From NCBI GenBank assembly GCA_024276355.1, contig JAJRXJ010000177.1, forward strand, positions 7-64,006: 64,000 nucleotides of DNA, written 5' to 3'. The notes under the pieces were generated by a model. It was not told the origin of the DNA and searched no databases. It saw nothing but the letters and a program-made list of their open reading frames with translations. Position numbers and translations under genes: made by a program. Each line of letters begins with the position of its first letter. The first letter of the stretch is position 1. The DNA comes from Actinomycetes bacterium (GTDB lineage Bacteria > Actinomycetota > Acidimicrobiia > Acidimicrobiales > Aldehydirespiratoraceae). Shown piece after piece: positions 1 to 64,000 of the stretch.

Positions 1-794
1 AGACCACGCTGGCCTACCTTGCGGCCGAGGTGGCACGCGCGTCGATGCTGTGCACCGGCTACCTTCCCACCACCGCCACCACCGAATGGACCACCTTCGA
101 GACCATTGGCGGTCTACAGCCGACATCGGAGGGCCTGATCTTTCGCCCGGGGCTCTTTGTCGACGCAATAGAGAACGGGCGATGGCTCGTCATAGACGAG
201 TTGAATCGCTCGAATTTCGATCGGGCATTCGGCCAGCTCTTCACGGTGCTGTCGGGCTCGCCGGTCGTGTTGCCGTTTCGTCGGAAGGGTCAAGTTAGGC
301 CAGTGGCCCTCGTCCCAGCCGGAGTGCCCGCTCCAGCGGAATCCGATGCCATTCGTGTTCCTGCCGGCTGGCGGATCATCGCCACCATGAACGTCTTCGA
401 CAAGAACCTACTCTTCGAGATGTCCTATGCGCTGATGCGCCGGTTCGCCTTCATCGAAGTCGGATCGCCGAGTGAGGATGCGTTCCGAACGTTGCTCACC
501 GGGCGAGGAGCCGTCGTGCTGAAGCTGTTGCCCCTTCGGGACTTCGCTGACCTCGGACCTGCCGTGTTTCTCGACGCTGCCAGATACGCGGCACGTCGTT
601 GCCTCGATGGAATCACGGAATCGAGACTGCTCTACGAGGTCTTCTACGCCTACTTCCTTCCGCAATTCGAGGGCATGGAGGAGCGGCGGGCGATGAAGCT
701 CTACCGATGCATGGCGGAAATGCTGGATGGCCCGGAGATGGCCGAGGCCCAACGCACCATCGGCAACGTTCTCGGTGTCGAACTGGCGGTCTGA
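1..794 (+). CDS. AAA+ NTPase, McrB/AAA_5-like (5' end cut by window edge)
   Basis: The frame is open from the window edge to TGA 792-794. The translation contains 'WLVIDELNRSNFDRAFGQLFTVLSG' (Walker B plus the NR-x-FG block typical of McrB) and 'RIIATMNVFDKNLLFEMSYALMRRFAFI' (sensor/arginine region of AAA_5 ATPases). Confidence 0.7.
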   Translation, partial: TTLAYLAAEVARASMLCTGYLPTTATTEWTTFETIGGLQPTSEGLIFRPGLFVDAIENGRWLVIDELNRSNFDRAFGQLFTVLSGSPVVLPFRRKGQVRPVALVPAGVPAPAESDAIRVPAGWRIIATMNVFDKNLLFEMSYALMRRFAFIEVGSPSEDAFRTLLTGRGAVVLKLLPLRDFADLGPAVFLDAARYAARRCLDGITESRLLYEVFYAYFLPQFEGMEERRAMKLYRCMAEMLDGPEMAEAQRTIGNVLGVELAV

Positions 795-799
795 CCCCG

Positions 800-1804
800 G
801 TGCCCGCTCCATTACGGACCGGTGGAGGCCATCCGGCCCCGGGATTGGTTCATTCGCGCCCCACCGCGGAGCTCTGGCGTCGCCTGGCCCGGCCATTCGA
901 CAGCGCGGAGGTGAGCGAAGCCTTGTTGGGCATTCCCTCTCGGGTCATCCGGGAGTTGGCGGACGCGATCATCTCCACGGGTGCGGAGGCTGACGCTCTG
1001 CTCAAGACTTTGCCGGCGCTCATGCGTCGGCTGCGAATGGGGAGCGGCAATCATGTGGAACGGGGTGCCTCGGGAGTGAGGGGTCCGATTCTTTGGAGCG
1101 AGACCGTCGCTGCCAGGTCCTCCAGCCTGGGCCACGACGGGGTTTTCGTTTGCAGCATCCCCGGTCGTGACTACGACGTCGCCGAGAACCGTGCCCTGGT
1201 GGCGGCATTGAGAGCAGTCGTGGCGTCCGGCGAACGGCTCACCACCTCATTTGGCCACGACGCTGGTAAAGACTCGGTCGCTGCTGCTGCTCGATCCAAT
1301 GCCGAGCTGGCCTCCCGGTATCTGGGGCATCGGGCGCTGTCGCAGGTTGGGGCCGGCCCGGGCAGCCGCACCCGCGATCGCCGCTCTTCGATCTCCGGGC
1401 GCCGGGCAGCCGGCTACGAACCTGCCGTCGCTCTGTTGGAAAAGCTGGACGAACCATTCGCTCCAGAGGAGCTGCTGCCCTATTGCAGCCGATCCACGCG
1501 ATTACACCATCAGCTTCTGGTCGCGGCCATCGAGAAGCTGGAGTCCGGGGGACGGTCGCTGCCGGCATTGCGAACCGAGGCGGATGTGATGGTTGTGGGC
1601 CCATACGTGTATGTGCATCCACGAGGGAATCGGACCGGTCATCCCGAAGTGGCGGTCATGCACGATGACCGCCTCACGATCGCGTTCGATCCACTCGGCG
1701 TGGGGCACGAATCGGTCCCCCCGGGACTCATCGGCGATCGGCGCTTGGTGGGAGTGTCCAACACCGAGGAAGTCGCTGAGCTGATTGGCTCCAGCAGGGG
1801 TTGA
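800..1804 (+). CDS. hypothetical protein, possible McrC/DUF2357-like partner of the upstream ATPase
   Basis: An in-frame GTG at 800 lies 5 nt after the upstream stop, and the rest of ORF 599..1804 follows. 'RGPILWSETVAAR' and 'DYDVAENRALVAALR' resemble the N-terminal DUF2357/McrC core. I saw no PD-(D/E)xK nuclease motif. The start codon is uncertain. Confidence 0.45.
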   Translation: MPAPLRTGGGHPAPGLVHSRPTAELWRRLARPFDSAEVSEALLGIPSRVIRELADAIISTGAEADALLKTLPALMRRLRMGSGNHVERGASGVRGPILWSETVAARSSSLGHDGVFVCSIPGRDYDVAENRALVAALRAVVASGERLTTSFGHDAGKDSVAAAARSNAELASRYLGHRALSQVGAGPGSRTRDRRSSISGRRAAGYEPAVALLEKLDEPFAPEELLPYCSRSTRLHHQLLVAAIEKLESGGRSLPALRTEADVMVVGPYVYVHPRGNRTGHPEVAVMHDDRLTIAFDPLGVGHESVPPGLIGDRRLVGVSNTEEVAELIGSSRG

Positions 1805-1877
1805 ATCGACGGGCCAGATGCTCGGTGATGGGCTCGCCCGGGAAAATCCGCCAATCGGCGCTCAAGCAGCTGTAGAC

Positions 1878-3584
1878 ATGTCCGGCGTGAGGAAGTATCT
1901 GTCATCCGTGGTTCACGGACACGATGTCCGGCTCCTGGCAGCATCGGTTGCCACCGGCGTGCTGGTGGCATTTGTGGTGTCGATTTTTCAAGCGCTCACC
2001 GAAGAGGTGGCTCTCCACTGGCTCTTCGAACAGGCCCTGCTGGTCGTCATGATCGCTCCCATCGCCGGCATCGCCGTCGCCTATCTCCTCTTGAAGTACG
2101 TCGGCCGTGGCACTTCCTCCTCGACATCCGACGAGTTCGTCAGGTCCTTCCACGATCGCCAACCACGCCTTCCGATCCGGGAGCTTCCCGGAAAGCTTCT
2201 GGCCGGCGTCACCACGATGGGCTTCGGAGGTGCCCTCGGTCTGGAAGGTCCGTCGATCTACGCGGGATCGTCTCTCGGCCTGTGGGTTCATCGGCGTGCT
2301 GGGAAATGGTTGAAACGCGAAGAGGCGCAGCTTCTGCTCACGGCGGGCGCCGCTGCCGGAGTGGCGGCGGTCTTCAAGGCGCCGGCGACCGGTGTGATGT
2401 TCGCCATGGAGGCCCCGTACCGGGACGATGTCACCCCCCATGCGCTTCTGCCGTCCCTGCTCGCATCTGCTGCCAGCTACGCCACATTCGTCTCTCTCGT
2501 CGGCACCAAGCCGGTAATACCGTTCTTTGCCGACGGAAGCGCCTTCATCGCGAACGAAGCCGGCAGCTCAGCCTTCGGGGTCCGGGCCGTCGATCTCCTC
2601 GGCGCACTCCTACTCGGTGTGGCGGCCGGACTTGGTGGACGCGGATTCGCATGGCTCGTCCGAAGGGCCAAGAAGGCAACCCACGAGTCGCCAGCAACCA
2701 CCCGCCTGCTGATAGGCGGAGCGGCACTGGCATCGATCACCCTGGTTGCACAGATCGCATTCGACGCCCCCCTCACGCTCGGTCCCGGAACCGAGGCCAT
2801 GGCGTGGGTGATCGAGGGCCGGGGGCTGGGCTTGATCGCCTTGTTGTTGGGCTTGCGAATCGCCGCCACGATCTCCTCCATCTACGCGGGAGGGGTCGGT
2901 GGGTTGTTCATTCCCCTCTCGGCGCAGGGTGTCATTCTCGGACAGTTCGTGGGATCGGCGCTTGGTCAAGGTGACAAGCCGCTCTATCCCGTACTCGGGC
3001 TGGCCGCCTTCCTCGGTGCCGGCTACCGGGCCCCCATCACCGCGGTGATGTTCGTCGCAGAGACCACGGGCGGGGTCGGGTCCCTGGTCGTACCCGCGCT
3101 CGTGGCCGCGGCGGTCAGTCAGGTGGTTGCCGGGCCGGCCTCGGTGGCCGGATACCAGATCTCCAAGCGTCTGGGCCACCTGGAGAGACGCTTCACCCTG
3201 CCACTCAGCTCCGTGCTCTCAACCGATGTGCTCACAGTGCCAGCCGACGCCACCGTGTCAGAGTTCGTCTACTTCCACGTTCTCGGAAGGCGCGAGCGCA
3301 TTGTTCCGGTGGTCGACGACAATCAGTACAAGGGGATGGCCCGGCTGGCCGACATATCGGAAATCGACCGCGAGGAGTGGGAGTCGGTCCTGATTGCCGA
3401 CTGCATGTCGACAGACCACCCGACAGCCCGGCCCACTTGGTCGCTGAGAGACGCGGTTGCGGCCATGGAGGCGGCCGACGTCGACGTGCTTGCCGTGATC
3501 GACAGCGACGGAACCTTCATCGGAACCGTGAACGAACTCGATATCTTGAAACTCGACGAGATTCTCGACGAAACGGGTACCTGA
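1878..3584 (+). CDS. ClC-family chloride channel/antiporter with C-terminal CBS pair
   Basis: 'GGALGLEGPSIYAGSSLG' matches the GxEGP selectivity motif and 'GGLFIPLSAQGVILG' is also ClC-like. The protein has multiple TM segments. The C-terminal ~130 aa ('VLTVPADATVSEF...VVDDNQYKGM...VLAVIDSDGTFIGTV') form two CBS repeats. The start is chosen at ATG 1878; TTG 1785 and ATG 1818 are also possible. Confidence 0.85.
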   Translation: MSGVRKYLSSVVHGHDVRLLAASVATGVLVAFVVSIFQALTEEVALHWLFEQALLVVMIAPIAGIAVAYLLLKYVGRGTSSSTSDEFVRSFHDRQPRLPIRELPGKLLAGVTTMGFGGALGLEGPSIYAGSSLGLWVHRRAGKWLKREEAQLLLTAGAAAGVAAVFKAPATGVMFAMEAPYRDDVTPHALLPSLLASAASYATFVSLVGTKPVIPFFADGSAFIANEAGSSAFGVRAVDLLGALLLGVAAGLGGRGFAWLVRRAKKATHESPATTRLLIGGAALASITLVAQIAFDAPLTLGPGTEAMAWVIEGRGLGLIALLLGLRIAATISSIYAGGVGGLFIPLSAQGVILGQFVGSALGQGDKPLYPVLGLAAFLGAGYRAPITAVMFVAETTGGVGSLVVPALVAAAVSQVVAGPASVAGYQISKRLGHLERRFTLPLSSVLSTDVLTVPADATVSEFVYFHVLGRRERIVPVVDDNQYKGMARLADISEIDREEWESVLIADCMSTDHPTARPTWSLRDAVAAMEAADVDVLAVIDSDGTFIGTVNELDILKLDEILDETGT

Positions 3585-3758
3585 TCAGTCGTCGTCTGAG
3601 TCGGCCTCGGCGAACTCTTCGGCCCACGCAGCGTGCTCGGGCTTTTCGAGCTCTGAGCCATCCTCCTCGAAATTGTGGAGGAGTGCCTCGAAATCTCCGT
3701 CGTGGGAGCGCTTCAGCTCTCGGGCTTCTTCGTATCGCCGGTGTCGCCCTTTTTTCAC
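3585..3758 (-). CDS. small acidic hypothetical protein (57 aa), absent from the ORF track
   Basis: Hand translation of the minus strand gives GTG-KKGRHRRYEEARELKRSHDGDFEALLHNFEEDGSELEKPEHAAWAEEFAEADSDDD-TGA. AAGGAG lies 8 nt upstream of the GTG (reverse complement of 3761-3776). It fills the gap between the ClC stop and rnd. Confidence 0.45.
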   Translation of the reverse strand: MKKGRHRRYEEARELKRSHDGDFEALLHNFEEDGSELEKPEHAAWAEEFAEADSDDD

Positions 3759-3848
3759 GGCCGAAGCTCCTTGGTCAATTCGTCAAGGCCTCAGAGTGTA
3801 ACCATCGACGCGCTGTCCGACACGCCATCGGAATCAGAGCCGAGATGT

Positions 3849-5018
3849 TCAGCCGACCCTCACCGGCCGTCGCGATCGGTCCTCGAGAACCACGATGCCA
3901 TGGTCGAAGGCCAGGGCAGCATCGCCCGACACCAGGCGCTTGATCGGTTCGCCCGCAATGTCGGCTCGCCACCCGGTGGCCAGCCGGGCGTCGGTGTCGC
4001 CCCTGACCAACGCCTCGACGTCGGCTCTCGTTGCCAACAGGGCCGGATCCAGCTGCTTGTCGTGGGCAATCTGATTGACCCACGCCGCAACCAGAGCGAC
4101 CGCCGGGCGAAGCTCACGGGCCTGATCACGTCGATTGGTCGACTTCGGGGGACGCCAATCGAGCTCCAGCCCCTCGGCCACCGCTTCGAGGATCTGCTTG
4201 CCTAGCGTGCCGCGTGCCATGCCCTTGTCGACGCCCCTGATCCGGGCGAGTGCCTCAGGGGAGTCCGGCGCGGCTTGGGAGATGGACACCACAGCCATGT
4301 CGGGAATCACGAATCTCGCCGGTTGGTCGATCGAAGCAGCCCGTTCCTCGCGCCACGCAGCAACTGACCGGGCGACGCTGACGGAGCGTCCCTTGAGATG
4401 CCGGGCTTCCTTGATCCGCAGCCAAGCCTCGTCGGGTGGCCGTGGCCCATGGTGTTTCGTTCGGACGATCTCACATTCTGCTTCGGCCCAATCGACCCTG
4501 GACAGGTCTTCGAGCTGCTGCAGCAGGCGGTCGTGGATCTCGAGGAGACGGGCGACATCGGAGGCCGCGTAGTCGAGTTGACCCTTCTTGAGGGGACGGC
4601 TCAACCAGTCGGTGAGTCGGTTGCCCTTGGCCAGGTGAACGCCGAGTTCACGCTCGTGGAGTGAGGCCAGGGAGGGGGTGGAAAGTCCAAGAAACCCTGC
4701 CGCCACCTGGGTGTCGAAGAGCCGTCGCGGTATCTCTCCACAGGCCTGATCGAGAACCTCCAGATCCTGGGTGCAGGCGTGGAGAACTGCGAGTGCGTTG
4801 CTCTGCATCAACTTGGCCATCGGGTGCATGTCGATGGCCAGCGGATCGATCAGAACGAGCCCGCCCTCCCACGCGATCTGAACCAGGGCGAGCTTTGGGT
4901 AGTAGGTGCGTTCCCGGTGGAATTCGGTGTCGAGCGCATACCGGGGCTGGTCGCAGAGAAGTTCGACGACATCGGCGAGGGCCTCGTCGGTGTCGATGTA
5001 TTCGATCGAGCGGCCCAT
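3849..5018 (-). CDS. rnd: ribonuclease D
   Basis: The DEDD 3'-5' exonuclease block 'YALDTEFHRERTYYPKLALVQIA' and '...HACTQDLEVL...YAASDVARLLEI' are followed by an HRDC-like region. The length of 389 aa is typical. Confidence 0.85.
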   Translation of the reverse strand: MGRSIEYIDTDEALADVVELLCDQPRYALDTEFHRERTYYPKLALVQIAWEGGLVLIDPLAIDMHPMAKLMQSNALAVLHACTQDLEVLDQACGEIPRRLFDTQVAAGFLGLSTPSLASLHERELGVHLAKGNRLTDWLSRPLKKGQLDYAASDVARLLEIHDRLLQQLEDLSRVDWAEAECEIVRTKHHGPRPPDEAWLRIKEARHLKGRSVSVARSVAAWREERAASIDQPARFVIPDMAVVSISQAAPDSPEALARIRGVDKGMARGTLGKQILEAVAEGLELDWRPPKSTNRRDQARELRPAVALVAAWVNQIAHDKQLDPALLATRADVEALVRGDTDARLATGWRADIAGEPIKRLVSGDAALAFDHGIVVLEDRSRRPVRVG

Positions 5019-5019
5019 G

Positions 5020-5982
5020 TCAGTCGACGGGCGCTTCGCTCTTCACCGGGCGGCCGGACTTGATCCAGGCGTTGGTCCCTCCGGCGACGTTGACGGCATC
5101 AAACCCGTTGGCCCTGAGAAACTCGGCGGCCCTGCCGCTCCTGGCTCCGCTGGCACAGATCATGTAGATGCGCCGATCGTCGTGGAACCGATCGAGCGAC
5201 TGTGTGACCTCACCGAGAGGAATCAACACCCCACCCTCGACGTGGGCCGCCTGGTATTCGTGCGCCTCGCGTACGTCGTAGAGGGGTGCACCATCGGCCA
5301 ACGCTGCCTCGAGCTCGGCGACGCTGATCTGGGGAACGGACATCAAATCTCCTATGGGTTGCGCAGAGGATATCGGCTCCTCATCGTCGGGGCGGCGGCG
5401 CCACCGATCGAGTTCCGCGGGAGTGTCGGCATCATCGAACGGTCCTACGGACCCGGTCCCGACCGGTACGGTCGGCTTGGCCACATCAAGGCCCTGCGCG
5501 GCACGATGAATGGATCTGACTCCGGAGCGGAACTCCGAGATCAGATGGTCGAGCGATTGGCGTCTCCAGACGGAAGTGTGCCATTGCTCGCGCCCGCCCA
5601 CCACGGGCACGGCCAGGTCACTTGATCCGAGTGCATCGATCAGACCGGAGATGGCAGAAGGAGATGGGGCGATGAGATCACACGGCACGACCACCAGCAG
5701 TTCTTCGACCAGATGCTTCATCGCGGTGATGATCCCTCCCAACGGACCCGCGCCGGGCCACAAATCCGGAACATGATTCGCTCCGAGGCCCCAATCGACC
5801 CCCGGAGGTCCCCCGACATTGATGACCGGCGAAACACCGGCCTCGGTGAGCGCGTCGACACAACGCTGCGCCATGGTCACCCCATCGATCTCGACGAGGG
5901 CCTTGTTGGTACCCATTCGTCGGCTGGCACCGCCCACGAGCACCGCGCCGCCTACTGACGACACTTGGGAGATCGGCTGCAC
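5020..5982 (-). CDS. MobA-like molybdenum cofactor guanylyltransferase fused to a C-terminal rhodanese domain
   Basis: The N-terminus 'GAVLVGGASRRMGTNKALVEIDG' is the MobA/NTP_transferase_3 signature. The C-terminal ~100 aa 'LYDVREAHEYQAAHVEGGVLIPLGE...IYMICASGARSGRAAEFLRANGFDAVNVAGGTNAW' is a rhodanese domain with a CxxGxR active-site loop. It is one uninterrupted ORF. Confidence 0.7.
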   Translation of the reverse strand: MQPISQVSSVGGAVLVGGASRRMGTNKALVEIDGVTMAQRCVDALTEAGVSPVINVGGPPGVDWGLGANHVPDLWPGAGPLGGIITAMKHLVEELLVVVPCDLIAPSPSAISGLIDALGSSDLAVPVVGGREQWHTSVWRRQSLDHLISEFRSGVRSIHRAAQGLDVAKPTVPVGTGSVGPFDDADTPAELDRWRRRPDDEEPISSAQPIGDLMSVPQISVAELEAALADGAPLYDVREAHEYQAAHVEGGVLIPLGEVTQSLDRFHDDRRIYMICASGARSGRAAEFLRANGFDAVNVAGGTNAWIKSGRPVKSEAPVD

Positions 5983-6035
5983 GTGATGATCCTATTGGCG
6001 CATCCGGCGCTGACCCCGCCAGTACGGTTACGCGG

Positions 6036-6356
6036 ATGCTTCCGGAGTGGCTCGATACGCAAATGCTTCAATGGGTCATATTGGCGGCCTTGGTCCTCCT
6101 TGGCCTGACCACGATCATGATTCTCAGGTTCATCCGCAGAGTCGTCTTCAAGACGGTTCTTCTCGCGGTGATTGCGGGATTCGGGTTGTCGCTGTGGGCG
6201 CAGCGGGCCGATCTGAGCGACTGTGTGCAGACCTGCGAGTGCAGCATCTACGGGCGGGTCGTGCATGTCGACTACTCGGAGCTGCCGAAGTCGATCCAGG
6301 ACAGGCTGGCTGCCGGCGACCAGACTGCGTGCAACCAGACGGTGGTGGCGGGCTAG
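6036..6356 (+). CDS. small membrane protein, hypothetical
   Basis: The 106-aa ORF has two predicted TM helices ('WVILAALVLLGLTTIMIL', 'VLLAVIAGFGLSLW') and a Cys-containing tail. I recognise no family. Confidence 0.4.
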   Translation: MLPEWLDTQMLQWVILAALVLLGLTTIMILRFIRRVVFKTVLLAVIAGFGLSLWAQRADLSDCVQTCECSIYGRVVHVDYSELPKSIQDRLAAGDQTACNQTVVAG

Positions 6357-6369
6357 CCATCACCCAGAC

Positions 6370-7800
6370 TCACGGGATCCGTTCGAGTCTCAGCACGTTG
6401 GCGGATCGCGACCGGCTGTCGGATCCGGCGAGGACGGCAACCAACTCCCCCGACCGAACCTCTCCGGTCTCAACGGCAACCCGAATGGCCTCCTGGACCA
6501 TGTCTGCGTTGGAAGTGGCGAGGGTCACGGGAATCGGCTTGGTACCCCAACTCAAGGTCAGCTGCTGGATCGTGGCCGGGTCGGGTGACATGCCGAGGAT
6601 GGTTGCCCTCGGCCGGTAGCGGGCCATGGATCGAACGGTGAAGCCGGTGCCCGACACGCAGATGATGGTGCGAATGCCAAGTTCTTCCGTGGCCCGCCAC
6701 GCCGACATGGTCATCGCATCGGTGACCGATGCCGAGTCGCCGGAGGTGTCGGTCATTCGCAAATCGGCCAGCTTGGACGCCCAGACCTCGTGGTCCATCT
6801 CCTCGTCGGCGCGGGTCGCGATCCTGCTCATGGTTCGGATCACGTTGGCAGGATCATGTCCGATCGCGGTCTCACCCGAGAGCATCACGGCTGAGGATCC
6901 GTCGAAAACCGCGTTGGCCACGTCGGACGCCTCAGCTCGGGTGGGTGCTGGACTGGTGATCATGGACTCGAGCATCTGTGTGGCCGTGATCACGGGCCGT
7001 CCGCTGGCGATGCATTGGCGGATGATCGACTTCTGGTGGTGGGGCAGATCCTCCAGAGAGCACTCGTTGCCCAGATCACCACGGGCGACCATCACTGCTC
7101 CAGATGCCTCGATGATTCCGGTGAGATTGTCGACCGCTGCCCGGGTCTCTATCTTCGCTATGAGCAGGGGGCCGCGCGGGTGGGGCTCAGTGCCCACCCG
7201 TCGCATGTCGTGTGCCGACCTCACGAATGACACGGCGATCATGTCGACGCCGGCGTCGACGAAAGCGTCGACGCCCTTGAGGTCGTCGTCGGTGGGTGTG
7301 GCGATCCTCAGGCGGTCGGAGGGCACATGTATCCCGGGGCGGCCACGCAGGAACCCGCCGTGGCTCACCTCCGCAACCAGATGGTCCGGGCGGGAGTCGA
7401 TCACGTGGAGCACGGCTCCGCCGTCTCCGACGGTCAGGTTGTCGCCAAGGTGAATGTCCTCAAGAAGCCCCTCGTAATCGATCTCGATGACCTTGGATGT
7501 GGACTTGTCGTTGCCGACGACGAGTGAGACCGTGGAGCCGGTGGGCACATCGATACCGGCCGAACCGAAACTTCCGGCTCGCACCTTCGGGCCCGGCAGG
7601 TCGACCAGTATCCCCACCCTCCGCTTCTCGGAAGCCGCCACGGAGCGGATCCGCCGGTAGCGCTCCAAGCCGTCGTCGATCGAGCCATGCGCAAGACCTA
7701 TTCGGGCCACGTCCATGCCGGCTCGGATCATCTCCCTGAGCGTGGCCTCGTCCTGGGAGGCGGGCCCGATGGTGGCGACGATCTTTGTACGGCGAGTCAT
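6370..7800 (-). CDS. pyk: pyruvate kinase
   Basis: 'MTRRTKIVATIGPAS', 'MDVARIGLAHGS', 'ILVDLPGPKVR', 'IAKIETRAAV' and 'MVARGDLG' are canonical pyruvate kinase motifs. The protein is 476 aa. Confidence 0.95.
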   Translation of the reverse strand: MTRRTKIVATIGPASQDEATLREMIRAGMDVARIGLAHGSIDDGLERYRRIRSVAASEKRRVGILVDLPGPKVRAGSFGSAGIDVPTGSTVSLVVGNDKSTSKVIEIDYEGLLEDIHLGDNLTVGDGGAVLHVIDSRPDHLVAEVSHGGFLRGRPGIHVPSDRLRIATPTDDDLKGVDAFVDAGVDMIAVSFVRSAHDMRRVGTEPHPRGPLLIAKIETRAAVDNLTGIIEASGAVMVARGDLGNECSLEDLPHHQKSIIRQCIASGRPVITATQMLESMITSPAPTRAEASDVANAVFDGSSAVMLSGETAIGHDPANVIRTMSRIATRADEEMDHEVWASKLADLRMTDTSGDSASVTDAMTMSAWRATEELGIRTIICVSGTGFTVRSMARYRPRATILGMSPDPATIQQLTLSWGTKPIPVTLATSNADMVQEAIRVAVETGEVRSGELVAVLAGSDSRSRSANVLRLERIP

Positions 7801-7921
7801 GTTTGCAACCTACCCCTGTGACCGGGCCAACAGTTTGGACTCGGGGTCAATTTGCCGAAAGTGAATCGCGACTGTCGAGCCCGGCTGTCGCGGCGTACGC
7901 AGTAGCTTGTCGAGCGTGCTT

Positions 7922-8680
7922 ATGAGGCATCCGTACTTCGAACACGACGGGCCGCTGGCGATCGCGCATCGTGGGGGTGCCGGAGACCATCCCGAGAATA
8001 CCGAGCGGGCGTTTCGACACGCCGTGGACCTCGGGTTCACCCATGTCGAGACCGACGTCCACGTGACCGCCGACGGTGTGGCGATCGCATTCCACGATGA
8101 TGTTCTCGACCGTGTCACCGATCGCACGGGCACCATTGCCGAACTTCCGTGGAGCGAAGTTCGACGGGCCCGCGTGGCCGGGACCGATGAGATATGTCGG
8201 CTCGACGAGCTGCTCGACACGTTCCCCGACACCAGGTTCAATCTCGACCCGAAACACGATGCCGCCGTGGCACCTCTGGCTGACGTGCTGCGCCGAACGG
8301 GGGCCGTGAGAAGGGTCTGCGTGGGTGCGTTCTCCGACCGACGCCTCGACCGGCTGCGGGCGATGCTCGGCGATGGGCTCTGCACGGGCACCGGCCCGAG
8401 GCGAACCCTCTTGTTGGTGCTCAACTCCCTGAGATTTCCTGTGCGACCGAAGAACGCGATGGTGGCGCAGGTGCCGGTGAGGTCCACAGGCATCACGGTC
8501 GTCACCCAACGGTTCGTCGATGCTGCCCATCGGCTCGGAATGCATGTTCACGTCTGGACGATTGACGATCCCCGCGAGATGAAGCGGCTACTCGGCCTCG
8601 GTGTCGACGGCATCATGACCGATCGGCCGGAGCTGCTCAGGGCGACCTATGAGACGTTGGGTGTATGGAATTCGGCCTGA
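7922..8680 (+). CDS. glycerophosphodiester phosphodiesterase (GDPD family)
   Basis: 'IAHRGGAGDHPENTERAF', 'VETDVHVTADGVAIAFHDD' and 'HVWTIDDP...GVDGIMTDRP' are GDPD motifs. The start is placed at ATG 7922; an in-frame TTG at 7907 is also possible. Confidence 0.85.
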   Translation: MRHPYFEHDGPLAIAHRGGAGDHPENTERAFRHAVDLGFTHVETDVHVTADGVAIAFHDDVLDRVTDRTGTIAELPWSEVRRARVAGTDEICRLDELLDTFPDTRFNLDPKHDAAVAPLADVLRRTGAVRRVCVGAFSDRRLDRLRAMLGDGLCTGTGPRRTLLLVLNSLRFPVRPKNAMVAQVPVRSTGITVVTQRFVDAAHRLGMHVHVWTIDDPREMKRLLGLGVDGIMTDRPELLRATYETLGVWNSA

Positions 8681-9411
8681 CCTGTGGGCGACTCTGTGGA
8701 AAACAAGCTGTCGCCTGGGGATCGGCGGTGGTTTTCCCAGGAATGCCTGGGGATTTCGGCATATCCTCTTGACGGCCGTGGGGATCACCGCGAGGATGCC
8801 CTTGTCGAAGCGAGAGCAGCAATTCCGAGGCTCCGATCCGGTCAGGAAGGCGAAAGCCCGACGGGCCGGTGAAGACCGAAGGAGAGCGGTTCGAACGGAG
8901 ACACGGCTTAGTCAGGCTGACAATCTTCGGAGCGTCAGCGGGTCGATCGGAGATACGGCGAGGCATCGCCAATCCGACCGGAGCCGGCTCTCACGAGGGG
9001 CCGTCCGGGAGGTGCGGAGAGGTCTCACCGTCCGAGGAACCACCTGATCGCCGGTTGAGTCCCACACGGGGGCGATGCCGGTCCAGGTGAATCATTTCCC
9101 GGGCGGCACGTATCGGGTCACCGTGAGTCGAGTCATCGCCGCCGGGTGGTGAATCGGTTCGGGGTTGGCTCGGTGTTGACGGACATCGATGATCGGTTCA
9201 GGCGAGAATCGGAGAGGACGCAATCCGGTTCGAGTCAGGGTTTCATCCTCGTACGGGGGTGGCCACGAGTGCCGAAAGATCCGTCGGGATCCTTTGGCCA
9301 GGCGATCTGAGTCGATTCGAAGCCCCGAGGAGTTGACCGGTGCGAGCCGGGAGGCTAATCGGGGCTTCGTCGCGTCTGCGCCCGGATTACCTCCCCACGG
9401 TCCCACCCGGC

Positions 9412-9612
9412 CTAGTCGTCCTTGAGCGCCACCGCGTTGGCGGTCACGTTCACCTTCGGGACGTACTCGGCCGCGTCGACTTGCCGCTTCTCTCCCCCGA
9501 GCGTGTCGCGCAGCTGGGTGCGACACGCTCCACACGGGCCGTAGAAATCGTCGGTGCTGGCCGATCCGCAGCGCGGACAGGTGAACTCGATTGGGTCGAT
9601 CGTGTGGGTCAC
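9412..9612 (-). CDS. small zinc-ribbon protein, hypothetical
   Basis: The 66-aa ORF carries a CPRC...x14...CGAC four-Cys pattern. It has a GTG start and no good SD spacing. Confidence 0.45.
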   Translation of the reverse strand: MTHTIDPIEFTCPRCGSASTDDFYGPCGACRTQLRDTLGGEKRQVDAAEYVPKVNVTANAVALKDD

Positions 9613-9696
9613 TCCCCCATTCTGTCACGCCCGGACATCGTTGATCGCGACGCCGGCGCCCGAAGATAGGCTCCGCCACCTTACGGAGGCTGGTCA

Positions 9697-11151
9697 ATGT
9701 CAGATGTGTCGAGAATCGATGATTCAGAGGCTCCGATCGTCATAATCGGCGCCGGACCGGCTGGACTCACCGCCGCGTACCAACTCGGCAAGCACGACCG
9801 TCGCCCGCTCGTGATCGAAGCCGACGACGTGGTGGGAGGCATCTCTCGTACTGTCGTCCGGGACGGTTGGCGATTCGACATCGGTGGTCACCGATTCTTC
9901 ACCAAGGTCCCTCCGGTATCGGATCTCTGGCACGAGGTCCTTCCCGATGAGGACTTTCTCACCCGTCCGAGGATGAGTCGGATCTTCTACAACGGCAAGT
10001 TCTACGATTATCCCCTTAAACCCACCAACGCACTGCGGAACCTCGGGCTCATCGAGTCGATCCGTTGCGTCATGTCATACATGTGGGTGAGGGTTCGGCC
10101 GCCCAAGGACCAGTCCACCTTCGAGGGCTACACCGCGGCCCGGGTCGGGTGGCGGCTCTACCGCATCTTCTTCAAGACATACACCGAGAAGGTGTGGGGT
10201 GTCCCAGCCGACCAGATTCAGGCCGACTGGGCCGCACAACGAATCAAGAACCTCAACCTCTTCAGCGCCGTCTGGAACGCGCTCATGCCGAAACGAAACC
10301 AGAAGGACATTGCCAGCCTCATCGAGGAGTTCGAGTACCCACGCCACGGTCCGGGAATGATGTGGGAACGCTGCTCAGAGCTGGTCCAGGCCCAGGGTGG
10401 GCGAATCCTCATGAACAATCGTGTTGTGGGAATCGAACACGAAGGTGGGCGGGCGAAGGTGGTGATTACCGAGTCCGATCAAGGCACCAGGCGCATCGAC
10501 TGTTCGCAACTCGTGTCGTCCATGCCGATACCTCGCCTGGTCCAAGCCATGATCCCCTCCCCGCCGGAGGAGGTTCTCACCGCGGCCAAGGGCCTGTCCT
10601 TCCGCGATTTCCTCACGGTCGCCCTGGTTGTTCCGGAGGATGAGGCCTTTCCCGACAATTGGATCTATGTCCACTCGGCGGATGTGAAGCTCGGGCGGAT
10701 CCAGAACTTCGGGGCGTGGTCCCCGGAGATGATTCCGGAGAGGTCGATGACCTGCCTCGGACTCGAGTATTTCGTTACCGAGGGCGATGATCTCTGGACC
10801 GCAGACGACGTCGACTTGATTCAGCTGGGCATTCGCGAGCTCAAAACCCTCGGGTTGTTGGACCCGTCCCACATCGGTGAGGGCTACGTGGTGAGGATGC
10901 CCAAGGCCTACCCCATGTACGATTCGTGCTACAAGGAGAACGTCGACATCCTCCGTGGATGGTTGTCGCAGAACGCAACCAATGTCCACCCGATCGGCCG
11001 AAACGGTATGCACCGCTACAACAACCAGGATCACTCGATGTACACGGCCATGCTCACTGTCGACAACATGGTGAGCGGAACCAGCCACGATGTCTGGCAG
11101 GTAAACGTCGACGCCGAGTACCACGAAGAGCTGTCCAGGTCGGAATTGTGA
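9697..11151 (+). CDS. NAD(P)/FAD-dependent oxidoreductase (amine-oxidase / UDP-galactopyranose-mutase-like fold)
   Basis: The N-terminal Rossmann motif is 'IVIIGAGPAGLTAAYQL...VIEADDVVGGISRT'. GGAGG lies upstream of ATG 9697. The gene is coupled by a 4-nt overlap to the GT2 gene downstream. Confidence 0.8.
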   Translation: MSDVSRIDDSEAPIVIIGAGPAGLTAAYQLGKHDRRPLVIEADDVVGGISRTVVRDGWRFDIGGHRFFTKVPPVSDLWHEVLPDEDFLTRPRMSRIFYNGKFYDYPLKPTNALRNLGLIESIRCVMSYMWVRVRPPKDQSTFEGYTAARVGWRLYRIFFKTYTEKVWGVPADQIQADWAAQRIKNLNLFSAVWNALMPKRNQKDIASLIEEFEYPRHGPGMMWERCSELVQAQGGRILMNNRVVGIEHEGGRAKVVITESDQGTRRIDCSQLVSSMPIPRLVQAMIPSPPEEVLTAAKGLSFRDFLTVALVVPEDEAFPDNWIYVHSADVKLGRIQNFGAWSPEMIPERSMTCLGLEYFVTEGDDLWTADDVDLIQLGIRELKTLGLLDPSHIGEGYVVRMPKAYPMYDSCYKENVDILRGWLSQNATNVHPIGRNGMHRYNNQDHSMYTAMLTVDNMVSGTSHDVWQVNVDAEYHEELSRSEL

Positions 11152-11882
11152 ATTCGGTTGCGGTCATCCCCACCATTGTGGTGATACCCGCATTCAACGA
11201 GAGCGCGACAATCCCCGCGGTGCTGCACAGCCTCCGCGCGGTTGTCCCGGAGCTCGACCTCGTAGTTGTCGACGACGGATCCACCGATGGCACATCCGAC
11301 GTGGTCAGGGAGCTCGGTGTGCGCTGCCTGACCCTTCCGTTCAACCTGGGCATCGGAGGTGCTCTTCGCACGGGCTACCGGTACGCGGCCGAATCCGGGT
11401 ACCAACGGGCCGTGCAATTCGACGCCGATGGCCAACACCGGGCCGACCAGATCGGGTTGCTCATCGAGGCACTCGATTCCGGTGCTGCCCTGGCAGTTGG
11501 CACCAGATTCGCAGGGAAAGGCGGCTACGAGGTCGGGTTCGGCCGACGGATGGCCATGCGCTCGCTCCGCCTCGGAGTGAGAATGCTGTGTGGGCGCTGG
11601 TTCAGCGACACCTCTTCCGGATTCCGAGCCGTCAACCGAGAACTGCTCGAGGTCTTCGCCACCGAATATCCCGTCGATTACATGGACTCGGTCGAGACCC
11701 TCGTCGCGGCCAGCAGAGCCGGTTACCGAATAGTCGAGGTCCCCGTGTCCATGGAAGAACGGTCGGGCGGCGTACCCTCGCAGCGCCCGCTGAGGCTGCT
11801 CTACCACTACGCCCGCCTGGTGGTGGCTCTGGTTGGCTCATCGAGACACGCGTTCCCACCGGCCGGCCGACAACGGGGCTGA
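11148..11882 (+). CDS. family 2 glycosyltransferase (polyprenol-phosphate sugar synthase-like)
   Basis: GTG 11148 overlaps the upstream TGA (GTGA). 'IVVIPAFNESATIPAVLHSL...LVVVDDGSTDGT' is the GT2 DxD-type N-terminus, and 'QFDADGQH' is also present. Confidence 0.8.
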   Translation: MNSVAVIPTIVVIPAFNESATIPAVLHSLRAVVPELDLVVVDDGSTDGTSDVVRELGVRCLTLPFNLGIGGALRTGYRYAAESGYQRAVQFDADGQHRADQIGLLIEALDSGAALAVGTRFAGKGGYEVGFGRRMAMRSLRLGVRMLCGRWFSDTSSGFRAVNRELLEVFATEYPVDYMDSVETLVAASRAGYRIVEVPVSMEERSGGVPSQRPLRLLYHYARLVVALVGSSRHAFPPAGRQRG

Positions 11883-11989
11883 TCCCCTGGGTCGCGTCCG
11901 CTCCGTCACATGGGCCGATCGTCTCAAGTTGGCGGGTCGAAGTGCCGATTGAGCACCACTGGCCGACCATCTCGAGGGGGTCGACGACT

Positions 11990-13705
11990 GTGCTCCGTCG
12001 TGACCACGACACTTCCCCAATCACATTGGACCAAGAACTCGACTCGCAGCACCGCGCCGGAGTTGATCTTGCTTGGTTGGTGGTCGCCAGCGTCTCGCTC
12101 GTCGCGGCGGCGATCTGGCTGTCGGTGCCAGATCGTGTTCTCTCGTCGATCGACGGCTCGGGCCAGCTGAACTTCAATGGCCTCATCGCCCTGATCGTGG
12201 TCGTACCCGTGGCCGCCACCGTCTTCGCCACACGGCGCTACCGGGATGCCGTCGGGGCGCAGCGCGAGTTGGCCCACCTGTCGGATCACGACGCCCTCAC
12301 CCGTCTTCCAAATCGGCGAAACCTGAATCTCGCACTGCCTCGCGCGCTCGCCCACTCTGGTCGGATCAATTCGAAGACCGGCGTCCTGTTTGTTGATCTC
12401 GACGGGTTCAAGGCTGTGAACGACACCTACGGCCACGAGGTGGGCGACCAGTTGATGATTGCGGTTGCCGCCAGACTCCGGGGACTGTGTGGTGACATGC
12501 GTTGGGTGGCCCGCTTCGGTGGCGATGAATTCGTGATCATCGACGCATTGCCGGCCTCCCAGCAGTCGTGCGTCCGGTTTGCGGAGTCGGTGGTGACCAG
12601 CCTGTCCGAGCCGTTCAGCATCGGTGAGGATCGAATATCCATTTCAGCCAGTATCGGCGTGGCCTTCGGCGGCCTCGGTGACAGTCCCGAGTCCCTGGTG
12701 AAGGATGCCGATCTCGCCATGTACGACGCCAAGGACGGCGAGACGAGGGTGTCGGTGTTCAGACCGGAGATGAGGGTTTCGCTGACACCCGCGACGGTGG
12801 CATCCCGTCTGGAACGGGCCCTGTCGAATGGCGAGTTTCGACTCATGTACCAGCCCATGGTGGTTCTCGACTCCGGTGCCGTGGTCGGGGTGGAGGCGCT
12901 GCTCAGATGGGATGATCCCGACCGGGGGGTGGTCGACGCCGTCGAGTTCATGCCGGCGCTGGAGGCAACCGGCCTGATTGTTCCCGTCGGCCGATGGGTG
13001 ATGAGCGAGGTCTGTGCCAGCGCCATGCGGTGGGCGGAGATGATGCCCCCGGGTGTTCCGGCGTTGAGGGTCTCGATGAACGTGTCGCCGCGGGAATTGT
13101 CGCAGAGCGACTTCGTCGATGAGTTGAGGGCGGCCCTCGACCTCAGCGGTGTCGACCCCAGAACGATCTACCTCGAGGCCAACGAAACGTCCCTCACATC
13201 CGACTCACGGAAGGCGTGGACCTCTCTCACCGGCGCTCGAAAACTTGGCGTCGGGCTGGCCATCGACGACTTCGGCCGGGGCTTTCTGTCGTTGGGCCAT
13301 CTCCGGAACTTCGACTTCAGTCTCGTGAAGCTCGACGGCCCCTTCGCGGCGATGATCTCGCGGGACGGGCCGGAGTCGGTGATGCTTAGGAAGGTCATCG
13401 ATCTCGCCGGAGAACTGGGCATACCCGTTCTTGCCGAGGGACTCAATGACGAGTTGCTCCTCGGCCGGCTCAGAGAAGCCGGATGTCAGCTCGGTCAGGG
13501 GTTTGTCATATCCGACCCGCTCAACTCCGACACGGTGGACCACTTGATCGAAGCCGGTTTGGCGGGGGTGTCCCTACCAAAGGTCGGCACACGCGACGCG
13601 GGCCATGTTTCGTCAGTCGGCGGAGCCGCTGAGGTCGACTCTGCGACCGTGGTGTTGCCAACGCTCAGACGAACGATGGTGGCCGAGCAAGAAGCTGCCA
13701 TCTGA
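11990..13705 (+). CDS. membrane-anchored diguanylate cyclase/phosphodiesterase (GGDEF-EAL)
   Basis: Two N-terminal TM helices are followed by 'DALTRLPNRR', 'FVDLDGFKAVNDTYGHEVGD' and 'RFGGDEFVII' (intact GGDEF). Then come 'GVEALLRW', 'DDFGRGFLSL', 'LKLD' and 'EGLNDE' (intact EAL). The start is approximate (in-frame GTG at 11990). Confidence 0.85.
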   Translation: MLRRDHDTSPITLDQELDSQHRAGVDLAWLVVASVSLVAAAIWLSVPDRVLSSIDGSGQLNFNGLIALIVVVPVAATVFATRRYRDAVGAQRELAHLSDHDALTRLPNRRNLNLALPRALAHSGRINSKTGVLFVDLDGFKAVNDTYGHEVGDQLMIAVAARLRGLCGDMRWVARFGGDEFVIIDALPASQQSCVRFAESVVTSLSEPFSIGEDRISISASIGVAFGGLGDSPESLVKDADLAMYDAKDGETRVSVFRPEMRVSLTPATVASRLERALSNGEFRLMYQPMVVLDSGAVVGVEALLRWDDPDRGVVDAVEFMPALEATGLIVPVGRWVMSEVCASAMRWAEMMPPGVPALRVSMNVSPRELSQSDFVDELRAALDLSGVDPRTIYLEANETSLTSDSRKAWTSLTGARKLGVGLAIDDFGRGFLSLGHLRNFDFSLVKLDGPFAAMISRDGPESVMLRKVIDLAGELGIPVLAEGLNDELLLGRLREAGCQLGQGFVISDPLNSDTVDHLIEAGLAGVSLPKVGTRDAGHVSSVGGAAEVDSATVVLPTLRRTMVAEQEAAI

Positions 13706-13710
13706 GTCGA

Positions 13711-14631
13711 CTAGGACCCATCAGCTCGGATCATGCTCGATGGCGGCGGTCCGAAGTGTCGAGACATGAAGTGGTGTATGGCCGTGAGCCGCGCCCTCGG
13801 TGACCAGTGAAGGCCGCGTCTGTGGGGCTTGAGGACGCCGATGGGAATCTCCACCAGCGCGATTGTGGCCCGGACGATCACATTCCAACGGCCGTAGTGT
13901 TCCCGCAGCATCAACAGGGTGTTGCGTAGTTGCAGATAGGCCACCATCTCTACCGAGGAGCTCATACCCGGGTTGTCGACGATGGCACCCCGGACCACCC
14001 CGCACCCCCACCCGAACTCCGCCGCTCTGAGGCCCAGGTCGGCCTCTTCGCAGTAGGCGAAATAGCGCTCGTCGAACAAACCGATCTCAAGAAGGCAGTC
14101 GCGTCGGGCCATCATCAGGGTTCCATGGGGATAGTCGGATCTGTCGAATCCAACCTCGGAGTCCGGGTGGGCGTCGATTGACCCGAGGAAAGGATCGATC
14201 ACCGGGCGAAATCCGTCTCCGACGTCGGCGCTGACGAGCCCCACCCCGGGGTTGGTCGGCATCTCATCCAGGATCTTCGAGATCGTGTCGACGGCCGGAC
14301 GGGCATCGTGGGGAGTGACGGCTACCCATGGCGTGTCGAGCTGTCGGAGCCAGCGTCGCAGGCCGACGTTGGCGCCGGGCCCGAATCCCAGATTGGCACC
14401 GGTGCGGATGACCTCGACCGATGGAGGAAGCCTCTGCAGGGCGCCGGCGGCCGCCGGGCCGGACCCATTGTCGATGACGATGACCCCATCGGTGTCGGCT
14501 TGGGCCATGTACGCAGCGACGGTCGACGGGAGCGAATCGGGCCGATTCCGGTGGACCACCACCACGGTCACTCTTCTGTCGAGTACGGAGGTCGGTGGTT
14601 GCTGGGCTGTCGGCGTGGACGCGGCATTCAT
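13711..14631 (-). CDS. family 2 glycosyltransferase
   Basis: 'VTVVVVHRNRPDSLPSTV...VIVIDNGS' and 'NLGFGPGANVG' match rhamnosyl/galactosyl-type GT2 motifs, and 'YCEEADLGLR' is also present. The start is ATG 14631. Confidence 0.8.
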   Translation of the reverse strand: MNAASTPTAQQPPTSVLDRRVTVVVVHRNRPDSLPSTVAAYMAQADTDGVIVIDNGSGPAAAGALQRLPPSVEVIRTGANLGFGPGANVGLRRWLRQLDTPWVAVTPHDARPAVDTISKILDEMPTNPGVGLVSADVGDGFRPVIDPFLGSIDAHPDSEVGFDRSDYPHGTLMMARRDCLLEIGLFDERYFAYCEEADLGLRAAEFGWGCGVVRGAIVDNPGMSSSVEMVAYLQLRNTLLMLREHYGRWNVIVRATIALVEIPIGVLKPHRRGLHWSPRARLTAIHHFMSRHFGPPPSSMIRADGS

Positions 14632-14773
14632 GTCGGGCGCATCCTCGCCCGGATGACCGCAGCCTGCAACCCGGCGGGCACGAGAGCGTGGCAATCAGCG
14701 GGATAGCCTTGGCCCGTCGCGCCCGTCGGTGATCCCTGATCGGGTCAACACCACGAACCCTGGGAAACCGCCC

Positions 14774-15946
14774 ATGTCAGACAACTCCCGAGAAACGACC
14801 GTTGGCAAGATAGGTGACCTCGCGGCCGAGGCCGGGCTTCGACGAATCCACATTCTCGCCTGGCGGGACCTCGCCGACGTGGAGGCCGGCGGATCAGAGG
14901 TTCACGCCTCGAAGATCGCGGCACTGTGGGCCCGGGCCGGCATCGAGGTGAGCATGCGCACCTCCTACGCGCAGGGATCTCTTCCCGAGTCGGTGCGTGA
15001 CGGCTACCGCGTGGTTCGCAAGGCCGGCAGGTATCTCGTGTTTCCACGGGCAGTGGCATCCGAGATATCGGGGCGGAGCGGCAAACGTGATGGCTTGGTG
15101 GAGATATGGAACGGCGTGCCGTTCTTCTCTCCGATCTGGGCCAGGGGCCCGCGGGTCACCTGGCTCCATCACGTTCATGAGGCCATGTGGCCGATGGTCC
15201 TGCCCCCGAAGCTGGCGCGTGCGGGCCAGATCCTCGAGAGGCACATCGCTCCCCCGTTCTACCGTTCCACGAAGGTCATAACCCTTTCGGAGTCGTCGCG
15301 GGCCACAATCATCGACCGAATGGGGTTACGGGCCACGAATATCAGCGTCGTCCCGCCGGGAATTGACCCCATGTTCGAGCCGGGCGGAGAGAAGTCAGCG
15401 ACTCCCAAGATCGTGGCCGTCGGGCGACTGATGCCATCCAAGTCCTTCGACACCCTGATCGACGCGGTTCGGCGAGTGCGCGACAAGGTTCCGGCCACCC
15501 TGGTGATAGTGGGTGAGGGCTACGAACGAGAGGCCCTCGAACGGCGGGTGCGTGAACTCGACGCCGAGGAATGGTGCGAGCTTCCAGGGCGGATCAGCGC
15601 TTCCGACCTGGTCGATCACTACCGGTCGGCATGGGTGCTCGCGAGCGCCTCTCAGAGCGAGGGCTGGGGCATGACCATCACCGAGGCCGCGGCCTGTGGG
15701 ACTCCCGCGGTTGCCACCAGAATCGCAGGCCACGTCGATGCCATCGACGACGGTGTCACAGGAATGCTGGTGTACGGCGGGTCTGAACTGGCTGATGCGC
15801 TGACCCGGGTTCTGGACGACATCGATCTTCGGTCGCGAATGGCCGACGCGGCGACGCGGCGGGCCCGGACATTCACTTGGGAACGCACCGCCCACGACAC
15901 ACTTTCGGTGTTGGCCCAAGAGGCGATCCGGCATCGGCGTCGGTGA
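14774..15946 (+). CDS. GT-B glycosyltransferase (GT4-like)
   Basis: 'GGSEVHA' sits near the N-terminus. The C-terminal block 'ASQSEGWGMTITEAAACGTPAVATRIAGHVDAIDDGVTG' matches the E-x7-E GT4 signature region. Confidence 0.85.
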   Translation: MSDNSRETTVGKIGDLAAEAGLRRIHILAWRDLADVEAGGSEVHASKIAALWARAGIEVSMRTSYAQGSLPESVRDGYRVVRKAGRYLVFPRAVASEISGRSGKRDGLVEIWNGVPFFSPIWARGPRVTWLHHVHEAMWPMVLPPKLARAGQILERHIAPPFYRSTKVITLSESSRATIIDRMGLRATNISVVPPGIDPMFEPGGEKSATPKIVAVGRLMPSKSFDTLIDAVRRVRDKVPATLVIVGEGYEREALERRVRELDAEEWCELPGRISASDLVDHYRSAWVLASASQSEGWGMTITEAAACGTPAVATRIAGHVDAIDDGVTGMLVYGGSELADALTRVLDDIDLRSRMADAATRRARTFTWERTAHDTLSVLAQEAIRHRRR

Positions 15947-15947
15947 T

Positions 15948-18900
15948 TTGAGGCCCGGGGTCAGAGCGCTGAGAGGCGTCACATCCGTTGAGAACCGTCC
16001 CCGGATGGTCGTGGTCATCGCCGCGCTGATCGCATTCCTACCGATAGTCGCGTCGAGCCCGGGGCGGGTCGGCGCCGACACCAAGACATACCTGTACCTC
16101 GATCCCGCGAAGTGGATGTCCAGGTCGATATCGCTCTGGGACAGTGACGTCGCCCTCGGAACCGTCACCCACCAGACCATCGGCTACCTGTGGCCGATGG
16201 GCCCGTTCTACTGGGTGCTCGACCAGTTGGGCAGCCCGGACTGGCTTGCCCAGCGGCTGTGGTTGGCGACCATTCTCTTCATGGCCGGCCTCGGGGTGAA
16301 GTTCCTGCTTGACACACTGGAGTGGCAGGGGCCGGGCCTGCTGGTGGCGATGCTTGCGTACGAGCTCAGTCCCTACCTCCTCGACTATTCAGCCCGAATC
16401 TCGGTGATCCTGTTGCCGTTTGCCGGCCTGCCGTGGTTGATAGCGCTGACCATCCGGTCGGCTCGCACGGGCGGGTGGCGGCACCCGGCACTGTTCGCTT
16501 TGGTTGCCGTCACCATAGGGAGCGTCAACGCCACATCACTGCTTCTCGTGGGTATGGCACCGTTCCTTTGGCTGGTCCACGTCACCTTCGTGGAACGGAC
16601 CGTCCCGCTGGCACAGTCAGCGAGGGCGGCCCTTCGAATCGGCGTGATGAGCGTGGGCGTGTCTCTTTGGTGGATGGCCGGGTTGGTGCTCCAGGGCGGT
16701 TACAGCCTGCCGGTCACCCGGTACACCGAGACCTATCGCGTGGTGGCTGAGGCTTCGACGGCTCCGGAGATCTTGAGGGGATTGGGATACTGGTTCTTCT
16801 ACGGAAACGACCAGTACGGCCCCTGGATCAAGCCCAGCGTCGACTACACCCAGGGGGTGTGGCTGCTCTTCGTCAGTTTCGGCCTGGTGGTCCTCGCCTT
16901 GCTGGCCGCAGCGCTGGTTCGGTGGCGACATCGTTCGTATTTCCTCCTCCTTCTGGTTGTCGGGTCGCTGGTGGGTGTCGGGGCCCACCCGTTTCATTCT
17001 CCATCGTTTCTCGGCCGAGTCTTCAGCGATTTCACGCGAACCGATGCCGGATTGGCGCTGAGGTCCACCCCTCGTGCCGTTCCACTGGTGGTCTTGTCGA
17101 CGGCGGTGTTGCTCGGCTCACTTCTCAACGCCATTCATCGCCGGTGGCCCGGTTGGGCGCGGCCGTTTGGTGCGTTGGTGCTGGCTGCGGTGGTCCTCAA
17201 CAACCCGGCGATGTGGAAGGTTCGGATGATCGAGGAGCATCTGAATCGACCTGAGAACATCCCCGAGTACTGGCTACAGGCCATCGACCGGTTGGATCAG
17301 CTTCCCCACAGCAGCCGAGTTCTCGAAGTTCCGGGCTCGGACTTTGCGTCGTACAGGTGGGGAAACACCGTCGACCCGATCACTCCGGGACTGATGGATC
17401 GCCCCTACGTGGCCCGTGAGCTGGTCCCGTTCGGCTCGGCCCAGTCGGCGGCCCTGCTGACCGCCTTCGATCGTCGGTTCCAGGAGAATTCCCTCGACCC
17501 ACGATCCGTGGTGCCGATCACCCGCCTGATGTCCGTCGGCGATGTGGTCCACCGGGCGGATCTGACATTCGAGCGGTTCCGTACCCCCAGGCCGGTGCCG
17601 ACCGGCGCCTTGTTGAACGGCGTCCCGGGATTGGACCCACCCGAGACATTTGGTGAGCCTGTTCCCAACACCCCCATCCCCGAATTGCCGATGCTCGACG
17701 AGGTATTCCTCGGAACGGATCCGTCCACCCCTGATCCCTCACCGGTCACCCGCTACGGGGTACCGGATCCTCTCCCGATCGTGCGGACCGGGTCGACGCA
17801 ATCCCCGGTGATCATCGTCGGTGATGCCGAGGGGCTGGTTGATGCCGCCGGAGCAGGTCTCATCGACCCGGATCGGCCGGTGTTCTATGCCGCGGATCTC
17901 CTGCCGAACGAGGCCGCATACGACCTCGCGCTGGCCGAACCCGCCTCGATCGTGATCACCGACAGCAATCGGAAGCGGGCGAGGCGGTGGGGAACCCTGA
18001 GAGAGAACGTCGGCTACACCGAGCGGTCCGGGGAAACCCCGCTCACCTTCGATCCCACCGACAATCGGCTCGACAAGTTCCCTGATCTGGCATCGGTGGA
18101 AGGTCTTGACATCGACGACACCAAGACCGTCAGTGTCCATGTCGGCGAGATGACCGCTTCGGCGTCGGCCTACGGAAATCCGGTCACCTACACCAACGAC
18201 GACCGGGCCGTGTTCGCGGTCGACGGTGACCCCACCACCGCATGGGTGGTCGCGGCCTTCGCCGAGCCGAGAGGCGAATTCCTGCGTCTCTCCTATCCCG
18301 TTTCCAAATCCATCGATCAGATCACACTTACCCAGACGCTTGCCGACACGAACCGGCACGTCACGGAAGTGGCCGTTGTGGCCGACGGTCAGGAGGTAGG
18401 GCGGTATCGACTCACGGCCGAGTCGCGTGAGCCCGCCGGGCAGACGCTCCACCTGCCCGCCACGACGTCCGCGTCGAACTGGGACATCGTCGTCACCGAT
18501 ACCGACCTCTCGCGCCGGGCCACCTACCCGGGAGTCTCGCCGGTCGGTTTTGCCGAGGTCCGAATGGGCCGGGACCCCGCCCCGGTCATCGAGCAGATTC
18601 GTACGCCAGTCGCCTTCATCGGTTCCCTCGGCGCCGATCTCCAACGCCACGACCTCTCGGTGGTGTTGACACGCGAGCGATCCGACCCGGCCGAGCCGGT
18701 CAGATCCGACCCGGAGAGGTCGATGCTTCGGGTCGTTCCGATCCCGGAAACGCGTACCTTCACCGTCGAGGGGTCAGCGCGACTCTCCGCCTACGCATCC
18801 GAGCAGACAATCGACTCTCTCCTCGGAAGGTCGTCCGACCACAACGGCGTACTCCTGCAAGCGTGGTCCTCCGGTCGACTTCCCGGCGATCTCGGAAGCG

Positions 18901-20309
18901 CCGCTTCGTTTGCGTTCGACGACGATTCGTCCACAGCATGGACTGGAGTCTTCGGACCACAGGCTGGCCAGTGGATCTCACTGAGAAGCGGGCAACCAAT
19001 GGATGTTCGGGGCATCGACATGGCGATCGTGACCGACTCATTCCATTCGGTGCCCACCATCTTGAACGTCACCGCTGATGGCGTCGATCTCGGTAACTAC
19101 GCAACCGGGTTGAAGAATGTCACGCAGCCGCGTGGCACCATCGCGACCATCAGGATTCCGGTTGAGGTTTCAACCGCGCGGGAGATCACCATCACAGCTG
19201 TCGAGGTGGACGAGCGCCTCACCATCGACTGGTACAGCCATGTCAATCACGCCATGCCCATCTCGATAGCCGAGATCGGCACCGCTCCCGGTGTGGCCTT
19301 CTCCCCGCCTTCCGGCGTTGAGACGGGGTGCCGATCCGACCTGATCTCGATCTCCGGAGATCCGGTTCCGGTCCGGGTGGTTGGTTCAGCTGCCGACGCC
19401 GTGGCCAGAAAGCGACTCGACCTGATCGGTTGTTCGGTCGCAACTGCCGGCAGGGAAATGGTGGTGTCGACCTCACGAGGGATGGACACCGGAATCGATC
19501 TCGATCAGGTGGTGCTCAGGAGCCCACGAGACATCCCGCAACCACCACCTCCGACACCGCCCGACGTGGTCCGGCACTCCGACACCGCGTTCACCGTGTC
19601 CGTCCCCGCCTCACCGTTGTCACGGTGGTTGATTCTCGGTCAGAGTCGCAACAACGGCTGGCATGCTTCCATCGACGGCGTCGATCTGGGCCCCCCGATC
19701 ACGATCGATGGCTTCGCCAACGGATGGTTGATTCCCGGAGGCGACGATGTCAAGGTCGAGCTGAGGTGGACCCCACAGGATCTCGTCCGCTGGACCTTGG
19801 GAATCTCGCTTCTGACCGCTCTGGTGGCGATCGTTCTGGTGTGGAAAGGTCGGCCACATCAGTTCGAGGTGTCGCCGGATCGTGGGGCCGGCATCGACGG
19901 TGGGCCGCTTCCCGAGATCGGGCCGTTGCCGCTCTTGCAACCCTCGAGAGGCTCGGCACGTGCCTGGCGAAGCGCCATCCCAGCAGCGATCGGGGTCGGG
20001 CTGTTCAGCCTTGTCAACCTGCCACAGTGGCCCCTCGCCGCGGTGGTTGTCGGCCTCATTGTGCTGGCCGGGCTTCGACACCCCAGAGTCGGCGCACTGG
20101 CGGCCGCCCTATCGGCAATGTCGCTCGGCTTGGCGTCCCTCTACATCATGATCCAGCAACGACGCTTCCGGTACCCACCGGTCTTTGTCTGGCCGCAACA
20201 GTTCGAGCGGGTTCACATTCTGGGAGTGCTCGCCATCTTGTTGATCGCCGCTGAGTATGTGCGATCGGCCACCGCGCCTTCGGGCGGCGCCGACGATGAG
20301 GGAGCCTAG
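15948..20309 (+). CDS. large GT-C membrane glycosyltransferase, AftD/DUF3367-like, with discoidin (F5/8 type C) modules
   Basis: The protein is 1453 aa. 'DTKTYLYLDPAKWMSRSISLWDSDVALGTVTHQTIGYLWPMGPFYWV' resembles the N-terminus of mycobacterial AftD-type alpha-(1->3)-arabinofuranosyltransferases. About 12 N-terminal TM helices and about 4 C-terminal TM helices flank a large extracytoplasmic region containing 'AVDGDPTTAWV' and 'AFDDDSSTAWT' (discoidin/CBM-like). The start is TTG 15948 or ATG 16005. Confidence 0.75.
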   Translation: MRPGVRALRGVTSVENRPRMVVVIAALIAFLPIVASSPGRVGADTKTYLYLDPAKWMSRSISLWDSDVALGTVTHQTIGYLWPMGPFYWVLDQLGSPDWLAQRLWLATILFMAGLGVKFLLDTLEWQGPGLLVAMLAYELSPYLLDYSARISVILLPFAGLPWLIALTIRSARTGGWRHPALFALVAVTIGSVNATSLLLVGMAPFLWLVHVTFVERTVPLAQSARAALRIGVMSVGVSLWWMAGLVLQGGYSLPVTRYTETYRVVAEASTAPEILRGLGYWFFYGNDQYGPWIKPSVDYTQGVWLLFVSFGLVVLALLAAALVRWRHRSYFLLLLVVGSLVGVGAHPFHSPSFLGRVFSDFTRTDAGLALRSTPRAVPLVVLSTAVLLGSLLNAIHRRWPGWARPFGALVLAAVVLNNPAMWKVRMIEEHLNRPENIPEYWLQAIDRLDQLPHSSRVLEVPGSDFASYRWGNTVDPITPGLMDRPYVARELVPFGSAQSAALLTAFDRRFQENSLDPRSVVPITRLMSVGDVVHRADLTFERFRTPRPVPTGALLNGVPGLDPPETFGEPVPNTPIPELPMLDEVFLGTDPSTPDPSPVTRYGVPDPLPIVRTGSTQSPVIIVGDAEGLVDAAGAGLIDPDRPVFYAADLLPNEAAYDLALAEPASIVITDSNRKRARRWGTLRENVGYTERSGETPLTFDPTDNRLDKFPDLASVEGLDIDDTKTVSVHVGEMTASASAYGNPVTYTNDDRAVFAVDGDPTTAWVVAAFAEPRGEFLRLSYPVSKSIDQITLTQTLADTNRHVTEVAVVADGQEVGRYRLTAESREPAGQTLHLPATTSASNWDIVVTDTDLSRRATYPGVSPVGFAEVRMGRDPAPVIEQIRTPVAFIGSLGADLQRHDLSVVLTRERSDPAEPVRSDPERSMLRVVPIPETRTFTVEGSARLSAYASEQTIDSLLGRSSDHNGVLLQAWSSGRLPGDLGSAASFAFDDDSSTAWTGVFGPQAGQWISLRSGQPMDVRGIDMAIVTDSFHSVPTILNVTADGVDLGNYATGLKNVTQPRGTIATIRIPVEVSTAREITITAVEVDERLTIDWYSHVNHAMPISIAEIGTAPGVAFSPPSGVETGCRSDLISISGDPVPVRVVGSAADAVARKRLDLIGCSVATAGREMVVSTSRGMDTGIDLDQVVLRSPRDIPQPPPPTPPDVVRHSDTAFTVSVPASPLSRWLILGQSRNNGWHASIDGVDLGPPITIDGFANGWLIPGGDDVKVELRWTPQDLVRWTLGISLLTALVAIVLVWKGRPHQFEVSPDRGAGIDGGPLPEIGPLPLLQPSRGSARAWRSAIPAAIGVGLFSLVNLPQWPLAAVVVGLIVLAGLRHPRVGALAAALSAMSLGLASLYIMIQQRRFRYPPVFVWPQQFERVHILGVLAILLIAAEYVRSATAPSGGADDEGA

Positions 20310-20890
20310 GCGTTGGCCAGAGCGAGGGCGTGCTGAACCAACTCCAGCAGAGTTGCCTTGGTGGCGCCCCGGTCGCGTGCATCGGTGACCACCATCGGGG
20401 TGGTGCCCGGCACGGCCAATGCCTCGCGCACCTCATCGAGCGTGTATGGCATCTTCCCGAAGAAGGCGTTGACCGCCACCACGAACGGGATTCCCGAGTT
20501 CTCGAAATAGTCGATCGCCGGGAAGCAGTCCTCGAGCCTGGATGTGTCGACCAGCACCACAGCACCAATTGCCCCGCGGACAAGGTCGTCCCACATGAAG
20601 TGAAAGCGATCCTGTCCCGGTGTTCCGAACAGGTAGAGAATCAGGTCATCACCGAGCGTGATCCGCCCGAAGTCCATCGCCACGGTGGTGGTGGACTTGG
20701 CGGCCACGCCGGCGATGTCGACACCTTCACTTTTGCTCGTGAGCGAAGCCTCGGTGGTCAGCGGTTCGATCTCGCTGATCGAACCGACGAAGGTCGTCTT
20801 GCCGACCGCGTAACCGCCGGCAACCACGATCTTCACCGGAATCGGTACCGGCTTCTCGCCCCGTGTCTTCTCAGATCGCTTGAAGACCAT
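20306..20890 (-). CDS. small Ras/MglA-like GTPase (conservon CvnD-like)
   Basis: The P-loop is 'KIVVAGGYAVGKTTF', followed by 'LFGTPGQDRF' (DxxG) and 'VAVNAF' (NKxD-like). It is the last gene of a four-gene overlapped operon. Confidence 0.85.
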   Translation of the reverse strand: MVFKRSEKTRGEKPVPIPVKIVVAGGYAVGKTTFVGSISEIEPLTTEASLTSKSEGVDIAGVAAKSTTTVAMDFGRITLGDDLILYLFGTPGQDRFHFMWDDLVRGAIGAVVLVDTSRLEDCFPAIDYFENSGIPFVVAVNAFFGKMPYTLDEVREALAVPGTTPMVVTDARDRGATKATLLELVQHALALANA

Positions 20891-21239
20891 GGAGAACCCT
20901 TTCGAGGAGACGCTGATCGGGCCGGACGGCCGGGTCGGATCCGGTGGACACGCCCCGGTGCGTGTTGAGGAAACCTTCGGTGACCATGTCTCCGACCAAT
21001 ACCCGGGCCACGCCGAGGGGCATGGAGAGTCGGGCCGATATCTCGACGATCGAGATCGGTGACTCCGCCAGATCGGCGATCGGGAGCAGTTGTGTCACCA
21101 TTCGGTCGCGTGCCGCGCTCCCCCGGTCGGTGAGGACCACGATGGTCTCGAGCGCCAGTTCGGTGGTGGAACGCACGCGTCCTCCGGTGAGCGCATACGG
21201 CCTCACACGGAGGCGGTCGATCCCGGGATCGTCGCTCAT
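20871..21239 (-). CDS. DUF742 protein (conservon CvnC-like)
   Basis: 'VRPYALTGGRVRS...LETIV' and the HTH-like 'SIVEISARLSMPLGVARVLVGDMVTEGFL' are present. ATG 21239 overlaps the upstream stop (ATGA). The long Arg-rich N-terminal extension in the ORF track (to 21704) is rejected. Confidence 0.75.
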   Translation of the reverse strand: MSDDPGIDRLRVRPYALTGGRVRSTTELALETIVVLTDRGSAARDRMVTQLLPIADLAESPISIVEISARLSMPLGVARVLVGDMVTEGFLNTHRGVSTGSDPAVRPDQRLLERVLHGLQAI

Positions 21240-21670
21240 CGCGGGAGGGTGCCCTGCAGTTCGGCCCGAAGTGACGGAGTGAGAATCGGGCCGGCCTTTT
21301 CGACCAGGACGGCCATCTCGTATCCGACCAGTCCCACATCGCAGTTCGCATCGGCCACGACGGCCAGTGCCGACCCATCGCTGATCCCAGTGACGAAGAG
21401 GAAGGCGTGCTCCATCTCCACGATCACTTCGTTGACCCGGCCCCCGCCGAAGCGGCCGGCAGCCCCGTACGCCAGACCGATCAGACCTGAGGCCACAGCG
21501 GCAAAGCGATCGGCTGAGTCGCGGTCGAGCCCGCCGGACATGGCCATCGGTAGACCATCGGAGGAGAGGACCACCGCCTCGGACACCCCGGGAACGTGGT
21601 CGACGAAGTTGCTTACGAGCCAATTGACGTTGCTTGCGGCCGAGCTCATTTGTGGCATGGTGATCCTCAA
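21236..21670 (-). CDS. Roadblock/LC7 domain protein (conservon CvnB-like)
   Basis: The 144-aa protein contains 'VPGVSEAVVLSSDGLPMA' and 'FLFVTGISDGSALAVVADANCDVGLVGYEM', typical of Roadblock/LC7/MglB proteins. Confidence 0.8.
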   Translation of the reverse strand: MRITMPQMSSAASNVNWLVSNFVDHVPGVSEAVVLSSDGLPMAMSGGLDRDSADRFAAVASGLIGLAYGAAGRFGGGRVNEVIVEMEHAFLFVTGISDGSALAVVADANCDVGLVGYEMAVLVEKAGPILTPSLRAELQGTLPR

Positions 21671-24198
21671 CTCTTCCCGGTGGTCGATTGATCGCCGGGT
21701 ACATGTCCCCGTTGCAGCCCGCCCCGGTAGCGGGAAAGCATCTCTCGAATCTCCTCCGGCGACCGGCCGCTTGGCGACACGGCCTCCGGGGAGCGCCCGT
21801 TCTGGTCGAGAGGTTGATCGGCGACCGTGCTACCCGGTGTTCGACGGGTAAGTCCGGATCGGGTCATCCGATTCGCGTCGTTGCCACCGGGCCCGCGTGT
21901 CGTGTCCCCGGCGTCATCGGTCCCGTGGGCCGATGACGCGGGGCTGGTCCTTGTTCGTCGCGGGAGGGGCGGCGGCCCGGTGCCCGTCGATGGTGTGCCG
22001 ACGATCGGTGGAGGCGGCGGGAGCTTGGACACCCGCGACTTCGTCTCCGGGGTGTCGGTCAACGGGGCCTTCGACTGCCGGCGCTCCGATTGGGCGGGTT
22101 CCGATGCCAAGCCGGCGAACAGGTCGGCCCTCGGATCCGTGACCGTGGTCGACGGCGGTCTGTGGGTGTCGAACATCTCGAAGATGTCGGTATCGGCCGA
22201 CACGGGTGCCGCCGGCTCCGGGGCCATCGTCGGTTCCGGCTCGGGCTCGGGGTCGGGATCCGCGCTGACGGGAAGTTCCGGCTCATCGGGTTGCAATTCA
22301 ACCGGGGCTTCCGGTGCCCTCTCGGGGTCCACCTGCATGGAAGGCGGCATGGTGACGACAGCCGTCAAGCCGCCACCCAAGGTTGCGGTGAGGCGGACGG
22401 TCAGACCCAGTCGGTCGGCAATCTTGGCGACCACCGTGAATCCGAGCGATCGACCCATGTCGAGACCAACCACCGGTGGTCGGGCAAGGGTCCGGTTGGC
22501 TTCGGTGATTTGCTCATCGGTCATGCCGAAGCCGTGATCGGCGATCGTCAATTGGTAGGCACCGTCGGCAATCCGATGGCCCACCACATCCACGCGTGAG
22601 TCGGGCGGGGAGAACTGTGTGGCGTTCTCCATGAGTTCCGAGGCCAGGTGGGCCATGTCGACGGCGGCCGACGACGGCATGAGCGAGGGTTCGATGGACC
22701 GCAGGTCCACACGTGAGTAGTCCTCGATCTCGCTGACGGCCACCCTGAGCACCGCGTCAACCGGCACCGGCTGTCCACGACGATGGCTCGGTTCGCCTCC
22801 TGCCAGCACCAGCAGCGACTCGGCGTTCCGTCGCATTCGCGTGGCCAGATGGTCGAGCTGGAAGAGGTTGTTGAGCTGGTCAGGGTCTTCCTCGGCACGT
22901 TCCAGGCCGTCGATGAACTGGATTTGCCTGTCGAGAAGGCTCTGGTTCCGGCGAGCAAGATTGATGAACATCGTTGAGATCCCACGGTGAAGCAGCGCCG
23001 TTTGCTCCTCGGCCACCTCCACTGTCACCTTCTGGATCTCCGCTACCGCATGGGAGAGTTGGGCCACCTCGTCGCGTCCCTTGATCTCGATGCCGGCGAT
23101 TTCCGGCGCGACGATGCGTCCGCCGGTCCGCATCGACTCCACGAGGGCCGGGAGTTCCTGGTCGGACAACTGTCGGGCGCTGCGGCTCAAGCGAACCAGG
23201 GGTCGACTGATCGATCTTCCGATGAGGACAGCCATGAGGAGGGCCACGAGGCCCACAGCTCCGGCCAGAACCATGAAGTTCTTGGCGCTGTCGGTGGCAA
23301 CCGCGGCTCGGGCCGCGGCGACGGCCGAAGCGTCCTGGAGCAACTCGTCGCTGATTCCGTGGATGCCATCCACCCGTTCGAGACCGAGCTGAAGCCATCC
23401 GACGCGATCCGCCGGATCCTGACCGGCGACCAAGGGGGCCAAGTCACCGACGCTGCTGAAGGAGTTCCCGGCCACTCTCGGGACCACGCCCGAGTTGCGG
23501 AGGTCGGCGAGCATGCTCACATACTTCGGTTCACCAAGGTCCTGGAGTTCTGTGCTGGCTTCGGTGAGCGTCGCGTCAGCAGCTTGGAGCAGACCACGGG
23601 CCACGGGTGAGATCTCACCGGTACGGATCGCGTTCGATCCCACCACCGCGATCTCGGTGGAGGCATTTTGCATTTCACCGGCGAAACCCTGTACGAACAT
23701 GGCTCGGTACAGGCCCAGATCGTCGGCCTCCTGGACCAGACCATCGTTGATTCCCGCTATCGACCGGCTGAGGATCGAAAGCTCGGCCAGCAGTGTTGTG
23801 GTCGATCGGCCGCTCTGGTCACCCTGTGCGAGTCTGGCGTTGAGCAGGGATGAGAGCTCGGCCATGTCCGATCGGGTGGCCGGGTTGCGAACGTAGCGCC
23901 GAGCCGCGGTCGCGCTCTCGAGCCATTGTGACATCGCTTGACGGGTGGCGGCGGCGGGAATGCTGATGTCTGCCCCGCCACCGGCATCGATGATCATTCC
24001 CACCAAGCGCTCGTGGGCCACGGTCTGGCTCAGGTCCGACCCGGCATCGGCAAGCTGGGCCAAGCTTTCCTCGCGGGACTGCGCGGCGGCCGTATCGAGT
24101 CGATCGACGATGCCGAGGTACGCGAAGATCACCAGTGCCAACAGCGGCGTGGTGAGAAGAAGAAGCAGCTTCCCTCGCACCTTTATCCGATTGAGCAT
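21667..24198 (-). CDS. sensor histidine-kinase-like ATPase (conservon CvnA-like)
   Basis: It has an N-terminal TM helix, a large sensing region, a second TM plus HAMP ('ISRPLVRLSRSARQL'), and an HATPase_c region ('ELMENATQFSPP...DHGFGMT...GLGF'). A ~250-aa Pro/Ser/Thr-rich C-terminal tail follows. The start is ATG 24198. Confidence 0.8.
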   Translation of the reverse strand: MLNRIKVRGKLLLLLTTPLLALVIFAYLGIVDRLDTAAAQSREESLAQLADAGSDLSQTVAHERLVGMIIDAGGGADISIPAAATRQAMSQWLESATAARRYVRNPATRSDMAELSSLLNARLAQGDQSGRSTTTLLAELSILSRSIAGINDGLVQEADDLGLYRAMFVQGFAGEMQNASTEIAVVGSNAIRTGEISPVARGLLQAADATLTEASTELQDLGEPKYVSMLADLRNSGVVPRVAGNSFSSVGDLAPLVAGQDPADRVGWLQLGLERVDGIHGISDELLQDASAVAAARAAVATDSAKNFMVLAGAVGLVALLMAVLIGRSISRPLVRLSRSARQLSDQELPALVESMRTGGRIVAPEIAGIEIKGRDEVAQLSHAVAEIQKVTVEVAEEQTALLHRGISTMFINLARRNQSLLDRQIQFIDGLERAEEDPDQLNNLFQLDHLATRMRRNAESLLVLAGGEPSHRRGQPVPVDAVLRVAVSEIEDYSRVDLRSIEPSLMPSSAAVDMAHLASELMENATQFSPPDSRVDVVGHRIADGAYQLTIADHGFGMTDEQITEANRTLARPPVVGLDMGRSLGFTVVAKIADRLGLTVRLTATLGGGLTAVVTMPPSMQVDPERAPEAPVELQPDEPELPVSADPDPEPEPEPTMAPEPAAPVSADTDIFEMFDTHRPPSTTVTDPRADLFAGLASEPAQSERRQSKAPLTDTPETKSRVSKLPPPPPIVGTPSTGTGPPPLPRRTRTSPASSAHGTDDAGDTTRGPGGNDANRMTRSGLTRRTPGSTVADQPLDQNGRSPEAVSPSGRSPEEIREMLSRYRGGLQRGHVPGDQSTTGKS

Positions 24199-24315
24199 TC
24201 CAACGCACCCTCTGGTAGACCTCGCGGTGTCAACCGCGTCACGTCTTTCAGGTCGGCGCATCGCCCCTTATCTTTAGATTTCGGCCCGGGGTGCAGCGTC
24301 GGTGGGCCGGACCCG

Positions 24316-25779
24316 TCAATTGAGCGGAGCGGCGCTCGGTGTTATCGGAGCAGGAAGCGAAGTCTGGCTCATCAGATACCGGTCGACCGCGGCTGCGGCC
24401 GATCTCCCCTCGGCGATGGCCCAGACGATGAGGCTCTGACCGCGACCCATGTCGCCGCACACGAATACGTCTTCGGCGGCCGTCGCCCAGGTCTCGCCTC
24501 GGTTGGCTGAGCCCCTCTCACTGAGCTCAATGCCGAACTGGGACAGGAGAGGACCATGCTCTGGGCCCGTGAAGCCCAAGGCGAGTAGCACCAATTGCGA
24601 AGGGAACGTGCGCTCAGTGCCGGGGACCGGATCGAAGATCATCCGACCATCCCGTATCGACTGGACCACCTTGACGGTGCGCAGGCTGGCCACGCGTCCT
24701 GTCGGGTCCCCAATGAACTCGACGGTGTTGATGGCGAACTCTCGGTGTCCCCCCTCCTCGTGAGCTGAACTCACCCGGTGAATCATCGGCCAGGTCGGCC
24801 ATGGGTTCGAAGGGAGTCGGGAGTCGGCGGGGCGGGGCATTATCTCGAACTGGTGAACCGAGCGCGCCCCCTGACGCAGGGCGGTCCCCAGGCAGTCGGC
24901 TCCGGTGTCTCCTCCGCCGATTATGACCACGTCGAGTCCGGCGGCCGAGATCACCGGTGATTCGATGTCTCCCTCCTGCACCCTGTTGGACTGGGGGAGG
25001 TATTCCATGGCCTGGTGTATCCCGTCGAGATCACGGCCGGGGATCGACAGATCGCGTGGCTGGGTGGCTCCGCAGGCGAGGACAATGGCGTCGTGTGATG
25101 CCCGCAGTTCGTCGGCGCTGACATCGACTCCAACGGTCGAGTTGACGACGAACGTGGTTCCCTCTGCCCTCATCTGCTCGATTCGACGGTCGATGTGATG
25201 CTTTTCCATCTTGAACTCGGGTATTCCGTAGCGCAACAGGCCTCCGATGCGGTCGGCCCGCTCGTGGACGACGACGTCGTGGCCGGCGCGCGTGAGTTGC
25301 TGTGCGGCGGCCAGACCGGCAGGCCCCGATCCGACCACAGCCACGCTTTTCCCGGTCGACTCCCGGGCGGGGATCGGCACTATCCAGCCCTCGGACCAGC
25401 CCCGGTCGACGATCGAAACCTCGATCTGCTTGATGGTGACCGCCGGCTCGTGGATCCCCAACACACACGCTGCTTCGCAAGGAGCCGGACACAGCCGTCC
25501 AGTGAACTCGGGGAAGTTGTTGGTGGCGTGAAGACGATCCACGGCCTCGCGCCAGGCGCCTTGATGCACCAGGTCGTTCCAGTCGGGGATCAGATTTCCG
25601 AGAGGACATCCGTTGTTGCAGAACGGAATGCCACAGTCCATGCAGCGGCTCGCCTGGGCCCGCAGTGAGGGCTCGGGGAACGGCTCGTAGACCTCGTGCC
25701 AATCCCTGAGACGAAGTTCCACAGGGCGGCGCCGGGGTAGCTCCCGTTGGTGCTTGATGAATCCACGCGGATCTGCCAT
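24316..25779 (-). CDS. gltD: glutamate synthase small subunit
   Basis: 'RCMDCGIPFCNNGCPLGNLIPDWN', 'VAVVGSGPAGLAAAQQL' and 'VFVCGDMGRGQSLIVWAIAEGR' are present. It lies immediately downstream of gltB. Confidence 0.9.
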   Translation of the reverse strand: MADPRGFIKHQRELPRRRPVELRLRDWHEVYEPFPEPSLRAQASRCMDCGIPFCNNGCPLGNLIPDWNDLVHQGAWREAVDRLHATNNFPEFTGRLCPAPCEAACVLGIHEPAVTIKQIEVSIVDRGWSEGWIVPIPARESTGKSVAVVGSGPAGLAAAQQLTRAGHDVVVHERADRIGGLLRYGIPEFKMEKHHIDRRIEQMRAEGTTFVVNSTVGVDVSADELRASHDAIVLACGATQPRDLSIPGRDLDGIHQAMEYLPQSNRVQEGDIESPVISAAGLDVVIIGGGDTGADCLGTALRQGARSVHQFEIMPRPADSRLPSNPWPTWPMIHRVSSAHEEGGHREFAINTVEFIGDPTGRVASLRTVKVVQSIRDGRMIFDPVPGTERTFPSQLVLLALGFTGPEHGPLLSQFGIELSERGSANRGETWATAAEDVFVCGDMGRGQSLIVWAIAEGRSAAAAVDRYLMSQTSLPAPITPSAAPLN

Positions 25780-25788
25780 TGCAGTGCC

Positions 25789-28700
25789 TCAACCCCTCGA
25801 TGCGGCCATGACGGCCTCGGTCTCGTCGGTCCCGGATGCCCGAGCTGCTGCTGCGGCCTCGGTGACCCGCTTGAAATCGATGGGCATCACCTTGACGAAC
25901 TCCCTCGACGTGGTGCCCCAATCCGACAGGATCCGGGCGGCCACCTCGCTGGCTGTTTCGTGGCGGTGCTTCTCGACTCGGTCACGGAGCCATTCGAGAT
26001 CCGACTCCGAGAGTTCTTCGAGTTCGACCATTTCGGCGTTGAGACGGTCGCTCAATTGGTCGTGGGGGTCGTGGACGTAGGCGATCCCACCCGACATCCC
26101 AGCCGCGAAGTTGCGTCCGGTGGGCCCGAGTATCACCGCGCGCCCACCGGTCATGTACTCGCATCCGTGATCGCCGATCCCCTCGACGACCGCGATGGCC
26201 CCCGAGTTGCGTACGCAGAACCGCTCCCCCACGATTCCCCGGAAATAGGCCTCGCCGGAGGTGGCCCCATAAAGGATGACGTTCCCGGCGATCACGTTCT
26301 CCTCCGCCTTGAACCGCGCTGATGCCGGCGGCCTCACGACTATTCGACCTCCGGAGAGACCCTTGCCGACGTAGTCGTTGGCGTCGCCCTCGAGGCGCAG
26401 AGTGATTCCCCGCGGCACGAAGGCTCCGAGGCTGTTGCCGGCAGACCCCGTGAGGTTGACCACGATCGTGTCGGTCGGTAGCCCCTCGGCTCCGTAACGG
26501 GAGGTCACCTCGAAGCCGAGCATCGTCCCGACCGTACGGTTGACGTTGCGTACCGGTATGTCGATCGTCACCGGACGCCGGTCTCTGATCGATCCCTCGG
26601 CCAATTGGATGAGGGTCTGATCGAGCGCGACCTCAAGGTTGTGGTCCTGTTGACGGTGTTGGTGTCGGCGGCCCTCCTTGGCGATCTCGGGAAGGTGAAG
26701 GATGGGTGCGAGGTCGAGGCCCGATGCCTTCCAATGATCAACGGCACCAGACACATCGAGAGCCTCGACGCAGCCGACCGCCTCATCGAGCCGTCTGAAG
26801 CCGAGCTCGGCCATCAGCTCACGAACTTCTTCCGCGATGAACTCGAAGAAGGTGGTGACGAATTCGGGCGATCCGGTGAAGTTCTTCCGCAACTCGGGGT
26901 TTTGAGTTGCGATGCCAACCGGGCAGGTGTCGAGGTGACACACCCGCATCATCACGCAGCCCATCACCACCAGTGGAGCGGTGGCGAAGCCGAACTCCTC
27001 GGCACCGAGAAGCGCGGCGATCATCACATCTCGACCGGTCTTGAGTTGGCCGTCGGTCTGCACGACTATGCGATCGCGAAGATCGTTGAGCAGCAGCGTC
27101 TGTTGGGTCTCGGCCAGACCGAGTTCCCAAGGAGCGCCGGCGTGCTTGATCGATGTGAGAGGAGCGGCGCCGGTGCCGCCGTCGTGGCCCGAGATGAGGA
27201 CCACATCGGCGTGGGCCTTCGCCACCCCGGCCGCCACTGTGCCCACGCCCAGCTCGGCCACCAGCTTCACGTGGATTCTGGCCCTGGGGTTGGCGTTCTT
27301 CAGGTCGTGGATCAGCTGAGCGAGATCCTCGATCGAGTAGATGTCGTGGTGCGGCGGTGGGGATATGAGACCGACACCGGGTGTCGAGTTTCGTGTCTGC
27401 GCGATCCAAGGATACACCTTGTGACCGGGCAAGTGGCCGCCCTCACCGGGCTTGGCTCCCTGGGCCATCTTGATTTGGATGTCGTCGGCGTTGACCAGAT
27501 ACTCGCTGGTCACCCCGAACCTGCCTGAAGCAGCTTGCTTTATCGAACTCCGACGCAGGTCACCGTTGGCATCTGGAGTGAATCTGTCGGAGTCCTCGCC
27601 GCCCTCTCCGGTGTTGGACTTGGCGCCGAGTCGATTCATGGCGATGGCGAGAGTCTGGTGGGCCTCCCGGGAAATGGAGCCGTAGCTCATTGCCCCGGTG
27701 GAGAAGCGCTTGATGATCGAGTCGGCGGACTCCACATCCTCGAGTGGCACCGATGGACGCTCCTCTGTGCGCAGACGGAACAGCCCTCTCAGCGTTCCGA
27801 GCCGAGCCGACTGGTGATTCACCCGGTTGGTGTAGTCCTTGAAGATGTCATAGCGACGGGTCCGGGTGGCATGTTGCAGCTTGTAGACGGTCTCCGGGTT
27901 GAACAGGTGGTACTCACCTTCGCGCCGCCACTGGTATTCGCCTCCGACCTCGAGTGTGCGATGGGCCAGCGCCGAAGGGTTGATGGGGTGGGCCTCCGAC
28001 CTTCTGGCGGCCACCTCGGCAGCGATCACGTCGAGGCCCACTCCCCCGAGACGGCTGGCGGTTCCGGTGAAGTAGCTGTCGATCACCTCTTGGGAGATCC
28101 CGATGGCCTCGAATATCTGTGCACCCGTGTAGGAGGCCACGGTGGAGATTCCCATTTTCGACATCACCTTGAGGATTCCGCTGCCGGCGGCTGCCATGTA
28201 GTTGGCCCGGTATCGCTCACTGGGAAGGGTGGTGTCGAGCCCGTGTTCGCCGCGGGCGGCCATGTCGTCAATCGCCGCGAAAGCCATGTATGGATTGATA
28301 GCGTTGGCGCCGTAGCCAAGCAGCAGGGACAGGTGATGGCATTCTCGGGTGTCGCCGCACTCGGCCACCAGCCCCACCCTGGCCCGGGTCTTGTTGGCCA
28401 CCAGGTGGTGGTGAACCGCTGCGGTGGCGAGCAGGGACGGAACCGGGGCGTACGTCGGATCCGTGACTCGATCCGAGAGGACGATCACGTTGGCACCACC
28501 GGCTATCTCCGTGGAAACCCGATCACGAATCCGATCGAGGGCCTCCTCGAGGGCCGCCCCTCCCCCATCGGCGTCGAACAGTGTCGGCACGACGGCGGTC
28601 TTGAACCCGGCCGGATCCACGGACCCGTCGAGCCGAATCAGCTTGGCAAGCTGCTCGTCGGTAATGATCGGAGTGTCGAGATGTATGCTGCGACACGACT

Positions 28701-30390
28701 CGGCGGACGACTCAAAAAGGTTTCCCTCGGGTCCGAGCCTCGCATACAACGACGTGACCAGTTCCTCGCGAATGGCATCGAGCGGAGGGTTCGTCACCTG
28801 CGCGAACAGTTGCTGGAAGTAGTCGCCGAGCAATCTCGGGCGGCTTGACAGCACGGCGATCGGGGTGTCGGTGCCCATCGATCCCAGGGCTTCGTGGGCA
28901 TCCCGGGCCATGGGGGTGAGGATCAGCTTCTTTTCCTCGGTGGTGAATCCGAAGAGGCGCTCCTGCTCGAGAAGGTCGGATTCGGTACGTTCTCTTTCCG
29001 GGGGTTCCGGAAGATCGTCGATCTCGATCAGGTTCCGGTCGAGCCATTCGCGGTAGGGACGCGCCCCGGCGAGCCTGGACTTGATCTCGTCGTCGCGCAC
29101 GATCCGACCCTCGACGGTGTCGACCAGAAACATCCGGCCCGGCTGGAGGCGGCCCTTCTCCACGATCTTGCTCTGGTCGATCTCTATAACGCCAACCTCG
29201 CTGGCCATCACGACCACTCCCGCGTCGGTGACCCAATAGCGCGACGGGCGGAGGCCGTTGCGATCGAGCACGGCCCCGATGACCGTGCCGTCGGTGAAGG
29301 CAATCGATGCCGGCCCGTCCCAGGGCTCGAGCCTGGTGGCATTGAACCTGTAGAAGGCTCGGTGGCTGTCCGCCATGAGGGTGTGGTGCTCCCAGGGCTC
29401 CGGGATCATCATCATGACGGCTTCCTCGATCGGATATCCCCCGAGCACCAGAAGTTCGAGGGCCTCGTCGAAACCAGCGGTGTCGCTGGCACCCGGGGTG
29501 CAGATGGGAAACGCCCGATCAAGACCGGGGATGTGTGGGGTGGACAGGTTGGCCTCCCTTGCACGCATCCAGTTGCGGTTCCCCTTGATGGTGTTGATCT
29601 CGCCGTTGTGGGCAACCATCCGGTAGGGGTGGGCGAGCGGCCAGGACGGAAAGGTGTTGGTCGAGAACCGCGAGTGAACCAGGGCGATGGCGCTCTTCAC
29701 CCGGGCATCGAGAAGATCCGGGTAGAAGGCCGAAAGCTGCGGTGTGGTGAGCATCCCCTTGTAGACGATGGTGCGGCTGCTCAAGGACGGGAAATACACG
29801 CCTTCGTGGGCCGACGGCGAGCCACCCATCGATTGTGGTGGCTCGGTGGGTCGTTCGGCGACGCTGATTTCGTGGGCAATGCGCTTGCGGGCCACATAGA
29901 GCCGTCGGTCGAGATCGATCCCCGAGAGCGGGTCACAGGAGACGAAGATCTGGCGGAACGTGGGCATCGTCATCAAGGATCCGGCGCCGAGGATCGACTC
30001 GTCTATTGGCATGTCCCGCCAGCCGAGGACGAGCAACCCTTCCTCGTCGAGGATCACCTCGACCCTTTCTGCGCACTCCATGGCGTCCTCGGGTTCCTGG
30101 GGAAGAAAGGCGATGCCGGTGGCGTAGTGTCCGGCCTCGGGAAGGTCGAACGGCACGACGTCTCGATAGAACGCGTGGGGAATCTGAAGGAGAATTCCGG
30201 CCCCGTCACCGGTGTTGACATCGGCGCCCTTGGCCCCGCGGTGCTCCATGTTGCACAAGGCGCCGATTCCCATGGCCACGATGTCGTGGCTGGCTCGTCC
30301 GTGGATGTCGCACACGAAGTTGACGCCGCACGAATCGTGTTCGTTGGCGGGGTCGTAGAGCCCCTGCGGTCGGGGAAGGTTGGTGGGCAT
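25789..30390 (-). CDS. gltB: glutamate synthase large subunit
   Basis: The N-terminal amidotransferase '[14 protein letters not shown]' is followed by FMN and GXGXG domains ('[12 protein letters not shown]', 'GQLKTGRDV'). About 1533 aa run from ATG 30390, which is preceded by AGGAGG/AGGAG. The upstream ORF-track extension is rejected. Confidence 0.95.
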
Positions 30391-30549
30391 TGGTCTCCTG
30401 TTCCTCCTGGATGGCGCGCGCGGGCACGACCGCCAAGGAGCAGGGACGTCGTTGGCCCGGCTGCCAGAGCACCGAGATGATAGTCGATGGGTCTCGACCA
30501 TTTTCAAATCGACACCACACTTGGTGCTGGATCTAGTAGTCATGTCGTC

Positions 30550-31836
30550 ATGCCACCAACGGATTCGACATACGCCGATCAGTTGCTCCCGAGGTTCGAT
30601 CGGTCACCCACCCCGTATCACGCGGTTCGTGAGTGCGCCTCGGTGCTGTCAGATGCCGGGTTCGCACGGGTTGTCGAGACGGCCGCGTTCCCGATCGGGC
30701 CCGGTCGCTACTTTCTGGAACGTGGCGGGTCTCTCGCTGCTTGGGTCATCGGCCCGCGCACGGCGTCCACCACCGGGTTCCGTATCGTCGGTGCCCACAC
30801 GGACTCACCGAATCTCCGGGTAAAGCCCAACCCCGATGGGTCGGTGGCCGGTTGGAGTCAGCTGGGAGTCGATGTCTACGGCGGCGTGCTTCTCAATTCC
30901 TGGCTCGACCGTGATCTCGGTGTTGCTGGGCGAGTCGTTGTTGCCGACGGCAACGAGCTGTCGACTCGCCTGTTTCTGGACGATCGTCCCGTGCTGCGGA
31001 TACCGCAGCTGGCGATTCACCTTGATCGGGAGATATCCGACAAAGGCCTGCGACCCAACAGACAGTCACACATGAACCCCACTTGGGGCACGATCGGCGA
31101 ACCCGAGGCATTCACCCGATACCTAGCGACGATGGCCGACGTCGATCCCGATGCCGTGCTCGGTTTCGACGCGATGCTCTTCGACACCAACCACGCGGTC
31201 CTCGCAGGCCTTCACCGCGACCTCCTGGTTTCGTCGCGTATCGACAATCTGCTGTCGTGTTTCGTGGCGGTCGATGCACTGATCGATTCCGCCGAAGACC
31301 CCGGTGCCAGAATCCCCATGGTCTGTCTCTTCGACCATGAGGAGGTGGGCAGCGTGTCGGAGTCGGGCGCCGCGGGTCCACTTCTCGACACCGTGATCGG
31401 TCGCGTCGTCGCCTCTCTCGGCGGTTCGATCGACGATACTGCACGAGCGTTGGCCGACTCGATGGTGGTGTCGGCCGATGGGGCCCACGCCACCCACCCC
31501 AATTATCCCGACCGCCATGATCCCGCACACCGGATCGAAGTGAATGCCGGTCCGGTCCTTAAGATCAACGCCAACCAGCGTTACGCCACCAGCGCGGAGT
31601 CGGCCGCCGAGTTCAGGGCCTGCTGCGCGGATGTGGGGGTACCCGTGCAGACCTTCGTGAACCGCTCCGATCTTGCCTGTGGTTCCACCATAGGCCCGCT
31701 CACGTCGGGGCGTCTCGGCGTTCCGGTGGTTGATGCAGGGTGCGCCCAACTGGCCATGCACTCGGTCCGGGAAACCGCCGGAGCGCGCGACCCGCAGATG
31801 TTTCGTTCGGTGCTCACCCGGTTCATGTGCCGCTGA
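30550..31836 (+). CDS. M18 family aspartyl aminopeptidase
   Basis: 'PYHAV', '[14 protein letters not shown]', 'FDHEEVGS' and '[16 protein letters not shown]' are present. The start is ATG 30550. Confidence 0.85.
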
Positions 31837-31851
31837 CCCGGGCGGGGTCGG

Positions 31852-33414
31852 CTAACGGTGTCTCAGGCGGGACTCAGCGGCGCGCCACGGGCCGGCGAAC
31901 ATGAGCAGCATTGGAAGAATCTCAAGTCGACCGATGAGCATGAGCACGGCCAGCACGAGACGGGCCGGCTGGGTGAAGGCGTCGGCGAACGAAGCAGTCG
32001 GGCCGGCGTTGCCGAAAGCCGGCCCAACACCCCCCATGGCGGTGGCGACCGCACCGATCGATGCGTCAAGATCGCCTCCGAGCGCGGTGACCAGCCCGAC
32101 ACCGATCACCACGATCACAATGTAGAGCAGGAAGAATCCGGCCATGCCCGACACGATGTCCTCGGCAACCGCCAACTTGCCGTGGCGTACGGGGATCACT
32201 GCTCTTGGGTGTTGTGTGCGTCGGATAGCCCGCAGGGCGTGGCCCCACAGAACCTGAATCCGCATGACCTTGATACCACCGGCCGTTGACCCGGTGGATC
32301 CCCCGATGAGCATGGCGAACAACAGCAGCATCTGTGTCGAGGGAATCCACTTGACGTAGTCACCGGCACTCCCGACACCGGTGGCGTTCCCGAATCCGGT
32401 ACTCGTTCCGAGGGACACAACGTTGAAGGCCCCGACCCGTAGAGAGGTTGGGAAGCTGAATGCTCCGTCGGCCCAAAGCAGAACCGCGACAAGCAGGGAG
32501 AACCCCACCATGTATCCCATGTAGTTACGGAACTCGGAGTCCTTCACATGGGCTGAGAATTGACCATGGGCTGCCCGCCAGTGAAGAGAGAAGTTGGCCG
32601 CACCTATCAACATGCCGATGATGAGGACGGCCTCGACCAGCGGGCTGTTGAAATATCCGATTGAATCGGAATGTGGCGAGAAACCGCCGGTGGCAGCAGT
32701 GGTGAAGGCGTGGGCAACAGAGTCGTAGAGGGAAGGCCCGGGCACGATGAAAAGAGCAAGGGCGATCGCGAGGGTGTAGATGAAGTAGACGAGCCAAAGT
32801 CTCTTTGCGGTCTCGGAAACCCGCGGGGCCAGACGATCAGACGATGGCCCGGGAGCCTCGGCCTTTATGAGCCCCAAACCGCCCACTCCCAGGAACGGAA
32901 GGACGGCCACGGCCAGCACGACAACGCCCATTCCGCCGTACCACTGGGTGCCCTGCCGATACATGAGCATGCCACGTCCCGGCCTGGCGAAATCAAGCAG
33001 GACGGTCGACCCGGTACACGAGTAGCCCGACGCCGACTCGAAAATCGAGTTGACGACCTGCTCGACAAATCCCACGCCCGGGGTGGCGAAGGTTCCGGCG
33101 AAGACGTAAGGCAGCGCACCGAACAGGGTGATCATGACCCAGGTCCAACCGACCGCAGCGAAGATGTCCCTGGATCTCGCTGCTCCAACAGTGGTGCGCC
33201 ACCAGATGCCGCCACCGACAACGCCGCACACGGCTGCGGCGGCGAGGAGGGCGGTGGTGTCCCGATTCGTGGAGGCGAACTCGATCAAAGAGCTGAGAAC
33301 CATGCCCATGGACACCGATGTGAGCGCGATCCCCATGATGTGGAGCGGCGTGTTCCGGTATTTCCCGGGGCTTTCGAGGGCGATTTCGCTGTGGCGATGT
33401 TTAGTGCCGGTCAT
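31852..33414 (-). CDS. trkH: TrkH-family potassium uptake membrane subunit (paralog 2)
   Basis: The polytopic protein has TrkH/KtrB selectivity-like repeats ('GYSCTGST', 'ATGGFS', 'SLGTSTGF', 'GSTGSTAGGIKV'). ATG 33414 overlaps the upstream stop (ATGA). The 175-aa Arg-rich N-terminal extension in the ORF track is rejected. Confidence 0.85.
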   Translation of the reverse strand: MTGTKHRHSEIALESPGKYRNTPLHIMGIALTSVSMGMVLSSLIEFASTNRDTTALLAAAAVCGVVGGGIWWRTTVGAARSRDIFAAVGWTWVMITLFGALPYVFAGTFATPGVGFVEQVVNSIFESASGYSCTGSTVLLDFARPGRGMLMYRQGTQWYGGMGVVVLAVAVLPFLGVGGLGLIKAEAPGPSSDRLAPRVSETAKRLWLVYFIYTLAIALALFIVPGPSLYDSVAHAFTTAATGGFSPHSDSIGYFNSPLVEAVLIIGMLIGAANFSLHWRAAHGQFSAHVKDSEFRNYMGYMVGFSLLVAVLLWADGAFSFPTSLRVGAFNVVSLGTSTGFGNATGVGSAGDYVKWIPSTQMLLLFAMLIGGSTGSTAGGIKVMRIQVLWGHALRAIRRTQHPRAVIPVRHGKLAVAEDIVSGMAGFFLLYIVIVVIGVGLVTALGGDLDASIGAVATAMGGVGPAFGNAGPTASFADAFTQPARLVLAVLMLIGRLEILPMLLMFAGPWRAAESRLRHR

Positions 33415-34928
33415 TGCTGGACCGCCCTGAGCCGGCGGCGTACGGCGGCACCGACCGACTTCTTGGCCCCGCCGATGTGAACCAATCCGAGCAGAACCAC
33501 CAGAACGGACAGTCGGGCGGCGAGCATCATCGGGATCAGTGTGAGCCTGACCCATGGCTCCATGCCGGCGACGTTTCCGTAGCTTCCGATCCCCGGAGCG
33601 GGGCCGAACGATGACAACGTGCCGACCGCGATCCAGAGCGACTCGACCAGCCCGATTCCCGAGATCGAGATCACGAAAGCACCCGCGGCGCACACGAAGA
33701 TGTGGGCAATGTGGTATCCGGATATGCGATCGATGGAAGCCTCCTCGACCGGACGTCCGGAGTTCTTGATCACGGCCACCCTGTTGGGATCGAGTTGGAG
33801 TCGCAACTCGCGTAGAACCGACTTCATCAACGTGTGGACGCGCAACACCCGCAACCCTCCACCAGCCGATCCGGCCATGGATCCCATGGCGACAACGACC
33901 AGCAGGACCGCCAGGTAACTGTCGGGAAGGAGGGTCCATTGCCCGGCCGCGTAGCCGGTGGTGCTGACGGTGGAGGCAGCAGTGAAGGCAGCATCGGTGA
34001 TCGACAACGAGGACGCCGGAAACGCCAGAAGGCCAGTGGTGATCACCAGGACAGCCACGTAGATGCGCAGCTCACTACTGCGCCTCAGGGGTTTCAGCCG
34101 TCCGCGCAGCGCCCACCAGATCACCGAGAAACTCGACCCGGCGATGATCATTCCGATCGTGGACACGACCCTCGTGGCGGTGCCGAATCCGGCGAACGAG
34201 TCGGCGCGAGAAGAAAACCCACCGGTGGAGACGGTGGTGAGACCATGGACCGCCGCATCGACCGGCGACAGACCGGTGGCCAGATAGGCGACGATCATCG
34301 CGACGGTGAAACCGCCGTAGACCCGCATGATCAGGAGGCGCCCCCGGGTGGGCCTGGTGACCAGCCGCGACTCGTCGGTTGCGATGGCTCGACCGAGCAG
34401 AGATGACGACCGGAGGGCCTGGGGAAGGGCGATCACCCCGATCAGCAGCCCCAGAAGCCCACCCATCCATTGCGTGGACGCTCGCCAGACCTGCATGGCC
34501 GACCCGAGCTCGGACGGATCGAGTGTGGTGATGGCGGTCGTGCTGAAACCAGACGCCGATTCCAACAGGGCAGCATCAACGGAGGTGATCGTGCCGGTGG
34601 CGAGATAGAGGGCCATCCCGGCAATCACCATGCTGACCCAAGCCGCCACCAGACTCGACAGGACCCGGGTGGTCGGGGGGCGAACGGCACGCTCGAACGA
34701 CTTGTGACCCAGGGCCCCGATTGCCAGCCACGAGCCGGCAAAGGCAAGCATGATCATGGTCTCGCGGAGGTTGCCGGTGATTCCGACCAACGCAGCAACA
34801 GCAGTGACCGCGCCGAACACCATGAGCGACTCGGTGACGGCGAGACGCACGAACGACTGACGCTTTACACCTCGGAGCGGCTCGAGCGCCTCGGAGGTGG
34901 TCCACGCCGGGAGACGCTGCGCGGTCAC
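33411..34928 (-). CDS. TrkH-family potassium uptake membrane subunit (paralog 1, more divergent)
   Basis: The polytopic protein has 'SASGFSTTAIT', 'VSTGGFS', 'VSTTGY' and 'GSAGGGLRVLR' P-loop-like repeats. The GTG start overlaps the trkA stop. Confidence 0.8.
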   Translation of the reverse strand: MTAQRLPAWTTSEALEPLRGVKRQSFVRLAVTESLMVFGAVTAVAALVGITGNLRETMIMLAFAGSWLAIGALGHKSFERAVRPPTTRVLSSLVAAWVSMVIAGMALYLATGTITSVDAALLESASGFSTTAITTLDPSELGSAMQVWRASTQWMGGLLGLLIGVIALPQALRSSSLLGRAIATDESRLVTRPTRGRLLIMRVYGGFTVAMIVAYLATGLSPVDAAVHGLTTVSTGGFSSRADSFAGFGTATRVVSTIGMIIAGSSFSVIWWALRGRLKPLRRSSELRIYVAVLVITTGLLAFPASSLSITDAAFTAASTVSTTGYAAGQWTLLPDSYLAVLLVVVAMGSMAGSAGGGLRVLRVHTLMKSVLRELRLQLDPNRVAVIKNSGRPVEEASIDRISGYHIAHIFVCAAGAFVISISGIGLVESLWIAVGTLSSFGPAPGIGSYGNVAGMEPWVRLTLIPMMLAARLSVLVVLLGLVHIGGAKKSVGAAVRRRLRAVQQ

Positions 34929-36268
34929 CCTAGAAGTCGCCGAACCTCGTCGACCGCCTCAGGCATGGCTATGACCACGACGTGGTCACGACCACGCAGG
35001 CGGCTGCGTCCGCGGCCGATCTGGGCCTTGCCGTCTCTCACGATGGCGGCAATGATCACATTTCGGGGAAGACCGAGATCCTTCACGAGGGTGCCGTCGG
35101 CGGGGCTGTCGACGGCCACCTCGAGTTCGATGACCTCGGTCTCGCCGTGGAGGAAGGTCGCGACCTTGGCCACGCCTCCGCGCACGAAGCGGAGCACACC
35201 GTTGGCGGTCGCCGTTCGTGGGGACAGCGCGACATCGATGCCAACCTCCTTGAGGAGGTTGAGCAGCGCCAAACGATGAACCACCGCAATTGTCTCACGG
35301 GCCCCGCCCGATTTTGCGTAGAGACACGCAAGAATGTTGGCATCGTCCTCGGCGGTCATGGCCACCACCGCATCGAAGCGCCCCACATCTGCCTGCTCGA
35401 GAAGCGTGGCATCGGTGACGTCGCCTTCGAGAATCATCGCATCGTCGAGGCTCTCGGCGAGTTCACGGGCCCGGTCATGGTCACGTTCGATGATCACCAC
35501 ACGGACACCTCTCGATGCCAATCTGGTGGCCAGCAACTCGGCGGTATGACCACCGCCCAACAGCATCACCTTGCGGGTTGCCCCCCGCGATATTCCGAGC
35601 AGATCGACAACGAGCCGCCTTGCCCGCCGCTTCAGAACAACCCGAAGATGGTCGTCGACCAGAAGCTGGTGATCACGACGGGGGATGATGGTCTCCTCGC
35701 CACGTCCGATCGAACCAACCATGAAATCCCAGTCTGGCTCGAACTCCTCGGCGATCTCGGCGAGGGTCCGATTGACCAGAGGGGAGTGGGCCGGAAGACG
35801 GGCACCGATCACCACGACCTCGCCCTCCGCCATGAGCGTGACCTCGTCGGCGCCCGGATAGTCGAGCAGTTCAAGTATCTCGTTGGCGGTCTCGGCGTCG
35901 GGGTCGATGAACAGGTCGCCACCGGACTGACGCCGGATCTGATCGGCATCGCGGCCTCGAAGCTCCGGGGCCTCGATCCGCACGATGGTACGCTCGACCC
36001 CCATTGATTTGGCCAGCATCGACGACACTATGTTGGCGGCATCGTCGCTGGTCACAGCCAGGAGAATGTCGGTGTGTTCCACTCCGGCCCGCTCCAGCGC
36101 CTCGGGGTGGGTGCCGCTTCCCAGGATCGCAAGGACATCGAGCTCCTCGTCGATGGTGCGCAACGTGGCCGGATCGCGTTCGACAACGGCAACGTCGTGC
36201 CCCTCCCTGCTGAGTCGCTCGGCCACGTACGAACCGACCTCTCCTGCCCCCACGACGATGACATGCAC
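34925..36268 (-). CDS. trkA: Trk system NAD-binding subunit
   Basis: It has two Rossmann (RCK_N) repeats, 'MHVIVVGAGEVGSYVAERL' and 'VMLLGGGHTAELLATRL', each followed by an RCK_C region. The protein is 447 aa. Confidence 0.9.
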   Translation of the reverse strand: MHVIVVGAGEVGSYVAERLSREGHDVAVVERDPATLRTIDEELDVLAILGSGTHPEALERAGVEHTDILLAVTSDDAANIVSSMLAKSMGVERTIVRIEAPELRGRDADQIRRQSGGDLFIDPDAETANEILELLDYPGADEVTLMAEGEVVVIGARLPAHSPLVNRTLAEIAEEFEPDWDFMVGSIGRGEETIIPRRDHQLLVDDHLRVVLKRRARRLVVDLLGISRGATRKVMLLGGGHTAELLATRLASRGVRVVIIERDHDRARELAESLDDAMILEGDVTDATLLEQADVGRFDAVVAMTAEDDANILACLYAKSGGARETIAVVHRLALLNLLKEVGIDVALSPRTATANGVLRFVRGGVAKVATFLHGETEVIELEVAVDSPADGTLVKDLGLPRNVIIAAIVRDGKAQIGRGRSRLRGRDHVVVIAMPEAVDEVRRLLG

Positions 36269-36308
36269 GGCTTTGTTCTATCCCCTCTGGAGGCGATGCG
36301 CGCCCATG

Positions 36309-36908
36309 TCAGATCATCGGATCGAGACAGCCGGGTGTGAACTCGATCACGGACTCCTCGGTGACCACTGCATCAAGGGGAACATCCCAGGGTTCGACCG
36401 GAACGGACTCCACCTGTTGGAAGGCGTGGGCGATCCCGATCATCACCGGTCGAGAACCCGCCCGTGAGGCCATCGCACGGTCGTAGAACCCGCCTCCCTG
36501 GCCCAGACGATGGCCGGACGCGTCGAACGCAACGAGGGGCGCGAGAACGACGTCGTGGTTGGACAGAGGGCGGGGGTGCCCGTCGGCCGGCTCGGGAATA
36601 CCGAACGGTCCCTCGAACGTGACACCCTCCATGTCCCATGGGAGGAACTCCAGGTATTCGCCCACGACACGGGGAACGGTGACAATCGTGTGGTCGCTGG
36701 CTATGAGGGCCATGGCGCCGTCGATGTTGACCTCTCCTCTCACGGCACGATAGCCAGCCAACAAGGCCGCTTGTCGTATCACCGGGAGTCGGGCCAAACG
36801 TGCGATGACAGCCATCGATGCGGCGTCCTGGTCGTCGGCATCGAGGGCGGCGCGGCGAGCCCGCAACACCAAACGCATGGCGCGGCGCTGTTCGGCACTT
36901 TGGGTCAT
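36309..36908 (-). CDS. 5-formyltetrahydrofolate cyclo-ligase
   Basis: '[26 protein letters not shown]' is the conserved C-terminal MTHFS motif. The protein is 199 aa. Confidence 0.8.
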
Positions 36909-36931
36909 CGGGTCACGCTACCAACACACGC

Positions 36932-36961
36932 GAGAAGGGGACCCCGAGGGGCCCCCTTCTC
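36932..36961 (-). terminator. GC-rich hairpin downstream of hppA
   Basis: GAGAAGGGG-ACCCC GA GGGG-CCCCCTTCTC is an imperfect ~13-bp stem located 39 nt after the hppA stop. The U-tail is weak, as is common in high-GC genomes. Confidence 0.5.
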
Positions 36962-36999
36962 CCTTACCGCCCGCTTGGCGGATCGGAAACTCGCTCTTG

Positions 37000-39165
37000 T
37001 CAGACGAACGCCGAGGCGAAGACCAGGGAGACGATGGTCATCACCTTGATGAGAATGTTCATGGCCGGGCCCGAGGTGTCCTTGAAGGGGTCGCCGACAG
37101 TGTCGCCGACCACGGCCGCCTTGTGGCTCTCGGAACCCTTGCCTCCGAGCGCTCCCGCCTCTATGTACTTCTTGGCATTGTCCCAGGCGCCGCCGGAGTT
37201 GGCCATGAAGATGGCCAGGCAGAATCCGGTGACGAGTGCGCCGGCAAGGAACCCGCCGAGGGCGTTGACGCTGATGAAGCCGATCACCAAGGGGACGACC
37301 ACGGCCAGAGCGCCGGGAATCACCATCTCCTTGAGAGAGGCCTTCGTGGAGATGGCCACGCAGCGGGCCGAGTCGGGGATGACACCCTCCTTGCCTTCGC
37401 GAAGCCCGGGGATCTCGCGGAACTGCCGCCGGACCTCTTCGATCATTTCCTGGGCGGCGCGTCCGACGGCGTCGATCGTGAGAGCGGCGAACAGGAACGG
37501 CAGCATGGCGCCGAGGAACAGGCCGATGAAGACGCTCACCTCACCAATGTTGAGGTTGAGGGTGCCACCGGCGTCGGAGATGGCGAACTCGAAGCTCTTG
37601 AACAGGGCGAGGGCGGTGAGTGCGGCGGAGCCGACAGCGAAGCCCTTGGCCACCGCTGCGGTGGTGTTGCCCAGCGAGTCGAGGGCGTCGGTCACCTCAC
37701 GGACTGACGGGTCGAGCTCGGCCATCTCGGCGATACCACCGGCGTTGTCCGCGATGGGACCGTAGGCGTCGACCGACACGACCACACCGGTGGTGGCGAG
37801 CATTCCGATCGCTGCCACGGCGATGCCGTAGATACCGCCGAAGTTACCGACCGTGTCGCCGAGGGCGTATTCGCCGCCCCAATAGGCGACGCCGATACCC
37901 ACGGCGAGCAGCGTGACCGATGCCGCCACCGAGATCATGCCCGCCGAGATGCCACCGAGGATCGTGGTGGCCGGGCCGGTCTTGGTCTGGTCGGCGATCT
38001 TCTTCACCGGACCGAAGTGATCGGAGGTGTAGTACTCGGCAGTCTTGCCGAGAGCCCAGCCGACGACGAGGCCACCGATGACAGAAACGGCGAAGCCGAT
38101 CGGGTGTTCGAAGAGCGTGCTGTCGTTGAAGATCCAGAACGCTCCGAGGATGGTGCCCACCCCGGTGAGGCCCATGGCCACGTTGGTGCCCATGTGGAGG
38201 GCACGGCTGAGTGCACCGGAGTCGGTGGAGTCGCCACCCTTGACGAAGAACGAACCGAGGATCGAGGCAACCATACCGATGAGGGCAATGAACATCGGGA
38301 AGACCATGAAGGGCAGAACGTTGGCGTCGCCCGCCTGGGAGGCAGCCAGACCACCGGCGAAGGCGACCAGTGCGATCGGGGCGATGATCGAGCCGACGTA
38401 GGACTCGAAGAGGTCGGCGCCCATACCGGCGACATCGCCGACGTTGTCGCCGACGTTGTCGGCGATGGTCGCCGGGTTGCGGGGGTCGTCCTCGGGGATG
38501 CCGGCCTCGACCTTGCCAACGAGGTCGGCACCGACATCGGCGGCCTTGGTAAAGATGCCGCCGCCAACACGGGAGAACAGGGCGATGGAGGAAGCACCCA
38601 GGCCGTAGGCGGTGACGACCTCGAAGGCCTGATCGACTTCGATCCACTTGACGAAGACGATGTAGACCATCATCAGACCCATGAGGGCCAGACCGGCCAC
38701 GGAGAAGCCCATGACGGCACCGCCCCGGAAAGCCACCGGCAAGGCCTTGGCCGGCCCTTCCTTGGCAGCTTCGGTTGTGCGGGCGTTGGCCATCGTGGCC
38801 ACGGTCATTCCGACGTAGCCGGCGCTTGCCGACAGGAATGCGCCGAACACGTAGGTGAGTGCTGCCGGCGGGGTGATCAGCACGCCGATGAGAATGGCCA
38901 TCACCACCACGAATCCGGAGACCCAGGTGTATTCCTGCTTCAGGAAGGCCCGGGCTCCCTTCTGGATCTCGGTCATCAGGAAGACCATGCGGTCATTTCC
39001 CGGTGAGGCGGATTCAACTACCTTGTAGTAATACGCGGCCAAGCCAAGTGCGGCCAATGCCGACACAAGTGCCAGATACGGTACGGCGTCCACTGTTGCT
39101 CCTGAAGTCGCTTCGTTGCGAATCGTTTGCCGGCGAACGGTTTGCCGCCGGGTCGGGGCGTTCAT
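37000..39165 (-). CDS. hppA: membrane-bound proton-translocating pyrophosphatase
   Basis: '[19 protein letters not shown]', '[21 protein letters not shown]', '[18 protein letters not shown]' and about 16 TM helices are present. The start is ATG 39165. Confidence 0.95.
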
Positions 39166-39244
39166 GGGCCGCGCGCGTTTGAGCGGCGGCCCGGAACGCC
39201 GACACGATACAGACCGCGCGCCCGTGGTACACGCATCCGGGGGC

Positions 39245-39781
39245 TCAGGCTTGGTGAACACCCTGTCGACGGCGGCGACCACCAACAACGAGTCGGAAGC
39301 CCATCCCGATCATCGTGGCGGCCGCGATGATCTCCCACAGGAGTGATCCGCGTGGACCGGTGTAGGACAATTCGTCGCCGTCGACATCGGTTCCGGGTGG
39401 GGCCGAGGTGCTGGTTTCGGTGGTGCCACCAACGGTTGGCAACGATGTGGTGGAGGGAGCCTCGACGGTGGTGCCGGTCTTGACGACCAGGCTGAGCGTC
39501 TGGGAGTGATGGGCAACGGTGACCGATGGAAGCGTTGCCAGCGGAGGCCCGACGTTGGTGACCGCTATTCGGGGCTCGATGTCGTCGGTTTCCTCGGCCC
39601 GCATGACCCGGGGGACAAATGATGCCGACTCGTGGGCCCGCACGAGAATGCGCGGTTGGTCGAGTATGCGAACCTCGGTGCGTGCGGCCGCGCTGGCCGC
39701 GAAGGACACGCTCACGAGCGCGGCCCACACGGCCAGCGTCACGGTCCGGCCCCAGTGGGGTCGGCTGCCGCTGATGGTCAT
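39245..39781 (-). CDS. small secreted protein with C-terminal sortase-type sorting signal (LSYTG)
   Basis: The signal peptide is 'TVTLAVWAALVSVSFAASAAA'. The C-terminus is 'LSYTG' (39356-39370), then the hydrophobic 'SLLWEIIAAATMIGMGF', then 'GGRRRRQG'. The gene lies directly downstream of the LAFTG protein gene. Confidence 0.55.
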   Translation of the reverse strand: MTISGSRPHWGRTVTLAVWAALVSVSFAASAAARTEVRILDQPRILVRAHESASFVPRVMRAEETDDIEPRIAVTNVGPPLATLPSVTVAHHSQTLSLVVKTGTTVEAPSTTSLPTVGGTTETSTSAPPGTDVDGDELSYTGPRGSLLWEIIAAATMIGMGFRLVVGGRRRRQGVHQA

Positions 39782-39806
39782 TGGCTTGGTGAGCCCCGGT
39801 ACCCGA

Positions 39807-42017
39807 TCAGAGGAACCGTCGTCGGTTGGGCCGGGTCGCGCTCCATGCCATGTAACCGAGATCTAGCAGGATCAGACTCACGGCAATGGGGAGCAGAGGA
39901 CCGCCTCCGCGGGTTCCGGTGAACGCCAGTGACTCACCCAGCACCTGCGGCGAGGCCGTATCGAGGATGGCGGGTGTGCCGGGATCCGGTGTGCAGACGA
40001 ACTCCAGGGGAGTCGGAATCGCCGGGATGACAACGGTGAGGGTCATGCCGGCGGGAGTCCACACGATCGGGCCGCCGGATGCGGTCCAGTTGGTATCGGG
40101 GATGAAGAACGAGGTGGTGGCATCCTTGGCGGTGCCATCGTCGTTGACTTCGACGACGACGCTGAGAGGCATCCCGCTGGAGGTCTTTGACCCCTCGACC
40201 GTGTTGGATGCATTGATTGTGACCGCGGCTGTTGCATCGATCCTGTCACCGGGTGCCACCAGGTTGAGGTTTATGCCGGTGTCGAAGGTGCTGCCGTTGA
40301 TGGTGACGTTCCAACGTTGGTTCCGGAGTGGAACGGTGTCGCCGGCGTTGAAGGAGGCCAGCGAGGTGCCCCGGCCGGTCCACTTCATGGTGGACGTGTC
40401 CGATGGTCTGATGTTGTTGGTGCAGGTAGCGGTGAAGTTGCTGGTGCCGCTACCGACACTCGTGGGAGCTTCAGTGGTTGAGGTGGTCGCTGATTCAGAC
40501 GTGGTGGTCGAGGCAGCCTCCGTTGTCGACGGCGGGATGCTGGTGGTGGTGGCAACCGGGGTTCCACCCTGGGCAGAACTGACGAAGGCCAGGGCCGGAA
40601 CCGGCGAACGATCGGTGCAGTCGACGGCGGAGTCGGCGACACAGCCCGTGGGCAGCGACAAACCGGGCTGACACTTGAACGACACCTTGACAAGGCCGTT
40701 GAACACGGAGGCGGTGGTGACGCTGCCCCCGTCGCTGAAGGAAATGTCGCCACCGGTCGGGGTCCATTGGCTGTCGGGCACATTGATGCTCACCACCAGC
40801 GGGGTGGCGGTCTCGTCGCCGTTACCCGGTATGCCGTCCGGGTCGGTGATGGTGGTCTCGCCGGAAATCGCGATGCCCGGGAAGGTCTGTGAGGTCTCGG
40901 AGGTATTGCTCGCGAGGATGGTCACATCCATGGTGCCGGGGATGGTGTTGAGGCCGGTCGTGAGGAGACCGAGGTTGTATCCGGCAACGAGGACGGCCGA
41001 AGGGAACTCGGCGGCGATCGTTGTGCCGGACAGCGTGACCACCCCGGAGGCTGTGGATGTGGTGCCGGAGTGTGTGAACGAGATGTCTGTGAACGTGCCG
41101 GTGGCGGTGTTCTGACATGAGTTGGTCGTGACCTGGGTTCCGCTCACCGGGCCGGCCATGGTGGTCGTGGTGGCCGGTGTGGTGGTGGAGGTTGTTGTGG
41201 TCGACGGAGAGGCCGTGGTTGTGGTGGACGACGGTGGTGCCGTGGTGGTCGTGGACGATGTCGTGGTGGAGGAGGTGGTGGTGGTGGTGGACGAGGTGGT
41301 CGTGGTCGAGGCTGGAGCCGAATTGACGACGACGGTGTCGAACGGCGATGCCGGCGATGCGGCCCGGCCGGTGCAGTCGACGGCCTGGTTGGTGACGCAT
41401 CCTGCGGGGGTGGAGGTGCCCGGCTGACATGTGAACTTGACTTTGATCAGACCGTTGAACACCGAGGCGATCGTTATGGAGCCACCGTCGGAGAAGGCCA
41501 CGTTCCCACCGGTGGGTGTCCACGTGGAGCTCGGAATCGTCGCGGTGACGGACAGGTCGGTGGCCGACTCATCGCCGTTGCCCGGCGTGCCGTCGGGATC
41601 AGTGATTGTCGTCTGCCCGGAGATTGCGATGCCGGCGAGCGTCTGGCTTCCCTCGCTGGTGTTGGAGGCCAGGATCGTGACGTCCATGGTGCCGGGTATG
41701 TCGTTGACGCCAACGTTGAGCAGGCCGAGGTTGTATCCGGCGATGAGCACGGCCGCGGGGAAGAATGCGCTGACACTCGCGCCCGAGAGAGTCAGCTGAT
41801 CCAGCCCGAGAGTGGCCGGATTCGGGGTGGGGGCCCCGGTATGGGAGATGTCGAGATCGGTGAAGGTGCCGGTGGCACTGTTCTGACACGAATTGGTGGT
41901 GACCTGGGATCCGGCCGACGCCGGAGTCGCTCCGAACCCGACCAGGCCCGCGGTGAGAGCTGACACGGCGACCACAGCGAGTGATCTCCGACCCAGCAAT
42001 TTGACAAGTGCGTGCAT
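39807..42017 (-). CDS. large cell-wall-anchored surface protein (LAFTG sorting signal) with three copies of a Cys-bracketed domain
   Basis: The signal peptide is 'MHALVKLLGRRSLAVVAVSALTAGLVGFGATPASA'. The C-terminus is 'LAFTG' (39915-39929), then 'GPLLPIAVSLILLDLGYMAW', then 'RPNRRRF'. This is the LAxTG class-E-sortase type signal. The start is ATG 42017; ATG 42050 is also in frame. Confidence 0.75.
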   Translation of the reverse strand: MHALVKLLGRRSLAVVAVSALTAGLVGFGATPASAGSQVTTNSCQNSATGTFTDLDISHTGAPTPNPATLGLDQLTLSGASVSAFFPAAVLIAGYNLGLLNVGVNDIPGTMDVTILASNTSEGSQTLAGIAISGQTTITDPDGTPGNGDESATDLSVTATIPSSTWTPTGGNVAFSDGGSITIASVFNGLIKVKFTCQPGTSTPAGCVTNQAVDCTGRAASPASPFDTVVVNSAPASTTTTSSTTTTTSSTTTSSTTTTAPPSSTTTTASPSTTTTSTTTPATTTTMAGPVSGTQVTTNSCQNTATGTFTDISFTHSGTTSTASGVVTLSGTTIAAEFPSAVLVAGYNLGLLTTGLNTIPGTMDVTILASNTSETSQTFPGIAISGETTITDPDGIPGNGDETATPLVVSINVPDSQWTPTGGDISFSDGGSVTTASVFNGLVKVSFKCQPGLSLPTGCVADSAVDCTDRSPVPALAFVSSAQGGTPVATTTSIPPSTTEAASTTTSESATTSTTEAPTSVGSGTSNFTATCTNNIRPSDTSTMKWTGRGTSLASFNAGDTVPLRNQRWNVTINGSTFDTGINLNLVAPGDRIDATAAVTINASNTVEGSKTSSGMPLSVVVEVNDDGTAKDATTSFFIPDTNWTASGGPIVWTPAGMTLTVVIPAIPTPLEFVCTPDPGTPAILDTASPQVLGESLAFTGTRGGGPLLPIAVSLILLDLGYMAWSATRPNRRRFL
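39990..40448 (-). repeat. domain copy 3 (divergent) of the same module
   Basis: These are aa 535-687: 'GTSNFTATCTNN...TINASNTVEGSKT...NWTASGGPI...LEFVCTPD'. The Cys positions and the 'ASNT.EGS.T' and 'WT..GG' blocks are shared, but identity is low. Confidence 0.5.
40617..41138 (-). repeat. domain copy 2 of the same module
   Basis: These are aa 305-478: 'TQVTTNSCQNTATGTFTDISF...TITDPDGIPGNGDETAT...VSFKCQPGLSLPTGCVADSAVDC'. Confidence 0.8.
41154..41315 (-). repeat. Thr/Ser/Pro low-complexity linker (coding)
   Basis: Translation gives 'PASTTTTSSTTTTTSSTTTSSTTTTAPPSSTTTTASPSTTTTSTTTPATTTT'. On the plus strand this is a GTG/GTC-rich tract. Confidence 0.9.
41373..41909 (-). repeat. domain copy 1 of the 'QVTTNSCQN...TITDPDG.PG.GDE...F.CQPG...GCV...DC' module
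   Basis: These are aa 48-226 of the LAFTG protein. By hand alignment, they match copy 2 and the WxL1 N-terminus across most of their length. Confidence 0.8.
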
Positions 42018-42295
42018 TCTGGTCCCCCCAAGGATCAACGACCGGTGCAAGCTACACCACGGGAACCAATTGCGAAAGTGGTCACATCAACTTTGCTACC
42101 CGTTGGTAGGTCGTTCATCACTTGGAGTAAGAAATTCCCAACGTGAGCCTTGACATGGGCCGAACGCACTATTAGACATCGTGACGGTTGACACACATCC
42201 GGTCCATCTAACACCGACGAGGGCGATCTCAGAAAGTGGCAATGGAACCACCGGAACTGGAACCTTGGGGGAGGTGATCAGCGCATGGAAGGGCA

Positions 42296-42322
42296 GTCAT
42301 GAGCGCCGACGAGCCTCATGAC
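42296..42322. promoter_or_regulatory. inverted repeat in the divergent promoter region (candidate operator)
   Basis: GTCATGAG-N11-CTCATGAC is a perfect 8-bp inverted repeat inside the 477-bp, visibly less GC-rich gap between the divergently transcribed surface-protein operons. Confidence 0.3.
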
Positions 42323-42494
42323 AAATCGACGACTGATCGACTTGGCGAGTCGCTGAATGTGCGTCAATTGCCGTCGCCCAGGCCCTTTCGTGCCGGTCTC
42401 CCGACCGAGTGCGGACCATCCGATCCGAGGCAAGTCGCCGGAGGTCGGAGCTGAGTACACGGAATTCAAACTTCTCTTTTGGAGGGAACTTTCA

Positions 42495-44120
42495 ATGACC
42501 AGACGAACGCGACGCCTCAGCGTTGCGCTTACCATCTCGCTCGTAGCGGGCATGCTGTCCTTCGGGACATTTGCCAACCCCGCAAGCGCAGCGACGCAAG
42601 TAACGACCAACTCGTGTCAGAACAGCGCCACTGGCACGTTCACCGACATCAACTTCACCCATACGGGTGCCGCGACACCGAATCCTGCTGTCCTTGGTAT
42701 CGACACCGTGACCCTTACCGGAGCGACCGTGAGCGCCGACTTCCCGTCGGCGGTGCTGGTGGCCGGTTACAACTTGGGTCTGCTCACCACTGGTCTCAAC
42801 ACGATTCCGGGCACCATGGACATCACCATCCTGGGCTCCAACACGGTTGAGGCCACGCAAACCTTCGCCGGCCTGGCCATCTCCGGCACGACCACGATCA
42901 CCGATCCCGATGGCACGCCCGGCACCGGCGACGAGACAGGCACTCCGCTTACCGTCACCGTTGGTCTGCCGAGCAGCACCTGGACCCCAACCGGAGGCCC
43001 GATCGGCCTTAGCGATGGCGGCTCCCTCACCACTGCATCGGTCGCTGGCGGCCTCGTCAGCGTGAACTTCACGTGTGTTCCCGGCACCTCGTTGCCGGCC
43101 GGCTGTGTTGCTGATCCGCTCACCGATTGCACCAGCGCGAGCCCGTCTCCCGCTCTGGCATTCGATTCGGTCGTCGTCAACGCCCCCCCGACCGCACCCG
43201 TCTGCTCCGGCACGGCCGTTTCGGTTGGCGCTGGTCAGGCAACAACGGTCGACCTGAACGCATTGTGCAGTGACGTCAACGGCAATATCGACGGTGCGAG
43301 CTACGCGGTTGGTGCAACAGCGCCCGCTGCGGGGACGCTCGCCATAGCTGGTGGTATCGCCACCTACACGAACACCAACGTTCTGGCCACGTCGGACTCG
43401 TTCAGCTACACCGTCGCTGACACCACGACTCCGACGCCCATGGTGTCGACCGAGGTAACGGTCACGATCACCATCCTGGGCAACTTGTGCGACGCCACAC
43501 TGTCGGCCTGTTCGTTGAACCAGATCATCACGGTCACGGTCACCGGCGCTGCTCTCACTCTTGAGCAGACCGGCCAGTTCGTGACGATGAGCCCGGTGAC
43601 GCTCAACGGAGCACCGCAGGTGTCGACCGGCGCCATCAACCAGATGACCGTCACCAACTCCCGTGGCGATCTCGTCGGTTGGACAGTGTCCGGTTACGTC
43701 ACCGACTTGGCGACCTCCGCCGGCCCGCACACCGATCCGGATGGCCCCGGACCGCTGCCTCCGGTGCCCGATTGTGGCTTCCTGGTCGGTACTGCAGATG
43801 CGCTGTGCATCCCCGGTGACGATCTCGGCTGGACCCCTTCGGCTGCTGTTGCCCACGTGCAGATCAACGGCGACGTCGCCGTTGTGACACCCGGTCCGTC
43901 CCACGCAACCAACGGTGCTGACTGGCTCGCCCAGCTCGTCGCCGCCGGTCCCGCTGGTGTCAACGGCCTCGGTGGCCTCGCTGAGAACAATGTTCTCTGC
44001 TCCGCCGCAGCCGGCACCGATGGTGGCACATTCACGTGTGACGCCGCCCTCTACCTCGGAGTCCCGGCCAGTGCCGGCGCCGGCACCTACTCGGGTGCCT
44101 TGGTGCTGACACTCCTCTGA
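42495..44120 (+). CDS. secreted WxL-domain surface protein 1 (module copy + Ig-like domain + WxL)
   Basis: GGAGGGA lies 8 nt upstream of ATG 42495. The signal peptide is 'RRLSVALTISLVAGMLSFGTFANPASA'. Aa 34-212 are a module copy (42594-43130). Aa ~233-328 are Ig/cadherin-like ('SFSYTVADTT...VTVTITI'). The C-terminal ~200 aa form a WxL domain ('VTNSRGDLVGWTVSGYV', 'DDLGWTP', 'GTYSGALVLTLL'). Confidence 0.75.
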   Translation: MTRRTRRLSVALTISLVAGMLSFGTFANPASAATQVTTNSCQNSATGTFTDINFTHTGAATPNPAVLGIDTVTLTGATVSADFPSAVLVAGYNLGLLTTGLNTIPGTMDITILGSNTVEATQTFAGLAISGTTTITDPDGTPGTGDETGTPLTVTVGLPSSTWTPTGGPIGLSDGGSLTTASVAGGLVSVNFTCVPGTSLPAGCVADPLTDCTSASPSPALAFDSVVVNAPPTAPVCSGTAVSVGAGQATTVDLNALCSDVNGNIDGASYAVGATAPAAGTLAIAGGIATYTNTNVLATSDSFSYTVADTTTPTPMVSTEVTVTITILGNLCDATLSACSLNQIITVTVTGAALTLEQTGQFVTMSPVTLNGAPQVSTGAINQMTVTNSRGDLVGWTVSGYVTDLATSAGPHTDPDGPGPLPPVPDCGFLVGTADALCIPGDDLGWTPSAAVAHVQINGDVAVVTPGPSHATNGADWLAQLVAAGPAGVNGLGGLAENNVLCSAAAGTDGGTFTCDAALYLGVPASAGAGTYSGALVLTLL

Positions 44121-44143
44121 TTCCGAAGAGTTGAAGTGAATCG

Positions 44144-44175
44144 AGAGGGGGGCAGTCTCCGGACTGCCCCCCTCT
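44144..44175 (+). terminator. rho-independent-type terminator after WxL1
   Basis: A perfect 14-bp GC-rich stem AGAGGGGGGCAGTC-tccg-GACTGCCCCCCTCT is followed by TTTCGC. It lies 24 nt after the stop codon. Confidence 0.7.
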
Positions 44176-44311
44176 TTCGCTCCCGATACCGGTGATGGGT
44201 CGAACGGACCAATTGGCCTGCCACACGACCCCAGCCTCTTTCCACCAATCGATCCAGCACGTATCCTCAACGACTGCGCCAATGCCACGACCACCCTGGA
44301 TGCCAGCCAAC

Positions 44312-45310
44312 ATGAAGAGAAGAATCCTCCTGCTCTGCACCCTTGCAGCTTTGCTGCTTGCGGTTCCCGCGTCGGTCCCGACCGCGTTCGGAGCATCCAA
44401 CGACCGCTGGGCAGTGGAGCCATCGGGGCCCAACGGACCAGGGGGCCGTCCGTATTTCGTCTACACACTCAACCCGGGTGAGATATTCCAGGACACTGTC
44501 GGCGTCACCAACAGCAGCGACCGACCCATCACATTCGCCCTCTACTCCACCGATGCCTACACGGTCCCCGGCGAGGGCGGGTTCGCGGCACTGCGCGACG
44601 ATGAGACCCCGATTGACGCCGGGACCTGGATCAGGCTGCCGGTCGATCAGATCACAGTCGAACCCGGCACCAGGGCCGACATCCCCATTCAGATCGAAGT
44701 ACCCATCGATGCCGAGCCCGGCGATCACGCGGCGGTGATCCTCGCTGCCGACACCGAGCTGCAACTGGGTCAGGAGAGCGAGGGCCTGTCGCTGGCGGTG
44801 CGACAACGGGTGGGGGCTCGCGTGTACGTACGGGTCTCGGGCCCCCTCGACCCCGCCATCAGAATCGACAGCATCGACGTCGAACACTCCACTCCGCTCA
44901 ATCCTCTGTCCTCGGGAGAGGCCACGATCAGCTACCAGATCTCCAACGTCGGGAACATCAGGCTCTCCCCTACTCTGCAGTTGAAGGTAACCGGAATCCT
45001 GGGCCGTACCGTGAAGGTTCTGCCGCCGAACACCATCGACGACGTGTTGCCCGGAGGAATCATCCGGATCACCGAGTCGGTGACCGGGCTTCCCAGATTC
45101 GAGCCGTTGGCTGCTTCCCTGCAGGTGGTGTCGCCGGAGTTTGCCACCGACAGCTCCACGACCTTCTACCCGGTCCCGTGGATCACCGTGATTCTGTTGC
45201 TCCTCGCCATCGTGTTGTTCTACCTCTGGATTCGTGTTCGCCGGGCTCGCGAGCGCGGTGAACTCGAGACCCCAGAGCTTCCCCCGGCCCCGAAGGAACT
45301 CACCGCATGA
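44312..45310 (+). CDS. DUF916/DUF3324-like cell-surface protein with C-terminal TM anchor (CscA-like)
   Basis: The signal peptide is 'MKRRILLLCTLAALLLAVPASVPTAFG'. 'WAVEPSGPNG...RPYFVYTLNPGEIFQDTVGVTNSSDRPITFALYSTDAYT' follows the DUF916 pattern. 'WIRLPVDQITVEPGTRADIPIQIEVPIDAEPGDHAAVILA' follows the DUF3324 pattern. The C-terminal TM is 'WITVILLLLAIVLFYLWIRVRR'. Confidence 0.75.
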   Translation: MKRRILLLCTLAALLLAVPASVPTAFGASNDRWAVEPSGPNGPGGRPYFVYTLNPGEIFQDTVGVTNSSDRPITFALYSTDAYTVPGEGGFAALRDDETPIDAGTWIRLPVDQITVEPGTRADIPIQIEVPIDAEPGDHAAVILAADTELQLGQESEGLSLAVRQRVGARVYVRVSGPLDPAIRIDSIDVEHSTPLNPLSSGEATISYQISNVGNIRLSPTLQLKVTGILGRTVKVLPPNTIDDVLPGGIIRITESVTGLPRFEPLAASLQVVSPEFATDSSTTFYPVPWITVILLLLAIVLFYLWIRVRRARERGELETPELPPAPKELTA

Positions 45311-46614
45311 GACGCGCCCTGTCGGTCATGTCGCTGATGAGTGCGATCATTGTGCTCACGGTCGCGCCCGCGGCCGTGGCCCAGACCGACAAGGCGCCGT
45401 CCCTCACCTCCACATCCCGGTCCGTTGAATTCGGCGATCAGATCGCGATTCGCGGCGAAGGTTGGTCTCCGAACTCGATCATCAACATTTCAGTTTGTGG
45501 CAACGACGCCCGGAACGGCACCAGCGACTGCGACATCGTCAACGGTCGGGTGGTCGGGGTCAGCAATCGGGGCACCTTCGGCGTCAGCGTCGTGGTCGGG
45601 CAGCCCCCGGCACCGTGTCCCTGTGTGGTGAGGGCCGAGAGTCAGACATCCTCTGAGCTGGTGACATTCAACATCGACATCACCGGCGCACCGGAACTTT
45701 CACCTGATCAACAGTTTCAGGTGCCGGTTCCCGATCGCCAATTGGCCATCAGCAACGCCAGAATCGCCGGTAGTGGGCCCTGGTATTCGTATCTCGGCGG
45801 CCCGGCCAATCGCGAGGTGGTGTTCACGGTCGACAACATCGGCGAGGTCACCGTCAAGAACGCCGCCATCAGTCTTTCGATGGGCAAGGGCCCAAACCCG
45901 AAGGGGTTCGTGAAGGCCCCCGACCTGGGCGAACTCAAACCCGGAGAGTCACGTACATACTCCGTGCCCATCAAGTTGCCCGTACTGGCCCTCGGCACCT
46001 ACGGCGTTCAGGGCGAGATCCCCGGGTTCGCCGACCCGGTCAGGTTCCGGGCCGAGACCTCCCAGATCCCGTGGGCACTGGTGGCGCTGCCCCTTCTCGT
46101 GCTTCTTCAGGTGATGCTCATAGCGAGCCGCAACAGGCTGCGTCGTGAGATCGAACACCAATCGGCGCCGATTCCGTCGCCACGTCCGATCGTTGCGACT
46201 CCACTCGCACTGCCGGCGTCCACCGTAGTGGGCAGGAACTCAGAGGCCCACGACGACATCGTCGAGCTGCACCCGCCTCCCGAGGCCGAGCCGGTCCCGG
46301 TGACGACCACCGCGGAGTCCGCCGAGCAACCCTCCGATCCAGCCGAACTGGCGGGGGTCGACACACTGTCCGACGAGATCGCCGCAGAGGTCAAGCGCGC
46401 CCTCGGTGCCACATCTCTGCGTTCGGGCGATTCGTCGCCCAACAGCCGGATTCTCCAGCGGATCGCCCGGGACGTCGCCCACACAGCGGCCACCCGGATC
46501 GGAATTCGTCATTCGTTCGACCACCATCAGGTCGATGATCTCGAGGCTGATATCCGACGGTCCCTCGTCAAGACCATCGGGGCGGCAGGCCGAGCTCAAC
46601 ACGTGAAGTCATGA
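45307..46614 (+). CDS. secreted, single-pass membrane-anchored protein of unknown family (Ig-like + CARDB-like ectodomains, acidic/Pro-rich cytoplasmic tail)
   Basis: ATG overlaps the upstream stop (ATGA). The signal peptide is 'MSLMSAIIVLTVAPAAVAQ'. The ectodomain contains 'FGDQIAIRGEGWSPNS...VCGND...CPCVVRAES' and 'VVFTVDNIGEVTVKNAAISL...LKPGESRTYSVPI'. The TM helix is 'WALVALPLLVLLQVMLIA'. Confidence 0.6.
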   Translation: MRRALSVMSLMSAIIVLTVAPAAVAQTDKAPSLTSTSRSVEFGDQIAIRGEGWSPNSIINISVCGNDARNGTSDCDIVNGRVVGVSNRGTFGVSVVVGQPPAPCPCVVRAESQTSSELVTFNIDITGAPELSPDQQFQVPVPDRQLAISNARIAGSGPWYSYLGGPANREVVFTVDNIGEVTVKNAAISLSMGKGPNPKGFVKAPDLGELKPGESRTYSVPIKLPVLALGTYGVQGEIPGFADPVRFRAETSQIPWALVALPLLVLLQVMLIASRNRLRREIEHQSAPIPSPRPIVATPLALPASTVVGRNSEAHDDIVELHPPPEAEPVPVTTTAESAEQPSDPAELAGVDTLSDEIAAEVKRALGATSLRSGDSSPNSRILQRIARDVAHTAATRIGIRHSFDHHQVDDLEADIRRSLVKTIGAAGRAQHVKS

Positions 46615-47834
46615 CCCAGTCGAGACGCGACCGGTGGGGCCGCCGTCGGCCCTCCCCGCGTCTCGTTCGGTGTGCACTTTCGCTGACACTGCTGGCGGCA
46701 CTCGTGAGCGTTGCTTCCGACACCGCAGTTGTCGGTGCCCAGGCCCGGTACTCCACCGAAGCCTGCCAGTTCAACGGGGCGGGCCAGTTCACGTCACTTC
46801 AGGTTGGTGTGGCCGGATCGGCCAAGCCCGATCCGCTGAACCAGTTCCCCAACACGGTCACGCTGTCGGCGGTCTTCGTTGCCGCACCCATCCTGGCCGA
46901 CTTCGGGCTGATTGGTTACAACTTCGGCTTCTTGAATGTGGGTACAAACCAGGTGCCGATCACGGCCTCGCTCACCATCACGGCCTCCAACACCGTTGAG
47001 GGATCTCAGACCTTCACGAATGTCAACGTGTTGGCCACAACTGTGATCACCGATCCGGACGGGGTTCGGCTCACCGGCGACGAGACGGCCACACCGTTGC
47101 CGATCACATTCGCGCTGACCAACTCAACGTGGACCGCGACCGGGGCTGGTGACCTGGCCTTTGCCAACACCGGCTCCACCACCACCGTCACCCTTGGGTC
47201 GTTCGTGTCCACCATCGACTGTCAGCCGGGGGTGCCGAGCAGCTGCGGCACCAACAACACCAACTGCGTCTCGTTCACCCCCGAACCGGCCGTGCCCTTC
47301 GCTCTCTTGCCCGGCGACGGCCTGCGGCTACAGCATCAGGCACCGATCGTGGCGCTGGCCCCGGTGAGCCTGTCGAGTGGTGCAGTGGTGGCCACGGGAA
47401 CCTTGCCCGCTCTCATCATCGACAACGATGGCTCCAACTCGGTTGGGTGGACGCTGTCGGCATACGTGACAGATTTCCTTCGTACGGGCGCCCCGGACTG
47501 CAGCGTCCCCCAGGCGGACTGCATACCGGCAGACAACCTCGGATGGAGGCCGGTGCTTCCGGCGGAGTACCGCGCCCCATCACCGGGTTCATCCGGGGTC
47601 ACTGCCGGCACTGCCATGGCCACCTCGGCCGCGGATTGGCTGGCCCAGTTGCAGGCGGCGGGTCCGGCCGGTGTGAATGGCCTCGGGGGCCTTGGCGAGG
47701 TGAACGTGTTGTGCATGGCGCCGCCCGGTGCACCGTCGGCGACTGTGGGATGCGGTGCCGAGCTGTATCTCGGTATACCGGCCAGTGCGGCTTCGGGTTC
47801 CTATTCGGGTGTGCTCGTGCTCACCATCACGTGA
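46611..47834 (+). CDS. secreted WxL-domain surface protein 2 (divergent module copy + WxL)
   Basis: ATG overlaps the upstream stop. The N-terminal signal has an Arg-rich n-region. Aa 46-219 are a divergent module copy (46746-47267: 'STEACQFNGAGQFT...ITASNTVEGSQTF...VITDPDGVRLTGDETATPL...NSTWTATG...IDCQPGVPSSCG'). The C-terminal WxL domain contains 'DNDGSNSVGWTLSAYV', 'DNLGWRP' and 'GSYSGVLVLTIT'. Confidence 0.7.
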   Translation: MTQSRRDRWGRRRPSPRLVRCALSLTLLAALVSVASDTAVVGAQARYSTEACQFNGAGQFTSLQVGVAGSAKPDPLNQFPNTVTLSAVFVAAPILADFGLIGYNFGFLNVGTNQVPITASLTITASNTVEGSQTFTNVNVLATTVITDPDGVRLTGDETATPLPITFALTNSTWTATGAGDLAFANTGSTTTVTLGSFVSTIDCQPGVPSSCGTNNTNCVSFTPEPAVPFALLPGDGLRLQHQAPIVALAPVSLSSGAVVATGTLPALIIDNDGSNSVGWTLSAYVTDFLRTGAPDCSVPQADCIPADNLGWRPVLPAEYRAPSPGSSGVTAGTAMATSAADWLAQLQAAGPAGVNGLGGLGEVNVLCMAPPGAPSATVGCGAELYLGIPASAASGSYSGVLVLTIT

Positions 47835-48597
47835 CCGCGATCCACCGCAGTATTTCGTCCGCCAGTCGGGCTGCATGCTCTCTATCGCTGAAAAGGTGGT
47901 CGGCCCCTTCGATCGTGACCAGTGTCGACCGAACGCTCGCGTCGGCCAGGCGGCGTGTCTGTTCGGCTCCGACCACCGAGTCGGCCCCCGCCTCCACCAC
48001 GAGCAACGGGATGGCGAGCTGAGAGGCTGCGGCCACCACATCGTGACGTTCGAGGTCGTTGAGGAAATCGATACCCACCGGAAATGGCCGGCCGCCGATA
48101 TTCACCGAGGCGCATCCCCTCTCGCGAATCTTGTCCTCAGCATCGGGACCGAAGAGATTCCGCACGTGAGCGACGTCGGACGGAGCGGCAATTGCGACAA
48201 CGCGATCGAGAGTGTGGAGACGATGAGCGGCCAAGATTGCAGCAGCGCCTCCGAGGCTGTGGCCCAACAGCATGCAAGGACCCATCCCACGTTCCACGAG
48301 GGCCACCGCGGCCCTGGTTATGTCGCCCACCTCGCTGGTCACACTGGTGGAGCCGAAATCGCCGTCGCTGCTTCCCAGCCCGGTGAAATCGAATGCCATG
48401 GTTGCCCACCCTGCGGCTACAAGAGCCGCTGACAGGCGGGTGATCGTGTGAATGTCCTTTGAGCAGGTGAAGCAGTGCGCCAGCAGGGCGCTGCCAATGA
48501 CATCTCCATCGGGCAGATGTATCGCAGCCTCGAGCGACGCGCCCGACGCCCCCACGAAGCGAACGGTGTCCTTGCTCATCTCAACCGTCTTTCGCAC
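47827..48597 (-). CDS. alpha/beta hydrolase
   Basis: The nucleophile elbow is 'LLGHSLGGAAA'. The protein is 256 aa with 'FDFTGLGSSDG' and a C-terminal 'GADHLF' His region. It overlaps the WxL2 3' end by 8 nt in convergent orientation. Confidence 0.8.
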   Translation of the reverse strand: MRKTVEMSKDTVRFVGASGASLEAAIHLPDGDVIGSALLAHCFTCSKDIHTITRLSAALVAAGWATMAFDFTGLGSSDGDFGSTSVTSEVGDITRAAVALVERGMGPCMLLGHSLGGAAAILAAHRLHTLDRVVAIAAPSDVAHVRNLFGPDAEDKIRERGCASVNIGGRPFPVGIDFLNDLERHDVVAAASQLAIPLLVVEAGADSVVGAEQTRRLADASVRSTLVTIEGADHLFSDREHAARLADEILRWIAVT

Positions 48598-48729
48598 GTA
48601 ACGCGTTCGAATATCTCACGCTGGGTCAATGTTTCATGGCACTACGGTGACGATATACACGTGGTGCTTCGGCCCTGCGGATGTCCGCCGATCACGTCAG
48701 CAGCGAACCAATCGAGGGAAACAGAAAAG

Positions 48730-49179
48730 ATGCTGTCAATCGGCAAGACATCAACGAGACAAACGGATTTGGCACCCGGCGCTTGGGCGCAGCTCCTTGA
48801 CGAGGAGGAGGCCCACGCGTCAGCTCACGGCTTCGGTGCCGGGGTGATGGTCGTCGGGTTCCTCGACGAACTGTTGCGCCACATTGACGACGACAACCGG
48901 GCTCTCACCGAGGCGGCTGTTCTCTCGATCATCGACCGCCGACTCGGGTGGGCCGATCGAGCCGAGCTCATCGCACCGGGTCGCCTCGGCGTGGTGATGC
49001 AGCCCGTCGATGACGCCCTTGCGCTCGCACGGCGAGCCCGGGAGCTCCACAGGGAACTTCGCTCATGCAGCCTCGAAGTGGACGTGGCCTACTCAATGAG
49101 AAGGCGCCACGGTGGACTGCATGCGGCCGCCGCCCGCGCCGATGCGGCGATCGACACGGCGATGGCTCGTCGTCGCTGA
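48730..49179 (+). CDS. hypothetical protein, possibly a degenerate stand-alone GGDEF-like domain
   Basis: The 149-aa protein runs from ATG 48730. 'LIAPGRLGVVMQPVDDALALARRARELHREL...VDVAYSM...ARADAAIDTAMARRR' parallels the GGDEF-domain layout (R-x-GGDEF-x-ll...A..lAe.lr...vSiG...AD.AlY.AK..GRN), but the catalytic motif is replaced by PGRLG. Confidence 0.35.
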   Translation: MLSIGKTSTRQTDLAPGAWAQLLDEEEAHASAHGFGAGVMVVGFLDELLRHIDDDNRALTEAAVLSIIDRRLGWADRAELIAPGRLGVVMQPVDDALALARRARELHRELRSCSLEVDVAYSMRRRHGGLHAAAARADAAIDTAMARRR

Positions 49180-49226
49180 TTTCTCACGGGGGGTCACGCT
49201 GATGCTATGTTCGGCCGCTGATCGAC

Positions 49227-49988
49227 ATGACACTCCTCGACATCTCCGACATCACCGTCCGTTTCGGCGGAATAATTGCGCTCGATGGGCTCTCGTTCTC
49301 CATTGAGAGCGGCCAGATCTGCGGTCTGATCGGCCCGAACGGCGCCGGTAAGACCACAATGTTCAACGTGCTCAGCCGGGTCTATGAGGCCAACGAGGGC
49401 ACGGTCACCTTCGACGGCCACGACCTGCTCTCCCTGCCTGCACACGGGATCGCGGCAGCCGGGGTGGCCCGTACCTTCCAGAATCTTGCCCTCTGGCCCG
49501 GGATGACCATCCTCGAGAATGTGATGGTCGGTGCCCACACCCACTCCCGGCAAAACTTCCTGTCGGCGGCGCTGCGTATCGGCACACGCTCCGACGAGCG
49601 CCGGCTCGAGAACAAGGCGTGGGACATCCTCGACGAGCTCGGGCTAACTGCGGTGGCCCACCACCCCGCTGCCGGCCTTCCGTTCGGCACCATGAAGCGC
49701 ATCGAGCTTGCCCGGGCCCTCGCGGCCGAACCGCGACTGCTCATGCTCGACGAGCCCGCCAACGGCCTGACCCACAGCGAGGTAGACGAGCTCGGCGAGC
49801 TGATCACCTCCCTCCGCGAAAGGCATTCCCTCACAATCCTGCTGGTCGAACACCACATGGCTCTGGTCATGGGGATTTCCGACAAGGTGGTGGTAATGAA
49901 TTTCGGCGCCAAGATCGCCGAAGGTACCCCGGCGGAGATCCAGCAGCATCCCGAGGTCATCGAGGCTTACCTGGGAGGAGGCTCATGA
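49227..49988 (+). CDS. livG: branched-chain amino acid ABC transporter ATP-binding protein
   Basis: 'GLIGPNGAGKTT', 'ARTFQNLALWPGMTILENV', the 'LPFGTMKRIELARAL' signature and 'LLMLDEPANGL' are present. Confidence 0.9.
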   Translation: MTLLDISDITVRFGGIIALDGLSFSIESGQICGLIGPNGAGKTTMFNVLSRVYEANEGTVTFDGHDLLSLPAHGIAAAGVARTFQNLALWPGMTILENVMVGAHTHSRQNFLSAALRIGTRSDERRLENKAWDILDELGLTAVAHHPAAGLPFGTMKRIELARALAAEPRLLMLDEPANGLTHSEVDELGELITSLRERHSLTILLVEHHMALVMGISDKVVVMNFGAKIAEGTPAEIQQHPEVIEAYLGGGS

Positions 49989-50698
49989 CCGAAGCTCTGC
50001 TCCACGTGGCCAACCTGGAGGCTTCCTACGGCGAGGTGAAGGTCCTCCACGGCATCGATTTCACCGTACGCAAGGGCGACATCAGTGTGGTGCTCGGGGC
50101 CAACGGTGCCGGCAAGACCACCACCCTGCGCGCCATTTGTGGTCAGGTCCAAACCACCGGTTCGATCACTTTCGCCGGCGCGGAGATCTCGGGTGAATCG
50201 ACCGCCGACATCGTCCGCAGGGGCATCGCCCACGTACCCCAGGGTCGGGGGACATTTCCGGAGCTGTCGGTCACCGACAACCTTGAGGCCGGCGCGTTCG
50301 TGAGGCGCGACGATGAGGTGGCCGCCGACATAGACAAGTGGCTCGATGTCTTTCCTGTTCTGGCTTCCAGACGGGATCAGCTCGCCGGGTCACTGTCCGG
50401 CGGGGAGCAACAGATGCTGGCCGTCGCCCGGGCGATGATGTCCCGACCGGATCTGTTGCTTCTAGACGAGCCATCGCTTGGATTGGCTCCGATCATCATC
50501 GAAGACCTCTTCGAGCGGCTATCGGCGATCAACCGGACCGACGGCATGACCATGCTGATCGTGGAGCAGAACGCCAACCTGGCTCTGGCTGTCGCCTCGC
50601 ATGCCTATGTGCTGGAGGCCGGCACCATCGCAATCTCGGGCGAGCCTGAGGACCTGTCCGGCGACGAGGCCATACGACGCGCCTACCTGGGGTACTGA
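49985..50698 (+). CDS. livF: branched-chain amino acid ABC transporter ATP-binding protein
   Basis: ATG 49985 overlaps the livG stop. 'VVLGANGAGKTTT', 'LSGGEQQMLAVARAMM' and 'LLLLDEPSLGLAP' are present. Confidence 0.9.
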   Translation: MTEALLHVANLEASYGEVKVLHGIDFTVRKGDISVVLGANGAGKTTTLRAICGQVQTTGSITFAGAEISGESTADIVRRGIAHVPQGRGTFPELSVTDNLEAGAFVRRDDEVAADIDKWLDVFPVLASRRDQLAGSLSGGEQQMLAVARAMMSRPDLLLLDEPSLGLAPIIIEDLFERLSAINRTDGMTMLIVEQNANLALAVASHAYVLEAGTIAISGEPEDLSGDEAIRRAYLGY

Positions 50699-50699
50699 C

Positions 50700-51623
50700 A
50701 TGTTTCTCTTCGCGGTTTCCATCGACACCGATCCCGAACTTCTGCTGGCGAGGATCCTCGACGGCTTCCGGTTCGGCTCGGGGTATGGGGCCCTGGCGCT
50801 CGCACTCGTGATGATCTACAAGGCGACCGGTGTCCTCAATTTCGCTCAGGGCGAACTGGCTCTACTGGGCATCTACATAGCGTGGGCGCTCGGAGTGGGA
50901 TGGGGCTGGCCGATCTTCTTGGCGATTCTCGTGTCGATGATCGCCACCGCCGGCCTGGCTGCCGGCATCGAACGCACGGTCATCCGCCCATTCGACCCGA
51001 GCAACCATCTGCCACTCGTGATTGTGACCCTCGGTCTGTTCCTGGCGATCAACTCATTCGTGGCCGTCACATGGAACACCGACCTCAAGGCGCTTCCGTC
51101 CATGTTTCCGCCGGGCGACGTTTTTTCCGTCGGGGTGGCCCACCTGTCGTGGTCCGGACTCGGCATCTTCCTGAGTGCCCTTGCGATGCTTGGTGCCGTC
51201 AATCTCCTCCTGGCCAAGACCAAGGTCGGACTGGCCTTCCGAGCGGTGTCTTCGAATCTCGAATCAGCCGAACTTGTCGGCATACGGGTCGGCCCCACCC
51301 TCCAGTTCGGCTGGGCTCTCGCCGCCGCCATCGGAACGCTCGCGGGCGCGTTGCTCGTGCCGGAGCTCAACGTCCTTGATCCCAACGTGATGCTGTCGAC
51401 TCTCGTGTTCGCATTCGCAGGTGCAGCCCTCGGCGGTCTCGACTCACCCAAGGGCGCCATCATCGGAGGGATCCTGGTGGGGTTGATCAGAAGCGTGGTT
51501 GTTCAATCCGTCTCCTTCATTCCCAGCGAACTGTCGGTCGGCGCGGCCGTCTTCGTGATTCTGCTGGTCCTGCTGGTGAGACCGTCCGGTCTCTACGGCT
51601 CGTCGAAGGTGGTGCGGGTATGA
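50700..51623 (+). CDS. livH: branched-chain amino acid ABC transporter permease
   Basis: It is a polytopic LivH-type permease ('LVMIYKATGVLNFAQGELALLG'). The start is ATG 50700. Confidence 0.85.
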   Translation: MFLFAVSIDTDPELLLARILDGFRFGSGYGALALALVMIYKATGVLNFAQGELALLGIYIAWALGVGWGWPIFLAILVSMIATAGLAAGIERTVIRPFDPSNHLPLVIVTLGLFLAINSFVAVTWNTDLKALPSMFPPGDVFSVGVAHLSWSGLGIFLSALAMLGAVNLLLAKTKVGLAFRAVSSNLESAELVGIRVGPTLQFGWALAAAIGTLAGALLVPELNVLDPNVMLSTLVFAFAGAALGGLDSPKGAIIGGILVGLIRSVVVQSVSFIPSELSVGAAVFVILLVLLVRPSGLYGSSKVVRV

Positions 51624-52786
51624 GGCCGCGACTCATCGCCGAAGGATCCTCCACCCACCGGTGGATACAGGGCGGCAACTGGACCCTCACGATCGTCGTC
51701 ATGATCGCGATTCCCTTCTTGGTGGCCATCCCTCTGAAACCGACCCTGTTCGGAAACAGCTACACGATCGGGATCAGCAACGTCAACGAGGCCATCGCCT
51801 GGGCCGTCGCCGTGTTGGGGCTCAACATTCTCACCGGCTTCAACGGCCAACTCTCGCTCGGCAACAGCTTCTTCGTCGGCACCGGGGCCTACCTCACCGG
51901 AGTCTTCGTCCAGACCTACCACTGGTCGTATCTGTCCACACTCATTGTTGTGATTCCGGTGTGTCTGGCCATCGGGCTCATCGTCGGGATTCCCGCGTTG
52001 CGGATTCAGGGCCTCTACCTGGCGCTGGTCACATTCGGGTTGGCGGCGGTGTTTCCGAGCATCGCCAAGCTGGAACAGCTCGATCGCTTCACCCACGGCA
52101 GCAACGGACTCTCGATCACATCGAAGTTGCTGCCTCCTTCCTGGATGCCGATTCAGGGGACGCTCGACCTGATCAACAAGATCCCCATCATCGGGGACTG
52201 GACCGGAACTGACCACTTCAGCAAGCGACAGGCGGAAGGTATATACGCGTATTTCCTGCTGGTGATGATTGCCGGCGCCTGTTTCCTTCTGGCCTACAAC
52301 CTCATCCGAAGTCGTCCCGGCCGGGCGCTGATCGCCATCCGGGACAATGAGATCGGTGCCGAGGTGGCCGGTATTAACCTTTCGCTCTACAAAGCCGGCG
52401 CATTCGGAGTTGCGGCCCTGTTGTCCGGGGTGGCCGGCACCATGCTCTCAATCGACAAGAACTTCGTCAGTCCCGACGACCTCGGGGTGAACTTCGCGAT
52501 CTTCCTTGTGGTTGGTCTCATTGTCGGTGGCAGCGCCAATTTGAAGGGCTCCCTCATCGGAGGCTTCGCGGTGATTTTCGTTCGCCAGTGGGCCTCCCAG
52601 ACCAATGAGGTGCCGCTGCTCGGATGGGGGTTGTCCGGACCATACGGTCAGATGGTTCTGGGGGTCCTGCTCATCGGGTTGATGTTCGTCATGCCCGGTG
52701 GAATTGCCTTCGGGATGCAACGACTTCGGCAGCGCGTCTACCGAGTTGTGCCCGCCGGTCCTCCCGAGGGCCGAACCGACGACTGA
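51620..52786 (+). CDS. livM: branched-chain amino acid ABC transporter permease
   Basis: ATG overlaps the livH stop. LivM-type blocks 'LNILTGFNGQLSLGNSFFVGTGAY' and 'RALIAIRDNEIGAEVAGIN' are present. Confidence 0.85.
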   Translation: MRPRLIAEGSSTHRWIQGGNWTLTIVVMIAIPFLVAIPLKPTLFGNSYTIGISNVNEAIAWAVAVLGLNILTGFNGQLSLGNSFFVGTGAYLTGVFVQTYHWSYLSTLIVVIPVCLAIGLIVGIPALRIQGLYLALVTFGLAAVFPSIAKLEQLDRFTHGSNGLSITSKLLPPSWMPIQGTLDLINKIPIIGDWTGTDHFSKRQAEGIYAYFLLVMIAGACFLLAYNLIRSRPGRALIAIRDNEIGAEVAGINLSLYKAGAFGVAALLSGVAGTMLSIDKNFVSPDDLGVNFAIFLVVGLIVGGSANLKGSLIGGFAVIFVRQWASQTNEVPLLGWGLSGPYGQMVLGVLLIGLMFVMPGGIAFGMQRLRQRVYRVVPAGPPEGRTDD

Positions 52787-52867
52787 CCGGGGCGAGTTCA
52801 CATCTCGCCCACCGCATTGACTAGCGTTCTCTAAAAGGGCCAATCGGCTCACACCTAGGAGGGGTAC

Positions 52868-54301
52868 ATGAAACGATCCAAACGATGGCTGGGCCTTACC
52901 GCAACGGCGCTCGCCTTTAGTCTCGTCGCCGCGGCATGCGGTGACAGCGGCGGTACCACCGATGCCGCCGGCAGCACCACCGCCGCGCCGACCACCACGG
53001 CAGCCTCGACACCGACCACCACCGCATCCTCGGGCGGAACCGAGACCACCACAACTGCCGCTCCGACGATGAGCGGTACCTACGATCTCGGTGGTGGAGC
53101 CGTTCTCGACACCACACAGTGCCCCAGCAGCTGGGACTCCACTCAGGGCATCACCGACTCCGAGATCCGAATCGGCATCAGCCTTCCCCAGTCTGGTGCT
53201 CTCGCGGGCTTCGGCACCATCGCCGAGGGCATGCAGATCTTCTTCGACAACGCTGATCCCATCGACGGCAAGTCCGTGAAGATCATCGCTCGTGACGACG
53301 GCTACGAGTCCGGACGCACGGTCACCAACATCGGCGAGATGATCGATACCGAGAACATCTTCGCCTTCTCCCACATCATCGGCTCGCCGAACAACCTGGC
53401 CATCCGCGACACACTCCAGGAGGAGTGCATCCCCCAGCTGTTCAACAGCACCGGATTGCCTCAGTGGGGGGATCCGGAGAACTACCCGTGGACCATCGGC
53501 CAATTGCTCAACTACTCCACCGAGTCGCTGATCTGGTGTGACTACCTTTCGAAGGAACTGGGCCCCGGCGGAACCGTCGCCGCGATCTACGCCAACAACG
53601 ACTTCGGCAAGGCCTACCAGAAGTTCTTCGAGAAGTGCGCACCTGAGGTCGGCCTGGAGATCGTGGGTACCGAACTCCACGATCCGAATGCTGACACGGT
53701 GCAGAATGAAGTCACCACCCTCGCCGCCACCGGAGCGCAGGCCTTCGTGGTCGGCACCTCCGGCGCCAACTGCCCACGCTCGGTCGGCGGTGCCAGAGCG
53801 GCAGGCTGGGACACCCTCATCATGGTCTCAGCCACTTGTCAGAACGTCGGACTGTTCTGGAAACCGCTGAAGGGAGCATCGAACGGCATCAAGGTGATCA
53901 CCACCACCAAGGACATCGGAGACCCGAGATGGGCCGACGACCCGTGGGTCACGAAGGTGAGAGCTGATCTCACCGCCGCGGGACTCGATCCCGATGCCGG
54001 TGCCCAGCAGACCGGTTACGCGTTCGCCGAGCAGCTCGATCACGTGCTACGCGAGGCGGCTGCGTCGGATGAGGGCCTCAACCGCGGCAGCCTCATGCAG
54101 GCCACCTGGCAGCAGGACTGGGTTGCCCAGAACATGCTTCCTGGGTCCACCGTGAAGACCGACGGCGCCAATGACGCATTCATCATCGAGGCCGGCGAGA
54201 TCAGCCAGCTCGCTTGGGATGACGCTGCCGAGACCGGCACTTGGAAGGCCGTAAGCGACCTGATCAACCAGGAGGGCCAGCTCGGCAAGTTCGCCGGCTG
54301 A
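52868..54301 (+). CDS. ABC transporter substrate-binding lipoprotein (Leu/Ile/Val-binding protein family)
   Basis: TAGGAGGGG precedes the ATG. The lipobox is 'LVAAACGDSGG', followed by a Thr/Ala-rich linker and a type-I periplasmic binding fold ('IRIGISLPQSGALAGFG'). Confidence 0.85.
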   Translation: MKRSKRWLGLTATALAFSLVAAACGDSGGTTDAAGSTTAAPTTTAASTPTTTASSGGTETTTTAAPTMSGTYDLGGGAVLDTTQCPSSWDSTQGITDSEIRIGISLPQSGALAGFGTIAEGMQIFFDNADPIDGKSVKIIARDDGYESGRTVTNIGEMIDTENIFAFSHIIGSPNNLAIRDTLQEECIPQLFNSTGLPQWGDPENYPWTIGQLLNYSTESLIWCDYLSKELGPGGTVAAIYANNDFGKAYQKFFEKCAPEVGLEIVGTELHDPNADTVQNEVTTLAATGAQAFVVGTSGANCPRSVGGARAAGWDTLIMVSATCQNVGLFWKPLKGASNGIKVITTTKDIGDPRWADDPWVTKVRADLTAAGLDPDAGAQQTGYAFAEQLDHVLREAAASDEGLNRGSLMQATWQQDWVAQNMLPGSTVKTDGANDAFIIEAGEISQLAWDDAAETGTWKAVSDLINQEGQLGKFAG

Positions 54302-54326
54302 GCTACCTCCCCCAAATCAACCATCA

Positions 54327-54358
54327 CGAGAGGGTCGGCCTTCGGGCCGGCCCTCTCG
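54327..54358. terminator. bidirectional hairpin between the convergent binding-protein and kinase genes
   Basis: CGAGAGGGTCGGCC-ttcg-GGCCGGCCCTCTCG is a 14-bp stem with one G-U pair, flanked by TTT on the plus strand. Confidence 0.6.
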
Positions 54359-54375
54359 GCGTTTCATGTCGGGTC

Positions 54376-55236
54376 TCATCCGGCCAAGCTGGTAGGACCG
54401 AGATTCGTGATCACCTTCGCAGCCACACGGTGGGCGGCATTCGTGGCCGATGCCGGGTCGGCGCCGGTGGATCGGGACGCTATGTATCCGGCGATGAACC
54501 CATCTCCCGCCCCAGTCAGATCACGTACGCGGTCGACCGGGCGGACCTCCACCGAAACAGCATCGCCCCGGTGGGGAATGACCACGGTCGGTCTGCGGCC
54601 GGCGGTTATGACCGTGTTGTCGGCTCCGACGAGAGGCTGCCGCGGTGGTAACCCGAGCGCCTGGTGTTCGGCGGCATGAAGGATGACGGTGTCGGGCCGG
54701 GTGGTCTTGACCAATTCCAAGAACGCATCGACCCCAAAGCTTGTGAGGTCGGCCGTTGTCGGCCCCCCGAGGATGAAGGCAATCTGCCGGTCGCGCACCT
54801 CCCCCATCATGTGCTCAACGGCCGCCGCCAGCGGATCCTCGGTGAACGCCGACGTGGCAAGGTACAGAGTCGACACTCCCTCGAGCATGGCCGGGTGAAT
54901 GGCGTGGAGTCGACGGGAGGCGCCCCGGTCGATCAGGCGACTTCGAGTTCCGCCGCCCACCATGGTGATGGCCACTCCGGTACCCCCGGCATGGTGGACC
55001 TTCGCGTCGACGCCGCGCGCGGTCAGATCGCCGGCCAGCGTGCGGCCGATCGTGTCGTCGCCGACTTGCCCCACAAATCTGACATCCGCTCCCTGCTCGG
55101 CCGATATTCCGGCGACGTTGGCCGCGCTGCCACCCCTGACCCGGGCGGAACGCACCGGGGTCTCCGCGCCGCGCACGGGCGTGTCGGACACGCGTACGAG
55201 TATTTCTTCGTGGAGATCGCCGACGCACAGGAGCAC
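54376..55236 (-). CDS. PfkB-family carbohydrate kinase
   Basis: 'GGSAANVA' is near the N-terminus and 'DLTGAGDGFIAGY' (the DTxGAGD anion-hole motif) is near the C-terminus. The start is GTG. Confidence 0.8.
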   Translation of the reverse strand: MLLCVGDLHEEILVRVSDTPVRGAETPVRSARVRGGSAANVAGISAEQGADVRFVGQVGDDTIGRTLAGDLTARGVDAKVHHAGGTGVAITMVGGGTRSRLIDRGASRRLHAIHPAMLEGVSTLYLATSAFTEDPLAAAVEHMMGEVRDRQIAFILGGPTTADLTSFGVDAFLELVKTTRPDTVILHAAEHQALGLPPRQPLVGADNTVITAGRRPTVVIPHRGDAVSVEVRPVDRVRDLTGAGDGFIAGYIASRSTGADPASATNAAHRVAAKVITNLGPTSLAG

Positions 55237-55277
55237 AGCCGAAATCTACCGTTGAGCAGGAGCGGTCGCGGTACCGA

Positions 55278-55901
55278 TCAGAACCTCGTCGGGGAGGAAT
55301 CCTGAGAGAGGGTGAGGTCGACTTCGAGAAACGTCTCGTCGCCGGCTCGGCCGGAATCGTCAAGGTCGATCACCTCAGGTGGTGGAGTCGGCAGCGCCAC
55401 ATCCTGAGCGATGTCGCGGATCGAGTCGGACGCTGCACGCAACTCCGAGACACGCCTGGCCACCTTGGCCTCAAACTCCGCCAGTTCCTCTTGGCGCGTC
55501 TTGATCAGTTCGTTGATGGCCCCGAGGGTCGACTCGGCCTCCCGGATACGGGCAGCGACAGACTCTTCGGCCTCGCGCAACAGGTTGGCCGCTGACTCCT
55601 CCGCCGAGACGGTGATGGTGACGGCATGGGACTCGGCAAATCCGACGATCTCGTCGGCCCGGGAACGAGCATCGGACAGTGCGGCATCGACAGATTTGTG
55701 GGTCGCCTTCATCACCAATTCGACGGACTCCGACACATCTTGATCGCCGTTGATACGGCTCACGAGATCGGCCACACCGTCCGCGACCTTGCGCAGGTGA
55801 CGTTCGACTCGACCCGGGTCGTATCCGTTCTTGACCCGCCGGCCAAAATCGGCGAACACATCATCTCTTGTTATTGTCTTCTGTGCGTCGGACTTCGTCA
55901 T
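55278..55901 (-). CDS. DivIVA-domain coiled-coil protein
   Basis: 'FGRRVKNGYDPGRVERHLRKVADGV' matches the DivIVA N-terminal motif (F..x..GYD..eV..fL). The remainder is predicted coiled coil. The start is ATG 55901. Confidence 0.6.
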   Translation of the reverse strand: MTKSDAQKTITRDDVFADFGRRVKNGYDPGRVERHLRKVADGVADLVSRINGDQDVSESVELVMKATHKSVDAALSDARSRADEIVGFAESHAVTITVSAEESAANLLREAEESVAARIREAESTLGAINELIKTRQEELAEFEAKVARRVSELRAASDSIRDIAQDVALPTPPPEVIDLDDSGRAGDETFLEVDLTLSQDSSPTRF

Positions 55902-55974
55902 AGTTGTGGCCCTGCTCCAAACTTCGCCCACGACTGGTGGGCAACGACGTGCATCTGGCGACACTAGTGGTTGA

Positions 55975-57132
55975 TCAGCCCGGGAGAAAGATCTCGGGGT
56001 CTTTGGGCACGCCATTGACCCTCACCTCGAAGTGGAGGTGAGGACCGGTGCTGAACCCGGTTGTACCGGTGAGCCCCAGAACCTCGCCGGCTTCGAGGAC
56101 GTCGCCCACCTTGGTCTTGAGCGCGCTCATGTGTCCGTAGAGAGTGGTGATGTTGCCGGCGTGCTGGATCACCACCGCGTTTCCGTAACCGCCTCTCCAC
56201 CCCGCGAATATCACCCTGCCGGCCTTCGCAGCCCAGATCGGATCGCCCATGCGCCCGGTTATGTCGACCCCGGGGTGTGAGGCGGTGGAGCCGAATATCG
56301 GGTGGCGCCGAGGGCCGAACTTGGAACTGATTGTGCCCTTCTTCGGGAATATGAACCCCTTGACTGACTCGACACCGTCGACACCGGGGTCGAAACCGAG
56401 TGCCTCGGCCTGCTTGCGTTGGATCAGGCGGGTCATGTCGTCGGCGGCCTGATCGAGCCTGGCAACGTCGGCCTGCCAAGCGGCGATTCGTGATTGAACC
56501 TCCGCCCTGACCGCGTCCTGGGTGCGTCGACGCTCCTCGAGTTGGGTCAACTCCGCTTCCAGCGATACGCGAAGAGTGTCGGCCTCCCGGCTCGCCTGCT
56601 CGCCGGCCAGTACCTGCTGATCCCGTTCGGCCTCGAGCCGTCGCAGGTCGTCGAGCAGATCACGGTCGGACCCGGCGGTGAAATCCAGGAAGGCCCGCCG
56701 AATGGAGGCCTCGTTGAGATCACCGGAGCCAAGCCAACTGTCGAGACCGTCGGTGGAGCCCACATATGCCTCGATGACCCTGTCCGTGATCATGACGGAT
56801 GTGGCCGCCAACTGCTCGGCAGCGTCGGCAGCCATCTTCTCGCGGTTGTTGAGTTCGGCCAGTGCGGCGTCGAGTGCCTGCCGTGCGCCCGCCACCTTGG
56901 CCACCTGGGCATCGACGGACGCCTGGATCTCATCGAGAACCGCGGCGATCTCGGAGTCCTGAAGCTGAAGGAGATCGACTTCGGCCAATGCCGCCGCCTT
57001 GGCGTCGCGGGCGTCTTCGCGCTGCTTTCGAATGTCGCTGATGGTGTCCTGAGCGGAAACAGCCGCCGGCCACGCGAGAAGAACCACCAAGACCGATGTG
57101 ATGATCCGGATCGAGAATCGTGGTGAGTTCAT
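55975..57132 (-). CDS. secreted M23 peptidase with N-terminal coiled coil
   Basis: A signal peptide and a long coiled coil are followed by 'FGPRRHPIFGSTASHPGVDI...GYGNAVVIQHAGNITTLYGHMS...TGFSTGPHLHFEV' (HxxxD and HxH zinc motifs). Confidence 0.85.
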   Translation of the reverse strand: MNSPRFSIRIITSVLVVLLAWPAAVSAQDTISDIRKQREDARDAKAAALAEVDLLQLQDSEIAAVLDEIQASVDAQVAKVAGARQALDAALAELNNREKMAADAAEQLAATSVMITDRVIEAYVGSTDGLDSWLGSGDLNEASIRRAFLDFTAGSDRDLLDDLRRLEAERDQQVLAGEQASREADTLRVSLEAELTQLEERRRTQDAVRAEVQSRIAAWQADVARLDQAADDMTRLIQRKQAEALGFDPGVDGVESVKGFIFPKKGTISSKFGPRRHPIFGSTASHPGVDITGRMGDPIWAAKAGRVIFAGWRGGYGNAVVIQHAGNITTLYGHMSALKTKVGDVLEAGEVLGLTGTTGFSTGPHLHFEVRVNGVPKDPEIFLPG

Positions 57133-57261
57133 GCAGCACAAACCAATGGTCGAGCGACCACCCGCTTCCCGGGCACGATACCCACCGACACCGACTCTGT
57201 GGTGGCATTGGCCACGCGCGCGTCTCATCCGACGATTCTCGTGGTGGACTGTGTGCTGCCC

Positions 57262-58308
57262 ATGACGAATCCGCCACCAGACCCGCGTTCGTTTTCGGTC
57301 TCAGCCCGCTCCGCCACCACTCGGCATGGAACCAAGGTGGCCAAGGCCCAGCGGACCCCGTCGAAGACCAGTTGGAGACGCTGGTTGGTGCGGGTCGTGG
57401 GGTTGCTGACGATCGCCGCACTGGGTGTGGTCGTTGTCATCTCGTTGGCGGCATGGTCCTCTTGGCGAGGCGTGGATCGTGTCGAGCTGTCGGCGGTGAT
57501 GGCCCGGTCATCGTCGGGTACGAACTACCTCATCGTCGGCACCGACTCCCGCGAGGGAATCAGCGCGGATCAGCCCAACGCGGGGGCGATCATCGGATCG
57601 AAGGTTTCCGGTGAGCGCACCGACTCGATCGCCGTTCTCCACACAGGCGATGGTGGAGCCCAGCTCCTTGCGATCCCCCGGGATCTCTATCTTCACCTCG
57701 ACGGAGGTTCCACCAACAGGGTCAACGCAGCCTTCTACTTCGGTGGACCCGAATCCTTGGTTCGCACCATCCAGACCGAGCTCGGAATACGTGTCGACCA
57801 CTACCTGCAGGTCGACCTGGCCGGTTTCCTCGGCTTGGTCGACGCCCTCGGCGGGGTCACCCTCGACATCCCGAATCCGGCGTACGACCGCGGCTCGGGC
57901 TTGAACATCGAGACATCCGGCTCTGTCCACATGGATGGCGATACTGCCCTGGCTTACGTGAGGGCCCGGCACTACGTGGAGATCATCGACGGAAAGCACG
58001 TGTCGGACCCGACATCTGATCTGGGACGGGTCAAGCGACAGCAACAGTTTCTGGCCGCTGTCTTCGCCAAGATGGGGAAGACCAAGAACCCCTTCACCCT
58101 GCTCGGGGTCGTCAGGGGTGTCAGCTCCAACGTAAAGGTCGACGATGCCATGAGCTTCGTCGATGCCGCCCGCCTGGGTCTGACCCTTCGCGGTCTCCAG
58201 CCCGCCACCGCAACGCTTCCCACACGGCCGTTCACCACGGACTCCGGCGCTCAGGTGCTCCTCTTGAACCGCGATGAGGCTGAACCGATGCTTGCCGCGT
58301 TTCGCTGA
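57262..58308 (+). CDS. LytR-CpsA-Psr (LCP) family cell-wall glycopolymer ligase
   Basis: An N-terminal TM helix is followed by 'YLIVGTDSREG', 'RTDSIAVLH', 'LAIPRDLYL' and 'HYLQVDLAGFLGLVDALGGVTLDI'. Confidence 0.85.
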   Translation: MTNPPPDPRSFSVSARSATTRHGTKVAKAQRTPSKTSWRRWLVRVVGLLTIAALGVVVVISLAAWSSWRGVDRVELSAVMARSSSGTNYLIVGTDSREGISADQPNAGAIIGSKVSGERTDSIAVLHTGDGGAQLLAIPRDLYLHLDGGSTNRVNAAFYFGGPESLVRTIQTELGIRVDHYLQVDLAGFLGLVDALGGVTLDIPNPAYDRGSGLNIETSGSVHMDGDTALAYVRARHYVEIIDGKHVSDPTSDLGRVKRQQQFLAAVFAKMGKTKNPFTLLGVVRGVSSNVKVDDAMSFVDAARLGLTLRGLQPATATLPTRPFTTDSGAQVLLLNRDEAEPMLAAFR

Positions 58309-58325
58309 TCACACGAGCCGACGGC

Positions 58326-58883
58326 TCAAATCGACATCACACCACGGGTCGCCACCAGTACCCCGGCCGCGACAGCGAGCAGACCCACCATCGAGCCCAT
58401 GGCCCGCAAGGCAACTCCGCCACTGAGACGGTCGCTGCGGATGGCCAGAGCCCCGATCCCCAGGGACACGACCACCCCGACCATCAATGCGCTCCATCCG
58501 GTTGCCAGCCCCCGCTCGGCACCGGCAGCGATGGAGATGAGCGCCAATGCGGGCGTGAAGATGGTGGGAAAGAACACCGGCACCAGGACCACCATCGGCC
58601 AGTTCGACGCCTGGGCAATCCTGGGGGGTGCGACCACTGTGTCTCTCGCCCCGATCACGACGAGGGCCACACCCGCGGCGATCATGGCCGACGAAGAGGT
58701 CACCCCGATCGCGTTCAGAAGAGGCCCAGAAAAGCCGCCCACCGCCAGGAGCACCGCTCCGGAGAGGGCCGCCGATCGTGTGAAGACACGGGTCCGCCTG
58801 GCCTCGCTGGGTGGAATGGCAGCAGCGAGGCGGGCTGGGTTTACCGCTGAGAGCGCAGCGATGGCCACGAGCAGGAAAGTCAT
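58326..58883 (-). CDS. polytopic membrane protein, MarC/UPF0056-like (weak)
   Basis: It has six predicted TM helices. 'LSAVNP' is near the N-terminus and 'GPLLNAIGVTSSSAMIAAGVALVVIG' resembles the MarC family core. ATG overlaps the upstream stop. Confidence 0.4.
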   Translation of the reverse strand: MTFLLVAIAALSAVNPARLAAAIPPSEARRTRVFTRSAALSGAVLLAVGGFSGPLLNAIGVTSSSAMIAAGVALVVIGARDTVVAPPRIAQASNWPMVVLVPVFFPTIFTPALALISIAAGAERGLATGWSALMVGVVVSLGIGALAIRSDRLSGGVALRAMGSMVGLLAVAAGVLVATRGVMSI

Positions 58884-60106
58884 GATGCCGACCAATCGAG
58901 TGTGAACAGGAGCGTGGACAGGGTGTGTTGCTGATCGTCGAGCTGCGAGACACCCTGGCGGAACCAAGCACCGCCGACCAGTGGGTCGGTGGGATCGATC
59001 GGGGCCTGACGCGAGACCAGGAGTGATGTGGTGCAGGCCGCTCGGGTGAGGACTGCTGCTCGGTCGTCGCCGAGAATACCCTCGCGATCATCGAGCAGGA
59101 AGAGGTTGCCGAAGGCCTCTCCCAGGGTGCCGACACCGGCCGGTAGCGCGATGTCGCCTCGCGTCAACTTGGTGATGCCCCCGACCCGTTGCGACTCGTA
59201 CCGCACCTGCAGACCCAGCATCCACACCTGTCGATCGATCCAGGTTCTTGTGGCCGAGTCAACTGGTGGCGGTTCTGGCCATCGCGACATCGTTTCGAGG
59301 GCATACGCACCCCAGTGGTCTGACACTGGAGGCCAAGGACTCTCGACAGAATCACGATCGTTGATCAGATAGCGCAGTACGGCCAAGGCCGGCACATCGA
59401 AACCTTCATGGGGAAATGTGAGATGGAGCCTTGCGAGCGCCCACAGTGTCTCACCGGTGTAAAAGCGGGATCGTTCGGGGATCGACCCACGGGCAGGGTC
59501 TATCAACGCGTCGACCGCCCCGTCGTCGTTCACCGTCTCGGCCAGTGTTCGGCCAAGCGCTATCATCTGATCGTCGAACGAGTGGTCACCCGTGGCCGCC
59601 CGACGCTCGTCGAGAGCGGCGACCAAGAGCGCGGTGGACCCGGTCTCGAACGGGGTGCTGACACCGAAAGCCGGGCCGATGGGCGTGTCGAAGACCCGTG
59701 CCAGCGCCCAACCCAGTGCACGATCCGCGGGATCCAATGCGCCGACGAAGCCGTGGGACGAAGCTTGGTACAGGGCCACCAATGCCCCGGCATGGCGGGG
59801 GCCGCTGTATCCGCCGAGCTCCGTATGGGTGTCGCGGTCGTATCGATAGATGAAACGACCGTCGTCGGCGGTCGCGGTCCGGAACCAACCGACGGTGGCG
59901 GTGACCGCCGACTCGACATCGGCTCGGCTCAATGACGGGCAACGCTCGGGGTGCACCGCCACACCAACGATTCCGAGGGTGAGTAGCCACGTGAGCAGCC
60001 CGGCTGTCACTCGTCGTCCGATCTGCTGCACGCCGGGCACGCTACAGGCAGGTGACGTTCGCCTACCATGCTTGAATGCCACGAGCAGCCCGCCCCTTGG
60101 CGCCAC
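58880..60106 (-). CDS. membrane-anchored hypothetical protein with alpha/alpha-toroid-like repeats
   Basis: An N-terminal TM helix is followed by repeated 'G..G.....T..al.AL'-type segments ('GGYSGPRHAGALVALYQA', 'ETGSTALLVAALDE', 'FYTGETLWALARLH'). These are reminiscent of prenyltransferase or terpene-cyclase repeats. The start is uncertain because it overlaps the divergent gene. Confidence 0.45.
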   Translation of the reverse strand: MAPRGGLLVAFKHGRRTSPACSVPGVQQIGRRVTAGLLTWLLTLGIVGVAVHPERCPSLSRADVESAVTATVGWFRTATADDGRFIYRYDRDTHTELGGYSGPRHAGALVALYQASSHGFVGALDPADRALGWALARVFDTPIGPAFGVSTPFETGSTALLVAALDERRAATGDHSFDDQMIALGRTLAETVNDDGAVDALIDPARGSIPERSRFYTGETLWALARLHLTFPHEGFDVPALAVLRYLINDRDSVESPWPPVSDHWGAYALETMSRWPEPPPVDSATRTWIDRQVWMLGLQVRYESQRVGGITKLTRGDIALPAGVGTLGEAFGNLFLLDDREGILGDDRAAVLTRAACTTSLLVSRQAPIDPTDPLVGGAWFRQGVSQLDDQQHTLSTLLFTLDWSAS

Positions 60107-60498
60107 TCATCGCCGCGGCCATCGTGCTTTCCCCGATCGTCCACGATCCGCGCCACGACTCCTACCCACTGTCCACCTATCCCATGTTCGCGCCCGACCG
60201 CGGCGCGCTACTCACCATCGACACCGTTGTCAGGGTCGACTCATCGGGTGTCGTCCACCGACTCGACCCCAACACCATTTCCGGGACCGACGAGATAGTC
60301 ACCGCGTCCGTTGTGGCTGTCAAGGCCATCCAGAGGGGCGAGGCCGATCTGCTCTGTCGTGAGGTGGCCGACAGGATCGGAGACCCCGACTCGACTGTCG
60401 AGGTGCGATCCGAGCAGGTCAACACCATCGACGTCGTTGACCATCACGCAGACCCGATCTCGGTAACCATCTGGGCAGAGTGCAGGTTCGGCGAATGA
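60076..60498 (+). CDS. small secreted/anchored hypothetical protein
   Basis: The 140-aa protein has an N-terminal hydrophobic segment 'LAPLIAAAIVLSPIV'. Its stop overlaps the next start (ATGA). Confidence 0.5.
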   Translation: MPRAARPLAPLIAAAIVLSPIVHDPRHDSYPLSTYPMFAPDRGALLTIDTVVRVDSSGVVHRLDPNTISGTDEIVTASVVAVKAIQRGEADLLCREVADRIGDPDSTVEVRSEQVNTIDVVDHHADPISVTIWAECRFGE

Positions 60499-61409
60499 AT
60501 CGAAACGCGCTTCAGCGCCTCGCGATCATGCGAGCGGCCATGGGCCTGTATGCCGTTGTGTGGACGCTGGTTCGCTCGGCCAACATCATCGACACCAGCG
60601 GTCAACCGGCACGAAGGTTCGATCCCATCGGCCCACTCTGGTTTCTCGACCGCCCGCTCCCGACCTGGGTCACTGTTCTTGGCATCCTCACCGTGCTTGT
60701 CGCCGGCACCGCACTGATCGTCGGGTGGAGGTACCGCATCAGTGCTCCCACCGCGGCCATCGCCTTCCTGTTCGTCACCACCTACCGCAACTCCTGGGGC
60801 CACATAATCCACACCGAGAATCTTGCTTCTCTCCAACTTCTCGTGCTGGCCATCGCTCCTGCTGCGACGGTGTGGTCCCTCGATGCCCGACGCGGGGCCG
60901 AGACCGACACCGGTGAGCGAGACGACGGCTGGTGGGCCGTCAATGCCATGGCCGTCCTGGCGGTCGGCACCTACTTCATGGCCGGTGTGGCGAAACTGAG
61001 AATCAGCGGACTCCATTGGGTGAACGGTGATGTCCTGTTGCATCAGGTCGCGTTCGACAACGCCCGCAAGATCATCGTCGGGGCACCGGAGTCTCCCTTT
61101 GCGGCCTTCTTCCTGTCACAACATTGGATGATGGCGCCGGCCGCCATCGGCGCCATGTTGATCGAACTCGGTGCCCCCCTGGCCCTCATCAAGGAGCGGT
61201 TCGCTGCCGTCTGGGTGACCACCGCGATCATGCTCCACTTCGGGATTCTGGCCATCATGGCCATCCTCTTCCCCTACCAACTCCTCGGCTTGGCCATGCT
61301 GCCGCTCCTCCCGATCGAGGCCCGAGCCCCGGGGGTGCTGCACCGCCACCGCTGGTTGGGTAACTTCCTGCGATGGCAGCGCCGATCCCCGATCACCTCG
61401 ACGACCTGA
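60495..61409 (+). CDS. HTTM-like (vitamin-K-dependent gamma-carboxylase-related) polytopic membrane protein
   Basis: The N-terminus 'LQRLAIMRAAMGLYAVVWTLVR' resembles the HTTM-domain opening (LA..R...G). The protein has about 8 TM helices with conserved-looking His/Trp positions. The assignment rests on pattern only. Confidence 0.45.
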   Translation: MNRNALQRLAIMRAAMGLYAVVWTLVRSANIIDTSGQPARRFDPIGPLWFLDRPLPTWVTVLGILTVLVAGTALIVGWRYRISAPTAAIAFLFVTTYRNSWGHIIHTENLASLQLLVLAIAPAATVWSLDARRGAETDTGERDDGWWAVNAMAVLAVGTYFMAGVAKLRISGLHWVNGDVLLHQVAFDNARKIIVGAPESPFAAFFLSQHWMMAPAAIGAMLIELGAPLALIKERFAAVWVTTAIMLHFGILAIMAILFPYQLLGLAMLPLLPIEARAPGVLHRHRWLGNFLRWQRRSPITSTT

Positions 61410-62545
61410 CCACCGACTGGCTCACCACGGCGCTACGCGCCGGGGAGCGAATCGACACCGCCACCCGGGTGGTTTCGATGTCGGTCGAACCTCTCGGGGA
61501 TGGAGCCGGGTTCGCCGGATCACTCGGCCGCCTCACCATCTCCTACGAGGGTGGCGGCGGGCCGACTTCGATCGTGGCCAAGTTTCCGACTTCGGTCAGG
61601 GAGAATCGAGCCTCCTCGGAACTGCTCGGGCTCTACGAACGCGAGATCATGGTCTACCGCGAGCTGCTCGGTGATCTACCTGTTCCCACCGCCGGACTGG
61701 CATACGCACACATCGAAGCCGACCCCAAGGCCGAAAGACAGATTGCCAATCTCGCCAAGGTGGAGCACCTGCCGCTCTGGCTGCTGCGGATCCTGGGCAG
61801 GATCATGCTCCACTCCCCCGCGGCGAAGCCCAAGCCGAGTGTGCTGCTTGTCGACGACCTCGCCCCGGCCACGGTCGGCAACCAAGTGGAGGGCTGCCAC
61901 CGACAAGATGCCGAGGCGGTGGTGGAGGTCGCGGCTGCATTGCACGCAGCCACTCGGGGCCCGCTGGCCCCGCCGACGACCCACTGGCTGCTGCCTGGTG
62001 ACATCGCACCGAAGCTGTTCCAAGCAGCGTTTCTCGATACGAGAAAGGCACTCCTGAAAAGGGGCGGGGCAATTCTGGGGCCCCACACTCTCGAGCTCAT
62101 CGAGATGATGCGTCGGGACGGCCAAGCAGTGAATCAGCGCATCCACCGGAACTCCCCCCTGTGTTTGTGCCACGGAGACCTCAGGCTCGACAACATCTTC
62201 TTCGATCCCAACGGAGGCATTGCCGCCCTCATCGACTGGCAACTCGCCTATCTCGGTCCGGGAGTAATCGACCTCGCATACTTCATCACCGGCTCGCTAC
62301 CTGCCGACACCGCCGAACGAGACATCGACGAACTGATTGCGTTCTACCACGAGAAGCTGGTCGCTCACGGCATCGCCGACTACCCCCTCGATCGTCTGCG
62401 TACCGACTACGACGACGCCCTTCTGATTGTTCTGCAGAGAATGGCAGGCATAGACAACATCGACTTCGGCGAGGGTCGGGGGGTGGATCTCGTCGACATC
62501 TGGCTCGAACGGGTCGATGCCAGACTGCGACGCGTTGAGGTATGA
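61373..62545 (+). CDS. phosphotransferase-family kinase (APH/ChoK/ecdysteroid-kinase-like)
   Basis: 'LCHGDLRLDNIFF' is the catalytic HxDxxxxN loop and 'LIDWQLAYLGPGVIDLAYF' is the IDW/DF metal-binding segment. Confidence 0.75.
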   Translation: MAAPIPDHLDDLTTDWLTTALRAGERIDTATRVVSMSVEPLGDGAGFAGSLGRLTISYEGGGGPTSIVAKFPTSVRENRASSELLGLYEREIMVYRELLGDLPVPTAGLAYAHIEADPKAERQIANLAKVEHLPLWLLRILGRIMLHSPAAKPKPSVLLVDDLAPATVGNQVEGCHRQDAEAVVEVAAALHAATRGPLAPPTTHWLLPGDIAPKLFQAAFLDTRKALLKRGGAILGPHTLELIEMMRRDGQAVNQRIHRNSPLCLCHGDLRLDNIFFDPNGGIAALIDWQLAYLGPGVIDLAYFITGSLPADTAERDIDELIAFYHEKLVAHGIADYPLDRLRTDYDDALLIVLQRMAGIDNIDFGEGRGVDLVDIWLERVDARLRRVEV

Positions 62546-62587
62546 GCGCCATGGGCGGCGGTAGTGTGCAGCCGTCACCGACCAAGG

Positions 62588-63511
62588 ATGCTCATGGGCG
62601 AACTCACCTCCGTCTCCGATATTTTTGACCCTGACGCATGGACACCCGTAGCCGGGTTTGATGATCTGACCGACATCACCTACCACCGCGCCAGGGACCA
62701 GGGAACGGTGCGGATCGCCTTCGACAGGCCCGAGGTCCGCAACGCCTTCCGGCCCCGCACCGTCGACGAGCTGTACCGATGCCTTGATCACGCCCGCATG
62801 AGCAGCGACGTGGGCTGTGTGCTCCTCACCGGCAACGGCCCCTCCCCGAAAGACGGCGGCTGGGCGTTCTGCTCGGGCGGCGATCAGCGGATCAGGGGCC
62901 GTGAGGGCTACAAGTACGCGGATGGCGACACTGCCGACACCATCGATCCGGCGCGGGCCGGCCGGCTGCACATCCTCGAGGTGCAGCGCCTGATCCGGAT
63001 CCTTCCGAAGATCGTCATCGCCGTTGTGCCCGGGTGGGCTGTCGGCGGGGGCCACAGCCTGCATGTGACCGCCGACCTCACCATCGCCAGCGCCGAATAT
63101 GCGATCTTCAAACAAACCGACACCGACGTTGCCAGCTTCGATGGCGGATTCGGATCGGCCTATCTGGCCCGCCAGATCGGGCAGAAGCGGGCGCGTGAGA
63201 TTTTCTTTCTGGGACTCGACTATTCGGCTCAGGAGGCTTTCGACATGGGAATGATCAACAAGGTCGTACCCCACGGCGATCTCGAGGCCGTGGCCCTCGA
63301 ATGGGCCGCCGAGATCAACTCCAAGAGTCCAACCGCTCAGAGAATGGCCAAGTTCGCCTTCAATCTGATCGACGACGGACTGGTGGGCCAGCAGGTATTT
63401 GCCGGTGAGGCCACCAGACTCGCCTACATGACCGACGAGGCCGTCGAGGGCCGTGATGCATTCCTCGAAAAGCGCAAACCCGACTGGTCGGGTTTTCCCT
63501 GGTATTTCTGA
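62588..63511 (+). CDS. menB: 1,4-dihydroxy-2-naphthoyl-CoA synthase
   Basis: 'ITYHRARDQGTVRIAFDRPEVRNAFRP', 'LLTGNGPSPKDGGWAFCSGGDQ', 'VPGWAVGGGHSLHV' and the C-terminal 'FLEKRKPDWSGFPWYF' are present. The start is ATG 62588 or 62594. Confidence 0.9.
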   Translation: MLMGELTSVSDIFDPDAWTPVAGFDDLTDITYHRARDQGTVRIAFDRPEVRNAFRPRTVDELYRCLDHARMSSDVGCVLLTGNGPSPKDGGWAFCSGGDQRIRGREGYKYADGDTADTIDPARAGRLHILEVQRLIRILPKIVIAVVPGWAVGGGHSLHVTADLTIASAEYAIFKQTDTDVASFDGGFGSAYLARQIGQKRAREIFFLGLDYSAQEAFDMGMINKVVPHGDLEAVALEWAAEINSKSPTAQRMAKFAFNLIDDGLVGQQVFAGEATRLAYMTDEAVEGRDAFLEKRKPDWSGFPWYF

Positions 63512-63517
63512 GCGCTG

Positions 63518-64000
63518 GTGCCCTCCGATCTGAACGACCCCGAACTCGTGGTCCGGTTCTGGAAACCTCATGGCGTGATGACCGCTTTCACCGACCGCGA
63601 AGGCCGGGAGACGCTGGCCGACCACATCGACGTGCCCGACATCTATGCGGCCGGCCGTCTCGATCGCGACAGCGAAGGCCTTCTGATCCTCGCCAGATCC
63701 AAACATCTGCGTGGCCTGCTGATGGATCCCGAGGTCGGACACCCCCGCACCTATCTGGTCCAGGTCGAGGGCGTACCCGACGACGACGCCATCAATCGTC
63801 TCTGCGAGGGGGTGCGGCTCAAGGACGGCATGTCCCGACCAGCTGAGGCGTCCCTGCTGCCCGAGCCACCGGAACTACCACCGAGGCGAGTACCGATACG
63901 CGTCCGCAGGACCGTTCCGGATTCCTGGATTCGGCTCACTCTCACCGAGGGTCGCAATCGCCAGGTACGACGGATGACGGCCGCTGTGGGACATCCGACA
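63518..64000 (+). CDS. RsuA/RluE-family pseudouridine synthase (3' end cut by window edge)
   Basis: Hand translation from GTG 63518 gives 'VRFWKPHGVMTAFTD...IYAAGRLDRDSEGLLILA...TYLVQVEG...IRLTLTEGRNRQVRRM'. This contains the catalytic GRLD..SEGLL motif. The frame is open to the window end and the gene is not in the ORF track. Confidence 0.75.
   Translation, partial: MPSDLNDPELVVRFWKPHGVMTAFTDREGRETLADHIDVPDIYAAGRLDRDSEGLLILARSKHLRGLLMDPEVGHPRTYLVQVEGVPDDDAINRLCEGVRLKDGMSRPAEASLLPEPPELPPRRVPIRVRRTVPDSWIRLTLTEGRNRQVRRMTAAVGHPT

Follow-up and report, generated by a model that had tools for sequence, protein, structure and literature searches.

The window analysed here, a 64,000-nucleotide stretch of DNA from an Acidimicrobiales MAG, contains a cluster of genes that encode a UGM-like flavoenzyme (9697..11151, plus strand), a soluble GT2 glycosyltransferase referred to below as GT2a (11148..11882, plus), a membrane GGDEF-EAL protein (11990..13705, plus), a second GT2 or GT2b (13711..14694, minus), a GT4 (14729..15946, plus) and an AftD-like GT-C enzyme (15948..20309, plus). 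All the open reading frames listed in the sequence-only reading are present, at the same coordinates or a few codons off, and its gene inventory holds as far as positions go, although it mentioned neither the GGDEF-EAL gene inside the cluster nor the minus-strand orientation of GT2b. Two frames upstream of the flavoenzyme gene (132 and 201 aa) are rich in arginine and appear non-coding. Gene neighbourhoods were surveyed in 79 species-level Acidimicrobiales genomes, in which 77 loci had enough flanking sequence; counts below also refer to 53 related loci and to the 18 loci in which synteny of the housekeeping flanks has been lost.

The flavoenzyme (484 aa) has Amino_oxidase and NAD_binding_8 domains and is of the eukaryotic type, since it matches the PRK07208 family (NCBIfam PRK07208.1-4, 768 bits) while reaching only 31 bits with the bacterial Glf family TIGR00031, whose cut-off is 304. 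Its best phmmer matches in the PDB are the UGM of A. fumigatus (2e-27) and that of T. cruzi, and its AF2 model (pLDDT 78) aligns over the full length of these eukaryotic enzymes (3UKA/3UTE and 4DSG) with TM scores of 0.78-0.83, compared with 0.70-0.74 for protoporphyrinogen oxidases. Although identity to the eukaryotic UGMs is only ~22% and the genomic context is bacterial, the residues involved in flavin-N5 chemistry and the diphosphate-binding Arg and Tyr are shared, the conserved set comprising the GGH loop, R182, W315, Y317, R327, R447, Y453 and N457. The enzyme is thus probably a nucleotide-sugar pyranose/furanose mutase of the eukaryotic UGM type. However, three residues that contact UDP-Galp in AfUGM are altered (N163T and Q107K, with N207 not conserved), suggesting that the substrate may not be UDP-Gal and that nucleotide or sugar specificity may differ from that of AfUGM. 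The earlier suggestion was an oxidoreductase that could remodel the lipid-linked sugar; such a role, in the manner of DprE1, is not plausible, since sequence, fold and active-site residues all mark a UGM-type mutase. The glf-glfT2 pair (Rv3809c-Rv3808c) of mycobacterial galactan synthesis, which encodes a UGM and a galactofuranosyltransferase, offers a parallel: there too, a mutase gene and a GT2 gene are joined by translational coupling in the context of a wall polysaccharide. The two pairs differ in both genes, the mutase here being of the eukaryotic type and GT2a a DPM1-like enzyme of 244 aa, whereas GlfT2 is a 637-aa polymerase; a match to GlfT1 (weak, 6e-7) is seen only in GT2b.

The GTG start of GT2a overlaps the TGA stop of the mutase gene by 4 bp (GTGA), an arrangement by which the two genes are predicted to be translationally coupled. 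GT2a has a Pfam Glycos_transf_2 domain with DDGS and FDADGQH (DAD-x-Q) motifs, and its top family and PDB matches are all polyprenyl-phosphate sugar synthases (PpgS, AglJ, dolichyl-phosphate hexose transferase and ArnC), including P. furiosus DPMS (5MLZ, 1.4e-12). The best NCBIfam match is PpgS, with 99 bits against a cut-off of 370. GT2a is accordingly assigned, by homology, to the DPM1/ArnC/PpgS/GacI class, in agreement with the polyprenol-phosphate-sugar-synthase character first attributed to it. In the GacI/GacJ/GacK/GacL system of S. pyogenes and the PpgS(Rv3631)/Rv3632/Rv3779 system of M. tuberculosis, a small soluble GT2 likewise lies beside a GT-C, and the GT2 has a DUF2304 partner (GacI/GacJ and PpgS/Rv3632; bioRxiv 10.1101/180810). 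The gene for this activator comes right after the GT2 gene, as is also the case in orthologous loci here, 12 related loci having a GacJ/Rv3632-type DUF2304 gene directly after the GT2a orthologue. The window differs from these systems in that it lacks both a DUF2304 gene and a flippase gene, its GT-C is a giant AftD-type enzyme rather than one of ~500 aa, and its GT2 gene is coupled to that of a UGM-type mutase.

The GT4, which starts at 14729 or 14774 and ends at 15946 (plus strand), is predicted from its Pfam domains (Glycos_transf_1 and Glyco_transf_4) to be a retaining, nucleotide-sugar-dependent GT-B enzyme, and its best PDB match is C. glutamicum MshA (1e-22, C-terminal half only). Of the cluster genes, it is the one that accompanies the GT-C gene most constantly, lying within 9.5 kb of it in 49 of the 53 related loci, and its end is at most 300 bp upstream of the GT-C start in 56/77 loci. 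The other two genes of the cluster are more variable. GT2b (~300-327 aa), which is transcribed divergently, has a Pfam Glycos_transf_2 domain (2.8e-9), no PDB sequence match that could be found and only weak NCBIfam matches far under their cut-offs (MftF, GlfT1 and a rhamnosyltransferase). It is found in 24/53 related loci. The GGDEF-EAL gene between GT2a and GT2b (open reading frame 11588-13705) is carried by only 11/53; its start at ~11990-12026 was inferred from a 565-aa homologue in locus L003. The predicted protein has two TM helices preceding the GGDEF (4.6e-38) and EAL (4.4e-57) Pfam domains, in which the GGDEF, EAL and DDFG motifs are intact. This variable, clade-specific insert may be a c-di-GMP regulator of the locus.

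The GT-C enzyme is 1453 aa long (1434 aa in the NCBI version, which has a later start) and contains the N-terminal motif quoted in the sequence-only reading, whose description of it as AftD-like is well founded: AftD (the mycobacterial arabinofuranosyltransferase D, Rv0236c; M. abscessus structure 6W98) is the sole strong match among solved structures, by both sequence and fold. Both proteins belong to the Pfam GT-C_AftD family (316 bits for the window protein). A phmmer comparison with 6W98 gives 3e-32 and 114 bits at ~21% identity, a profile of the GT-C family reaches 188 bits (E 1.4e-54) and is collinear across three regions, and Foldseek places 6W98 at the top (2e-11), followed by OST/PglB at ~2e-3, with a model of low confidence (pLDDT 60). 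The two share an overall plan in which an N-terminal multi-TM GT-C domain is followed by a long extracytoplasmic CBM region and a C-terminal TM bundle. The catalytic super-domain spans aa 33-696 (16044..18035; Pfam span), with ~10 TM helices predicted by hydropathy in aa 20-396. It is followed by a CBM_AftD module (aa 741-874, 1.1e-8) and a discoidin module (aa 985-1086, F5_F8_type_C 1.2e-7; NADase_discoid 4e-8 in NCBIfam), together 18168..19205, and the family profile also covers the CBM region of AftD. About four TM helices predicted by hydropathy form the C-terminal bundle (aa 1280-1442, 19785..20273), a topology of the kind described for AftD homologues (bioRxiv 10.1101/2019.12.22.885152); towards this end, columns 980-1360 of the profile align with AftD residues 964-1343. 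In the alignment, four of the five essential residues of AftD are kept or conservatively replaced (K39, E251 and D474 are identical as K46, E261 and D476, while K361 is R376) and one appears relocated, D41 being aligned with Y48 and an invariant Asp, D52, lying four residues further. Tyr occupies the D41 position in 325/340 Acidimicrobiales homologues. By sequence, the protein sits in a very large clade separate from AftD, as its score exceeds 500 bits with no fewer than 150 representative clusters of that clade but is 114 bits with AftD. Unlike in AftD hosts, it occurs in a non-mycolate class with no reported arabinan, and no ACP or TmaT partner such as AftD has is evident in the window.

The presence together of an AftD relative, a GT4, a predicted synthase of lipid-phosphate sugars and a putative ring-contracting mutase points most readily to a furanose-containing envelope glycan. 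We favour, as somewhat more probable than not, the reading that this is an envelope-glycan locus found throughout the Acidimicrobiales lineage and acting on both faces of the membrane, whose product would contain furanose and would probably be a galactose-containing wall polysaccharide or lipoglycan rather than an arabinan. In this scheme, the mutase would convert a nucleotide-pyranose, most simply UDP-Galp, into a nucleotide-furanose, the GT4 (with GT2b where present) would build a cytoplasmic lipid-linked acceptor from nucleotide sugars, and GT2a would load one sugar onto polyprenyl phosphate. The lipid-phosphate-sugar would then be brought to the outer face by a flippase encoded elsewhere, and there, outside the membrane, the AftD-like enzyme would use it to lengthen a large glycan, or add branches to one, while its CBMs hold that glycan. 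The furanose might enter through the GT4 or GT2b, or else through GT2a and the GT-C enzyme, and the GGDEF-EAL insert may put the locus under c-di-GMP control. The pathway can hardly be called 'self-contained', as had been suggested, since flippase, priming phosphoglycosyltransferase and polymer exporter genes are absent from the window and do not recur in the relatives' neighbourhoods. Nor does the LCP gene (57199-58308, plus strand), put forward as the ligase for the polymer, have a link to the cluster: it is 37 kb away and adjoins an M23 peptidase gene and a DivIVA-like gene, a cell-division context. The locus is conserved across the little-studied Acidimicrobiales, and its GT-C enzyme is only distantly related to AftD.

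It could be argued that these genes form no functional unit, i.e. that their proximity is mere regional synteny (PK-GDPD ... gltD-gltB) and that the enzymes serve unrelated glycan pathways. Indeed, among the related loci, the housekeeping flanks are kept about as often (gltD 40/53, GDPD 31/53) as the mutase (38/53), and much of the mutase co-occurrence comes from one clade with equally syntenic PK, GDPD and gltBD neighbours. A conservon, GT2b and the GGDEF-EAL gene vary across relatives, the last two interrupting the cluster in the window, and one GT-C paralogue (L084) is located among unrelated housekeeping genes. The mutase is a less faithful partner than the GT4 or GT2a: of the 18 loci with broken flank synteny, only 4-6 have it at a distance of up to 10 kb, and GT2b is kept in a single one. 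However, these same loci retain the GT4 (15/18) and GT2a (14/18), the GT4 stop and GT-C start overlap or abut in most cases throughout the order, and three loci (L050, L067 and L070) have mutase, GT2a, DUF2304, GT4 and GT-C genes on one strand with overlapping ends, one example being the tight single-strand operon at 942-10411 of L050, in which a GT2 gene follows the GT-C gene. Together with the 4 bp mutase/GT2a overlap in the window, this makes mere synteny a very improbable explanation. The arrangement exceeds chance: most loci have the GT4 next to the GT-C gene, GT2a and the flavoenzyme often recur, and the core genes form a conserved functional cluster.

The GT-C might alternatively be a true AftD orthologue, that is, an alpha-(1->3)-arabinofuranosyltransferase that depends on decaprenyl-phospho-arabinose and branches an arabinan. 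The shared Pfam families, the collinear architecture and the four matching essential positions are in accord with this, as are public annotations ('alpha-(1->3)-arabinofuranosyltransferase family protein' and 'arabinofuranan 3-O-arabinosyltransferase'), but the low identity, the much closer relationship to its own clade and the replacement of D41 by Tyr seem difficult to reconcile with it. UbiA, DprE1 and DprE2-type (DPA) genes are absent from the window and do not recur in the relatives' neighbourhoods, and what is found beside the GT-C gene is a mutase of the UGM type and a GT2 that would be fed by nucleotide sugars. Moreover, the whole-cell sugars of one cultured Acidimicrobiia strain include Rha, Rib, Man and Gal, whereas Ara is absent (PMC12263773), and homologues in orders without arabinogalactan were already noted by Tan et al. 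An arabinan/DPA role is therefore highly unlikely. Less remote, although still unlikely, is a side-chain decoration of the GacI/GacJ/GacL or PpgS/Rv3779 type, in which GT2a would draw on a common UDP-sugar to make a polyprenyl-P-HexNAc or -hexose, the GT-C would attach single sugar residues to a polymer assembled elsewhere, and the mutase would only feed UDP-Galf to the cytoplasmic GT4/GT2b for the backbone. This has a precedent (bioRxiv 10.1101/180810) and would fit the PpgS match of GT2a, the DUF2304 genes after its orthologues and the minimal mutase > GT4 > GT-C architecture without GT2a seen in 16 loci. In fuller loci, GT2a is found beside PMT_2-type GT-C genes, sometimes with a polysaccharide deacetylase, which recalls PpgS- or Arn-type pathways and suggests that its product may serve the PMT_2 enzymes rather than the AftD-like one. 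By contrast, a 1453-aa multi-CBM GT-C looks more like a late polymer-branching enzyme than like the ~500-aa side-chain GT-Cs, and no rhamnan-type or ABC-exporter backbone genes are found near the cluster. Side-chain decoration and the favoured envelope-glycan reading largely overlap, their sole difference being the furanose route.

All the open reading frames (ORFs) named in the sequence-only reading were found in the window, and its interpretation is partly supported overall: the gene list stands, but the DprE1-like remodeller does not. The cluster comprises, on the forward strand unless indicated, a gene for a 484-aa flavoprotein (9697-11151), a glycosyltransferase gene called GT2a (11148-11882) whose GTG start overlaps the TGA stop of the flavoprotein gene, a second GT2 gene (GT2b, 13711-14694, reverse strand), a GT4 gene (14729-15946) and the gene encoding the giant 1453-aa membrane protein GT-C (15948-20309). 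Between GT2a and GT2b lies a forward-strand gene that had been overlooked (11990-13705, with a probable true start near 11990-12026), whose product has two transmembrane (TM) segments and intact GGDEF and EAL motifs. A conservon-like operon on the reverse strand (20306-24261), encoding an ATP_bind_1 GTPase, a DUF742 protein, a Roadblock/LC7 protein and an 864-aa sensor kinase, is convergent with the GT-C gene, their stop codons overlapping by 4 nt, and gltD and gltB come after it, downstream of GT-C; the remainder of the window consists of housekeeping genes. The G+C content is 62-66%, and close homologues of the window proteins all come from Acidimicrobiales or Acidimicrobiia MAGs. No Rfam family matched anywhere in the window, and a promoter and terminator scan did no better than on shuffled sequences. 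The gap of ~1 kb upstream of the flavoprotein gene holds a zinc-ribbon-like ORF of 66 aa containing two CxxC pairs (9412-9612, reverse strand), and in L003, a related locus, a gene of 60 aa is annotated at the matching position and strand (3666-3848); the larger ORFs of the gap appear spurious.

A scan for related loci, with one genome per species, yielded 80 loci whose GT-C proteins are 42-74% identical to the query, all belonging to Acidimicrobiales by contig position and sequence, with other taxon labels on three of the MAG records. The window proteins were mapped onto these loci and all neighbouring ORFs were clustered. Among the 53 loci having both 9.5-kb flanks, GT4 is present in 49, the flavoprotein in 38, GT2a in 30, GT2b in 24, the GGDEF-EAL protein, at this place, in 11 and the conservon GTPase in six. 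The GT4 gene immediately precedes the GT-C gene in 56/77 loci, and the commonest architectures are flavoprotein-GT4-GT-C (16 loci), flavoprotein-GT2a-GT2b (reverse strand)-GT4-GT-C (also 16) and flavoprotein-GT2a-GT4-GT-C (six). Since the PK, GDPD and gltDB housekeeping flanks are as conserved as the cluster genes in close relatives, the 18 loci that have lost flank synteny were examined apart: they keep GT4 in 15 cases, GT2a in 14, the flavoprotein in four (six by tblastn) and GT2b in one. More distant genomes have compact one-strand operons, with the order flavoprotein-GT2a-DUF2304-GT4-GT-C-GT2 in L050 (942-10411) and flavoprotein-AT3-PMT_2 GT-C-GT2a-DUF2304-GT4-GT-C in L067 and L070. GT-C is thus robustly accompanied by GT4 and GT2a, and frequently but less constantly by the flavoprotein, while GT2b, the GGDEF-EAL gene and the conservon are clade-specific. 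The GGDEF-EAL insert raises the possibility that c-di-GMP regulates the glycan locus in this sub-clade, although a PilZ-type receptor was not observed. The proposal that an LCP ligase attaches the product to the wall finds no backing in gene order, the LCP gene (57199-58308) being 37 kb away beside an M23 peptidase gene and a DivIVA-like gene and absent from the flanks of the related loci.

The likeness of GT-C to AftD, on which the earlier reading was built, holds at the level of family, architecture and fold. The Pfam model GT-C_AftD (PF11847, formerly DUF3367) matches with 315.7 bits against a cut-off of 26, over profile positions 6-652 of 661, and further Pfam matches delimit a CBM_AftD module (aa 741-874) and an F5/8 type C module (aa 985-1086). 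Hydropathy indicates ~10 TM helices between aa 20 and 396 and four between aa 1280 and 1442, so that the protein displays the N-terminal TM domain, long CBM-bearing periplasmic region and C-terminal TM helices of AftD, a topology reported for AftD homologues at both ends (bioRxiv 10.1101/2019.12.22.885152). The only strong relative of solved structure is Mycobacterium abscessus AftD (phmmer 3e-32; 114 bits, ~21% identity), and a profile of 12 clade members matches its structure (6W98) with 188 bits (E 1.4e-54), collinear in three blocks, namely the GT-C domain, the CBM and the C-terminal region. Foldseek with a low-confidence model of GT-C (pLDDT 60, active-site loops <50), which served for ranking fold matches only and not for residue geometry, placed 6W98 first at 2e-11, OST/PglB at ~2e-3 and EmbB far lower.

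Orthology is another matter. The residues essential in M. abscessus AftD are K39, D41, E251, K361 and D474, and GT-C does not keep all five: K39, E251 and D474 are identical (K46, E261 and D476), K361 is replaced by arginine (R376) and D41 by tyrosine (Y48). A tyrosine occupies this last position in 325/340 clade members and an aspartate is found four residues later in 313/340, the clade motif being D-T-K-x-Y-L-Y-L-D-P versus D-T-K-L-D-L-A-I-N-P in M. abscessus. From these aligned motifs, the acidic residue appears to have been shifted by four positions in the clade. The family counts 3350 representatives at 50% identity, 1326 of which reach E<=1e-30, and the query GT-C scores >500 bits with at least 150 representative clusters, as opposed to 114 bits with AftD. 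Because its own clade scores so far above AftD, GT-C is best classified by sequence as an AftD-like family member and not an AftD orthologue. On this evidence, the database label ‘alpha-(1->3)-arabinofuranosyltransferase’ borne by these proteins is an over-annotation. A literature search on DUF3367 returned nothing useful. A search towards other classes, started from a representative 38% identical to the window GT-C domain (P0369), found further Acidimicrobiales proteins only. A protein 54% identical to that representative (P0390) is a paralogous AftD-like GT-C encoded in L084 (10001-14479) amid folate, pantothenate and NAD genes, none of its neighbours being a glycosyltransferase gene; since this paralogue subfamily sits elsewhere, the order has two or more AftD-like lineages that differ in their gene surroundings.

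The flavoprotein had been viewed as an oxidoreductase that could remodel a lipid-linked sugar, a DprE1-like role, a view that sequence, fold and residues replace with that of a UDP-galactopyranose mutase (UGM)-type enzyme. A PDB sequence search identified eukaryotic UGMs as the closest solved relatives (Aspergillus fumigatus, E 2e-27; Trypanosoma cruzi, 7e-16), bacterial UGMs being weaker, and the bacterial Glf model TIGR00031 scores 31 bits, below its cut-off of 304. With an AlphaFold model (pLDDT 78), the top 34 Foldseek matches are all A. fumigatus UGM (AfUGM) or T. cruzi UGM, over the full length, with TM scores of 0.77-0.83 and E-values down to 7e-29, while protoporphyrinogen oxidases rank next (TM 0.70-0.74). 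In a HMMER alignment (chain numbering offset +3), the catalytic and diphosphate-binding residues of AfUGM, namely the catalytic histidine loop G62-H63, R182, R327, R447, Y453 and N457, are identical in the flavoprotein (GGH 63-65, R182, R334, R435, Y441 and N443), and further UGM residues are kept (F66, Y104, F158, Y162, W167, W315 and Y317); these conserved residues are invariant across 23 homologues. In view of the UGM matches, the fold and the conserved active site, the protein is read as a predicted flavin-dependent pyranose/furanose mutase rather than a generic oxidoreductase. Its nucleotide-sugar substrate may differ from UDP-Galp: the contacts defining UDP-Galp specificity in AfUGM differ (Q107 is replaced by K, N163 by T, and N207 is not conserved). 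A literature search on PRK07208 was of no use.

For GT2a, the polyprenyl-phosphate sugar synthase character originally suggested is borne out, every informative match belonging to that class (PpgS, AglJ, a dolichyl-phosphate hexose transferase, ArnC and Pyrococcus furiosus DPMS) and its motifs including DDGS and DAD-x-Q (FDADGQH). The match to P. furiosus DPMS (5MLZ) reaches 1.4e-12 over residues 10-227, and the PpgS model scores 99.4 bits for a cut-off of 370, hence no equivalog-level match. In 12 related loci, the GT2a orthologue is immediately followed by a gene for a DUF2304 protein (Pfam 7e-25), of the family of GacJ and Rv3632 that bind and stimulate GacI and PpgS (bioRxiv 10.1101/180810). 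Neither a DUF2304 gene nor a flippase gene of GtrA, Wzx or ArnEF type was found in the window by tblastn and Pfam. Two ORFs considered as a GtrA or DUF2304 partner (8649-9047, forward strand; 9092-9697, reverse strand) are rich in arginine, lack TM segments and Pfam matches, and look spurious. In fuller versions of the locus (L050, 3346-3786; L067, 5822-6259; L070, 8289-8675; and others; also L059, 5003-6310), GT2a is followed by DUF2304, the flanking genes encode one to three PMT_2-type GT-Cs, and three loci have a polysaccharide deacetylase gene there as well. By analogy, such fuller loci resemble PpgS-type or Arn-type aminosugar pathways.

Genes for UbiA, DprE1/DprE2-type, GtrA/Wzx, priming phosphoglycosyltransferase and polymer-export proteins were not found in the window. 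Likewise, DPA (decaprenyl-phospho-arabinose), flippase, priming and export genes are absent from the families that recur in a set of 148 other neighbour ORFs taken from 25 distant loci. Among the products of these ORFs are methyltransferases, AT3 acyltransferases, PMT_2 GT-Cs, polysaccharide deacetylases and SGNH proteins. The whole-cell sugars of a cultured Acidimicrobiia strain, Hal317, are Rha, Rib, Man and Gal, with no Ara (PMC12263773).

From the enzyme classes and their conserved linkage documented here, we infer a mechanism in which the mutase would provide a nucleotide-furanose, GT4 (and GT2b) would assemble a lipid-linked acceptor in the cytoplasm and GT2a would load a sugar onto polyprenyl phosphate, the AftD-like GT-C then taking this lipid-phosphate donor outside the membrane and acting on a CBM-bound glycan. 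The furanose could follow either of two routes, as a nucleotide sugar via GT4 or GT2b, or as a lipid-phosphate-furanose via GT2a. The former would have been favoured by a genuine mutase-GT4 fusion, such as those apparently encoded in L085 (14665-17505, reverse strand, 946 aa) and L060 (7164-9917, forward strand, 917 aa), but these are most likely indel/frameshift artefacts of long-read MAG assemblies because near-identical genomes encode two separate proteins: at 90% identity, the L085 protein clusters with separate flavoproteins of 527-533 aa and GT4s of 413 aa that come from several other assemblies and carry adjacent accession numbers. The latter route leads to a more ambitious scheme, which we consider rather unlikely when taken as a whole. 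In it, the mutase and the coupled GT2a would make a polyprenyl-phosphate-furanose (e.g. polyprenyl-P-Galf) from a nucleotide sugar for extracytoplasmic transfer by the AftD-like GT-C, which would amount to making a lipid-linked furanose donor from nucleotide sugars independently of DPA; the AftD-like family (3350 representative clusters) would consist of general extracytoplasmic furanosyltransferases, mycobacterial AftD being one specialised branch, and the partnership with AT3 proteins would be older than the TmaT-AftD complex of mycobacteria. If the mutase and GT2a do yield a lipid-linked furanose, this would constitute a glycosyl donor of a new class; the literature searched makes no mention of a lipid-phosphate-furanose donor of this kind, nor of a GT-C galactofuranosyltransferase.

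The locus joins features of three known systems, yet matches none. It shares with AftD the enzyme family and architecture, but is devoid of DPA genes and has the acidic residue corresponding to D41 apparently relocated. As in GacI/J/L and PpgS/Rv3632/Rv3779, a lipid-phosphate-sugar synthase is paired with a GT-C enzyme. In the glf-glfT2 system, a mutase gene is coupled to a GT2 gene, a coupling also seen here, although with a mutase of eukaryotic type. A whole order of abundant and mostly uncultured Actinomycetota has an AftD-like enzyme accompanied by a GT4, a lipid-phosphate-sugar synthase and a predicted furanose-forming mutase instead of the DPA pathway. AftD is essential in mycobacteria and a proposed drug target, and the locus turns the role of its homologues outside arabinogalactan-bearing bacteria into a concrete, testable question; above all, it offers a way into what AftD-like enzymes do beyond Mycobacteriales.

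In distant Acidimicrobiales, genes for AT3-family membrane acyltransferases, some with a fused SGNH domain, are repeatedly found within or next to the AftD-like operon (L067, 2406-3638; L070, 4917-6134 and 15327-17465; L085, 7054-9321). An AT3-SGNH gene is present in 12 loci, Acyl_transf_3 is matched by 6/148 of the other neighbour ORFs scanned, and the window contains no AT3 gene. In mycobacteria, AftD and the AT3 protein TmaT form an essential complex (bioRxiv 10.64898/2026.07.31.741936). Because AT3 genes recur next to AftD-like genes in Acidimicrobiales, the AT3-AftD pairing may predate mycolic acids, and this bears on the TmaT-AftD complex by suggesting that the substrate of the pairing may be a glycan.

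Elsewhere in the window, the 39807-47834 stretch contains large ORFs with no or marginal Pfam matches, one of 747 aa on the reverse strand followed by four of 587, 372, 435 and 407 aa on the forward strand, the match of the 372-aa ORF being to a WxL-interacting PG-binding domain. A strong local spike in GC skew (+0.22 at 40-42 kb) coincides with this run, which may represent an uncharacterised cluster of surface-protein genes. Finally, the forward strand at 60480-62545 encodes an HTTM-domain membrane protein resembling vitamin-K-dependent carboxylase and, after it, an EcKL/APH-type kinase, neither with any apparent relation to the glycan cluster.
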